Positions 1 to 32,000 of a stretch of DNA of 32,000 nucleotides are shown here, one piece after another. This DNA is from Cupriavidus necator (GTDB lineage: Bacteria > Pseudomonadota > Gammaproteobacteria > Burkholderiales > Burkholderiaceae). The translations under genes were made by a program, and so were the position numbers. The stretch's first letter is position 1, and each line of letters starts with the position of its first letter. The DNA is taken from the NCBI RefSeq assembly GCF_016127575.1, contig NZ_CP066018.1, positions 3,390,001 to 3,422,000 on the forward strand, in the 5' to 3' direction. Under the pieces are notes generated by a model, which saw only the letters and a program-made list of their open reading frames with translations, was not told the origin of the DNA and searched no databases.

Positions 1-736
1 GCCAGACTGTATTGGCGCCAAGGGCGGGCGCATACTCGATCAGTTCAATTAGTGCGTTGCGGAACACCACCTTGCCAGGCGTGCGCGCCACGTCGCGCCC
101 GGGTAGAAATTCCAGCGCGGGGCGCCCCGCAGGCAGCCCAGGCACCTTTGACAACAGCTCACTGGCGTCCTGCAGCCAGTGATGGGCGCCTTGCAGGAAG
201 TTGGCGCCGAAGGTGCTCGAGGCGGTCCTGGCAATGGTCGGATTCATCCACCAAACATTGCCGGGCGCGAGCAGGTCAAGCCATTGCCGGGCGCAGAAGG
301 CGACGATGTGCTGGTGATGACGCGACAGGCCGTCAATATCCTGCGTCAGCGACTCCCAGAAGGCTTCGTTGCGCATGAACGCATCGCGCCAGCAGCGATA
401 AGGCCAGTCCTGCCAGCCGGCATCGGCAAAGCGCTGATCGCTGAGGTCAACGGACGGCGGCTCGGCCGCGGTCGGCAACAGCCGTGGCCAGTCCTCGATG
501 CTGTGCTGCAGCCACACCTGCCATGCCTGCACAATCTTTGCCGGGGAGATGCCGAGCTGCAGCGCCCAGTCGAGTCCGGCCAGACTTGCCGAGATCACCG
601 ACAGGCCCCCGGTGGCACGGGCCAGGCCGGCGCGGATCTGCTTGTCCATCCAGACTTGCGCCGGTATGGCGGCCTGCGGCGCGCATTCCGGCATGGCCGA
701 CAGGCTGGGCGGTGACGTCCTGTCGTCGATCCTCAT
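1..736 (-). CDS. phaC: Class I poly(3-hydroxyalkanoate) synthase, N-terminal ~245 codons; the gene continues past the left edge of the window
   Basis: Absent from the ORF track because it has no stop inside the window. My own minus-strand translation from ATG 736-734 stays open to position 1: MRIDDRTSPP...DLSDQRFADAGWQDWPYRCW...QWLDLLAPGNVWWMNPT...LPGRDVARTPGKVVFRNALIELIEYAP. These match the conserved N-terminal blocks of class I PHA synthases. The ATG overlaps the phaB stop (ATGA, 733-736). Confidence 0.75.
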   Translation of the reverse strand, partial: MRIDDRTSPPSLSAMPECAPQAAIPAQVWMDKQIRAGLARATGGLSVISASLAGLDWALQLGISPAKIVQAWQVWLQHSIEDWPRLLPTAAEPPSVDLSDQRFADAGWQDWPYRCWRDAFMRNEAFWESLTQDIDGLSRHHQHIVAFCARQWLDLLAPGNVWWMNPTIARTASSTFGANFLQGAHHWLQDASELLSKVPGLPAGRPALEFLPGRDVARTPGKVVFRNALIELIEYAPALGANTVW

Positions 737-1479
737 TGCAGGTGTTGCCCGCCGTTGATGGCAAAATTCGCGCCAGTGACGAAGGCCCCGTCGTCGCTGC
801 ACAGGTAAGAGATCAGCGCCGCGACCTCGGCCGGCTTGCCTAGCCGGCCGACCGGGATAGTCGGCAACACGTCCCGCTCGAGGATCTCGGCGGGCATGTC
901 CGTCACCATGTGCGTATCCAGGTAGCCCGGCGAAACGGTGTTGACGGTGATGCCTTTGCGTGCGAGTTCCAGCGCCAGCGCCTTGGTGAAGCCATGTACC
1001 CCCGCCTTGGCGGCGGCATAGTTGGTCTGGCCAAAGGCGCCCCGCGAGGCATTGACCGAAGAAATATTGACGATCCGGCCCCAACCGCGCGCCAACATCG
1101 GCTCAACCAGCGGCCGCGTCATATGAAAGAGCGAGTCGAGGTCCGTGCGCAGCACGAAGTCCCAGTCAGCCTTATCCATCTTGCGCAGGGTCCGGTCGCG
1201 CGTGACCCCGGCATTGTTGATCAGAATATCGACGTCGCCGAGCTCGCTGCGCACTTGCGACACGCAGCGCTGGCAGGACGCGAAGTCCGTCACGTCGACC
1301 GGGAACGCCGTGAATTCGCGGCCGGCGGAGCGTTGCGTGCCGAGCCACTGGGCCACGTGGTCATTGTGTACGGAGTGCGTCACCACGACGCGCGCGCCGT
1401 CGGCCAGCAGCCGCACGGCAATCGCTTCGCCGAGGCCGCCCATGCCTCCCGTTACCAGGGCAATGCGTTGTCCGGCCAT
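733..1479 (-). CDS. phaB: NADPH-dependent acetoacetyl-CoA reductase (short-chain dehydrogenase/reductase)
   Basis: 248-aa SDR with cofactor loop VTGGMGGLG, NNAG, and catalytic YAAAKAG. It resembles PhaB reductases along its full length. GGAG lies upstream of ATG 1479. The gene is flanked by a phasin-like gene and phaC. Confidence 0.9.
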   Translation of the reverse strand: MAGQRIALVTGGMGGLGEAIAVRLLADGARVVVTHSVHNDHVAQWLGTQRSAGREFTAFPVDVTDFASCQRCVSQVRSELGDVDILINNAGVTRDRTLRKMDKADWDFVLRTDLDSLFHMTRPLVEPMLARGWGRIVNISSVNASRGAFGQTNYAAAKAGVHGFTKALALELARKGITVNTVSPGYLDTHMVTDMPAEILERDVLPTIPVGRLGKPAEVAALISYLCSDDGAFVTGANFAINGGQHLQ

Positions 1480-1483
1480 CTCG

Positions 1484-1963
1484 TCAGCTCCGTGACGCGC
1501 CGGCGGGGCGCGCCGGGGCCTTCGCGCCTGGGGTAGGGACGGCCATCAGGCGGCCGACGTTGTCGAACATTTCGCGCGCCGATTCCGCAAAGGGCGCGTA
1601 GCCGCCTCCCTCCACCATGACCCTTTGCTGGTAGTCCTGCCAGGCTTCGGTCGACTCGCGCAGGTGCTCCATGAAGGCCGAGGCCATTTCTATGTAAAGA
1701 CCGCCAATGTCGCGTGCATGTGCGGCGTTGCGCTCGACCTGCGCGGCCAGAATCTGAGCGGGCAGGCCATGGAAGGCGTTCCAGTCTGGCGCATCGTTGA
1801 CGCGGGCGAGCGCCTGCCGGGTGCCTTTTATGTCCTCGTCCAGGGCCTTGAGGCGGAGCCTGAGCAACATCTGGCGCGATTCTTCCCAGCGCAGCCAAAT
1901 GCGCAGGGCGGACTGCTCGGCGCAGCGCGCGAGTTCGAAGGCGGGATCGGTCTGGTCTGGCAT
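1484..1963 (-). CDS. Helical phasin-like protein (function uncertain)
   Basis: Track ORF 1484..2152 trimmed to the internal ATG at 1963, which has GGAG ~7 nt upstream. The 63 upstream codons are Arg/Pro-rich. The 159-aa product is Ala/Glu/Arg/Gln-rich and its stop lies 4 nt before the phaB start. The phasin call rests on composition and position, not on a diagnostic motif. Confidence 0.5.
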   Translation of the reverse strand: MPDQTDPAFELARCAEQSALRIWLRWEESRQMLLRLRLKALDEDIKGTRQALARVNDAPDWNAFHGLPAQILAAQVERNAAHARDIGGLYIEMASAFMEHLRESTEAWQDYQQRVMVEGGGYAPFAESAREMFDNVGRLMAVPTPGAKAPARPAGASRS

Positions 1964-2046
1964 GGAGGAACTCCTATAGTCAAGCGGCTGGCCTGCCCCG
2001 GGGCGCGCAGGTCTGGATAAGTCTAGGAGGGCAACCTTGGCGGGGC

Positions 2047-2060
2047 TTGACGTATCGCAA
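2047..2060. promoter_or_regulatory. Degenerate FNR/FixK-like box TTGAC-GTAT-CGCAA (reads TTGCG-ATAC-GTCAA in phasin orientation)
   Basis: 7/10 match to TTGAT-N4-ATCAA. Centre is ~90 bp upstream of the phasin ATG (1963). It has the same TTGCG-N4-RTCAA form as the box upstream of groEL. Confidence 0.3.
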
Positions 2061-2238
2061 GGAGTGCGCAATGCGTCGGGCGGCGCGCGGCATCGCCAAG
2101 CCGCGCCGGGTTCGTCAGAGCGCAGGGGTCGCATGGCCGGCGGCCTGCGCATTGTGGCCGGACACCCGGAGAGGCAAGGCCGATCAGGAGCCGGGACCGA
2201 GCTGTCCTGCTACATGCCGCGAGCAAACGGGCTTTCCT

Positions 2239-2252
2239 TTGATCCATCCCAA
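2239..2252. promoter_or_regulatory. FNR-like half-degenerate box TTGAT-CCAT-CCCAA
   Basis: Perfect left half-site and 3/5 right half-site. Centre is ~80 bp upstream of the GTG start of the nitroreductase-PRTase-BON operon. With one flanking T it matches the 6201-6215 site at 14 of 15 positions. Confidence 0.4.
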
Positions 2253-2324
2253 ATGGCAGGGCCGGCTTGCCGCCTACGTTAATCCCAGGGGGGCGTTGCC
2301 GACCCCATCGATCCGGAGCACGAC

Positions 2325-2930
2325 GTGACACATCCCATCGTTTTATCCGAAGCCGGCGCGGAATACCTGAAGCTGCCGCCACCGCAGACCGAAGGCGGCA
2401 TGCCGCTGCTGACGGCGCTGCTGCAGCGCCGCTCGACCCGACACTTTGCTGCGCGGAACCTGGATGACACACTGCTGTCGTCCCTGCTGTGGGCGGCTTT
2501 CGGCGTCAACCGCCCGGGCACCGGCCTGCGCACTGCGCCCTCGACCCGCAACTGGCAGGAAATCGACCTGTACGCGGCGCTGCGCGACGGACTGTACGTG
2601 CTTGAACCGGCGGACTGGCGCCTTCGGCTGGTCGTCGGCGCAGACCTGCGCGCGGCGACCGGCCTGCAGGACTATGTTGCCGAGGCGCCATTGAATCTCG
2701 TCTATGTCAGCCGGCTCTCCAGGCTCGATGAGACCGACAAGCCGCTGCGCCAGTTCTATACCGCGCTGGATACGGGGCATATCAGCCAGAACGTTTACCT
2801 CTTCTGCGCCGCGTCCGGGCTGGCCACGGTGGCGCGCGGGCTGCTGGACCGCCGCGCGCTGGCCACTGCCATGCGGCTGGCGCCCGACCAGCGCGTGATC
2901 CTGGCCCAGAGCGTGGGCTATCCGGCGTAA
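2325..2930 (+). CDS. SagB/ThcOx-type nitroreductase-family protein
   Basis: 201 aa. GTG start with GGAG 6 nt upstream. Motifs: LLQRRSTRHF, LLWAAFGVNR, RTAPS, GLYVLEP. C-terminal FMN-fold region: DTGHISQNVYLFCAASGLATV. Paralogue of the 8597..9262 gene. Confidence 0.8.
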   Translation: MTHPIVLSEAGAEYLKLPPPQTEGGMPLLTALLQRRSTRHFAARNLDDTLLSSLLWAAFGVNRPGTGLRTAPSTRNWQEIDLYAALRDGLYVLEPADWRLRLVVGADLRAATGLQDYVAEAPLNLVYVSRLSRLDETDKPLRQFYTALDTGHISQNVYLFCAASGLATVARGLLDRRALATAMRLAPDQRVILAQSVGYPA

Positions 2931-2962
2931 GCCGCCACCCAGGCAGCCAAAGGAGGGGGGTA

Positions 2963-3589
2963 ATGCCATTCATTGACAGGGCCGATGCCGCCGCACAACT
3001 GGCGCGTGCGCTTGCTGGCCACGCAGGAAAACGGCCGCTGGTGCTGGCCGTGCCCCGCGGTGCGGTGCCGATGGGCGCCATCATTGCCGATGCGCTCGGC
3101 GCGGACCTTGACGTCGTGCTCGTGCGCAAACTCGGCGCACCGGGCAACCCGGAGTTCGCCATCGGCGCCGTAGACGAGAGCGGGTGGACCTATCTTACGC
3201 CCTATGCCGCCGCGGCAGGCGCCGACAGCGAATACATCGACCGCGAGCGCGCGGCCCAGCTTGAGGTGCTGCGGCGCCGCCGCGCCGCCTACACGCCGGG
3301 CCGGGAACCGGTCCGCGCCACCGGTCGACAGGTCATCATCGTGGACGACGGCCTGGCGACCGGGGCCTCGATGATCGCCGCGCTGCACGCCATCCGCGAG
3401 CAGAAGCCCGCGCGGCTCGTCTGCGCGGTGCCGGTGGCGCCGCCGCGGACGCTGGAGCTGTTGCAGCCCTATGTCGACGAGGTGGTATGCCTGGAGACGC
3501 CGGCCGGCTTCCGGGCAGTGGGGGAGTTCTACCGCGACTTCTCGCAGGTCGAGGATGCGGAGGTCGTGGCTTGCCTGAAAGGGCGGTAA
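2963..3589 (+). CDS. Phosphoribosyltransferase-family protein
   Basis: 208 aa. Strong RBS AAGGAGGGGGG. PRPP-binding loop VIIVDDGLATGAS. N-terminal RGAVPMG pattern typical of stand-alone putative PRTases found in stress clusters. Confidence 0.85.
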   Translation: MPFIDRADAAAQLARALAGHAGKRPLVLAVPRGAVPMGAIIADALGADLDVVLVRKLGAPGNPEFAIGAVDESGWTYLTPYAAAAGADSEYIDRERAAQLEVLRRRRAAYTPGREPVRATGRQVIIVDDGLATGASMIAALHAIREQKPARLVCAVPVAPPRTLELLQPYVDEVVCLETPAGFRAVGEFYRDFSQVEDAEVVACLKGR

Positions 3590-3614
3590 AGACACGCACA
3601 AGCGGGGGGCACCC

Positions 3615-4271
3615 ATGAAGGGCGACAGGCAGCTGCAGCAGGACGTGACCGAGGCGCTGATCTGGGATCCTGCGGTCCATGGCAACGAGATCGGGGTCCA
3701 GGTCCAGGACGGCGTCGTCACGCTGACCGGGCACCTTGGAACCTTTGCCGAGAAGTACTCGGCGGAAGCGGCCGTCAGGCGCATTCCCGGCGTGCGGGCG
3801 CTGGCCGTGGAACTGGACGTTCACCTGCCCGACGATGCGCGCCGCACCGATGCCGACATTGCCCGGGCCGCTGCCAACGTGCTGTCCTGGGATGCGACGG
3901 TGCCGGCCGACCGTATCCGGATCCTGGTCGAACACGGCGTGGTGACCCTGAGCGGCGATGTCGACTGGTACTACCAGCGCACCGCCGCCGAGCACGCCGT
4001 GGCCGGACTGTTCGGCGTGGTCGGGGTCACCAATGCGCTCGCCATCCGGCCTCGTGCCGACAAGCAGGACGTGGCGGCACGGATCCAGGCGGCCATCGCA
4101 CGCCAGGCTGCCAGCGACGCCGACCAGGTAACCGTGACGGTGAGGGATGGCGCGGTGACGCTGACCGGCACTCTGCGCACGCTGGCCGAGCGCGAGGCGG
4201 CATTCGAAGCGGCCTGGTCTGCACCGGGCGTCAGCGCGGTCGTCAACCAGATCGAAGTCAGGCCCGGCTAG
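3615..4271 (+). CDS. BON-domain protein (OsmY-like, three BON repeats)
   Basis: 218 aa with three repeats of the BON pattern (VQVQDGVVTLTGHL, ILVEHGVVTLSGDV, VTVRDGAVTLTGTL). Each repeat is followed by a ...AE.AA..IPGV..V.N.I.V-type segment. Confidence 0.85.
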   Translation: MKGDRQLQQDVTEALIWDPAVHGNEIGVQVQDGVVTLTGHLGTFAEKYSAEAAVRRIPGVRALAVELDVHLPDDARRTDADIARAAANVLSWDATVPADRIRILVEHGVVTLSGDVDWYYQRTAAEHAVAGLFGVVGVTNALAIRPRADKQDVAARIQAAIARQAASDADQVTVTVRDGAVTLTGTLRTLAEREAAFEAAWSAPGVSAVVNQIEVRPG

Positions 4272-4290
4272 CTCAGGCCTGCACCGTTGC

Positions 4291-5928
4291 TCAGTATTCT
4301 TCGCCGAACATCGACGACCCCGTGCGCATGCCGGCATCGCCCTGGCCGGCGGGGCTGCGCTGAATCGCGATCATGCAGTCCGTCGTCAGCAGCAGGGAGG
4401 CGATCGACACGGCATTTTGCAGGGCCGTGCGTACCACCTTGACGGGGTCGATCACGCCGAGTTCCAGCATGTCGCCATAGCGCTCGGTGCCGGCGTCGTA
4501 GCCGAGCGTGCCCGAGCCGACGCATACCTGGTGCACCACTGCGTCGGCATCCGCACCGGCGTTGGCGGCGATCTGCCGCATCGGCGCGGCCAGTGCCGCG
4601 TGGACGATGTGGCCGCCGGCGGCCTGCTCGGCGTTCGGTGCCTGCCAGGCTTCGAGGGCAGCGCGGGCGCGCAGCAGCGCAACGCCGCCGCCGGCGACGA
4701 TGCCTTCGTCCACCGCGGCGCGGGTGGCGTGCAAAGCATCCTGGAAGCGGTTCTTGCGCTCGTGCAGCGCGCTCTCGGTGGCCGCACCCACCTTGATCAC
4801 AGCCACGCCGCCGGCCAGCCGGGCCAGGCGCCGCTGCAGCGCCTCACGCTCATAGTCCGAGCGCACCTCGTCCAGGCGCAGGCGCAGGGCGGCAATGCGC
4901 TCGGCCACGCGCGGGCGTTCGTCACCGGAGCCGATCAGGGTGGTGGTGTCCTTGTTGACCTCCACGCGGCGGGCTTCGCCAAGCTGTTCCAGCGTGACGT
5001 GCTCGAGCGAGATGCCGGCCTGCGGTGAGACCACCGTGGCGCCGGTCAGCGCGGCCAGGTCGCCCAGCTGCTCGGTGCGCGAGTCGCCGAAACCCGGTGA
5101 CTTGACTGCGCAGCTCTTCAGCGCGCCGCGCAGGTTGTTCACCACGAGCGTGGCCAGGGCCTCGCCCTCCACATCGTTGGCGATGACCAGCAAGGGCCGG
5201 CCAGCGTGGCTCACGGCCTCAAGGACCGGCAGCAGTTGCGCGATGGCGGCAATGTTCGCGTCGCACAGCAGCACCAGCGGCGAATCCAGCACGACGGCAC
5301 GGCTCTCGTTGGTCGCGAACAAGGGCGAGAGGTAGCCGCGATCGATCAGCGCGCCGTCGGCGATGTCGAGTGCGTCGTCCAGCTTGGAGCCATCCTCCAC
5401 GCTGATTGCGCCATCCTTGCCGACCCGCTCGACAGCCTGCGCCACCAGCGTGCCGACGGTCTGGTCGCCGCTGGCCGAGATGGTGGCGATCTGGCGCATC
5501 TCGCCGGTACTGCTGCAGGGCCGGGCGCTTTCCAGCAAGGCGCTGGCGACCAGCTTGCCGGCGGCCTCGATGCCGCGCTTGAGTTGCATGGGGTCGTGGC
5601 CGGCTTCGACGTATTTCACGCCCTCAGCCACGATCGCGTGGGCCAGCGTGGTCGCAGTGGTGGTGCCATCGCCAGCGATCTCGCTGGTGCGCACCGCGGC
5701 CTCGCAGAGCAGGCGGGCGCCCATGTCGGCGAACGGATTGGCCAGCGTCACCGACTTCGCCACGACCACGCCGGAATTGGCGACCAGCGGCACCATGTCG
5801 GGCCGCTCCACGATCACGTTGCGGCCTCCCGGGCCCAGCGTGACCTTGACCGCGTGGGCCAGTTGTTCCACGCCGCTCAGCATCATGCGGCGCGCGCCTT
5901 GGTGGAAGATAAGTGTTCTGGCAGGCAT
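4291..5928 (-). CDS. groEL: Chaperonin GroEL paralogue (no adjacent groES)
   Basis: Track ORF trimmed to ATG 5928 (GGAG upstream). 545 aa with AGDGTTTAT, VKVTLGPGGRNV and GGGVALL motifs. The C-terminus ends ...GMRTGSSMFGEEY instead of a GGM repeat tail. Confidence 0.9.
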   Translation of the reverse strand: MPARTLIFHQGARRMMLSGVEQLAHAVKVTLGPGGRNVIVERPDMVPLVANSGVVVAKSVTLANPFADMGARLLCEAAVRTSEIAGDGTTTATTLAHAIVAEGVKYVEAGHDPMQLKRGIEAAGKLVASALLESARPCSSTGEMRQIATISASGDQTVGTLVAQAVERVGKDGAISVEDGSKLDDALDIADGALIDRGYLSPLFATNESRAVVLDSPLVLLCDANIAAIAQLLPVLEAVSHAGRPLLVIANDVEGEALATLVVNNLRGALKSCAVKSPGFGDSRTEQLGDLAALTGATVVSPQAGISLEHVTLEQLGEARRVEVNKDTTTLIGSGDERPRVAERIAALRLRLDEVRSDYEREALQRRLARLAGGVAVIKVGAATESALHERKNRFQDALHATRAAVDEGIVAGGGVALLRARAALEAWQAPNAEQAAGGHIVHAALAAPMRQIAANAGADADAVVHQVCVGSGTLGYDAGTERYGDMLELGVIDPVKVVRTALQNAVSIASLLLTTDCMIAIQRSPAGQGDAGMRTGSSMFGEEY

Positions 5929-5997
5929 GAAAAACTCCGCATTGACAATCAGTGGGTCGGGCTTGCTACTACGGTAGTTGCCGTGCAGGTCCGCACG

Positions 5998-6011
5998 TTG
6001 ATGCAACGCAA
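5998..6011. promoter_or_regulatory. Degenerate FNR/FixK-like box TTGAT-GCAA-CGCAA (TTGCG-TTGC-ATCAA in groEL orientation)
   Basis: 8/10 match. Centre is ~77 bp upstream of the groEL ATG 5928. Confidence 0.35.
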
Positions 6012-6201
6012 GCCCGGGGTGGCGCCCGCCGCCTGTGACAGGCGCGCTTCATTCCGGCCGGTCGCTGTCCAGTACGGGCACGGGATGCCCGGGCTCCAGC
6101 GGCTCCAGCGCCTTGGTCTCATCCAGGTGGAAGAGGGGCATTGCGCGACCTGCTACGGCGGGTCATGTAGGCGGTGTCGCCTGCAGGTGTCTGGTCATTG
6201 T

Positions 6202-6215
6202 TTGATCCAGCCCAA
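6202..6215. promoter_or_regulatory. FNR-like half-degenerate box TTGAT-CCAG-CCCAA
   Basis: Lies in the 518-bp divergent groEL/hydrolase intergenic region. With the preceding T it matches the 2238-2252 site at 14 of 15 positions. Confidence 0.35.
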
Positions 6216-6446
6216 GTCGATGGCCGCGCAGGCGCATAGCTTTAACAGTGTGAACGCGCCCCGTCGTCAGCACGACTAAGGAAATGCAACTGGCGCGGGA
6301 CATCGGCAACCCCATCCAACATGCCTGCGGGGAGCGCTGACGATGGACCTCGGCATCGCCGAGACCGAACTGAACGTGCACTGGCACAGGACGCGATGGT
6401 GGCGCGGCCGTTGGCAAGGACAGGAAGAGGGGGGAAGGGAAGTCTC

Positions 6447-7115
6447 ATGGAGCACATCACCATCGAACAGGTGCGGATCCATATCGGCGACATCGCGCTG
6501 CCAGGCGACCTTACCCTGCCGGAAGCGGCATCCGGCCTGGTCCTGTTCGCACATGGCAGCGGCAGTTCGCGCTACAGCGTGCGCAGCCGCGGGGTCGCAG
6601 CGACGCTGAATCGGGTGGGCCTGGGCACGCTACTGTTTGACCTGTTGGCGCCGGACGAGGACGCCGGGAGGTCGAAGCGATTCGACATCGCCCTGCTCGG
6701 GGAACGCCTCAAAGCTGCCACGGTCACGGTCGCGCACCTGACGCGCGATCGCCACCTGCGGCTCGGCTACTTCGCCGCCAGTATGGGGGCTGCCGCGGCC
6801 ATCCGTGCCGCCGCTGAGCCGCCGCCGCGCATGCGGATCGACGCGGTGGTGGCGCGCGGAGGCCGCGTGGACCTGGCAGGCCACGAGGCGCTGCGCCAAC
6901 TGCAGTCCCCGACGCTGATGATCGTAGGCGAAGCGGATCCGGTGGTGCTGAAGCTCAACGCGCGCGCCACCGCATGGATGCAATGCGAGAAGCGGCTGGA
7001 GGTGATTCCCGGCGCTACTCACCTGTTCGAGCAGCCGGGTGCGCTGGAACAGGTCGGCGAGCTCGCCGGAAAATGGTTCTGCCAGCATTTTGCAGCGGCT
7101 GGCGGGAACTTGTAG
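6447..7115 (+). CDS. Alpha/beta hydrolase, dienelactone-hydrolase-like
   Basis: Track ORF 6321..7115 trimmed to ATG 6447 (RBS GGAAGGGA). 222 aa. Motifs: LVLFAHGSGSSRYS, nucleophile-elbow-like YFAASMGAAAA, and C-terminal IPGATHLF histidine motif. Confidence 0.75.
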   Translation: MEHITIEQVRIHIGDIALPGDLTLPEAASGLVLFAHGSGSSRYSVRSRGVAATLNRVGLGTLLFDLLAPDEDAGRSKRFDIALLGERLKAATVTVAHLTRDRHLRLGYFAASMGAAAAIRAAAEPPPRMRIDAVVARGGRVDLAGHEALRQLQSPTLMIVGEADPVVLKLNARATAWMQCEKRLEVIPGATHLFEQPGALEQVGELAGKWFCQHFAAAGGNL

Positions 7116-7178
7116 TTCGACAGGATTTCCATGGTGCCGTGCGATGCACGGCGATGACTCAGTGAAAAGGAGAATGAA

Positions 7179-7511
7179 ATGAACGATACTCGCGCCGCGC
7201 TCTTGCCGCACAAGGAAGCACTAGCCCGTGATGCCAACACGCTGTTGGCGGATGTACAGGCATTGTTGCGGGATGTTGCCGACGAAGCCGGCGTGGAGAC
7301 CGCGCAGGCACGCGCGCAGCTGAGCGCACGCCTGCACGCGCTCCAGGGCCGCCTCGCCGAGCAACGCCAGGCGGCGCGCATGCGTGTCTCGCAATGGGCC
7401 GACACCACGGATCGCTACGTCCACGCACATCCCTGGGAGAGCATGGGCTCCGTCGCCGCTGTCGCGGCCGTGGCTGGCGCCCTGGTCGCGCTGGCCGTCA
7501 CCCGCCGTTAG
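7179..7511 (+). CDS. DUF883 / ElaB-YqjD-like membrane-anchored stress protein
   Basis: 110 aa. RBS AAAGGAGAA. Long helical N-terminal part, then HPWESMGSVAAVAAVAGALVALAVTRR, the typical C-terminal tail anchor of the ElaB/YqjD/YgaM family. Confidence 0.8.
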   Translation: MNDTRAALLPHKEALARDANTLLADVQALLRDVADEAGVETAQARAQLSARLHALQGRLAEQRQAARMRVSQWADTTDRYVHAHPWESMGSVAAVAAVAGALVALAVTRR

Positions 7512-7542
7512 CGCGGGCACGGCAGGCAGGCTGCTGCAGCCA

Positions 7543-7847
7543 GTGGCCGGTTGCGAAGCCATGGTCGTGTGCACGCTGGACCGTCCGGATGCCAGGCTGG
7601 TGCCGCTGCTGTGGCCCGCTGCCGCAGCCAGGGAAGGTGGCGCCGTGCGGGTCGGACTGGTGGCGCCATACCTCGCGTACATGCGCCAGGACAAGCTCTT
7701 CCCGACAGGCTGCAAGCGGTCGCGGCCGACATTGTCACGTGCGACACCGTTGCGCACCCATCCAACCGCATTCCCGTAGCAGAGCGCCTGGCAGCCGGCA
7801 TCCGGCTGGCACTCCAGGCGCCAGCGGGTTCAGGAGATCCGTCATGA
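7543..7847 (+). pseudogene. prs: Ribose-phosphate pyrophosphokinase (Prs) remnant: N-terminally truncated and internally deleted
   Basis: One frame reads VAGCEAMVVCTLDRPDARLVPLLWPAAAAREGGAVRVGLVAPYLAYMRQDK (7543-7695). This is the Prs signature; compare E. coli VRGGDIFIIQS...[22 protein letters not shown]. From ~7710 another frame reads AADIVTCDTVAHPSNRIPVAERLAAGI, corresponding to the Prs C-terminal ...VVVCDTIP...LAEAI. About 200 central codons are missing. The stop overlaps the next gene's ATG (ATGA, 7844-7847). Confidence 0.6.
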
Positions 7848-8206
7848 ACAAGCTCACAGCGCAGGAAACCGTCTCGCTGGCGGCGCAGCTTGACGCGGAC
7901 GAAGCGCGCATCCATGCCGCCGTTGGTTCCGCCGACACGCCGATGACACCATTGGCGCAGCGTGAGGCGCGGGACGAGGGCGACCTTGCCGACGAAGAAA
8001 TCCTGCAGCGGCAGGATGATGCGATGCTGGAACACTACCGCATGCAACTGGCCGACATCGCCGCCGCGCGGGCGCGGATGCAGCACGGCCAGTACGGCAC
8101 CTGCATCGATTGCCAGCAGCCGATCCCGTTCTCGCGCCTGCAGGCATATCCGACCGCGAAGCGCTGTACCGCATGCCAGCGCCGGCACGAGCAGCTTTAT
8201 GCGTGA
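7844..8206 (+). CDS. DksA/TraR-family C4 zinc-finger protein
   Basis: Track ORF 7394..8206 trimmed to ATG 7844 (RBS CAGGAGA). 120 aa. Coiled-coil N-terminal part, then CIDCQQPIPFSRLQAYPTAKRCTACQ (CxxC-N17-CxxC). Confidence 0.85.
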   Translation: MNKLTAQETVSLAAQLDADEARIHAAVGSADTPMTPLAQREARDEGDLADEEILQRQDDAMLEHYRMQLADIAAARARMQHGQYGTCIDCQQPIPFSRLQAYPTAKRCTACQRRHEQLYA

Positions 8207-8308
8207 CAGTCGGAGGATGCCGCCGAGGGCAACTGAGCGCCTGGCGGGCTGCCACCGCGAAAGCGACGGTCGCCCCCCGGCAGCGGCCGGGAGGCTGGCG
8301 CTGACCGG

Positions 8309-8551
8309 CTAGCGCAGGTCGTACTCGCGCATCATTTCGGTCGTGACTGCCTTGACCGTGGCCAGGCATGCCGGCGGGACAGCGGGGAAGGCGTCGATGG
8401 TCCAGTTGCAGCCGCCGTTGGCAGTTGCGTCGACACGCTGCGGCAACGGGATGTCGCAGTCGCGGCAGGTGTCGCCGAGGTCGGCGTTTTCCTGCAGACG
8501 CCGCAGAATTTCATTGCGGATCTGTTCCGCACTGCCGAGGTTCTTGATCAT
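8309..8551 (-). CDS. Hypothetical 80-aa protein with four Cys
   Basis: AGGAGA lies 7 nt upstream of ATG 8551, and the gene starts 45 bp downstream of the nitroreductase on the same strand. Its composition is non-repetitive and unlike the Arg/Pro/Ala-rich shadow ORFs. Cys sites: CRDC, GGCNW, PPAC. I recognise no family. Confidence 0.6.
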   Translation of the reverse strand: MIKNLGSAEQIRNEILRRLQENADLGDTCRDCDIPLPQRVDATANGGCNWTIDAFPAVPPACLATVKAVTTEMMREYDLR

Positions 8552-8596
8552 GTCGGTGTCTCCTGTTGTCAGGTGGTGGCGATCCGGCCAGGATGC

Positions 8597-9262
8597 CTAG
8601 ACCGGCGCGCTGTCATGCGGAGCCGGACGCCCGATGGTCTGGGACAGGATCGGTTCCTCGTCCTCGTTCAGCGACATATGCTCGGCCAGCTGGCGCCGGT
8701 TAAGCCAGCCGCGCACCACCGCGCCCAGCCCGGCCGAGGCGCAGTAGAGATAGGCGTTCTGGACCATGGCGCCGGCCGCGGCGGCAGCGAAGGTCTCGTG
8801 CAGCTTGGGCGGGACGTCCTGCATCCGGCCATGGTTGGCGACGTAGACCAGGTCCAGCGGCGCCATGCCGACGAAGTCCTGGTAGCCGGTCATGCTGCGC
8901 ACGTCTGCCGCGCGCTTCAGCACCAGGCAATGGTGGATCGGGTCGTAGCGGTAGAGGCCGGCGGGCAGCGCCGCGTAGACGTCGATCACCGCCTCGCCGT
9001 GCGGCGAAGGGGCTGTGCGGCCGCCGCCCTGGGAGCGGTTGACGCCCGCCGCGGCCCACAGCAGCTCGCTCAGCTGCTGCAGTGGCAGCGGCTGCTCGTC
9101 GAACTCGCGGGTGCTCATGCGCTGCCACAGCGCCCCCATCAGCGGCAGGCCATTGGTGCGGTCCGGCTGTGGCAGGGCGATGACCCGCTCGCTCGTGCCG
9201 GAGGCGGGGCGTGGCAGCAGGTCCTTGATGGGCTGGTAGGGGATGCGCTTCAGTTCGTCCAT
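8597..9262 (-). CDS. SagB/ThcOx-type nitroreductase-family protein (paralogue of 2325..2930)
   Basis: Motifs: WQRMSTREF, LLWAAAGVNR, GGRTAPSPHG, GLYRYDPIHH, AGAMVQNAYLYCASAGLGAVV. Start is uncertain: ATG 9262 is chosen, with ATG 9274 and the track start 9313 as alternatives. Confidence 0.8.
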   Translation of the reverse strand: MDELKRIPYQPIKDLLPRPASGTSERVIALPQPDRTNGLPLMGALWQRMSTREFDEQPLPLQQLSELLWAAAGVNRSQGGGRTAPSPHGEAVIDVYAALPAGLYRYDPIHHCLVLKRAADVRSMTGYQDFVGMAPLDLVYVANHGRMQDVPPKLHETFAAAAAGAMVQNAYLYCASAGLGAVVRGWLNRRQLAEHMSLNEDEEPILSQTIGRPAPHDSAPV

Positions 9263-9444
9263 GGGAGCTCGCATTTGTTGCAAAGAGCGGCGCGAGCGCT
9301 CTGCGCATGGCACCGGTATGGACGAATGTAGGCGCTGCCCCCGGCCGTGGATTGCGCTCCGTCAAGCAGCGTCGATGGGGCCTTCCCTGGTGTGAAAGCA
9401 AGGGGTGCTGGCGCTGCTTTAGATGGCGGCGCCGAGCTCTGGCG

Positions 9445-11016
9445 TCAGCCGCAGCCGGGTGCGGCGGGGCCCGTAACGCTGCCCGGCGAGGCGACGCAGG
9501 CACGCTCGGCTTCGGTCAGCGGCTCCTGGACACGCATCTGCCACGCCAGCACGCCGTCGTCGGCATCCGACAGGTCCCCGCCCGCCCGGGCACGCGCGGC
9601 GATGCGGGCGCGCAGCGTCTCAGGGCTGGCTTCGCAGGTGACGATGGCGAAGGGCACGCCAAGGCGGCGCGCCTGGGCAGCAAAGCGTTCGCGCTCGGCG
9701 CGGACCAGGAAAGTCGCGTCGGCAAGCATCGGGAACCCGGCGCGGCAGCCGAGCCGGCAGACCGCGAGCAGGCGTCGGTAGGTCCGTGCCGTTTCGCTCG
9801 CGGCATACCAGCCACCCGCGGGCATCACGCCGCGGTGCAGGCCCTTGCGTACCGCGTCGGAGCGTACGCGTACCATCGACCCGGCCTCGCTCATCTGTGC
9901 CGCAACCGTGGACTTGCCGCTGCCGGACAGGCCATGCATCAGCACCATCGGCCCGCGACGGCGGCTGAGGCATCGCCATGCCAGCGCAAGCAGCCTGCCT
10001 GCCTCGGCCTGCGCCGGCGCCATGGACGCGCCCGCGGCGTGCTTCTGGCAGCCGCGCTCCAGCAGCACGCGCGCGCGCACCAGGGCCCGCATGGCGAGAT
10101 AGAAGGGCAACACGGCCAGCGCGCCGTAGTCTCCCGACTGCTCCAGGTAGCCGTTGAGCAGCCGGTAGGCCAGCGCCGGTCGGCCATGGTGCAGCAGGTC
10201 TATGACCGGGAAGGCCAGGTCGCTGATGGTGTCGGTCCAGCGCAGGGCGGCGTCGAACTCCAGGCAGTCGAATGGGGTCGGCACGCCGTTCAGCAGCACG
10301 ATGTTGCCCAAATGCAGGTCGCCATGGCACTCGCGTACATGGCCGTTGCGCAGGCGTGCCCGGAACGCATCCGTCAGCCGGGTGGCCTCGCTGCGCGCCC
10401 GCAGGGCCACGCGGCTGGCCAGGTGCGTGGCCGACGTCAGCCGGCCAATGCCGCCCAGGCACTCCGCAAGCGTCGCGTCGATGCGGGCCGGCGTGCCAAA
10501 GCTATCGGAAGGGGCGGCAGGGGGCTGCGCCTGGTGAAAGGATGCAATGCTGCGCGCCAGCGCATCGATATGGCCCGGCTCCAGCCGGTCCGCAACGATT
10601 CTTGCGCTGAGCAGGTCTTGCTGGTCGAAGCGCCGCATCCGGACCGCATGCTCGATCGGTATGCCGCCGCCACCGATGCGCACCGAGCCGGGCGTGGGGC
10701 CCGCCAGGATCGGCACCACATCCAGATACAGGGCAGGTGCGAACCGGCGGTTCAGGCGTAGTTCGGTCTCACAGTCGTCGCGGCGTGCCTGCGCGGTGGA
10801 GAAGTCGACAAAGTCGAACCGCACCGGCTTGCGCACCTTGTAAGCAAAGTCCCCGGCCAGGAAGACACGGGAGATATGCGTCTCGATGACCTGTACTGCC
10901 GGCGCCGGGTGGGGGTAGGCGTCCGGCTGCTGCAAGGCGGCCATCAACGCCGCGTCGTCCCATTGACTTTCCATGTCCCTTGCCGCCTGCGCCCTTGCGC
11001 TGTTGTGAACTGCCAC
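9445..11016 (-). CDS. Bifunctional APH-like phosphotransferase / P-loop (AAA_33-like) kinase fusion protein
   Basis: 523 aa. The N-terminal ~330 aa form a protein-kinase-like fold (IETHISRVFLAGDFAYKVRKP, catalytic HGDLHLGNIV). The C-terminus carries Walker A GLSGSGKST. The track start 11016 is a GTG; ATG 10974 is an alternative. Confidence 0.8.
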   Translation of the reverse strand: MAVHNSARAQAARDMESQWDDAALMAALQQPDAYPHPAPAVQVIETHISRVFLAGDFAYKVRKPVRFDFVDFSTAQARRDDCETELRLNRRFAPALYLDVVPILAGPTPGSVRIGGGGIPIEHAVRMRRFDQQDLLSARIVADRLEPGHIDALARSIASFHQAQPPAAPSDSFGTPARIDATLAECLGGIGRLTSATHLASRVALRARSEATRLTDAFRARLRNGHVRECHGDLHLGNIVLLNGVPTPFDCLEFDAALRWTDTISDLAFPVIDLLHHGRPALAYRLLNGYLEQSGDYGALAVLPFYLAMRALVRARVLLERGCQKHAAGASMAPAQAEAGRLLALAWRCLSRRRGPMVLMHGLSGSGKSTVAAQMSEAGSMVRVRSDAVRKGLHRGVMPAGGWYAASETARTYRRLLAVCRLGCRAGFPMLADATFLVRAERERFAAQARRLGVPFAIVTCEASPETLRARIAARARAGGDLSDADDGVLAWQMRVQEPLTEAERACVASPGSVTGPAAPGCG

Positions 11017-11071
11017 CTCAACTGCAGCCTCGGCACGCAGACTCCGGCTGCCAACTCGCCCCCGCGGTGCC

Positions 11072-11554
11072 CTATGCCGTCACGTCGGCCAGATCCTGCC
11101 CCAGGATGCCCGCCGCGCTACAGAGTACGCCCACGATAGCCAGCAGTGCGCGCCACGGGTGGCTCAGCAGCGCCTCCACTTGCTCGCTGCGGCTCTCGCC
11201 AGACAGGCACCAGATGCAGAAGTGCTCGCAGTTGTTGGTAAGAAGGCGGTAATCGTCCTCTCCAAGCCGCGCAGTCGCGCGCCGTACGATCTCCGCCTCG
11301 ACGTACCTCGCTTGCGTGGCCGGCTCGACGCGAAAGCCGTAGCCGCCGGCAAAGCCGGCGAGGGTGGTCTTTTCGACGGGGCCGCAACGCAGGAAACCTT
11401 TGAACCCGACATAGTGCACCACCTCGCCGTTGCCGACATAAATGCCGTGGTGGACATAACCACGGCGGTCCGTCTTCAGATGCGCGCCAAGAGGAATGTC
11501 CGCGGAGATTGCCGCAAGGCGCTGTGCGTGTCCGATGTGGTGATCGTCGCTCAT
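11072..11554 (-). CDS. LRAT / NlpC-P60-like (H-RAS-like suppressor family) protein with C-terminal TM helix
   Basis: 160 aa. RBS AAGGGGAA. Catalytic His context HHGIYVGNGEVVH, catalytic Cys in NCEHF, and hydrophobic tail ALLAIVGVLCSAAGIL. Confidence 0.75.
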   Translation of the reverse strand: MSDDHHIGHAQRLAAISADIPLGAHLKTDRRGYVHHGIYVGNGEVVHYVGFKGFLRCGPVEKTTLAGFAGGYGFRVEPATQARYVEAEIVRRATARLGEDDYRLLTNNCEHFCIWCLSGESRSEQVEALLSHPWRALLAIVGVLCSAAGILGQDLADVTA

Positions 11555-11875
11555 CGCTTTTCCCCTTGTTGCCTTTGTTGTGCTGGTCGCTCCTGCCCCG
11601 GTGGTCCCGGTTTTCCTGCCGATGAGGGCAACCGTGTGCCCCGTGTATGCCTGCAGTATCGTTGCCGGCCGGCGACGCCGAAATCAGCCGGTTCCGAAAA
11701 ACGTGTCGGCTTGCTGCCATGCAGCTTGTACGCGCATCGCGACGGCGCTTGTCCGCCGTTCGCACCGGGCTGTCAGCGGAACCTGACAAGGGCGCGGCGG
11801 TATAACCCGATATTTCCCAGCCATTGTGGAGAGGAGGGACATTCACCCTGCGTTGGCCGGTGACTTCGGCGATCG

Positions 11876-11889
11876 TTGACAGGCATCAA
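11876..11889. promoter_or_regulatory. Near-consensus FNR/FixK box TTGAC-AGGC-ATCAA
   Basis: 9/10 match to TTGAT-N4-ATCAA. It lies in the 448-bp divergent region, with centre ~120 bp upstream of the lipoprotein ATG 12003 and ~330 bp from the LRAT ATG. Confidence 0.55.
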
Positions 11890-12002
11890 CCCGTATGTCC
11901 GGCCGGACGCTACCTTCCGGTAACCGAAGATCACCGCCACTACGGGCATTTCAATGCGTTGTCGGAGGGACGAAACTGGAGATTACGTGGAGCTTTGTAC
12001 GC

Positions 12003-12476
12003 ATGCTCTCGTCCCTGATGATTGCCGTAGCTGCTGCGGGTTGTGCGTTCCGCTATGGGCAAGCCGGATCATACTTGCAGCCAATGGCCGAATATGGCGT
12101 CTCGTATGTGTCGGGCGGGGACAGCGAAGCCGGCATGGACGCGATGCTCGCCATCGCGGACCGCTTCAACGTACGTCTGACCATGGTGGACGCCGCACGC
12201 GGGGACCCGCTGCCGGATGCTGCCATCCTCGTGTCCAGTCAGGACGGGCGCTCGATATTGCATGCGAGCGCAACCGGGCCGATGTTCTATCTCCGGCTTC
12301 CCACGGGCGTCTATTGGCTGGCAATTGGTTATCAGGGCTGGGTCCGGACCCGCGATATCGCCGTCGACGGCCAGGCACTCGACATGACGTTTCGCCTGCC
12401 CGTGAGGACGCTGGAGGACGACTGGCTGCTTTGCAGCTCGCCGCGCGGCAACGTCGCGGTTACCGCCGTCTGGTGA
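12003..12476 (+). CDS. Putative lipoprotein with carboxypeptidase-regulatory-like beta-sandwich
   Basis: Track ORF 11895..12476 trimmed to ATG 12003 (GGAG ~10 nt upstream). Lipobox-like IAVAAAGC. The pattern MFYLRLPTGVYWLAIGYQGWVRTRDIAV...MTFRL resembles CarboxypepD_reg-type domains. The n-region has no positive charge, so the start and lipoprotein status are uncertain. Confidence 0.5.
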   Translation: MLSSLMIAVAAAGCAFRYGQAGSYLQPMAEYGVSYVSGGDSEAGMDAMLAIADRFNVRLTMVDAARGDPLPDAAILVSSQDGRSILHASATGPMFYLRLPTGVYWLAIGYQGWVRTRDIAVDGQALDMTFRLPVRTLEDDWLLCSSPRGNVAVTAVW

Positions 12477-12521
12477 CGCCATCTCAGCTTCGCCATCAAT
12501 TACCACCGTCGGCGCAGAACG

Positions 12522-14822
12522 TCACTCCGTGGGCGCATCTTCGCGCAGCGCATGGAACAGCTCGTCCTCCTGCGCGCAGTGCAGCCGCAATACGGCCTCG
12601 AGCCCGTAGAGCAGCCGCTGGTACTCCCTGACCCTGCCGGCGTCTGGCCCATCCGGCGGTGAGTCGTCCGCCATCCGCTGCAGTAGCCGGATCACCCGGA
12701 AGATCTCGCGGTGCATCGCGCTCATCGCCGCCAGCGGATCCTCGCCTCCGACCAGCAGCGCGAGTTGCGGATAGAGCTGCGCGTCATCGTGCTGTTCGTG
12801 GGGCAAAAGTGTTCCGCTGAGGGATGCGCACAAGCGGCGCAGTTCCGTGCCCGCGGCGTGGCCAGGCATGGCTGGCAACCTGTCCGCGAGGCTGCGGATC
12901 TGTTCCATCAGCGGCGCCAGCGCGGCGTGCTCCTGGTTCAGGCGCTCGGCGTCGGCCGTGGACAGGCGTTCCGCCGGCACCGACGGGTCGGCGCGCAGGG
13001 CGCGCAGCGCATTGGCAATGACCAGCACATCGATGACCTCCTGCAGCATGGCGCCGGCCAGTGGCGGCAGGTAGCCGAACGCGGCGACCGCCATCGCGAC
13101 GAACGACAGGCCCATGCCGGCCATGGCGCTTTGCACGGCCAGCCGGCGCGACCGGCGGGCGATGCGCACCGCGTCCACCAGCCGGTCAAGCCGGTCCACC
13201 AGCAGCACGACATCCGCGGCTTCCGACGATGCCGCGGCACCTCGTGCGCCCATGGCCACGCCGACGTCCGCGGCGGCCAGCGCCGGTGCATCGTTCACGC
13301 CGTCGCCCACCATCAGCACAGTGCCGTCGTGGCGCGCCGCCTCGATCGCGGCAAGCTTCTGCGAGGGGGTGAGGTTGGCATGGACCTCGGTCACGCCCAG
13401 CATCGCGCCGACGGTCTCGGCGACGTCGAGCCGGTCTCCCGTGAGCATGGCCAGGCGCCGTATGCCCGCCTTGCGCAGCAAGCGCAACGCGCGCGGGGTG
13501 TCCATGCGAATCAGGTCCACGAACTGCAGTGCCCCAACCAGCACGCCGTCGACGGTGACCAGCGAGACCGAGGCGCCTTCGAAGGCCGCGCGCTGCAACA
13601 TGGCCTGGCACCACGGTGGCCCGGCATCGCCGCCGCCGGCAAAGGCGGGCGATCCCACCGCCACCACGTGCTCGCCAACCCGCCCGGCAATGCCAGCACC
13701 GGCGGTCTCGGTCACGCCTGACGGCAGGTCCAGGGCCAGGCCTCGCTCGCGCGCCGCGGTCGTGATGGCTTCGGCGACAACATGCCCGGAGGCCTGGGAC
13801 AGCGAAGCGGCGACGCGCAGCACGTCGGGCGCCGGCCATCCGGGCGCGCTCTCGATGGCCGCCAGGCGGGCCCTTCCGCCCGTCAGCGTCCCGGTCTTGT
13901 CGAAGAAGAGGATGCTCGCCTGCGACAACCTTTCAAGCGCGCCGCCGCCCTTGACCAGCACGCCGCGCCCGGCGCAACGCGACACCCCGGACACAATCGC
14001 CACCGGAACGGCCAGGATCAACGGACAAGGGGTGGCGACCACCAGCACCGCCAGCGCCCGCGCGAGTTCACCACTGGCAAGCCAGGCAAGCCCGGCGACG
14101 AGCAGGGTGACAGGCACCAGCCACAGTGCATAACGGTCGGCCAACCGCGCCGCGGGCGGGCGCTCCGCGCGGGCGGTGCGCACCAGCCTGGCGATGCCGG
14201 CGAAGGTGCTGTCTGCCGCGGTGGTCGCTGCCACCATCTCGAACGGGGTGCCGGCGTTCAGCACACTGCTGCGCACGGTCTCGCCAGGGAGTCGCTGCCG
14301 TGGCAGCGACTCGCCAGTCAGGGCAGATTCGTCCAGCGTCGCCTGGCCCAGCAATGCGCCGTCCACGGGTACGACTTCGCCATGCCGGACCAACAGGCGA
14401 TCCCCCGGACTGACCACATCGAGGGAAACCGCGCGCCATTCTCCGTCCTCGAAGCGGTTGGCGGACTGCGGGGCGCGGCTGAGCAGGGCGGACATCTCCC
14501 GCTCGGAACGGGCCTGCGCATAGTTCTCAATGGCCCTGCCGCTCTCGATCATCAGGGCCAGTACGGCAGCCGCGAGGAATTCGCCAAGCGCCAGCGCCAG
14601 CCCGATCGCCAGCAGCGCCAGGACATCGACGCCCGCTTCCTTCCGGCGCAGCGACCGCACGATGGCGACGATCAGCGCGCCGGCGACGACCAGCGCGCCA
14701 ACCGCCCAAGCGAGCCTCGCGGCGAGCGCTTCGCCGAAGGCAAAAAGCAGCAAGCCAGCGCCCAGCGTGCCGGCCGCGACTGGCAGCAAGCCGAGGTCAA
14801 ACTTGCGAAACCCGATGTGCAT
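12522..14822 (-). CDS. P1B-5-type heavy-metal P-type ATPase with C-terminal hemerythrin (HHE) domain
   Basis: [17 protein letters not shown], and transmembrane TPCP (VVATPCPLILAVP) instead of CPC. There is no N-terminal metal-binding domain. The last ~150 aa carry His/Glu hemerythrin motifs (NQEHAAL, LPHEQHDD, MHREIF, LHCAQEDELFH). Start placed at ATG 14822 (CAGGGGA upstream); the track start 14933 is a GTG without an RBS. Confidence 0.85.
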   Translation of the reverse strand: MHIGFRKFDLGLLPVAAGTLGAGLLLFAFGEALAARLAWAVGALVVAGALIVAIVRSLRRKEAGVDVLALLAIGLALALGEFLAAAVLALMIESGRAIENYAQARSEREMSALLSRAPQSANRFEDGEWRAVSLDVVSPGDRLLVRHGEVVPVDGALLGQATLDESALTGESLPRQRLPGETVRSSVLNAGTPFEMVAATTAADSTFAGIARLVRTARAERPPAARLADRYALWLVPVTLLVAGLAWLASGELARALAVLVVATPCPLILAVPVAIVSGVSRCAGRGVLVKGGGALERLSQASILFFDKTGTLTGGRARLAAIESAPGWPAPDVLRVAASLSQASGHVVAEAITTAARERGLALDLPSGVTETAGAGIAGRVGEHVVAVGSPAFAGGGDAGPPWCQAMLQRAAFEGASVSLVTVDGVLVGALQFVDLIRMDTPRALRLLRKAGIRRLAMLTGDRLDVAETVGAMLGVTEVHANLTPSQKLAAIEAARHDGTVLMVGDGVNDAPALAAADVGVAMGARGAAASSEAADVVLLVDRLDRLVDAVRIARRSRRLAVQSAMAGMGLSFVAMAVAAFGYLPPLAGAMLQEVIDVLVIANALRALRADPSVPAERLSTADAERLNQEHAALAPLMEQIRSLADRLPAMPGHAAGTELRRLCASLSGTLLPHEQHDDAQLYPQLALLVGGEDPLAAMSAMHREIFRVIRLLQRMADDSPPDGPDAGRVREYQRLLYGLEAVLRLHCAQEDELFHALREDAPTE

Positions 14823-15246
14823 GGCGAACCCGATCCCCTGCGTAACTGGCGCCGGTTGCTGGGATACTCCCGCTGATGCCTTCAGGCGATCGCAGATCCT
14901 GCCGCGCTGGCGGCTGCGCAATCCCGGCTGCACGCCGAATCAGGCACTGTGTAATGGTGATGTTAGTCCAACAGGCACCGGGCCGATAATAGCCTCGGCC
15001 GCAGGCAGGGCGCGCCAGCCAGCCCTGGAGATAGTCGATGGCTGCAGGGGCCGCGGTTCGCGGCGCCACGGAGATGATTCGGCACGGCGCGGACCCGCAG
15101 TGGCTGTCGGCGGTACTGCCGTATTCGCTCACTCCTTGATGCACGCGGCGATTACGGCGCATTTTCGGTTCAAATTGCGCTTTGGCCGGTGCCGCCCTAT
15201 ATATTTGGGGGGCGAGAAGCACTCTCAGACAATCATCGTCCATTCC

Positions 15247-16971
15247 ATGAGCAACCCTTTGGCGCCCGCGGGCAAGGTGCAGCCTTCGTCCGAACGTTCT
15301 CACTCCCTTGCCATGGCGATTGGCAGTGTGACGGTCGTTCTCGTCCTCGCGGGGGGATGCTTCTTGATGGCTACCGTCGAATGGTATCGGCAGTTCCTGG
15401 CGCCGTTGGTGCTCTTGACGGGCGCAGGCATCGGGCTCGCCGTGGGACTTTACTGGAACCGGTTGAGGAAGCTTACAGGGAGTAGTGATATCCAACGCGT
15501 GGCGGATAGCGAAGCCCAGTTGGCGGGGATCATCCGATCTTCGATGGAAGCGATCATCACCGTGGACGGTGACCAGCGCGTCGTACTGTTCAATCCCATG
15601 GCAGAAACGCTATTCGCCTGGCCGGCCGAACTTGCAATCGGGCGCTCCCTGAGCGACTTCATTCCCCACCGCTTTCGGGCCGCCCATGCAGAGCATGTGC
15701 GCCGGTTTGGGATCACGGGCGTTTCGGACCGCGAGATGGGACTCCAACGGGCGCTGTGCGCCATGCGTCGGGACGGAAGCGAGTTCCCTATCGAAGCATC
15801 CATTTCACAGATCTCTGTCGGCGAGGCCAAGTTATACACTGTGATGCTGCGCGATATCACCGAACGCGTGCGTGCTGAGGAAGCCCTGCACCGAAGCCTT
15901 CAGCTTGTGAAGGAAAGCGAGGCGCGATTGGCGGGAATTATCCGCTCCTCCATGGAAGCGATCATCACCGTGGACAATGAACAACGCGTAGTGCTGTTCA
16001 ACCCAATGGCGGAGACGTTGTTCGCCTGGCCCGCCGAACTCGCGATTGGCCGCCCCCTCGGCGACTTCATTCCCGAACGCTACCGGGCCGCTCATGAGGA
16101 GCACGTGCGTCGGTTTGGGATCACGGGCGTATCGGATCGTCAGATGGGACGTCAACGGGCACTCTACGCTCTGCGTCGTGACGGCACTGAATTCCCTATC
16201 GAAGCATCCATCTCGCAAACGGCCCACGAAGGCACGAAGCTATATACCGTGATGCTGCGTGATATCACGGAGCGGGCACGCGCGGAGGCGGCCCTGCGCC
16301 GCTCACGGGAAGAACTGCAACAGCTTTCAGATGGGATACTCGCTGCCCGCGAGGAGGAGAGGCGCCGCATTGCACGCGAGCTGCACGATGACCTGGGCCA
16401 GCGCCTGAGCGCGCTTAAGATGGACATGGCTATGCTCGGCGCGGACGTCGATGAGGGCCGTGACACAGCAGGACTGCTAGACGAGATTGGTGCCATAAAC
16501 GGCGTCATCGACAATACTGTTGCCTCGGTCCGACGCATTGCCAGTGACCTACGGCCGGCCTTGCTGGACGAGTTGGGAATGATTCCTGCCATTGAGTGGT
16601 TGGCCGATGATTTTGCCAACCGGTACGGATTGGCGGTGAGCGTGGACGGTGCCGAGGCTGACGTCCCCGCGCAGACGGCAATCGCCATGTTCCGCATTGT
16701 CCAGGAGGCATTGAGCAATGTCGTCCGGCATGCCGACGCGACCACCGTGCATATTCAGCTCACCCAGTCAGAGGGCCAACTTGTGTTGCGGGTGCAAGAC
16801 AATGGGGTGGGCTGGGACAAGGTCTCCTCCGCAAGCGGGCCACGCAAATCGCTGGGACTCCTTGGCATCCGGGAGCGGGCACGCCTTCTGGGTGGCAGCT
16901 TCACCATCGACAGCACTCCCGGCAAGGGCTTTTGCCTAATCGTGCAAATTCCCCACGAAAGGGTGGCCTGA
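15247..16971 (+). CDS. Membrane-anchored sensor histidine kinase: 2 TM, tandem FixL-like PAS, HisKA_3, HATPase_c
   Basis: The 813-aa track ORF is trimmed to ATG 15247, because the upstream part is antisense to the ATPase gene. Two hydrophobic helices with a ~7-aa loop. H-box ELHDDLGQRLSALK is NarX/DevS-type HisKA_3. N/G boxes: EALSNVVRHA, DNGVGW, GLLGIRERA. No RBS is obvious, so the start is approximate. Confidence 0.85.
   Translation: MSNPLAPAGKVQPSSERSHSLAMAIGSVTVVLVLAGGCFLMATVEWYRQFLAPLVLLTGAGIGLAVGLYWNRLRKLTGSSDIQRVADSEAQLAGIIRSSMEAIITVDGDQRVVLFNPMAETLFAWPAELAIGRSLSDFIPHRFRAAHAEHVRRFGITGVSDREMGLQRALCAMRRDGSEFPIEASISQISVGEAKLYTVMLRDITERVRAEEALHRSLQLVKESEARLAGIIRSSMEAIITVDNEQRVVLFNPMAETLFAWPAELAIGRPLGDFIPERYRAAHEEHVRRFGITGVSDRQMGRQRALYALRRDGTEFPIEASISQTAHEGTKLYTVMLRDITERARAEAALRRSREELQQLSDGILAAREEERRRIARELHDDLGQRLSALKMDMAMLGADVDEGRDTAGLLDEIGAINGVIDNTVASVRRIASDLRPALLDELGMIPAIEWLADDFANRYGLAVSVDGAEADVPAQTAIAMFRIVQEALSNVVRHADATTVHIQLTQSEGQLVLRVQDNGVGWDKVSSASGPRKSLGLLGIRERARLLGGSFTIDSTPGKGFCLIVQIPHERVA
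15511..16308 (+). repeat. Tandem in-frame duplication (period 408 bp) encoding the two PAS modules
   Basis: Copy 1 starts ~15511 and copy 2 ~15919. By my hand alignment 104 of 125 aligned residues are identical (83%). Identical 20-24 nt runs include atggaagcgatcatcaccgtggac, cggtttgggatcacgggcgt and ttccctatcgaagcatccat. Confidence 0.85.
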
Positions 16972-17036
16972 TGCGACATGCCTCATGATTGGGGATGGCA
17001 TCGCAGTTGTCCGGAATCAAGCCCCCATGTGCCGGG

Positions 17037-17105
17037 GTAATTCTGGCGATTGTAATTGCGAACGCCGCGACCGGCTTCATTCAGGACGGCAAGGCGGAAA
17101 AAAGC
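17037..17105 (+). pseudogene. Short remnant of a P2-type (CtpF/Ca-Mg-like) P-type ATPase, TM2 region
   Basis: VILAIVIANAATGFIQDGKAEKS matches the very conserved P2-ATPase block ..V..NA.vGFiQE.kAE.al. The similarity is lost on both sides. Only ~23 codons, so low confidence. Confidence 0.35.
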
Positions 17106-17281
17106 CACGGACCGTTTCGGCACCGGCGACGCTACGCCGAATGCTTTGCAGACACTCACTCCATTCTGCTGCTGCAGCGGAACTGCCGTCGCAAGAGCGA
17201 CGGCCGGACGGCAAGGGGCTGGCAGGTTTGCGGTCTGACGGGATTAGTCCGCACGAGGGCCAAACCTTACGGCTAGACCCA

Positions 17282-17842
17282 TCATCCGCCTGGCGCCATC
17301 TTTCCACCCATGCCCGGACCCATCCCCGGCCCCATGCCCGGACCCATGCCCGGACCCATGCCCATGCCCGGGCCCATGCCTTGGTCGTTGGCCATCGTCT
17401 GCATCATTTCCTGCATGAACGCCATGTGACTACCCGCCATGTCTTGGCACATCTGCATTTGATTTGATGGGGCGTTTCCCTTGGCGACTCTCTTGCCAGG
17501 AGCCATACGAGCAGGGCCGCCCATTTTCATCATGTCCTTTTGCATGATGGCCATTGCATCTTGCATGACCTGATGGCGTTCAGCCAAGAGGGCCTGACGC
17601 TCCTCCGGCGTTTTGGCACGCGAAAGCCGCTCTCTGATGGCACGCAGGTGGGCAACCTGGGCGTCCAGCTTTGCATCGCTGGAAACTCCGGGAGTTACGA
17701 CCGGAGCCTTATCTTGCCGCTTTTCAGGATGGTGCTGCTCATGCTCAATGCCGGTAGCCGGCGACGCCGGGAAAGCTGCTGGCGCCCACGCTAGCACGGC
17801 GGCCGCAGTGATAAGGGTAGAGAGGCGATGGTTGGTGGACAT
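17282..17842 (-). CDS. Secreted Met-rich protein with C-terminal (GPGM)n repeat; possible periplasmic Cu(I)/metal-binding or CpxP/Spy/ZraP-like protein
   Basis: 186 aa. RBS AGGAGGA. Signal peptide LITAAAVLAWAPAAFPA|SP. I counted 23 Met in the C-terminal ~105 residues. Tail: GMGPGMGMGPGMGPGMGPGMGPGMGGKM. The function is inferred from composition only. Confidence 0.7.
   Translation of the reverse strand: MSTNHRLSTLITAAAVLAWAPAAFPASPATGIEHEQHHPEKRQDKAPVVTPGVSSDAKLDAQVAHLRAIRERLSRAKTPEERQALLAERHQVMQDAMAIMQKDMMKMGGPARMAPGKRVAKGNAPSNQMQMCQDMAGSHMAFMQEMMQTMANDQGMGPGMGMGPGMGPGMGPGMGPGMGGKMAPGG
17309..17380 (-). repeat. In-frame 12-nt coding microsatellite (CATGCCCGGNCC on the + strand = GPGM), five units plus two 6-nt half-units
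   Basis: Units at 17309-20, 17321-32, 17333-44, 17345-56 and 17363-74. Half-units catgcc at 17357-62 and 17375-80. Confidence 0.85.
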
Positions 17843-17907
17843 GGGAGATCCTCCTATGAAAACATGATGGTTCCTAGTCCAAGGTATGCGGCGGTCAGGG
17901 ATTTGAG

Positions 17908-17921
17908 TTGATTGGGATCAA
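17908..17921. promoter_or_regulatory. Perfect FNR/FixK consensus box TTGAT-TGGG-ATCAA
   Basis: 10/10 match. Centre is 72.5 bp upstream of the Met-rich protein ATG (17842). This fits a class II (-41.5) activator site with a ~30-nt leader. Confidence 0.75.
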
Positions 17922-17964
17922 CGAAGCGATGGGTGTACCGGGTGTTCAGTCCCATCGATGTGCT

Positions 17965-17998
17965 GGTCTGCGCAGGAGCAATCTGCGCAGACCATTTT
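17965..17998 (+). terminator. Intrinsic-terminator-like hairpin: 11-bp perfect stem GGTCTGCGCAG / CTGCGCAGACC, 7-nt loop, then ATTTTG
   Basis: Stem 17965-75 and 17983-93, followed by ATTTTGC on the + strand only. There is no + strand gene upstream, so its role is unclear. Confidence 0.35.
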
Positions 17999-18214
17999 GC
18001 GGATGCCCTCAGCAGCAATGCTCCGGTTGCCAGGAAACGGTCTGGCCAGGAACAAATCCGGCGGCGGAATACCTGGAAATCGACTATGAGGGCAGCAAGT
18101 CAGCGGGAACCGTATAAAGCGCCACTTCGCCCGTCGGCGCCAGCCCTGCGGCGCATTGTTTGTTCCTCTGCCACGCCTCTATCCAACTGCACTTCGCTGC
18201 CAGTGCCGGCGTGC

Positions 18215-18658
18215 TTACGCCCGTTGCATGCTTGATTTGGCGCGCTCCGCGACGTCGAACACGAGCATGCCAGCCACCATTGCTGCCACAAAGCCAATGG
18301 CCTTCGGATAGCCAGCGCCCAGGGCAACCAGCGCGGGACCAGGGCAGAAGCCGGCCAGACCCCAGCCGACGCCGAAGGCGGCGCTGCCCAGTACCAGCCG
18401 CAGCGTTACGGCCGTGCTGGCCGGCAGTTGCACAGGCAGCCCCAGGAAGGAGTGTTTGCGGTGTTTGGCGATGAGGAAGGCGAGCGAGCCAATGGCAATG
18501 GCACCGGCCATCACAAAAGCGAGGGACGGGTCCCAGGTTCCTGCAAGGTCAAGAAAGCCCAGCACCTTGGCCGGGTTGGCCATGCCGGAGACCATCAGGC
18601 CAATGCCAAATAGCAGGCCTGCGACGAGTGCAGTCATGGCGGTCATATCAGCCTCCAA
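18215..18658 (-). CDS. YeeE/YedE-family (DUF395) half-size sulfur-compound transporter subunit
   Basis: 147 aa, four hydrophobic helices, GFCPGPALVALG motif. Overlaps the upstream paralogue by 11 nt. Confidence 0.8.
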   Translation of the reverse strand: MEADMTAMTALVAGLLFGIGLMVSGMANPAKVLGFLDLAGTWDPSLAFVMAGAIAIGSLAFLIAKHRKHSFLGLPVQLPASTAVTLRLVLGSAAFGVGWGLAGFCPGPALVALGAGYPKAIGFVAAMVAGMLVFDVAERAKSSMQRA

Positions 18659-19082
18659 TCAGGTGCCGTTGCACGAAGACAGTCAGGAATCCCGCCACCA
18701 TGAAGGTGAGGGTGGCGACCAGCGAGCGGATGGAGCCGCGCGAGATGCCGCACACGCCATGGCCGCTGGTGCAGCCGCTGGCGTAGCGGGTGCCAAGGCC
18801 GACCAGGAAGCCGGCGGCCAGGATTTCGCCCCAGCTTGCCTGGATATCCGCAATGGCGGGCTTGCCGAGCAGGCTCGCAATCACAGGAGCGCCAACCAGG
18901 CCAGCGAGGAAGGTCAGGCGCCAGGCCATGTCCTTTCGAGGCAGGCTAAGCAGGCCGCCGAAGATGCCGCTGATGCCGGCAATGCGGCCGTTGAACAGCA
19001 GCAGCACAGCGGCCGCCGCACCGATGATGAGCCCGCCGACCAGTGACAGGCCGGGCGTGAAGTTAGCGAGGTCAATCAGCAT
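18648..19082 (-). CDS. YeeE/YedE-family (DUF395) half-size sulfur-compound transporter subunit
   Basis: 144 aa. GTRYASGCTSGHGVCGISRGS motif typical of the family. Overlaps the bigR-like gene by 7 nt. Confidence 0.8.
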   Translation of the reverse strand: MLIDLANFTPGLSLVGGLIIGAAAAVLLLFNGRIAGISGIFGGLLSLPRKDMAWRLTFLAGLVGAPVIASLLGKPAIADIQASWGEILAAGFLVGLGTRYASGCTSGHGVCGISRGSIRSLVATLTFMVAGFLTVFVQRHLIGG

Positions 19083-19414
19083 GTCGCCTCCTGATCGGGG
19101 TTGGCACAGAACTGTTCATAAAGGACCGCCATGACGGCAAGCGCCTGGGGGCTCGCCACCGAATAGAAGATGTTCTTGCCGTCACGGCGCGTGGCCACCA
19201 GGCTGTTCTCGCGCAGCACACCGAGCTGTTGAGACAGCGTCGGCTGCCGGATGCCGAGCTGTTCCTCCAGCTCACCGACAGACAGCTCGCCTTGGGACAG
19301 GCGGCACATCAGCAGCAGGCGGTCCGGATTGGCAAGCACCTTGAGCAGGGTACAGGCCTGCGCCGCAGCAGCTTGCATGCTGGCGAGGTCGATGGCGGGG
19401 TGGGGCTGGTCCAT
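19076..19414 (-). CDS. bigR: ArsR-family winged-helix repressor, BigR-like redox/persulfide switch
   Basis: 112 aa. wHTH region SVGELEEQLGIRQPTLSQQLGVLR. Cys37 (LLMCRL) and Cys103 (EQFCAN) are 66 residues apart, the same spacing as the Cys42/Cys108 pair I recall for Xylella BigR. The genomic context is YeeE x2 plus a divergent blh. Confidence 0.8.
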   Translation of the reverse strand: MDQPHPAIDLASMQAAAAQACTLLKVLANPDRLLLMCRLSQGELSVGELEEQLGIRQPTLSQQLGVLRENSLVATRRDGKNIFYSVASPQALAVMAVLYEQFCANPDQEATC

Positions 19415-19437
19415 AGGTCGTTTACATTTTGCTTGTT

Positions 19438-19478
19438 AATATTATATTGAAAAATAGAATGTATGTGAATAGAATGTA
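19438..19478. promoter_or_regulatory. AT-rich divergent promoter/operator candidates: palindrome AATAT-T-ATATT and direct repeat AATAGAATGTA x2
   Basis: Palindrome at 19438-19448. 11-nt direct repeats at 19453-63 and 19468-78 (15-bp period). These lie in the only 84 bp between bigR and blh, a segment that is strikingly AT-rich for this genome. Confidence 0.4.
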
Positions 19479-19498
19479 CTGCATCCAAGGAGGCGAGC

Positions 19499-20359
19499 AT
19501 GCACCCGACTATCCAGCCGTTCTTCGACCCTGCGACCTGGACTGTGACGTACGTGGTCTTTCAGGAGGGGCGCCCCGAGTGCGCCATCATCGACTCGGTG
19601 CTGGACTACGACCCCAAGGCGGGTCGGACATCGACGGCAAGTGCTGATAAGGTTGTTGCGTTTGTGCGCGCGCATGGACTGAGAGTCGAGTGGATTCTCG
19701 AGACGCACGCGCATGCTGACCACCTGTCTGCCGCGCCGTACCTGAAGCGACACCTGGGTGGCCAGACAGCAATAGGCCAGAACATCCGCAACGTACAGGG
19801 GGTCTTCAAGACGCTCTTTAACCTGGAGCCTGAGTTTCGGCTCGACGGGTCGCAGTTCGACCACCTGTTTGACGACGGAGCGACGTTTGCCATCGGCGGC
19901 CTGACCGGCAGGGCGATTCATGTGCCAGGGCATACACCCGCCGACATGGCTTACCAGATTGGGGACGCGGTCTTTGTCGGCGATACGCTGTTCATGCCGG
20001 ACGTCGGCACGGCTCGCTGCGATTTCCCGGGCGGCGACGCACACGAGTTGTATCGCTCCATCCGCAAGCTGCTGGACCTGCCGAGCAATACACGGCTCTT
20101 TATGTGTCACGACTATCCGCCCGAGGGGCGCGGGCCTGCATGGGAAACGACGGTGCGCGCTCAGCGCGAAGGCAATATCCACGTGCATGACGGCGTGAGC
20201 GAGGAACAGTTCGTGGCCATGCGCCGGGCGCGCGATGCGACGCTGGCGATGCCGACGCTGCTTCTGCCGTCGGTGCAAGTCAATATACGAGCCGGGGAGT
20301 TGCCGCCGCCCGATGCGAATGGCGTTCGCTATCTAAAAATCCCTCTGGACGTCATCTGA
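19499..20359 (+). CDS. blh: MBL-fold hydrolase, Blh/ETHE1-like persulfide dioxygenase candidate
   Basis: 286 aa. RBS AAGGAGG. Metal motif THAHADH and a later HVPGHTPAD. Divergent from bigR, as in BigR-type sulfide detoxification loci. Confidence 0.8.
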   Translation: MHPTIQPFFDPATWTVTYVVFQEGRPECAIIDSVLDYDPKAGRTSTASADKVVAFVRAHGLRVEWILETHAHADHLSAAPYLKRHLGGQTAIGQNIRNVQGVFKTLFNLEPEFRLDGSQFDHLFDDGATFAIGGLTGRAIHVPGHTPADMAYQIGDAVFVGDTLFMPDVGTARCDFPGGDAHELYRSIRKLLDLPSNTRLFMCHDYPPEGRGPAWETTVRAQREGNIHVHDGVSEEQFVAMRRARDATLAMPTLLLPSVQVNIRAGELPPPDANGVRYLKIPLDVI

Positions 20360-20379
20360 GGCAGGTTGTTTTCAATTGT

Positions 20380-20592
20380 TGTTCCCATTGCGATGGCGAC
20401 GAACCGGAATGCACTCTCGACGCGGCCACCGAGCGCCGCAGCTGCGCCCAGGCAGAGCGCGCCGATGCCATACCCGAGGTCGCGCCAGAAGCGGTAGATG
20501 CCGATGGCGGACGCCCGCCAACTGGGGTGTGCGATGTCGGCTACCGCAGCGCTCAGATTGGGGTACAACATCGCCATGCCCGGCCCGGTCAT
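20380..20592 (-). pseudogene. C-terminal remnant of an MFS transporter
   Basis: YPNLSAAVADIAHPSWRASAIGIYRFWRDLGYGIGALCLGAAA looks like TM11-12 of an MFS protein. Nothing upstream corresponds to the first ~330 aa, and the reading frame runs into the 3' end of blh. Confidence 0.5.
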
Positions 20593-20755
20593 CCCTCGGG
20601 CTTGTTACGGCTTCGTCATACTTCACCGTAGTGCTGCCAGCGACCCAATTAGCCTCCGCCCCTGCTCAGAACGGACAGCAGGCCTCTAACTTCAATGATG
20701 CTGGTCTTCATCTCATCCATCCTCGCAGGTCACAAGTTCGTGCTGCGCTACCGTC

Positions 20756-21559
20756 TCACTTCGAAATCGCCCCGCTCAGAAGATGTTCCTCTGCATAAGG
20801 AAACACAACTTCCGGATTAGGGCGAATCAGCTCAGCGTCCTTGTGCGCATAGTGAAGGCGGGTCAGTAGATCCTTGATGACGCTGAGGCGTGCGACATGC
20901 TTGTCGTCGGCGCGCACGACGTTCCATGGCACGATGTCGCTGGTTCGAGCAAACATCTCGTTCCGTGCCTTACTGTATTTCTTCCAAAGCGATACCGCTT
21001 GTTCGTCAATGGGGCTGACTTTCCACTGTTTTAGCGGGTCCCGGCGGCGCTCTTCGATGCGCTTCTTCTGTTCGGCCTTGCTGATGTCAAGGTAGTACTT
21101 GATAAGACGAATTCCGGAACGCACGAGCATCCGTTCGAACTCTGGGACACTTGCCATGAACTCCTCATGCTCGTCCTTGGTGCAGAAGCCCATCACATGT
21201 TCCACACCGGCCCGGTTGTACCAACTGCGATTGAAAAGGGTGAACTCGCCGGCCGCAGGCAGCTCGGCCGCATAGCGGCGGAAGTACCAGGAGCCTCGGT
21301 CACGGTCGGATGGCTTCCCCAGTGCGACGACGCGCGTTTCACGCGGACTGAGGTGTTCGACAATGCGCTTGATGGTCCCATCCTTCCCAGACGCATCCCT
21401 TCCCTCAAAAATCACCAGAATCCGGTCGCTGCAGGAAATGAAGTGCTTCTGTAGTTTGACCAGCTCGATTTGAAGCAGGTGGAGATTCTCCTCATAGCTG
21501 TCATGGGAGAGGGCGCTTGCCTCGGATGGAGCCGTCTTGCTACTTGTCTTCATTTTCAT
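20756..21559 (-). CDS. ppk2: Polyphosphate kinase 2 (single-domain PPK2)
   Basis: 267 aa. RBS GGGAGGTG. Walker-A-like FEGRDASGKDGTIK, followed by FNRSWYNRAGVEHVMGF and the lid region. Confidence 0.9.
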   Translation of the reverse strand: MKMKTSSKTAPSEASALSHDSYEENLHLLQIELVKLQKHFISCSDRILVIFEGRDASGKDGTIKRIVEHLSPRETRVVALGKPSDRDRGSWYFRRYAAELPAAGEFTLFNRSWYNRAGVEHVMGFCTKDEHEEFMASVPEFERMLVRSGIRLIKYYLDISKAEQKKRIEERRRDPLKQWKVSPIDEQAVSLWKKYSKARNEMFARTSDIVPWNVVRADDKHVARLSVIKDLLTRLHYAHKDAELIRPNPEVVFPYAEEHLLSGAISK

Positions 21560-21990
21560 GGTTCACCTCCCTTGAGTCGGGCGCATCGGGTGGGAAAGGG
21601 TGGGGCTTTCCAGGTGAAAGCGGGGTAACTTTTTCGTTGAGCAACAGCTCCAGCGAAGGGCGGTCTACGACCTCCTGTTCGAGCAGTAGCTTTGCCAGCG
21701 CGTCTGGCTTGTGCCGGTTTGCCAGCAATGTTTGCTTCACCCGCTGACTGGCGTCGCCCAGAATCGTCCGCACTTCTGCATCAATGATTTGCGCAGTACT
21801 CTCGCTGTACTCTTTGCGTTGCCGAGGCATTGGCAGCTTCGAGGTCCTGGACCAGATTGGGGTCGTTGACCCGAAGCGTGGAGAAGGGGTGGTCTCCCTT
21901 TCCCTGGCGCAACATCTCTTCGACCTGTGGCTTGGGGAGCAGAGTCTCAATGCCAGTGGTGACACGAGCTCGTAAAGAGCTGTGGCGCAA
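21540..21990 (-). pseudogene. ftsH: C-terminal remnant of an FtsH-family protease (frameshifted, N-terminally truncated)
   Basis: One frame reads RKEYSESTAQIIDAEVRTILGDASQRVKQTLLANRHKPDALAKLLLEQEVVDRPSLELLL, the FtsH C-terminal helical region (compare ..SDETARIIDQEV...L...ETID). An upstream piece, VTTG...GDHPFSTL...PNLVQDL, is in another frame. The AAA and zinc-protease cores are absent. Confidence 0.6.
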
Positions 21991-22020
21991 GGACTTGGAG
22001 TCATATCGCCATTCTTGGTA

Positions 22021-22287
22021 TCAGGTCTCTCCTTGAAGGCTGTTGTGTAACCATGCAAAGAATGCCCCGGCAGCGAAGAACCACACCGCAAACACAAAGG
22101 CTGGATAGATGATGGACCACCACGATACTGATTCGCCGGTCTGAAGGCGCCGGAAATCGAGCCCGTGAAAGAGCGCGTTCATGAAATTCATGAAGGGCTC
22201 AGGAAGAACCATCCAGACGAGCGTGCATAGAACGTAGAACAGCACGACCGTGGCGGATAGCGTCAAACCAGTCTTGAAGGGTTTCAT
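22021..22287 (-). CDS. Small multi-pass membrane protein (resembles what RefSeq labels DUF5676; recalled from memory)
   Basis: Track ORF trimmed to ATG 22287 (GGAGG 6 nt upstream). 88 aa with hydrophobic segments LTLSATVVLFYVLCTLVWMVL and IIYPAFVFAVWFFAAGAFFAW. Confidence 0.6.
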   Translation of the reverse strand: MKPFKTGLTLSATVVLFYVLCTLVWMVLPEPFMNFMNALFHGLDFRRLQTGESVSWWSIIYPAFVFAVWFFAAGAFFAWLHNSLQGET

Positions 22288-22323
22288 GGCAGCCTCCGGG
22301 TGCAAGGAAGATGACGGTTGAAT

Positions 22324-22992
22324 TCAATGAGGACGCGTCCGCGGAACATCTCGGGCTGAGATATGCGGAATGAACGCTGGTGTCTTTTGGCGATATTCCT
22401 CATATGCTTGCCCGAACTCGGCCAGTGCGTCCTGCTCCTCCGACTTGGCCAGCCGAACATACATCCAGACCAGGATGGGGAACATCACCAGAGTGACTAT
22501 CGTCGGCCACTGCAGCAGGAAGCCGAACATAATCAGGACGAACGCGACATACTGGGGGTGCCTCATGCGCGCATAGAGACCAGTGGTCGCCAGGCGGTGC
22601 TGCTGCTGGGCCAGGTACAGAATGCGCCAGGCGGAAGACAGCATGATGAAGCCGCCAAAAATCAAGATGTCGCTGGCGATGTGAAATGGCCCCAGGTGCG
22701 GGTTGCCCCTCCAGCCGAAAATCATCTCCGGAAGATGACCGGCATCATGCGAGAGGAAGTCGATTCCCGGGAATTTCGCCGAAAGCCACGGTAGCAGGAG
22801 ATAGATACTCAGGGGGATGCCATACATCTCTGTAAAGAGCGCCACAATGAACGCGGAGAACGCGCCAAACGAGCGCCAGTCGCGCTGGGTCTTCGGCTTG
22901 GTGAAGCTGAAGGCGAAGATGATGAAGACAGCTGAGTTGATAATGACCAGCGACCAGAGACCGTAGCTGGATTGTGTTTCGGGTTGCATCAT
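22324..22992 (-). CDS. Integral-membrane ICMT/PEMT-family SAM-dependent methyltransferase
   Basis: 222 aa, multi-pass. Family motif TGLYARMRHPQYVAF, followed by EEQDALAEFGQAYEEYRQKTPAFIP. The start overlaps the DUF2933 stop (ATGATG/TGA at 22987-22992). Confidence 0.8.
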   Translation of the reverse strand: MMQPETQSSYGLWSLVIINSAVFIIFAFSFTKPKTQRDWRSFGAFSAFIVALFTEMYGIPLSIYLLLPWLSAKFPGIDFLSHDAGHLPEMIFGWRGNPHLGPFHIASDILIFGGFIMLSSAWRILYLAQQQHRLATTGLYARMRHPQYVAFVLIMFGFLLQWPTIVTLVMFPILVWMYVRLAKSEEQDALAEFGQAYEEYRQKTPAFIPHISARDVPRTRPH

Positions 22993-23249
22993 CGCTCTCC
23001 TTTGGCGTTCGTGTCCTTGGTGGCGTCATCCGGTCCGTGACCGTGTCGATGTCCACCGTGCATGAAGATGTGCATTAAGGGGCAGGCGGCCAGCAGAAGA
23101 AATGGCAGGAACTGAATGACGTGTGCCCGGTGTTCAGTCCATAGGAAGTAGGCAATCACCAGCAGAAAGCCAATCATGACCAGCTTGGACCTGGCCACGG
23201 TGCGCAGTGCGTCGCCAGGCCGCTCATGACCGTTGTGGTCGTGGTTCAT
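22989..23249 (-). CDS. DUF2933-like His-rich small membrane protein
   Basis: 86 aa. N-terminal MNHDHNGHE, two TM helices, then ACPLMHIFMHGGHRHGHG. Confidence 0.7.
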   Translation of the reverse strand: MNHDHNGHERPGDALRTVARSKLVMIGFLLVIAYFLWTEHRAHVIQFLPFLLLAACPLMHIFMHGGHRHGHGPDDATKDTNAKGER

Positions 23250-23439
23250 GTTTTCCTCCTATAAAGCGAACGCCGTACCGCCTGGCAGCAGCCATGGTGC
23301 CGATGACGTAGGTGTATGTATCTCGCTTGGTCTTGCTGAAAAACTGTTCGCCGTTCCGCCAAGCAGGAGCCAAGTGAGACTCTGTGATAACCAGTTCATA
23401 GACCCTCTCTTCAACCTTTGTCTTGGCGTTCACGCTCAA
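23224..23439 (-). CDS. Questionable 71-aa ORF (TTG start, no RBS), unknown function
   Basis: It fills the only gap in the array and overlaps both neighbours (29 and 26 nt). Its composition is protein-like ([42 protein letters not shown]), unlike shadow ORFs. No credible start signal was found. Confidence 0.25.
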   Translation of the reverse strand: MSVNAKTKVEERVYELVITESHLAPAWRNGEQFFSKTKRDTYTYVIGTMAAARRYGVRFIGGKHEPRPQRS

Positions 23440-23626
23440 CTGCGTTTCGTATATCGCGCTCGCACTGTCGCGAAAGGCGAAGACTCAACCACACCACAAC
23501 GACCGGACAGGACAGCAGGAGTAGGCCAACCAGTATGGTGAACGGTGTCAGCCCAAACCGGTAGACGATAGCTGCCGCGAGTAGCATTGCAAAGGCAGCG
23601 CAAATCCATGCCACCGGGTGTTTCAT
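23411..23626 (-). CDS. Small two-TM membrane protein translationally coupled to the Cu ATPase
   Basis: 71 aa. Its ATG overlaps the ATPase stop (ATGA, 23623-23626). Two hydrophobic helices, then a charged tail [19 protein letters not shown]. Confidence 0.55.
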
Positions 23627-26106
23627 CTCGCCTCCAGGCTGGCAATTCTGGCGCCAAGTCGTACACGCTTCAGCAATGCGGAGTTGGCTACCACACTCAA
23701 TGAGGACAGTGCCATTGCTGCTGCGGCAAAGATGGGGTTCAGGAGTCCAAGTGCGGCGATAGGGATGCCGATGGTGTTGTAGATGAACGCCCAGAAGAGG
23801 TTCTGTTTGATTTTGCGCATCGTCGCGCGGGACAGCTCAATGGCGGCAACCACGTCACGCACGTCATCGCGAATGAGGATGATGCTCCCAGTTTCCTTCG
23901 CGACATCCGAGCCTGAGCCGATGGCAATGCCGATGTCCGCTGCGGCAAGCGCCGGTGCGTCATTGACGCCGTCTCCCACCATGGCCACGACCTCCCCTTG
24001 CTTCTGTAATGCGTGAATGGTCTCGACCTTGTCTTCCGGCATCACCTCGGCAATGACATGCTCAATGCCAACCTGCCGGCCGATTGCCTCGGCGGTGCGG
24101 CGGTTGTCACCGCTCAGTAGCACAACCTTGATGGCGCGCGCCTTCAATGCCGCGATTGCCTCGCTCGCTTCCGGTTTCACAGTGTCAGCCACGGCCACTA
24201 CGCCGAGCAATTGTGTGCCGGCGCCGACCAGCATGGCTGTCTTGCCATCGGCCTCGAGCTTCCCGAGTACAGATTCGGCCGATTCGATTGGGATGCCTTG
24301 GCGTGCAAAGAGACGCCGGTTGCCCAGCCAGACTTGCTGACCGTCGACGAGGCCCTGAATGCCCATGCCAGACAATGCGCTGATGCTGGCTGCCTTGGGA
24401 ATGGTGAGCGCGCGATACTGTGCGGCGCGCACGATGGCTTCGCCCAAAGGGTGCTCGGACCCGGCTTCCACAGCGGCAGCAAGAGTCAGCAGGTCAGATT
24501 TCTCTCGCCCAGAAAGGGGGATGACATCGGTCAAGGTCGGCTCTCCGCGCGTAATCGTCCCGGTCTTGTCAAAGACAACCGCGGTGAGCTTCTCGGCCCG
24601 CTCCAGCACTTCACCGCCGCGTATCAGGATGCCGTTGTCCGCGCCCTTGCCGACGCCGACCATCAGCGCTGCTGGCGTGGCGACGCCTAGCGCGCAGGGG
24701 CAGGAGATAATCAGAACAGCCACGAATGCGAGCAGTCCCTGCGGAAAATGACCGGCGACGGTCCATCCCACTAATGCCAGCATCGCGACCGAAACAACCG
24801 CAGGTACGAAGTAGCCGGTGACCTGGTCCGCCAGTCTCTGAATCTGCGCGGTGCTGGCCTGGGCGTCCTCGACCATCCTGATAATCTGAGCGAGAGCGGT
24901 GTCCGCTCCGATTTTTGTGGCCTGGAAGGTGAAGGCGCCACTGCGGTTTAGCGTGCCGCCAATGACAGCGGCACCAGGCTTCTTTTCCACGGGCATCGAC
25001 TCGCCGGTCAGCATCGATTCATCGACACTGGATTGGCCATCGATAACCTTGCCATCAGTGGGAATCTTCTCGCCGGGGCGTACAACGACCGCTTCGCCCA
25101 CCATGATGCTTTCAGCCGGGATTTCCACCTCCGTCCCGTCGCGAAGCACGTGAGCGACGGCGGGGCGCAGGTCGAGCAGGCGTCGAACAGCGGCGGAGGA
25201 TTTCTTCTTGATGATTTCCTCCATGTATTTCCCCAGCAGCACGAAGGCGATAATGACCGCCGACACCTCAAAGTAGACGTCTCGCTCTTCGACCTTGACG
25301 GGCAGCCAGGACGGAAAGAACAGCACTACTACGCTGTAGAAGTAGGCGACGGACGTCCCCAGGGCGATGAGGAAGTCCATATTGATATTGCGCGTCCGGA
25401 TGGCGTTCCATGCGCCCTTGTAGAAGCTCCAGCCGCCAATGAACTGGACCGGCGTGACGAGAAGGAATAGCCACATCCCCCACGTGAACCAAGGCAGGGC
25501 GGGAATCGGGGCCCAAGTCACGAGCGTCGCGCCGGCTGCCAGTGCCAGGAAGGCGCCAGCCCGCAGCACCGCCAGCGCGAGCACGCCCGTGAGCGCAATG
25601 GTCACGCGCGTCTTCATGGCTTTCAACTCGCTCTCTGGCGACTCGAAGGTCCGAAGGCAGCTCTCGCTGCAGAAGTAGTACTTGCGGTTGCCACGCTCGG
25701 CGGAGAGGGCCGTAGCCTTGTCCACCATCATTCCGCAAATAGGGTCCTTGGCGAGTTGCTTGGCGGCGTGGGAAGCAAGCGCGGGCGTCGCCGCAGGGAT
25801 AGGAGCGACGCCGGGTGGGCTAGGACTGCGGGAGGGCCCAGCCGAGCTACGCCTATCAACGGGGTGAAGAACATATTTCGCCGGGTTGGCTAGGAAAACC
25901 TGCTCACAGTGTGGAGAGCAGAACCAGTATCGCTTCTGGTCGAGCTCCGTGCTGGTAGCGGCCTCCCGTGGGGAGATCTCCATGCCACAGACCGGGTCAC
26001 GCACGAGCTGCTGCGAGGCGGCCGGGCCTGCGGCGGCCGTTGGAGCTGCCTGGGCTTCGGTGAGGCCGTAACTCCCCCCATTAGGGGTGGTGGACTTGGT
26101 CGGCAT
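23623..26106 (-). CDS. Cu(I)/Ag(I)-type P1B-1 P-type ATPase with two N-terminal YHS/TRASH domains
   Basis: 827 aa. RBS AAGGAGAGG. Two copies of DP(V/I)CGM...(Y/W)FCS..C. Transmembrane CPC (IISCPCALG), YN (FIYNTIGIP) and [12 protein letters not shown] signature. DKTGTIT and [10 protein letters not shown] present. No HMA (CxxC) domain. Confidence 0.9.
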
Positions 26107-26188
26107 TCCATCCTCTCCTTGGGGCTATTAAGAGGGGCTGCAGCGCATAAATTACATTTTCATTCTGGGTGACCAGTCGATTTGCTTC

Positions 26189-26202
26189 TTGATTTCAATC
26201 AA
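26189..26202. promoter_or_regulatory. Perfect FNR/FixK consensus box TTGAT-TTCA-ATCAA
   Basis: 10/10 match. Centre is 89.5 bp upstream of the ATPase ATG (26106), within the 240-bp gap after the SAM synthetase gene. Confidence 0.75.
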
Positions 26203-26346
26203 GCGTTCATGGGTGGTCGGGGGTGCGGTGGGTGCCGATTCAGGAATGAATGTCGAACGCCGCATGACGTATGTGTTTGAAGGCTGGGAAGCCGCTCGGC
26301 CAGCCGATGCCGGCGCCGAGGTTGCTTTGCTCCCCATACACCGGGC

Positions 26347-27531
26347 CTAGAAGACCGCTACCGTGCCATAGACCAGCTCATTGACCAAGGCAGGAAGCTG
26401 CGCCAGCTGTAGCGTCGCGAGTTCACGAACTTGCTGCTCCTGGGCGCTCGAGAGGCCGCGCTCGGCCACGACATCAATGGCAAACAGTTGGGGCTGGTCG
26501 ATGGGGCGTCCAATTCCGGAGAGAAGCCGGACGACGACTTCATCCGCGCCATCCACGCTTGCCTGAATATGAGAGGCTAACCGGTGGGCGAGCACGTTGT
26601 AGAGCTTGCCGACATGTGACGCCGGGTTCTTGCCCGCTGCGGCCTCCAGCGACATTGGCCGATAGGGGGTAATCAGGCCATTGACCCGGTTTCCGCGGCC
26701 GACCTGGCCGTCATCACCATGCTCAGCACTTAAGCCAGTGACCGTCAGGTAAATCCCGCTTTCGTCGCAAGCATCCCGGCGATCGAGGGTATTGATTGCA
26801 ATCTCACAGTCGGTGCCGATGTGCTCGGCCAGATACGACCCAATCCGGCCCTTGAGGATGAAGTACTCATCGACGCCTTGGACGCATCGGTCGACAAAGG
26901 CCAGCGCAAGAGTGAGACGGTGATGCGCACCCAGCCGACTCCCCATCACCTTGTAATCGAGGCCCGCCGCCTCAAACATTCCCCTGTCGGCACGTGAGCG
27001 CAGAAGGTCGGCAATCAACAGCACCGCTCTTTCAAGCGATGAGAGTGGCGCATAGCCGACGCCAAAGGATGTGTCATTGGACAGCGAAAGAGACGCTGCA
27101 TTGGTCACGCGCCGGAGGTTCGGGGCCGAGGGGCGGAGGATTGGCTCGATCCGGATGTCATTGCCAATGTCGCCCAAGGATGTCGCCAGGTACTCGCGAA
27201 TGGCCTGCTCGACAACTAGCTCGGCCTTGGCCGACGGAAGTTCGGTAACAGGGCCGGATACTATCAACCGCGTTGAGCGCAGCACTTTGCCACCGCCGAA
27301 CTTTGGCGCGCTCATGCCGCCGATGAGTAGCGCCTTGTCCAGATTGAAGTGCTGGACTGCGCCATAGGCTTCGAAGTATGCGCGGCACAAGGCGCGAGCC
27401 GCAGCTTCGACAGCCCCATCGCATAGGCTATCGGGATGTCCGATGCCCTTGTGCTCGCACATTTCCGTCTGCTCACCTCGCCATGACGGCCCACGCGAGA
27501 TAGCAATCGCTATGTTCTCCATGATGGTCAT
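26347..27531 (-). CDS. Archaeal-type S-adenosylmethionine synthetase (methionine adenosyltransferase, MJ1208/PF01941-like)
   Basis: 394 aa. RBS AAGGGGG. Motif EHKGIGHPDSLCDG near the N-terminus, with length and overall pattern as in archaeal-type MAT. It does not resemble bacterial MetK. Confidence 0.75.
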   Translation of the reverse strand: MTIMENIAIAISRGPSWRGEQTEMCEHKGIGHPDSLCDGAVEAAARALCRAYFEAYGAVQHFNLDKALLIGGMSAPKFGGGKVLRSTRLIVSGPVTELPSAKAELVVEQAIREYLATSLGDIGNDIRIEPILRPSAPNLRRVTNAASLSLSNDTSFGVGYAPLSSLERAVLLIADLLRSRADRGMFEAAGLDYKVMGSRLGAHHRLTLALAFVDRCVQGVDEYFILKGRIGSYLAEHIGTDCEIAINTLDRRDACDESGIYLTVTGLSAEHGDDGQVGRGNRVNGLITPYRPMSLEAAAGKNPASHVGKLYNVLAHRLASHIQASVDGADEVVVRLLSGIGRPIDQPQLFAIDVVAERGLSSAQEQQVRELATLQLAQLPALVNELVYGTVAVF

Positions 27532-27630
27532 CTCGAGCCCCCTTCACGCCGTCGCCCTGTAGCCATTCTATGTAGCCGCGGTAGGTCAAGTCGCGAAGGT
27601 TCGGTTCCCGACTCGGGTTGCCAGGAGTTG

Positions 27631-27644
27631 TTGACGCGAATCAA
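27631..27644. promoter_or_regulatory. Near-consensus FNR/FixK box TTGAC-GCGA-ATCAA
   Basis: 9/10 match. Centre is 106.5 bp upstream of the SAM synthetase ATG (27531) and 46.5 bp upstream of the ATG (27684) of the decayed formate/nitrite transporter gene. A weaker box, TTGCC-TAGC-ATCAA, follows at 27660-27673. Confidence 0.6.
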
Positions 27645-27683
27645 GCACGGTTTTTCGCGTTGCCTAGCATCAATGCTGAAAAT

Positions 27684-28143
27684 ATGACTTTCGATTGCCA
27701 ACTAAGTCGCGGCAGGGCCGCTGGTGCACTATTAGGCTCATGTGGCCTGGCATTTGAAGGTTGCGAAAACGCCGAGCGGGTGCAAACCGTCGGGTGGCCA
27801 AGGCGCGCCTGCCGCTGCTGCAAATGGCGATGCTTGGGCATACTGGCCGGTGCTTTCATCGGGCGGGGAGCGCTGAATTCCGTACGGGTTGCCAGCGACC
27901 CAAGTTTAGGGTTCGCCACCAGCTGCGTGATTGGTAGCTAGCCTGGTGTTTTCATTAGGGCTGCTGCTGGTAGTGCCCGGCGCCAAGCTATTCACTGCCA
28001 ACAACCTATTAGTGATGGCCTGGGCCGACCGGCGAATCAGCAGCTACGAGCTGCTGCGCAATTTTGGGGTTGTGAGCTTGACCAACTTTGCCGAAGCGGC
28101 TGGACTCGCATTGCTGGTTGGTTGCCAGGGTATCCGGTGCTGA
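27684..28143 (+). pseudogene. Formate/nitrite transporter (FocA/NirC family) pseudogene: multiple frameshifts, in-frame stop, 3' truncated
   Basis: Consecutive FNT blocks sit in different frames. The pieces are KARLPLLQMAMLG, then LGILAGAFIGRGAL..SDPSLGF ending at TAG 27939. The last piece is LVFSLGLLLVVPGAKLFTANNLLVMAWADRRISSYELLRNFGVVSLTNFAEAAGLALLV. Confidence 0.6.
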
Positions 28144-28243
28144 ACAACGGACTAGTGGCTGAGCGCTTGGAGCGCATTGCCGTTGCCAATTGCGCCCCAA
28201 GCCCCCAGCCGTTCATTGGTGTGCGCATCCGTACAGATGCCAG

Positions 28244-28474
28244 TTACACCCTGGAACTGTCAATGGTGCTGCCGCCGGGGATGGATCCGTGGCCACCCGC
28301 TGCAAGGGCTGATCGGCTTTCAGTCTTTGCCCCGACAATCGCTCTATCTCCGGCGCCTGCCTCGGTCAGCTGGTCGATCAATGCGACCTTGATCTCGGTC
28401 GGCACTAACGCCTTCTCGTTCTGGAGGCCATCGCGTGGACCGACTTCCACGATCTTGACTTTGTCTGGTTGCAT
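28244..28474 (-). pseudogene. liuE: Hydroxymethylglutaryl-CoA lyase truncated after ~40 codons
   Basis: Intact RBS (GGGGAGG) and N-terminus [40 protein letters not shown]. Similarity ends at ~28355, and the remaining 36 codons to the stop are unrelated. A full-length enzyme is ~300 aa. Confidence 0.65.
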
Positions 28475-28497
28475 TGCCGGAAACCTCCCCCACGATA

Positions 28498-30513
28498 TCA
28501 GGCTTCAAACGCCAGGAGCTGCGACCCTTCAGCCACTTGCTCGCCAACCCCATAGAGCACTTCACTGACGACACCATCCACCGGTGCGCTGATGGTGTGC
28601 TCCATCTTCATGGCCTCCATCACCAGCAGCGGGGCCCCGCGCGTCACGATGCTGCCCGCCTCGACCATCACGGCAATGACCTTGCCGGGCATCGGCGCGG
28701 TCAGCTTGCCGTCTTCGCTTTCAGCCTCGCCAGCGTGCGCCAGTGGATCGAGCCAGGTCAGGCTTACGTGACCACCGGCATGGAAGGCATGAAACACCTC
28801 GCCGTCGGCATGCACTTGGCCGTGCGCGTGGCGCGTACCGAGGTCGACGCGGATCTCATCTCCCTGGCAGTTGCAGGCGAAGGACACAACCTGGTTCGCG
28901 TAGATCAGCGTGCTGCCGCGTGCATCGGTATTCAGCGTCACCTCCAGCACCTGCTCGCCATAGCCGAAGCGCAGCGTGCGCGACACGCCGCCGTTCAGCC
29001 GCCACGCGCCGCCATGGGTCCACGGCGAATGCTGGTCGGCGGCGTCGACGCGGCGCTCGCGCGTCTCGCGGTCGAGCAGCGCGGCCACCGCCAGCGCAAT
29101 GACTTCCAGGCCGACCGGGGCGGCGGGCGGGAACAGCGTGGCTTCGTTGCGCTCGATCAGGCCGGTATCGAGATCGGCGGTGCGGAACGCCTGCGACGAC
29201 ACCAGCCGTTGCAGGAAGGCCACGTTGGTCGACAGCCCCACCACGTGATACGACGCCAGCGCCTGGCGCATGCGCGCCAGCGCCTCGTCGCGGTCCTTGC
29301 CCCAGACGATCAGCTTGGCGATCATCGGGTCGTAGAAGGGGCTGATGGTGTCGCCTTCGCGCACGCCGGCGTCGATGCGGATGCCGGCCGGGCCATGCAC
29401 ATCACCACCGCGCATGAACTGCACCGCCGGCGGTGTGCGCAGGTAGCGCAGCGTGCCGGTGGACGGCAGGAACTGTTTGTCGGGGTTCTCGGCGTAGATG
29501 CGTGCTTCCAGCGCATGGCCGTCGATGCGCAGCTGCTCCTGCGTGAGCGGCAGCGGCTCGCCGGCGGCGACGCGCAGCTGCCATTCGACCAGGTCCTGCC
29601 CGGTGATCATCTCGGTGACGGGGTGCTCCACCTGCAGGCGCGTGTTCATCTCCATGAAGTAGAACGAACCGTCCTGGTTGGCGATGAACTCCACCGTGCC
29701 GGCGCCGACATAGCCGACCGCCTTGGCCGCGGCCACCGCCGCTTCGCCCATGGCGCGGCGGCGCGCCTCGGTCATGCCCGGCGCGGGGGCTTCTTCCAGC
29801 ACCTTCTGGTGGCGGCGCTGCACCGAGCAGTCGCGCTCGAACAGGTAGACGCAGTTGCCGTGGGTATCGGCAAACACCTGGATCTCGATATGGCGCGGGC
29901 GGGTCAGGTACTTCTCCACCAGCACCTTGTCATCGCCGAAGCTGGCCGACGCCTCGCGCTTGACGGAGGTCAGCGCGGCCATGAAGCCGTCGCCCGACTC
30001 GACCACGCGCATGCCCTTGCCGCCGCCGCCTGCGCTGGCCTTGAGCAGCACCGGGTAGCCGATGCGGTCGGCCTCGCGGCGCAGCAGCACCGGATCCTGG
30101 TCCTCGCCGTGGTAGCCCGGCACCAGCGGCACCGCGGCCTTCTCCATCAATTGCTTGGCGGCGCTCTTGCTGCCCATCGCGTGGATGGCAGACGCCGGCG
30201 GGCCGATGAAGACCAGCCCCGCCGCGGCGCAGGCCTCGGCAAAGGCCTCGTTCTCGGACAGGAAGCCGTAGCCGGGGTGGATGGCCTGGGCACCGGTCTC
30301 CTTCGCCATCTCGATGATGTGGTCCGCGCGCAGGTAGCTGTCGCGCGCGGCCGCGCCGCCGATATGCACGGCCTCGTCGCAGAAGGCGACGTGGCGTGCG
30401 TCGGCGTCGGCATCCGAGTACACCGCGACGGTGCGGATGCCGAGCCGGCGGCAGGTGGCGGCCACGCGGCAGGCGATTTCACCGCGGTTGGCGATCAGGA
30501 TCTTGTTGAACAT
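28498..30513 (-). CDS. liuD: 3-Methylcrotonyl-CoA carboxylase alpha subunit (biotin carboxylase + BCCP)
   Basis: 671 aa. Starts [16 protein letters not shown], with ATP-grasp motifs and the C-terminal biotinylation site EAMKMEH. It is flanked by the carboxyltransferase subunit and the HMG-CoA lyase remnant. Confidence 0.85.
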
Positions 30514-30531
30514 CGGTCTTCCTTGTCGTGA

Positions 30532-32000
30532 TTACATGCGGAACACGCCGAACTTCATGTCCTCGATCGGCGCATTCAGGCTCGCGGACAGTCCCAGGCC
30601 CAGCACGGTGCGGGTCTGCGCGGGATCGATCACGCCGTCGTCCCACAGGCGCGCGCTGGCGTAGTACGGATGGCCCTGGTGCTCGTACTGGTCGCGGATC
30701 GGCTGCTTGAACGCCTCTTCCTCTTGCGCGCTCCACTTGCCGCCCTTGCCCTCGATGCCGTCGCGGCGCACCGTGGCCAGCACGCTGGCGGCCTGCTCGC
30801 CGCCCATCACCGAGATGCGCGCGTTCGGCCACATCCACAGGAAGCGCGGCGAATAGGCGCGCCCGCACATGCCGTAGTTGCCGGCGCCGAACGAGCCGCC
30901 GATGATCACCGTGAATTTGGGTACCTGCGCGGTGGCCACCGCGGTCACCATCTTGGCGCCGTTGCGCGCGATGCCTTCGTTCTCGTACTTGCGCCCGACC
31001 ATGAAGCCAGTGATGTTCTGCAGGAACACCAGCGGGATCTTGCGCTGGCAGCACAGCTCGATGAAGTGCGCGCCCTTCAGTGCGGATTCGGAGAACAGGA
31101 TGCCGTTGTTGGCGACGATGCCGACGGGGTAGCCCCAGATGCGCGCGAAGCCGCACACCAGCGTGGTGCCGTAGCGCGCCTTGAACTCGTCGAACTCGGA
31201 GCCGTCGACCAGGCGCGCGATCACCTCGCGCACGTCGTAGGGCTTGCGCGTGTCGGTCGGGATCACGCCGTACAGTTCTTCCACCGGGTACAGCGGCTCG
31301 ACCGGCTCGTGCAGGCGGATCTGGTCCGGCTTGCGGCGGTTCAGGTGCTGCACGATATTGCGCGCCAGCGACAGCGCGTGGTGGTCGTTCTGCGCGAAGT
31401 AGTCGGCCACGCCCGACAGGCGCGTATGCACGTCGGCGCCGCCCAGGTCTTCGGCGCTGACCTCCTCGCCGGTGGCGGCCTTCACCAGCGGCGGGCCGCC
31501 CAGGAAGATGGTGCCCTGGTTCTTGACGATGATGGACTCGTCGCTCATCGCGGGCACGTAGGCGCCGCCGGCGGTGCACGAGCCCATCACCACCGCGATC
31601 TGCGGGATGCCCTGCTTGGACAGGTTGGCCTGGTTGTAGAAGATGCGGCCGAAGTGGTCGCGGTCGGGGAACACGTCGTCCTGGTTGGGCAGGTTGGCGC
31701 CGCCGGAATCGACCAGGTAGATGCACGGCAGGTTGTTCTCCTCGGCGATCTCCTGTGCGCGCACATGCTTCTTGACCGTCATCGGGTAGTAGGTGCCGCC
31801 CTTGACGGTGGCGTCATTGCAGACGATCACGCACTCCTGCCCGGCCACGCGGCCGATGCCGGTGATGATGCCGGCGCCAGGCGCGGCATCGTCGTACATT
31901 TCGTACGCAGCAAGCTGCGACAGCTCCAGGAACGGGGTGCCCGGATCCAGCAGTTGCTGCACGCGGTCGCGCGGCAGCAGCTTGCCGCGCGACAGGTGCT
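30532..32000 (-). CDS. liuB: 3-Methylcrotonyl-CoA carboxylase beta subunit (carboxyltransferase), 5' end outside the window
   Basis: Carboxyltransferase two-domain pattern ([11 protein letters not shown]..., [11 protein letters not shown]). The frame stays open upstream of the track's Met at 31962 through to position 32000 (..[18 protein letters not shown]), so the true start is beyond the window. Confidence 0.85.

Follow-up and report, generated by a model that had tools for sequence, protein, structure and literature searches.

The analyzed stretch of 32,000 nucleotides (hereafter, the window) belongs to chromosome 1 of Cupriavidus necator H16, where the genes described here lie within an acquired island of lower GC content (GC drops from ~68% to 56-62% across roughly 15-28.3 kb of the window). 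A truncated HMG-CoA lyase gene adjoins the island, which is flanked by this HMG-CoA lyase fragment and by a fragment of an FNT transporter. According to the open reading frame listing, all genes of the module are on the minus strand. The features of the block are as follows:

27631..27644, no strand assigned: FNR/FixK-type box TTGATTCGCGTCAA, 9/10 match, centered 106 bp upstream of the MAT ATG
26347..27531, minus: archaeal-type S-adenosylmethionine synthetase (MAT), bacterial subfamily NF003366 (PF01941, E 1.7e-129)
26189..26202, no strand assigned: perfect FNR/FixK-type box TTGATTGAAATCAA, centered 89 bp upstream of the ATPase ATG
23623..26106, minus: P-type ATPase of the P1B-1 (Cu+/Ag+) type, two YHS/TRASH domains at the N-terminus, HMA domain absent ('P1B-1b'), assigned by domains and motifs
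23411..23626, minus: 71-aa protein with two TMs and an SCP motif, 4-bp ATGA overlap with the ATPase stop
23250..23410, minus: small membrane-anchored YHS protein, pseudogene remnant with split frames and the YHS core deleted
22989..23249, minus: DUF2933 protein with two TMs and His-rich termini (domain E 1e-23)
22324..22992, minus: membrane SAM-dependent methyltransferase of the ICMT/PEMT superfamily (hereafter ICMT), 4-bp ATGA overlap of its start with the DUF2933 stop
22021..22287, minus: DUF5676 protein with two TMs (domain E 1.3e-14)
21540..21990, minus: FtsH pseudogene, N-terminal and C-terminal (Peptidase_M41 positions 130-189) remnants, out of frame
20756..21559, minus: polyphosphate kinase 2 (PPK2; TIGR03707), assigned by domain match and neighborhood conservation

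The six open reading frames, their domains, both 4-bp overlaps and both FNR-type boxes were all located as an earlier note on this sequence had claimed. The ATPase contains the E1-E2_ATPase and Hydrolase domains and two YHS/TRASH stretches, scores 601 bits against the copper-type profile TIGR01511 (cut-off 397), shows the DKTGT, CPC, YN and MALSS motifs in its translation and has CopA structures as PDB relatives (3j08, 7r0g and 3rfu, E about 1e-170). The two N-terminal TRASH/YHS domains and the CPC / YN / M(x)xSS signature are shared with the P1B-1b Cu-ATPases, which form clade VII together with SilP and Lpg1024 (Cubillas et al. 2017, PMC5552934); this classification is by sequence, and the poly-His start and CPKC/CPIC motif of the rhizobial members are not seen in the window ATPase. 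For the 71-aa protein, domain-profile searches including NCBIfam yielded no family match; its homologs, with 33-89% identity, are located downstream of the ATPase in about 10 related loci. The MAT is 99% identical to a C. necator protein, scores 555 bits against NF003366 (cut-off 435) and is related to the PDB entries 7p83, 6s81 and 4l4q (E about 1e-83). The likely true start of the DUF5676 gene is the ATG at 22287, which is preceded by GGAGG and located 36 bp past the ICMT stop, rather than the TTG at 22305 chosen by the ORF tool.

The methyltransferase, whose sequence matches a C. necator H16 protein at 100% identity, exceeds the domain cut-offs for both ICMT (38 bits vs 24) and PEMT (29 bits vs 25). 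Like Ste14/ICMT (4a2n, 5v7p), MddA and LmtA, it is a multi-helix membrane protein, and its C-terminal SAM-binding region aligns with theirs; in contrast, the N-terminal half is specific to the subfamily, and the AF2 model, of moderate quality (pLDDT 73), gives a weak fold match to ICMT (TM 0.46). To our knowledge, bacteria have no prenylated CaaX substrates. All NCBIfam equivalog scores of the protein are below the respective cut-offs (52.8 vs 160, 31.6 vs 270 and 42.2 vs 325). The second of these comparisons is with MddA, and the match is confined to the C-terminal cofactor region; by this profile score, the analogy to MddA drawn earlier fails. The label 'methanethiol S-methyltransferase' is nevertheless attached to close homologs in some databases. 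The cofactor motifs RHPQY (RHPxY) and EE..FG..Y..Y are invariant from cyanobacteria to betaproteobacteria, at 57-96% identity. A further invariant, subfamily-specific element is the loop H82-D83-x-G85-H86-L87-x-E89...G93-W94..N97-P98-H99.G101..F103-H104, a His/Asp/Glu-rich segment (HD.GHL.E...NPH..FH) that was not found in the region aligned to the solved ICMTs. In the DUF2933 protein, the motifs TEHRAH and ACPLMH(L/I)FMHGGHGH are conserved among the 17 loci compared.

The H16 copy is partly decayed in that the FtsH gene and the small YHS-protein gene are pseudogenes; neither figured in the earlier account. The two FtsH remnants abut as the result of an internal deletion of about 1.3 kb, and the same position is occupied by an intact 646-aa FtsH in loci L002 and L081; in the island form MAT-ATPase-...-DUF5676-FtsH-PPK2, PPK2 is conserved as the final gene. 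The N-terminus MNWLSQSLTWLLLGG and the C-terminus ...FQQDQARYIHLRHRHHGCC that the small YHS remnant retains are in different frames; intact homologs (about 100 aa, with a conserved final -CC) are found between the 71-aa gene and the DUF2933 gene in L001-L003 and elsewhere. Among the relatives, ICMT is lost in L081 and L094 and the ATPase in L001. Together, the losses in H16 and in the relatives indicate that selection on the full set is not strict.

FNR-type boxes with at most one mismatch occur four times in the window compared to the expectation of 0.31, and none of 100 shuffles reached four. The box at 26189 is followed, at class-II spacing, by the -10-like hexamer CAGAAT, and in the spacers upstream of the orthologous ATPases (window, L002, L003, L007, L081), the main conserved blocks are the box, the -10-like block and the RBS; the MAT promoter has an imperfect box and a poor -10. 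In the MAT loci, 129 TTGA-N6-TCAA boxes were detected vs 9.5 +/- 3.4 in shuffles (about 14-fold enrichment), and 16 of 77 related loci, mostly from Burkholderiaceae, have a box preceding MAT. The operon heads of Cupriavidus, Ralstonia, Rhizobium, Gallionellales and Bradyrhizobium carry FNR/FixK-type boxes in place of a MerR/CueR gene, and the boxes that precede the MAT-less operons of Rhizobium and Gallionellales are perfect. The TTGAT-N4-ATCAA sequence does not separate O2 sensors (FNR/Anr/FixK) from NO sensors (Dnr/NnrR). A tblastn search of the window with CueR, CsoR, CusR, FNR and NarL gave no match, and a CopR homolog is likewise absent; the lack of a copper sensor pointed out previously is borne out. 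The only protein of a metal-sensor family in the window is an ArsR/SmtB member (19076-19414), which is adjacent to two YeeE/YedE genes and a gene for a Blh-type persulfide dioxygenase, and hence looks like part of a BigR-type sulfide module (18215-20359).

The neighborhood survey was anchored on the archaeal-type MAT and covered 80 species/loci, including 46 non-Aquificae loci with full flanks. A gene for ICMT, the most frequent specific neighbor of MAT, lies within 10 kb of it in 25 of the 80 loci and in 22 of the 46 full-flank loci (48%), and a close ATPase ortholog is present in 13 of the 46. The co-occurrence of these genes is far beyond chance, and the neighborhood check suggested in the earlier note is passed. 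The distance from MAT is at most 1.5 kb in 10 of the 80 loci for ICMT, in differing orders and strands, and in 9 loci for the ATPase. At least four gene orders are found, including DUF2933-ICMT-MAT and MAT-DUF2933-ICMT, both without an ATPase between them. The taxa with co-occurrence include Burkholderiales and other beta- and gammaproteobacteria, alphaproteobacteria and a Nitrospirota MAG. Among 72,556 plasmids, the ICMT gene is encoded on 256 and the proteobacterial MAT on 12, of which at least 7 also carry ICMT. DUF5676 adjoins ICMT in 12 MAT-anchored loci as well as in Rhizobium and Gallionellales. When anchored on ICMT, the analysis detected a DUF2933-ICMT-ATPase triad, the stop and start codons of which overlap, in metagenome contigs, MAGs, Rhizobium and Nostoc; at other loci, the copper-related neighbors are multicopper oxidases, CusF, HMA, DUF411 and cupredoxins. 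These observations show that the module is real and conserved. The conserved core consists of a Cu(I)/Ag(I)-type ATPase of the P1B-1 group, whose heads are YHS/TRASH or HMBD and not HMA, and of the translationally coupled DUF2933-ICMT pair, in which ICMT has an intact SAM-binding motif and DUF2933, with two TMs, carries Cys/Met/His motifs. Frequent additions to the core are DUF5676 and small YHS proteins, and the archaeal-type MAT is located directly beside it in a subset of lineages.

The module had been put forward as undescribed, but a merR-copA-cupredoxin-DUF2933-ICMT core cluster on genomic islands, with copA induced by copper in Alteromonas, has already been published (Cusick et al. 2021, PMC8478169), and the ATPase subtype has been named P1B-1b. 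The two clusters have in common a copper-type P1B ATPase beside DUF2933 and ICMT-family genes, and both are found on mobile islands or plasmids and are widespread across genera. The window differs in the absence of merR/cueR and of a cupredoxin, with FNR-type boxes replacing the metal sensor, in the two YHS/TRASH heads of the ATPase, and in the additional 71-aa, DUF5676 and adjacent archaeal-type MAT genes; the function of the methyltransferase was not addressed for the published core cluster (PMC8478169). In Bradyrhizobium diazoefficiens, the expression of bsl7992 (DUF2933, with a FixK2 box at -59), bll7991 (ICMT) and bll7990 in microoxia is 20-23-fold lower in a fixK2 deletion mutant, and that of bll7989 (mat) is 5-fold lower; these genes figure in transcriptome tables only (PMC9104804). 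Synteny with Bosea identifies this mat gene as the PF01941 type. The Bradyrhizobium cluster (bsl7992-bll7991-bll7990/bll7989/bll7988-86) thus resembles the window in the adjacency of DUF2933, ICMT and MAT and in the box at the operon head, there the FixK2 box TTGATCTGCGTCAA; unlike the window, it has no P1B ATPase listed, and an ABC/FtsX/HlyD exporter follows mat. Together with the box enrichment around MAT and the conserved ATPase box, this FixK2-dependent microoxic expression substantiates the low-oxygen link that had been suggested. ICMT-family proteins are also represented in the czc/ncc metal-resistance determinants of C. metallidurans, as CzcN and NccN (PMC7563307). The likeness to the window ICMT is one of family and of context, within a metal-efflux determinant, but CzcN and NccN go with RND-type Co/Zn/Cd/Ni efflux rather than with a P1B ATPase. 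Overall, the block probably represents, in H16, a copper-handling module that moves horizontally and is turned on when oxygen is low.

The role of MAT requires separate consideration. In several gene orders that are independent of one another, MAT is the direct neighbor of DUF2933-ICMT, which fits the proposal of the earlier note that a second SAM synthetase supplies this methyltransferase; that the supply is dedicated is only inferred, because MAT is an accessory that is present in a minority of ICMT loci and is found, too, in hypoxia islands that are rich in FNR boxes but lack ICMT. Given that most ICMT loci lack MAT, the methyltransferase would normally use housekeeping SAM. A possible, albeit doubtful, alternative is that MAT is a general SAM synthetase of the hypoxia regulon, a booster or stress-proof back-up for MetK that came to lie beside ICMT through co-residence in FNR-controlled islands and would feed radical-SAM enzymes (HemN), anaerobic quinone methylation or other methylations. 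The box enrichment around MAT holds with or without ICMT; in 22 of the 46 full-flank loci, ICMT and the ATPase are both missing from the 10 kb around MAT, and other hypoxia-island genes are present instead; and in Methylocystis and B. vietnamiensis, the methyltransferases close to MAT are class I SAM enzymes rather than ICMT. The recurrent neighbors, namely UbiB (16 loci, often directly adjacent), LemA-TPM, ABC/FtsX/HlyD, MBL RNase and thymidine phosphorylase, resemble the FixK2 regulon (PMC6515984) and the B. cenocepacia lxa locus, an acquired island full of FNR/Anr-like motifs that is needed for anoxic persistence and encodes a cation-transporting ATPase, an ABC transporter set, a metal-dependent RNase and stress proteins (Sass et al. 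2013, PMC3721108). By these features, the lxa locus matches the wider island type around MAT; unlike in the window, MAT, ICMT and DUF2933 are not reported for it. In the window, too, housekeeping proteins have paralogs, encoded by FtsH and by GroEL-like and DksA-type genes. Against this alternative, ICMT is the top specific neighbor of MAT, close to it in varied orders and strands, and the pair outlasts the loss of the ATPase between them (L004, L008 and a C. oxalaticus plasmid). Furthermore, most of the ICMT loci, considered as a class, do not qualify as hypoxia islands, which implies that the overlap of MAT and ICMT exceeds a shared address.

It appears unlikely that ICMT and DUF2933 are mainly copper-binding or hand-off subunits, or regulators of the ATPase, with methyl transfer irrelevant or vestigial. 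Such a role would be compatible with the strict translational coupling of the two genes, often with the ATPase as well, with the invariant Cys/Met/His motifs of DUF2933 and with the His/Asp/Glu-rich ICMT loop, but not readily with the invariance of the cofactor motifs or the repeated recruitment of a SAM synthetase beside ICMT, and no DUF2933-ICMT or ICMT-ATPase fusion proteins were seen. There is only a slim chance that the block, as a remnant of the acquired island, is decaying and of no functional relevance: the two pseudogenes, the gene fragments at the island flanks and the independent losses in relatives point in this direction, but seven ORFs (MAT, ATPase, 71-aa, DUF2933, ICMT, DUF5676 and PPK2) are intact, with RBSs and couplings kept, the promoter box is conserved, and protein identity to other Cupriavidus strains is 84-97%. 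Finally, an MddA-like thiol/sulfide S-methyltransferase that detoxifies H2S or methanethiol in anoxia with the nearby BigR-Blh module, the copper link being indirect, is highly improbable despite the database label and the Blh/ArsR homologs that flank MAT in L007 too, given the low equivalog score, the copper-type ATPase and DUF2933 rather than sulfur genes as invariant partners, and the co-occurrence of Blh/ArsR with MAT in only 1 of 80 loci.

Cytoplasmic Cu(I) is at its most harmful to Fe-S and radical-SAM enzymes when oxygen is absent. For a copper-handling module switched on at low oxygen, we propose a tentative scheme in which falling oxygen would cause an FNR/FixK-family activator, encoded elsewhere, to fire the two class-II-type promoters, so that the ATPase would expel cytoplasmic Cu(I) pre-emptively, without a copper sensor. 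FtsH, decayed in H16, and PPK2 might be co-traveling stress functions. DUF2933 and ICMT would form a stoichiometric pair at the membrane with a putative role in copper handling, and ICMT would use SAM to methylate a membrane-associated acceptor tied to Cu(I) handling, the candidates being a lipid or a ligand (carboxylate or thiolate) on a small partner protein. The additional MAT could keep SAM available for this methylation while the module is induced.

The module occupies the minus strand and runs from a gene for an archaeal-type SAM synthetase (MAT) to one for PPK2; every element of it named in an earlier note, made from the sequence alone, was found in place.

Features of the module in the window
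27631-27644: FNR-type box TTGATTCGCGTCAA, 9/10 match, heading the MAT gene
26347-27531, minus strand: MAT (PF01941, E 1.7e-129; NF003366, 555.5 bits, cut-off 435)
26189-26202: FNR-type box TTGATTGAAATCAA, perfect match, 89 bp ahead of the ATPase start codon
23623-26106, minus strand: P1B ATPase with two YHS/TRASH heads (DKTGT, CPC, YN, MALSS; TIGR01511, 601.5 bits, cut-off 397)
23411-23626, minus strand: 71-aa ORF with two TMs, ATGA overlap with the ATPase stop
22989-23249, minus strand: DUF2933 protein (E 1e-23)
22324-22992, minus strand: ICMT/PEMT-family methyltransferase (hereafter ICMT), ATGA overlap with DUF2933
22021-22287, minus strand: DUF5676 protein
21540-21990, minus strand: FtsH gene, internally deleted
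20756-21559, minus strand: PPK2

The MAT belongs to the archaeal type: it matches PF01941 with 432.6 bits over profile positions 2-394 of 395 as well as MATs in the PDB (E ~1e-83), and retains the invariant blocks GHPD, DKA, GDDG, GRGNR and GKN. The H16 genome presumably also carries a classical metK, which we place outside the 32-kb window; to our knowledge, no function has so far been assigned to bacterial archaeal-type MATs outside the Aquificae. The translated ATPase contains the P1B-1 signatures DKTGT, TM CPC, YN and MxxSS, scores above the cut-off of the Cu subfamily profile TIGR01511, matches CopA structures (E ~1e-170) and falls under the threshold of the E. coli CopA equivalog NF007952 (581 vs 1316). 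The motifs, from which both metal specificity and transport direction are read, point to a Cu(I)/Ag(I) exporter.

The methyltransferase is a member of the ICMT superfamily, with scores above the curated thresholds of the ICMT (PF04140, 38.0 bits vs 24) and PEMT (PF04191, 29.3 vs 25) profiles and sequence matches to the solved structures 4a2n (E 2e-7) and 5v7p (E 5e-6). The C-terminal cofactor motifs, RHPxY...EE..FG..Y..Y..P, line up with those of Ma-ICMT, and R144, H145, P146, Y148, E185, G194, Y197, Y200 and P205 are invariant among 28-29 homologs. An AF2 model of moderate quality (pLDDT 73, ~55 in the N-terminal half) yielded the ICMT structures 5v7p and 5vg9 as the top, weak, Foldseek matches in the PDB (TMq 0.46, E 1.8e-3). 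Membership in the MddA, Ste14 and LmtA equivalogs was rejected, every score being far under the cut-off; for protein-S-isoprenylcysteine O-methyltransferase (NF040696), an equivalog that would imply the prenylcysteine substrate, the score is 52.8 bits against 160, and for the methanethiol S-methyltransferase MddA (NF045656) it is 31.6 bits against 270, with the match confined to residues 129-209. The subfamily has an invariant loop at residues 82-104 (H82 D83. G85 H86 L87. E89 ... G93 W94 .. N97 P98 H99. G101. F103 H104) and a second invariant block, T54-E55-M56-Y57-G58, both located outside the part alignable to solved ICMTs. A metal site may be located here, and hydropathy together with the positive-inside rule would place the His/Asp/Glu-rich loop on the periplasmic side. 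No DUF2933-ICMT fusion proteins were detected, and there is no Rosetta-stone support for this pair, given that the best 120 matches cover at most 72% of the concatenated query.

The earlier note had called for a gene-neighborhood search, and the outcome favors linkage, considering the counts at MAT loci, the gene orders and the joint carriage on plasmids. A MAT alignment was built and one genome per species was scanned, which gave 348 relatives; homologs of the window proteins were then located in the best 80 of these 348 loci. ICMT (58-96% identity) lies within 10 kb of MAT in 25 of these 80 loci, and the distance to MAT is at most 1.5 kb for ICMT in 10 of them and for the ATPase in 9. Of the 46 non-Aquificae loci with flanks of 5 kb or more in both directions, ICMT occurs within 10 kb of MAT in 22, a close ATPase ortholog in 13, and one or the other in 24. 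Unbiased clustering of all ORFs from the 80 loci returned P-type ATPases (28 loci) and ICMT (25 loci) as the top neighbors. In Cupriavidus and Ralstonia, the gene order is MAT-ATPase-71aa-YHS-DUF2933-ICMT-DUF5676-FtsH-PPK2; elsewhere we observed MAT-DUF2933-ICMT with no intervening ATPase (L004, L008 and a C. oxalaticus plasmid; L numbers denote related loci in other genomes, plasmids, MAGs and metagenome contigs), DUF2933-ICMT-MAT (L046, L047, L062, L067) and a divergent arrangement (L016). Proteobacterial MATs are present on 12 plasmids, at least 7 of which also carry ICMT, a gene found collection-wide on 256 of 72,556.

Two other associations of MAT were observed. A LemA-YgcG(TPM)-TPM trio, mostly divergent from MAT, is found in L002-L005, L008-L011, L017, L031, L057, L065 and L081, and a UbiB/ABC1 kinase gene, present in 16 loci, directly adjoins MAT in many others. 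The trio shares with MAT a spacer that contains an FNR box in 10 of these 13 loci, and has been lost in H16.

ICMT is much more common than MAT. Its 256 plasmids include 70 from Acinetobacter, with Sphingobium, roseobacters, rhizobia and cyanobacteria among the other hosts, and thousands of homologs, 60-80% identical across phyla, are found in metagenomes. The ICMT-anchored loci that we examined come from Nostoc pCC7120beta, a Rhizobium plasmid, three metagenome contig families and a Gallionellales MAG. In every one of these, ICMT is accompanied by DUF2933 and by a Cu-type ATPase headed by YHS and/or HMBD domains, with frequent stop/start overlaps among the three genes, and none contains a MAT; this triad is seen in L083-L093. 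In comparison with the H16 proteins, ICMT in these loci is 74-79% identical vs only 37-38% for the neighboring ATPase, and therefore the DUF2933-ICMT pair shifts between ATPase clades. The architecture is thus a core triad of ATPase, DUF2933 and ICMT supplemented by lineage-specific accessories, one of which is MAT.

The regulatory sequences suggest a link between the module and low oxygen. The window contains four TTGAT-N4-ATCAA sites (at most one mismatch) vs 0.31 expected, and four were reached in none of 100 shuffles, which puts the boxes beyond chance; across the best 80 of the 348 MAT loci, the looser form TTGA-N6-TCAA occurs 129 times, compared with 9.5 +/- 3.4 in shuffles. When the MAT-ATPase spacer of the window was aligned with those of four relatives, conservation was found to lie mainly in cTTGATTnnnnTCAAg, in the RBS and in a -10-like block spaced as in class-II promoters. 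A perfect box also precedes MAT-less operons, namely that of Rhizobium, 87 bp before DUF5676-hyp-DUF2933-ICMT-CopA, and that of Gallionellales. As in FNR/FixK regulons, the sites are located at promoter-compatible positions, exceed chance and are conserved in orthologous promoters. In Bradyrhizobium diazoefficiens, deletion of fixK2 lowers the microoxic expression of bsl7992 (DUF2933), bll7991 (ICMT) and bll7990 by 20-23-fold and that of bll7989 (mat) 5-fold, and bsl7992 has a FixK2 box at -59 (PMC9104804). This mat can be assigned to the PF01941 type because Bosea pB32-1 shares the ICMT-MAT-ABC-FtsX-HlyD synteny with Bradyrhizobium and has a MAT of that type. The module is accordingly best described as a predicted member of an FNR/FixK-type regulon, its dependence on O2 and on the regulator being extrapolated solely from the B. 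diazoefficiens orthologs. No homologs of CueR, CsoR, CusR, FNR or NarL are encoded in the window, so that the absence of a Cu sensor proposed earlier is borne out. A sigma-70 promoter scan of 20500-27900 returned no promoters, which is uninformative since this is expected of class-II activator-dependent promoters, and a terminator scan of the same interval gave nothing above shuffles.

The core cluster appears in Cusick et al. 2021 (PMC8478169) as a genomic-island 'core', and Cubillas et al. 2017 (PMC5552934) introduced the name P1B-1b for the ATPase subtype with two TRASH domains, so that the designation 'undescribed' in the earlier note does not hold: this kind of cluster is previously described, yet functionally uncharacterized. 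As in the cluster of Cusick et al., the Cu ATPase, DUF2933 and ICMT genes of the window are adjacent on one strand; unlike that cluster, the window has no CueR/MerR match and the annotated module ORFs contain no cupredoxin domain. In marine gammaproteobacteria, a merR gene heads this core and copA is copper-induced (PMC8478169), whereas here FNR-type boxes are found; therefore, the H16 form is a regulatory variant in which a low-oxygen input would take the place of the copper input. Other known ICMT-family proteins of metal determinants are CzcN and NccN (PMC7563307). The searchable literature yielded no functional studies on DUF2933, the present ICMT subfamily or bacterial PF01941 MATs, and we found no mention of MAT, ICMT or DUF2933 in the literature on anoxic or O2-limited expression in H16, the lxa locus, D. 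shibae FnrL or the CH34 genome.

Parts of the module have decayed. The seven module ORFs other than the FtsH and small YHS genes are intact in H16. The small membrane-anchored YHS gene survives as a remnant in the 160-bp stretch 23250-23410 (minus strand), in which the N-terminal MNWLSQSLTWLLLGG and the C-terminal ...RYIHLRHRHHGCC no longer share a reading frame and the YHS core has been deleted; its intact relatives (L001-L003, L006, L018, L044, L046, L048) are ~100 aa long and have a conserved -CC or -GCC end. The FtsH paralog (21540-21990) is a pseudogene with a ~1.3 kb internal deletion and a frame change, whose intact counterpart (646 aa) in L002 and L081 is flanked by DUF5676 and PPK2. 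In relatives, module members have been lost independently of one another: ICMT has shrunk to 53 codons in C. pinatubonensis p2 (L081 16548-16706) and frameshifted in Bosea pB32-1 (L094 1448-1961), and most of the ATPase is deleted from the R. pickettii RAL3 chromosome (L001 11425-11950).

The module belongs to an acquired island, as indicated by a drop in GC content from ~68% to 56-62% over roughly 15-28.3 kb of the window and by a truncated HMG-CoA lyase gene adjoining the right edge. Only about the first 27 codons of this gene are left (28355-28435, inside ORF 28244-28474, minus strand), and the methylcrotonyl-CoA carboxylase genes upstream of it (28498-30513 and 30532-31962) are intact; the remainder of the lyase gene, sought in order to define the far border of the island, is absent from the window. 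The edge (27700-28475) also contains a formate/nitrite-transporter gene fragment (27931-28143, plus strand).

On a wider scale, the island is similar to the low-oxygen locus lxa of Burkholderia (PMC3721108). Paralog-like stress genes upstream of the low-GC part, which recall such islands, encode a Cpn60/GroEL-family protein (4291-6006, minus strand), a DksA/TraR zinc-finger protein (7394-8206, plus strand) and an APH + AAA_33 two-domain kinase (9445-11016, minus strand). The fourth FNR-like box, TTGACAGGCATCAA (11876-11889), separates an LRAT/NlpC-like ORF (11072-11554, minus strand) from ORF 11895-12476 (plus strand). Besides the Met/His-rich protein and the sulfide module described below, the island includes a P1B-5-type ATPase with a TPCP motif and a C-terminal hemerythrin domain (12522-14933, minus strand), a homolog of which (81% identity) neighbors MAT in C. 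neocaledonicus (L012), and a PAS-PAS-HisKA_3 histidine kinase (~15256-16971, plus strand), for which the window encodes no NarL-type response regulator. The listed start of the kinase ORF (14530) falls within the ATPase gene, and the true start is probably further downstream; beyond the kinase, 16985-17467 contains no recognizable gene. A secreted Met/His-rich protein (17282-17842, minus strand), whose repeats include MQKDMMKM and (GMGP)n and which has no Pfam match, resembles a Cu(I) binder of the periplasm; its start is preceded, at 66-79 bp, by a perfect FNR-type box, TTGATTGGGATCAA (17908-17921). The block 18215-20359 is a sulfide-response module, with a BigR-like ArsR (19076-19414, minus strand) followed by two YeeE/YedE half-transporters (18215-19082, minus strand) and a divergent Blh-type persulfide dioxygenase (19499-20359, plus strand); Blh and ArsR homologs flank MAT elsewhere in L007 only. 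Many of several ORFs searched against Pfam in 1-12 kb and 16.9-19 kb had no match, and these are probably shadow ORFs in high-GC DNA.

Taken together, co-occurrence, low-oxygen control and the copper link, as put forward earlier, are supported, whereas a 'dedicated SAM supply' overreaches, given that MAT is an accessory that is missing from the ICMT-anchored loci examined. We propose the following tentative model. An FNR/FixK-family regulator encoded elsewhere would turn on two units at low O2, one consisting of MAT alone and the other extending from the ATPase through DUF5676. The ATPase would clear cytoplasmic Cu(I) pre-emptively, when its toxicity peaks, and DUF2933 and ICMT would form a stoichiometric membrane pair that methylates a putative acceptor tied to Cu(I) handling, with MAT safeguarding SAM for this step. 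The main rival, which we consider a realistic if minority possibility, views MAT as a general booster or back-up of SAM supply in hypoxia that simply happens to reside on the island; this rival stays alive because about half of the MAT loci lack the copper genes. In its broadest form, which we offer as a rather improbable conjecture, the methylation reading would make DUF2933-ICMT an obligate, enzymatically active partner of the whole YHS/HMBD-headed Cu(I)-ATPase clade, with SAM-dependent methylation of a copper ligand in export or hand-off and, in some lineages, an archaeal-type MAT of their own under hypoxia. Within that conjecture, the candidate ligands are a membrane lipid and a carboxylate or thiolate group on a small membrane protein (e.g., the YHS -CC tail). 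The small YHS -CC protein as a universal methyl acceptor is a weakened proposition, the Nostoc YHS protein having no CC tail and the H16 gene being a pseudogene while ICMT is intact.

DUF2933-ICMT is among the most widespread uncharacterized companions of bacterial copper ATPases, and the interest of the module lies in how widespread its putative methylation step is. The repeated recruitment of MAT beside this pair and the low-oxygen wiring in several lineages argue that the methyl-transfer activity of ICMT matters, the predicted setting being Cu(I) stress without oxygen. C. necator H16 is amenable to genetic manipulation and is cultivated in industry under O2 limitation, and the module may have a bearing on metal tolerance in gas fermentation. 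Bacterial archaeal-type MATs, in turn, gain a concrete physiological context.

Follow-up and report, generated by a model that had tools for sequence, protein, structure and literature searches.

Gene sets for copper resistance are normally induced by the metal, which raises the question of why one such set in Cupriavidus necator stands behind a palindrome of the kind read by regulators of the FNR family. The set was found in a stretch of 32,000 nucleotides (the window), in which the gene copP1 (H16_A1976) occupies positions 23623..26106 of the minus strand and encodes a P1B-1 Cu(I) ATPase of 827 aa whose N-terminus carries two YHS/TRASH domains. The arrangement suggests that this gene set may here be switched on by lack of oxygen. 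We consider it probable that the palindrome is a working FNR-family site, part of a class II promoter that would serve copP1 and the genes downstream of it and would be active at limiting oxygen.

The protein sequence of the pump is found as an exact match on chromosome 1 of C. necator (Ralstonia eutropha) strain H16 (AM260479.1) near 2.15 Mb, in a region of which the window is the reverse complement. From product name, chromosomal position and accession order, we infer that the open reading frame is H16_A1976, the gene to which a published table assigns the ATPase product name and the name copP1 (PMC3734047). The sole other gene with a copP product name is copP2 (H16_A3668), which should be chromosomally distant. 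The first-pass annotation had described the protein as a copper exporter carrying YHS heads in place of an HMA domain, and both parts of this description agree with our results. The sequence contains SCPCALG, DKTGT, AFIYN and MALSS, and the combination of CPC, YN and MxxSS motifs is the established signature of P1B-1 Cu(I)/Ag(I) transporters. It also scores 601.5 bits against TIGR01511 (copper-translocating ATPase, cut-off 397), and its best solved relatives are the CopA pumps of Archaeoglobus (AfCopA) and Legionella (LpCopA). Pfam recognizes YHS in two stretches (the best at residues 35-79), with a TRASH-type match at residues 124-156, and gives no match for an HMA domain in copP1. A survey of Rhizobiales named the subtype with two YHS heads P1B-1b and placed it in a clade apart from FixI (PMC5552934). 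With its two TRASH/YHS heads and its retained CPC, YN and MxxSS motifs, copP1 has the domain make-up of P1B-1b, a placement made by domain architecture.

Upstream of this gene, the plus-strand letters at 26189..26202 are TTGATTTCAATCAA, which on the gene strand (minus) read TTGATTGAAATCAA and constitute the predicted FNR-family box. A pattern search confirmed the full match (10/10) to TTGAT-N4-ATCAA that had been proposed, and the distance also stood: the box is centred at 26195.5, that is, 89.5 bp 5' of the copP1 ATG at 26106. The same search over the whole window returned two perfect copies, starting at 17908 and 26189, and the gene map places both in intergenic DNA, as had been claimed. Their number lies far above chance, in line with the earlier estimate of about 0.03 expected sites: 100 dinucleotide-preserving shuffles of the window contained on average 0.02 perfect sites, and none of the 100 had two. 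When up to two mismatches were allowed, 14 sites were seen in the window against 4.3 expected; nine of the 14 are intergenic, with intergenic DNA making up 17.6% of the window (binomial P = 1.4e-4), an enrichment to be read with the caveat that AT-richer intergenic DNA favours this motif. The rarity of perfect sites bears on the possibility that the palindrome is inert in H16, being either a chance match or the relic of a mobile cassette, and that copP1 is transcribed through read-through from the preceding gene, which encodes a methionine adenosyltransferase (MAT), or from an unrecognised constitutive or metal-responsive promoter. The shuffled mean argues against a chance match, and with the evidence given below it makes such inertness quite improbable.

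The interval between the box and the gene fits the anatomy of a class II promoter. Read on the gene strand, it consists of TTGATTGAAATCAA, 21 nt, CAGAAT, 41 nt, AAGGAGAGGA, 4 nt and the ATG. The hexamer CAGAAT (26162..26167, minus strand) is the predicted -10 element; it keeps the A at position 2 and the T at position 6, the two critical -10 positions, and no -35 element is present in the copP1 promoter. The -10 candidates here and in the relatives are weak matches, in which only these two positions are kept. The ribosome-binding site AAGGAGAGGA (26111..26120, minus strand) is conserved in alignments A1, A2 and A4, and the ATG at 26106 is the earliest possible start, with an in-frame stop 18 nt upstream. 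This spacing supports a class II geometry for the copP1 box, with a predicted transcription start near 26154-26155 and the box centre at about -40.5 to -41.5. A promoter and terminator scan of positions 25900-26500 found nothing, its -10 rule being stricter than FNR-dependent promoters require. The Rfam search of the whole window gave no RNA element, so no riboswitch accounts for the spacer, and the inverted-repeat search reported no further operator-like palindrome in it.

Two features of the interval favour an inert palindrome. The scan found no terminator past the MAT gene, so some read-through into copP1 is possible, and the letters downstream of the box include a sigma-70-like arrangement, TCGACT-18-TGTAAT. 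The latter is doubtful as a promoter: its TGTAAT does not have the required A at position 2, and it is not conserved in the related locus L089. The orientation of the promoter was considered as well. A palindromic box sets no direction and FNR represses some promoters; the regulator could in principle bind the site in order to repress, or drive an antisense transcript into the MAT gene. The GC content is 48% between the box and the ATG and 64% on the other side, where the mirror position on the plus strand reads TGCGGT and is not -10-like at class II spacing; from this asymmetry and the absence of a mirror hexamer we conclude that the promoter faces copP1. Moreover, the hexamer conserved among relatives (xAxxxT) lies on the gene side, and no strong independent promoter overlaps the box. 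Both repression and antisense transcription are therefore extremely improbable. The reading that we prefer is activation of copP1. A regulator of the FNR/Anr/FixK/Dnr class, most probably active at limiting oxygen or during denitrification, would bind the palindrome as a dimer about 41 bp before the transcription start and would recruit RNA polymerase to a promoter with the weak CAGAAT and no -35. The Cu(I)-exporting YHS-type ATPase would thereby be switched on, probably together with the genes that follow it.

Comparison with related loci provided a footprint of the site. Six Cupriavidus copies share the identical box, among them strains with an IS element between the MAT gene and the pump. 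The box is also kept in strains from which the pump is deleted and in which the downstream genes (DUF2933-ICMT-DUF5676-FtsH-PPK2) stay behind the same promoter. Outside these copies, a compost-metagenome locus with an ATPase about 90% identical carries TTGACAGGCATCAA, a metagenome locus with an ATPase 87% identical carries TTGACTAGCATCAA, and a copy with an ATPase 82% identical and a different, divergent upstream gene carries TTGACCCGTATCAA. Variovorax paradoxus (L022), whose ATPase is 68% identical, has an independent perfect site, TTGATACGTATCAA, 66.5 bp before the ATG; a Pfam scan of the Variovorax neighbourhood showed no hypoxia signature. We aligned five promoter versions, belonging to ATPases that are 100, 90, 87, 82 and 68% identical; because the Cupriavidus copies are closely related, only about four footprint sequences are informative. 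In this alignment CTTGA and ATCAA form the sole contiguous invariant block besides the start codon, the N4 spacer varies (TGAA, AGGC, TAGC, CCGT or ACGT) and the flanks diverge. An xAxxxT hexamer follows each of the five boxes at 20-22 nt: CAGAAT in H16, TAGACT in L089, CAGACT in L099, CACACT in L100 and TACGCT in the Variovorax locus. Constant half-sites, a free spacer and a fixed distance to the promoter are the pattern expected of a site that is used, and the comparison supports this conclusion for the copP1 box.

The same comparison tells further against an inert palindrome. The half-sites stay constant while the spacer and flanks diverge; the box is retained in L100 though the MAT gene is absent upstream; and it is also kept where the ATPase has been lost and the downstream genes remain. 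In favour of inertness is the fast decay of the module in Cupriavidus: several strains have lost the ATPase or keep it in truncated form, and H16 has a truncated FtsH.

The distribution of the box over the ATPase family gives another picture. In species-representative genomes the closest relatives of the protein are 65-76% identical and come from Betaproteobacteria, Nitrospirota, cyanobacteria and archaea, a scatter across phyla from which we conclude that the gene is mobile. Among 160 related loci, most have no such box, including those of the Betaproteobacteria Pseudogulbenkiania, Aromatoleum and Thiobacillus. The box is therefore ruled out as an ancestral trait of the family, and control through it is lineage-specific. 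One-mismatch matches in L060 and L051 lie within coding sequence and were dismissed. Perfect sites were also seen 0.8-2 kb upstream in L017, L025, L106 and L154 and in two cyanobacteria.

The genes around copP1 form a conserved module on the minus strand, within a segment (15 to 28.5 kb of the window) where the GC content drops from about 0.68 to about 0.60. Its first gene, at 26347..27531, encodes an archaeal-type methionine adenosyltransferase (SAM synthetase). Downstream of copP1 follow a small DUF2933 membrane protein (22989..23249), conserved beside the ATPase and probably in the same transcription unit; an ICMT-family membrane methyltransferase (22324..22992), a conserved neighbour of the YHS-ATPase family; a small DUF5676 membrane protein (22021..22287); the C-terminal remnant of an FtsH-type protease (21540..21830), a full 646-aa gene in relatives; and a polyphosphate kinase 2 (PPK2, 20756..21559), the last gene of the conserved module. 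We expect that the copP1 promoter would probably serve the whole series from DUF2933 through ICMT, DUF5676 and the FtsH remnant to PPK2.

Two more boxes accompany this module. In front of the MAT gene lies a one-mismatch FNR-type box, TTGATTCGCGTCAA on the gene strand (27631..27644, minus strand), 106.5 bp before the ATG. The distance is the same in L089, L096 and L097 and is 90.5 bp in L099 (the 87% relative); no -10-like hexamer stands at class II spacing from it. The second perfect box, TTGATCCCAATCAA on the gene strand (17908..17921, minus strand), is located 72.5 bp before the ATG at 17842 and is followed at 21 nt by TACCTT. The first-pass annotation had placed both perfect boxes as class II sites, and -10-like hexamers at 20-22 nt after the copP1-type boxes and at 21 nt after this second one lend support to that proposal. 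The gene behind the second box (17282..17842, minus strand) encodes a secreted His/Met-rich protein of 186 aa with a signal peptide, HHPE, AKTPEERQ and Met-Gly-Pro repeats, for which neither Pfam nor NCBIfam gave a match. Homologues of this protein adjoin the YHS-ATPase in L008, L047 and L010 (BLASTP E = 7e-7 and 2e-7), loci from two Aromatoleum species and one Pseudomonas MAG, and further homologues come after ICMT in L027 and L034; compared directly, the 186-aa protein and the Met-rich protein encoded in L051 showed no significant similarity. Because these homologues flank the pump elsewhere, we consider that both perfect boxes belong to a single conserved copper module. Through separate FNR-type boxes, the SAM synthetase next to the pump and the secreted His/Met-rich partner would be co-regulated with it.

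A more ambitious proposal can be built on the same gene content, and we hold it as rather doubtful: MAT, the YHS-ATPase, DUF2933, ICMT, DUF5676, FtsH and PPK2, together with the His/Met-rich partner, might form a self-contained, anoxia-specific defence against copper, or against copper and sulfide. FNR would then turn on Cu(I) export along with a dedicated SAM supply for the membrane methyltransferase, and polyphosphate-driven regeneration of nucleotides would power export and methylation when respiration fails. If true, this would be a distinct physiological system rather than a pump with an unusual promoter.

Around the module, the rest of the window holds two nitroreductases, a phosphoribosyltransferase, a BON protein, GroEL, an alpha/beta hydrolase, a DksA-type zinc finger, an APH/AAA_33 protein, a P1B ATPase with a hemerythrin tail and a PAS histidine kinase, and past its left end are a PHA synthase, three USP genes, an alanine dehydrogenase and a PNPOx-family gene. 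Just outside the window, three TTGAT-N4-GTCAA sites were found against 0.04 expected, located 91.5 and 65.5 bp before two of the USP genes and 223.5 bp before the PNPOx gene. None of the genes called in the H16 stretch examined (roughly 45 kb) was a CRP/FNR gene.

Published expression data separate copP1 from the copper regulon. RNA-seq of H16 grown on fructose gave for copP1 an RPKM of 64 in growth and 1303 in the nitrogen-depleted PHB phase (log2 4.35), while copP2 (H16_A3668) went down by log2 4.7 and copA (H16_B2185) by log2 4.6 (PMC3734047). The same report states that copZ and copDCBA, too, were more highly expressed in the growth phase (PMC3734047). Expressed as fold changes, copP1 rises 20-fold, and copP2 and copA fall about 25-fold; on the ground of these opposite changes, copP1 is not co-regulated with the canonical copper genes. 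Since the study did not report oxygen, a signal other than oxygen could explain the rise. The literature on H16_A1974-A1980 and copP1 offered nothing usable except this growth-phase supplement. Nor did the literature on start-site maps and on oxygen-limited or anoxic transcriptomes of C. necator contain anything usable for copP1; the gene is missing from the supplement of a 2024 fitness study, and we found no report of the copP1 box or of oxygen control of copP1.

These data bring up the question of which regulator reads the box. It is conceivable, if rather unlikely, that the site is functional and is read by a paralogue of the FNR family that does not sense oxygen, such as an NO sensor of the Dnr/NnrR type, a FixK type driven by a two-component system, or a reporter of starvation or redox state. 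The gating signal for copP1 would in that case be denitrification intermediates or stationary-phase stress, not oxygen as such. H16 has been reported to possess five Fnr-like proteins (PMC3759049), the neighbouring TTGAT-N4-GTCAA sites represent a variant common for Anr, Dnr and FixK, and the PAS histidine kinase lies inside the locus. The nitrogen-depleted PHB phase, moreover, induces copP1 alongside hmp-like and assimilatory nitrate/nitrite genes. Against such a paralogue, the window is without NO-specific genes, and the content of the locus (USPs, nitroreductases, BON, PhaC and Ald) is typical of oxygen-limitation regulons; the paralogues themselves are inseparable by sequence alone. We keep limiting oxygen as the most probable signal for the copP1 promoter.

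Several characterized systems help to situate this promoter. In the class II promoters of E. coli FNR, Pseudomonas Anr and rhizobial FixK, the consensus is centred near -41.5, and the copP1 box has the identical consensus. Like them, it is intergenic, its predicted weak -10 falls 20-22 nt downstream and no -35 is seen; its half-sites are conserved and its spacer is free, with further sites before nearby stress genes. Unlike these promoters, the copP1 site is a predicted one, and H16 offers five candidate regulators for it.

For a copper pump under FNR control, the closest precedent is the Herbaspirillum seropedicae operon hemN-fixIS, which has a perfect box (PMC3759049). As in hemN-fixIS and ccoGHIS, where FixI/CcoI feeds copper to the cbb3 oxidase, copP1 is a betaproteobacterial P1B-1 Cu(I) ATPase standing behind a perfect FNR box, and by analogy its expression may likewise be tied to oxygen status and not to copper. 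The resemblance to FixI/CcoI that the first-pass annotation had pointed out is thus valid as an analogy, but membership fails. The copP1 neighbours are MAT, DUF2933, ICMT, DUF5676, FtsH and PPK2, unlike those of fixGHIS/ccoGHIS, and its head consists of two YHS/TRASH domains and not of an HMA domain. Gene calling, which covered the larger part of the roughly 45 kb that we examined, turned up no FixG, FixH, FixS or cbb3 gene. Together, the gene context and the type of head rule out that copP1 belongs to the FixI/CcoI (CopA2-type) group.

At a larger scale, the region is comparable to the lxa locus of Burkholderia cenocepacia, whose genes go up 2- to 240-fold at 6% oxygen and share a common FNR/Anr-like inverted repeat (Sass et al. 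2013, PMC3721108). Both loci are large and lower in GC, and both contain USPs, acetoacetyl-CoA reductase and PHA synthase, BON ('phospholipid-binding') proteins, nitroreductase, a Zn protease, a cation ATPase, an MBL hydrolase and sensor kinases, with an FNR/Anr-like repeat at many intergenic points. The H16 region (about 45 kb) resembles lxa at the level of domain families only, and its induction at low oxygen may be proposed by analogy. The lxa paper itself likens the BCAM0318 ATPase to a member of the Mycobacterium tuberculosis DosR regulon and not to a copper pump (PMC3721108).

The copper genes themselves have another set of counterparts. A copper-resistance cassette of the order MerR-(Cu ATPase)-cupredoxin-DUF2933-ICMT recurs on islands of marine Gammaproteobacteria (PMC8478169). 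The Cupriavidus module shares with this cassette and with CsoR-linked copies the ATPase-DUF2933-ICMT core, often located on islands or plasmids and patchy across phyla; ICMT frequently adjoins the pump across phyla, and in the related locus L051/L107 the pump is preceded by a CsoR gene and a palindrome. Unlike these cassettes, the Cupriavidus copy is without a MerR, CsoR or cupredoxin gene (no MerR/CsoR-family gene was present among the called genes of the H16 stretches examined, loci L003 and L098) and it has instead FNR-type boxes, a dedicated SAM synthetase, FtsH and PPK2. Judged from this gene content, the Cupriavidus-type module looks like one that has lost its metal sensor and gained the FNR-type boxes, the SAM synthetase, FtsH and PPK2. 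A mobile copper-resistance cassette, now sitting in a low-oxygen locus rich in stress genes, would in this way have been rewired to an oxygen-type signal.

What purpose such wiring might serve is suggested by the chemistry of copper. Cu(I) attacks iron-sulfur clusters, so copper is more toxic without oxygen, and denitrifiers need copper for nitrous oxide reductase and for the cbb3 oxidase. copP1 would probably serve to keep Cu(I) away from Fe-S enzymes, to supply copper to periplasmic enzymes such as N2O reductase and cbb3 oxidase, or both. FNR-type control of copP1 is a sound, if incremental, regulon prediction, and each of its ingredients is already known. If the prediction is true, a copper pump gated by an oxygen-type signal outside the FixI/CcoI group would mean that bacteria can pre-empt anaerobic copper stress and need not await the metal signal, or, alternatively, that copper is routed to anaerobic enzymes. 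The module would also be an example of regulatory rewiring, in which a cassette that elsewhere stands beside MerR or CsoR has here FNR-type boxes in front of the pump gene and of the gene for its periplasmic partner. Finally, it points to an lxa-like locus of roughly 45 kb in a species of industrial use, whose cultures are often kept at limiting oxygen.

The original H16 annotation of the YHS-headed copper ATPase CopP1 (CAJ93077.1) describes a protein of 702 aa whose start lies 125 codons too late, so that one YHS domain, the first, is missing and the second is incomplete. The ribosome-binding site belongs to the 827-aa form (23623-26106, minus strand), and the alignments of relatives to this longer protein begin at residues 1-37. 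Further perfect TTGAT-N4-ATCAA sites were found 0.8-3.9 kb upstream of related ATPases in six loci, two of them cyanobacterial (L028, 135-148, and L059, 1623-1636), which share the identical sequence TTGATATACATCAA; the four others lie at position 2865 of L017, 2399 of L025, 1650 of L106 and 716 of L154.

The copper module to which the pump belongs is not uniformly preserved. By domain search, only the C-terminal Peptidase_M41 end of the FtsH-like protease is kept in H16 (21540-21830, minus strand), as seen by comparison with relatives L087, L089 and L094, which carry a full gene of 646 aa at the same place, and the pump itself is truncated or deleted in the copies of C. necator N-1, H850 and CP068436. 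The protease remnant and these damaged pumps therefore show that the module decays quickly. Divergent from the SAM synthetase gene of the module, a fragment of 65 aa from a formate/nitrite transporter (Form_Nir_trans, 27946-28143, plus strand) is probably a pseudogene remnant. This SAM synthetase (MAT, 26347-27531, minus strand) is of the archaeal type despite its bacterial host and stands beside an ICMT-family membrane methyltransferase (22324-22992, minus strand). The same pairing is present in the 87% metagenome relative (L099) and in a Nitrospirota MAG (L018), where the order is ICMT then MAT. The synthetase may thus provide SAM specifically for some methylation step tied to the copper pump.

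Two other groups of genes in the window were noted. At 18215-20359, an ArsR/HTH_5 regulator is accompanied by two YeeE/YedE-type membrane proteins (Sulf_transp and DUF6691), with a metallo-beta-lactamase-fold gene divergent from them, an arrangement that resembles the sulfide-detoxification clusters of the BigR/Blh type; the relatives present at the matching place an HTH_5-rhodanese fusion and an MBL gene. A second P1B-type ATPase (12522-14822, minus strand), whose best subfamily model is TIGR01512 (Cd/Zn-type), ends in a C-terminal hemerythrin domain; its gene forms a divergently transcribed pair with that of a PAS-PAS-HisKA_3 sensor kinase (plus strand, about 15139-16971). The spacer between these two genes contains no FNR-type site with up to two mismatches allowed.

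Imperfect FNR-type sites are present elsewhere in the window. One of them, TTGACAGGCATCAA (11876-11889), has a single mismatch to the consensus and recurs base for base, even in the spacer, as the box in the copP1 promoter of the compost-metagenome relative (L089, 4960-4973). In the window, the start of a probable lipoprotein (ATG at 12003) follows this site after about 120 bp, and an LRAT-family gene is 322 bp away from it. Two nearly identical intergenic sites with two mismatches each, TTGATCCATCCCAA and TTGATCCAGCCCAA (2239-2252 and 6202-6215), are placed one at 79.5 bp upstream of a nitroreductase start and the other between the GroEL and alpha/beta-hydrolase genes, and a different CRP/FNR paralogue may recognize this pair as its own version of the operator. 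The locus continues on the H16 chromosome just past window position 1 (L098, 12758-20747) with genes for PHA synthase, three USP, DUF1488, alanine dehydrogenase, a TPM phosphatase and a PNPOx-family protein, and this segment contains three TTGAT-N4-GTCAA sites. Judged from sequence, the window and this extension together would constitute in H16 a low-oxygen gene set of about 45 kb, similar to DosR and to lxa, the low-oxygen-activated locus of Burkholderia cenocepacia.

Follow-up and report, generated by a model that had tools for sequence, protein, structure and literature searches.

A putative orphaned FNR-type promoter of a deleted lemA operon beside the archaeal-type SAM synthetase gene of Cupriavidus necator H16

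Which gene does an FNR-type box serve, or did it once serve, when it lies between a SAM synthetase gene and the remains of a transporter gene? The question arises in a window of Cupriavidus necator (the window is the whole stretch of DNA analyzed, 32,000 nucleotides). There, the 14-mer TTGACGCGAATCAA had been predicted from the sequence as an FNR box between the methionine adenosyltransferase gene (MAT) and a dead gene of the formate/nitrite transporter family (FNT), and the site is borne out as a 9/10 match to TTGAT-N4-ATCAA (Table 1). Two roles had been proposed for it: a regulatory fossil that outlived its gene, the FNT gene, or a site serving MAT, which would place SAM synthesis under oxygen control. 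We favor a third reading, to which we give a probability of about 0.8: the box would be the orphaned class-II FNR/Anr-type promoter of a deleted lemA–ygcG–TPM operon. A fossil it would then be, as originally predicted, but one of lemA–ygcG–TPM and not of the FNT gene. We observe the sequence match, its enrichment in the window, the junction downstream, the promoter geometry, and the co-occurrence with lemA. The exact MAT protein is also encoded on CP039287.1, which we take to be chromosome 1 of C. necator H16, and the window is called H16 below.

Table 1. Features around the box (window positions)
Feature	Position	Strand	Remarks
Perfect FNR-type box TTGATTTCAATCAA of the YHS-Cu-ATPase promoter	26189..26202	.	
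Archaeal-type methionine adenosyltransferase (SAM synthetase), 394 aa	26347..27531	-	PF01941, E = 1.7e-129
-10-like TAGAAT of the putative own promoter of MAT	27565..27570	-	first T 39 nt upstream of the MAT ATG
FNR/Anr-type inverted repeat TTGACGCGAATCAA	27631..27644	.	putative activator site of the former lemA promoter
-10-like hexamer TAGCAT of the putative former lemA promoter	27665..27670	+	20 nt after the box
lemA 5' leader remnant	27671..27768	+	includes a chance ATG at 27684; ends at the rearrangement junction
FNT remnant	27769..28143	+	about residues 15-136 of ~270; at least two frameshifts; without own start codon or promoter
HMG-CoA lyase N-terminal stub	28244..28474	-	right edge of the rearranged region; adjoins mccA

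The box and the lemA promoters of related genomes

Over 27532-27768, the window shares about 90% identity with Cupriavidus sp. KK10, C. necator N-1, and Ralstonia pickettii RAL3, in which this DNA forms the spacer between MAT and lemA. Past the point equivalent to the junction, these three genomes read GGAGG-N8-GTG followed by the signal peptide of a LemA lipoprotein (…LTGCGYNTIQ…), and in relatives the genes for YgcG and a TPM-domain protein come after lemA. Because the segment is orthologous to that of relatives that have lemA and no FNT gene there, 27532-27768 is read as the former MAT–lemA spacer together with the lemA leader. We did not find lemA in the window by tblastn.

In the sense of lemA, the box of the relatives is TTGAGGCAAATCAA, within the pattern TTGAG(G/C)nnAATCAA, 21-22 nt, TAnnnT (the hexamer being TAGCAT, TAGGAT, TACGAT, or TACAGT), and the spacer sequence between box and hexamer has diverged. 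In H16, the spacer is N20, with 2 nt lost relative to the N22 of the relatives. Every Cupriavidus/Ralstonia MAT–lemA locus with the box has box-N21/22-TAnnnT (N20 in H16) directed away from MAT; a TAnnnT toward MAT at the correct distance occurs in one locus only (L003), alongside the one directed to lemA. Among Burkholderiales loci, a box with two mismatches or fewer was found in 15 lemA promoters, 11 of which also have TAnnnT at N21-22 (as in KK10, Cupriavidus sp. P-10, C. pinatubonensis, L003, L005, L093, and plasmids of R. insidiosa and R. pickettii). In R. solanacearum, B. stagnalis, Caballeronia zhejiangensis, and P. phytofirmans, where lemA has no MAT nearby, box and hexamer are still present 100-150 nt before lemA, spaced by N21; R. 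solanacearum CFBP2957 has a perfect box, TTGATGCGTATCAA, followed by N21-TAGCAT. The box is, in short, conserved in orthologous promoters amid diverging flanks.

A weaker second box, TTGCCTAGCATCAA (27660-27673), had been noted 29 nt farther on, counted from start to start. Its position is correct, and it matches 8/10; as an FNR site it does not hold. Outside the H16/RAL3 pair, its counterparts in the relatives do not resemble an FNR site (CTGCCTAGCATAAA in the KK10 group), and in RAL3 a partial match is kept (CTGCCTGGCATCAA). The hexamer TAGCAT lies inside TTGCCTAGCATCAA, and the second box is therefore better taken as the -10 region than as another FNR site.

This arrangement is that of class-II promoters activated by FNR in E. 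coli, Anr in Pseudomonas, and FixK in rhizobia, with TTGAT-N4-ATCAA in place of a -35 element, its center about 40-41 nt before the predicted start, and the -10 element 20-22 nt after the box. The H16 site differs from them in being orphaned, with the operon that it drove deleted, and in being a case read from sequence alone. Judged from the predicted -10 elements, a class-II placement (center 41.5 ± 4 nt before the start, -10 about 22 nt after the box) is found on the lemA side and is missing on the MAT side. In 19 of 23 FNR-activated promoters of E. coli, the site is at -41.5 ± 4, and in one it is near -60.5 (PMC3688515). The shortening of the spacer from N22 to N20 was considered as a change that disabled the promoter; we make no firm claim, E. 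coli sites within ± 4 of -41.5 being able to activate (PMC3688515).

In related Burkholderiales, then, the box would be the activator site of a class-II promoter of the FNR/Anr/FixK type (CRP family) for the lemA–ygcG–TPM operon, which is divergent from the archaeal-type MAT gene. At low oxygen, an FNR-family dimer would occupy TTGAn-N4-nTCAA, centered about 40-41 nt upstream of the start, and would bring RNA polymerase to the TAnnnT -10 element 21-22 nt downstream. FNR-type protein binding, oxygen response, and start sites are all predicted here from the sequence pattern. In H16, the operon would have been lost by a deletion or rearrangement that left the lemA leader joined, beyond 27768, to an internal point of an FNT gene (about codon 15); this gene has decayed since. 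The surviving box and TAGCAT, 20 nt apart after the loss of 2 bp, would make up an orphan promoter that reads only into junk; it may remain active, in which case transcripts of the FNT remnant are predicted to start near 27677. A literature search for a start-site map of H16, ChIP or binding data, or an anaerobic transcriptome covering these genes gave nothing usable.

The MAT side

Does the box follow MAT or lemA from genome to genome? It is intact in all seven loci that have an intact lemA beside MAT, although the mobility of the module makes these relatives less than fully independent as samples. In five of the seven (L002, L003, L081, L094, L095), MAT is intact as well; in Cupriavidus sp. 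IDO (L005), MAT is matched in two overlapping segments and is probably frameshifted, and in copy 2 of C. oxalaticus X32 (L093) it is a pseudogene. Conversely, the box is broken or absent in four loci with an intact MAT, so that it has not been retained wherever MAT has been. In R. pickettii RAL3 (L001), lemA is truncated at residue 79 and the box has a 1-bp deletion in its spacer; in C. necator N-1 (L083), the N-terminus of lemA is out of frame and the box has become TTGTT (8/10); in C. necator C39 (L082), lemA is absent and the box is deleted (27632-27702 missing); in copy 1 of C. oxalaticus X32 (L084), both lemA and box are absent. The two copies of the MAT region in X32 lie on one plasmid and have decayed reciprocally; this two-copy state is a natural experiment, in which the box appears to accompany lemA and not MAT. 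Two loci with an intact MAT keep the box without an intact lemA: the H16 window itself (lemA absent, box 9/10, spacer 2 nt shorter) and Cupriavidus sp. P-10 (L085; lemA rearranged, box intact). In these two, the box may therefore have been retained for another role.

The distances between box and MAT are variable. From the box center to the MAT ATG (27531), the distance is 106.5 nt, as originally stated; in relatives, it is 94.5, 105.5, 106.5, 143.5, 177.5, or 182.5 nt. The hexamer TAGAAT, on the other hand, occurs 35-45 nt before the MAT ATG in 11/11 Cupriavidus/Ralstonia loci with or without the box (L082, L084, and L001 lack an intact one), with an offset of mostly 38-39 nt (35 nt in L084, 45 nt in L001), and it is also at -39 on the R. 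insidiosa plasmid (L094). MAT would be transcribed from this promoter of its own, with a start predicted near 27558 on the minus strand. Since TAGAAT keeps its offset of about 39 nt from the ATG while the box does not, the box positions implied by taking TAGAAT as -12 to -7 are -67.5, -78.5, -79.5, -116.5, -151.5, and -155.5, with no common helix face and no fixed distance to the MAT core promoter. The 14-mer that stands where a class-II box for MAT should be, at the right distance before TAGAAT, is ACCGAACCTTCGCG, which is not FNR-like. Some divergent promoters do have a common CRP/FNR site, with one palindrome between two divergent genes as here; unlike in those systems, only the lemA side has a fixed class-II spacing, and on the MAT side the spacing differs by as much as 88 nt, unphased helically.

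It is, therefore, unlikely that the box is shared, that is, that it also activates the divergent MAT gene from an upstream class-I-like position, so that this accessory SAM synthetase would be induced at low oxygen. The box does lie within the upstream region of MAT (at about -79.5 in H16 if TAGAAT is -12 to -7), MAT is inside a gene block with FNR-type boxes, and the persistence of the H16 and P-10 boxes would be accommodated. In addition, no sigma-70 -35/-10 pair was found for MAT, which may therefore need an activator: a -35/-10 scan of 26000-28300 gave no complete sigma-70 promoter, which fits activator-dependent promoters and is uninformative on MAT. Against this stand the range of box-to-MAT distances out of helical register, the retention of MAT and TAGAAT in the four genomes whose box is broken or gone, and the rarity of FNR sites at -61.5 or farther upstream in activated promoters (PMC3688515). 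The proposal of oxygen control over SAM synthesis through this box has accordingly found no comparative support, the class-II geometry pointing away from MAT. A related idea, that the orphan box has been kept in order to give the accessory archaeal-type MAT a low-oxygen boost from upstream, with SAM for the co-clustered ICMT-like methyltransferase, within a mobile FNR-controlled metal/hypoxia module, is speculative and quite improbable.

Beyond a few Proteobacteria, the nearest relatives of this MAT in a genome collection are archaeal (Thorarchaeota and others, with about 40% identity). This suggests that the gene was acquired horizontally long ago and is accessory in role. An Rfam scan of the whole window gave no riboswitch or sRNA, and there is no SAM riboswitch before MAT. 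The literature on archaeal-type MAT in bacteria was uninformative.

Other boxes in the window and the dead FNT gene

Boxes with one mismatch or none occur four times in the window (at 11876, 17908, 26189, and 27631), all of them intergenic, between ORFs taken as genes, and alongside likely regulon mates. The number expected by chance is 0.31 (mean of dinucleotide-preserving shuffles), and four were reached in 0/100 shuffles. That TTGACGCGAATCAA is a chance match that was never functional is, in consequence, very unlikely: its one mismatch, and a function in H16 that is predicted from sequence, would allow it, but the box and its spacing to the -10 element have been kept as flanks and spacers diverged across the lemA promoters of Cupriavidus, Ralstonia, Burkholderia, Caballeronia, and Paraburkholderia.

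The perfect box TTGATTTCAATCAA, downstream of MAT, is a contrast case of a maintained site. It is followed, on the minus strand, by N21 and CAGAAT (26167-26162) and is 89.5 nt upstream of the ATG (26106) of the gene for a YHS-domain Cu-type ATPase. In 11/11 Cupriavidus/Ralstonia loci, this box is kept with no or one mismatch, and an A-2/T-6 hexamer follows at N21.

The two other boxes (11876-11889 and 17908-17921) are each followed by N21-TACCTT. The first is oriented rightward, to ORF 11895-12476, and the second leftward, to a secreted-looking protein of 186 aa of no known family (17282-17842, minus strand). A near-identical motif, TTGATCCA(T/G)CCCAA, has two intergenic copies, one preceding a nitroreductase gene and one separating a GroEL-like from a hydrolase gene (2239-2252 and 6202-6215); it may be a variant site of the CRP/FNR family. 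No gene for an FNR-family regulator was found among the window ORFs scanned against Pfam.

The dead FNT gene is real, as originally predicted. PF01226 matches 27931-28143, and more FNT-like pieces occur upstream of this match in two other frames; the gene has at least two frameshifts and is truncated at both ends. In an alignment with an annotated FNT of Leisingera and the nearest database homologs, where the typical N-terminus is M-x-E-I-F-G-F-D-A-Y-S-P-K-E-I-A-E-R-V-E-T-V-G-V-A-K-A-R-L-P-L-L, the first FNT-derived base is 27769, at about codon 15 of intact FNTs, and homology ends near residue 136 of ~270. The FNT fragment was joined to the lemA leader by a rearrangement at 27768/27769. Many database homologs are only 137-148 aa long, and a half-size FNT family was considered and rejected: P0001 and P0010 are frameshift-split genes, with a second FNT fragment directly after each, and other genes of these metagenome contigs are fragmented as well.

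The box had been linked to the FNT gene through the ATG at 27684, 46.5 nt from the box center (27637.5). The arithmetic is right, but this ATG is not the FNT start: it is a chance ATG, since FNT-derived DNA begins only at 27769 and the relatives have no ATG there (they read CCTG or CCAG), and it is without a ribosome-binding site. The position had been called the expected one for a focA/nirC-type gene by measuring from the ATG; the class-II distance rule of FNR is counted from the transcription start. The proposed comparison with relatives led elsewhere, the upstream DNA being MAT–lemA spacer, with no FNT gene adjoining MAT in any of 80 related loci. FNT genes of the focA/nirC type are often FNR targets, and the general expectation of a box is reasonable, because such a box, followed by N21-TATGCT, belongs to the closest FNT homolog found (L105, 69% identity), 70.5 nt before the ATG; the portion of the FNT gene that would carry such a box is gone from H16. 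The link between box and FNT gene is refuted, the remnant having neither a start codon nor a promoter of its own and the box lying neither upstream of an FNT start codon nor in FNT DNA. Although the box is on the same strand as the remnant and upstream of it, its being the fossil promoter site of the FNT gene can be practically discounted, contradicted as it already is by the junction, with box and ATG 27684 within DNA orthologous to the spacer of genomes without an FNT gene there.

Farther right, beside intact mccA and mccB, the HMG-CoA lyase gene retains about its first 40 codons (28355-28474, inside ORF 28244-28474). The stub has a weak PF00682 match over residues 5-40, and blastn over 28355-28459 matches annotated hydroxymethylglutaryl-CoA lyase genes. 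The lyase was cut by the rearrangement of the FNT junction, and the leucine-degradation cluster at this site is therefore without it. In another locus (L106), the FNT gene adjoins Usp, CBS, and APH/AAA_33 genes; an APH/AAA_33 gene is also present in the window.

The gene island and the meaning of the relic

By its Pfam content, the window lies in a patchy island of low-oxygen-type genes. It contains two nitroreductases, a BON-domain protein, a GroEL-like protein, an SDR, an APH/AAA_33 kinase, a hemerythrin-fused P-type ATPase, a PAS/HisKA_3 sensor kinase, PPK2, an FtsH fragment, an ICMT-like methyltransferase, and the YHS-domain Cu-type ATPase, and third-position GC at about 11-28 kb is below that of mccA and mccB on the flanks. 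The P-type ATPase (12522-14933, minus strand) has a C-terminal hemerythrin (HHE) domain, a candidate sensor of O2/NO or iron, and adjoins the PAS/HisKA_3 sensor kinase (14530-16971). The match of ORF 21540-22097 (minus strand) to the FtsH peptidase M41 domain is confined to the C-terminal part of the domain, and the ORF looks like a further gene fragment.

A known system with similar traits is the low-oxygen-activated (lxa) locus of B. cenocepacia, where an Anr/FNR-like TGA-N6-TCA motif occurs at 17 intergenic points (PMC3721108). Both are large sets of patchily conserved stress and metabolism genes with a repeated motif of the TGA-N6-TCA type. Common functions are a nitroreductase, a BON 'phospholipid-binding' protein, a cation ATPase, an FtsH-type protease, acetoacetyl-CoA-reductase-like SDRs, and two-component sensors (a PAS kinase in H16). 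On the other hand, genus and gene order differ, H16 has in addition the archaeal-type MAT, the ICMT-like methyltransferase, and PPK2, and no gene for a universal stress protein is among the scanned ORFs of the H16 window. The comparison is one of gene content at the level of Pfam and of at least four boxes, the H16 block being known from its genes alone.

Part of the island recurs on Burkholderiales plasmids and chromids (window 20756-27531; loci L094-L103), with FNR-type boxes in divergent promoter regions. The members of this set are PPK2, DUF5676, YHS or YHS-Cu-ATPase, DUF2933, the ICMT-like methyltransferase, the archaeal-type MAT, and LemA–YgcG–TPM, and the set is apparently under FNR control.

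The value of the result is mainly corrective: the box does not imply a link between oxygen and SAM synthesis, and the FNT gene has no bearing on it. The box is probably a new instance of the well-known class-II FNR-type promoter in a gene island of the hypoxia type, surviving as a relic, and the case would show a promoter outliving its operon after a deletion. The recurrent set of LemA–YgcG–TPM, PPK2, YHS-Cu-ATPase, ICMT-like methyltransferase, and MAT could merit a separate study of its physiology.
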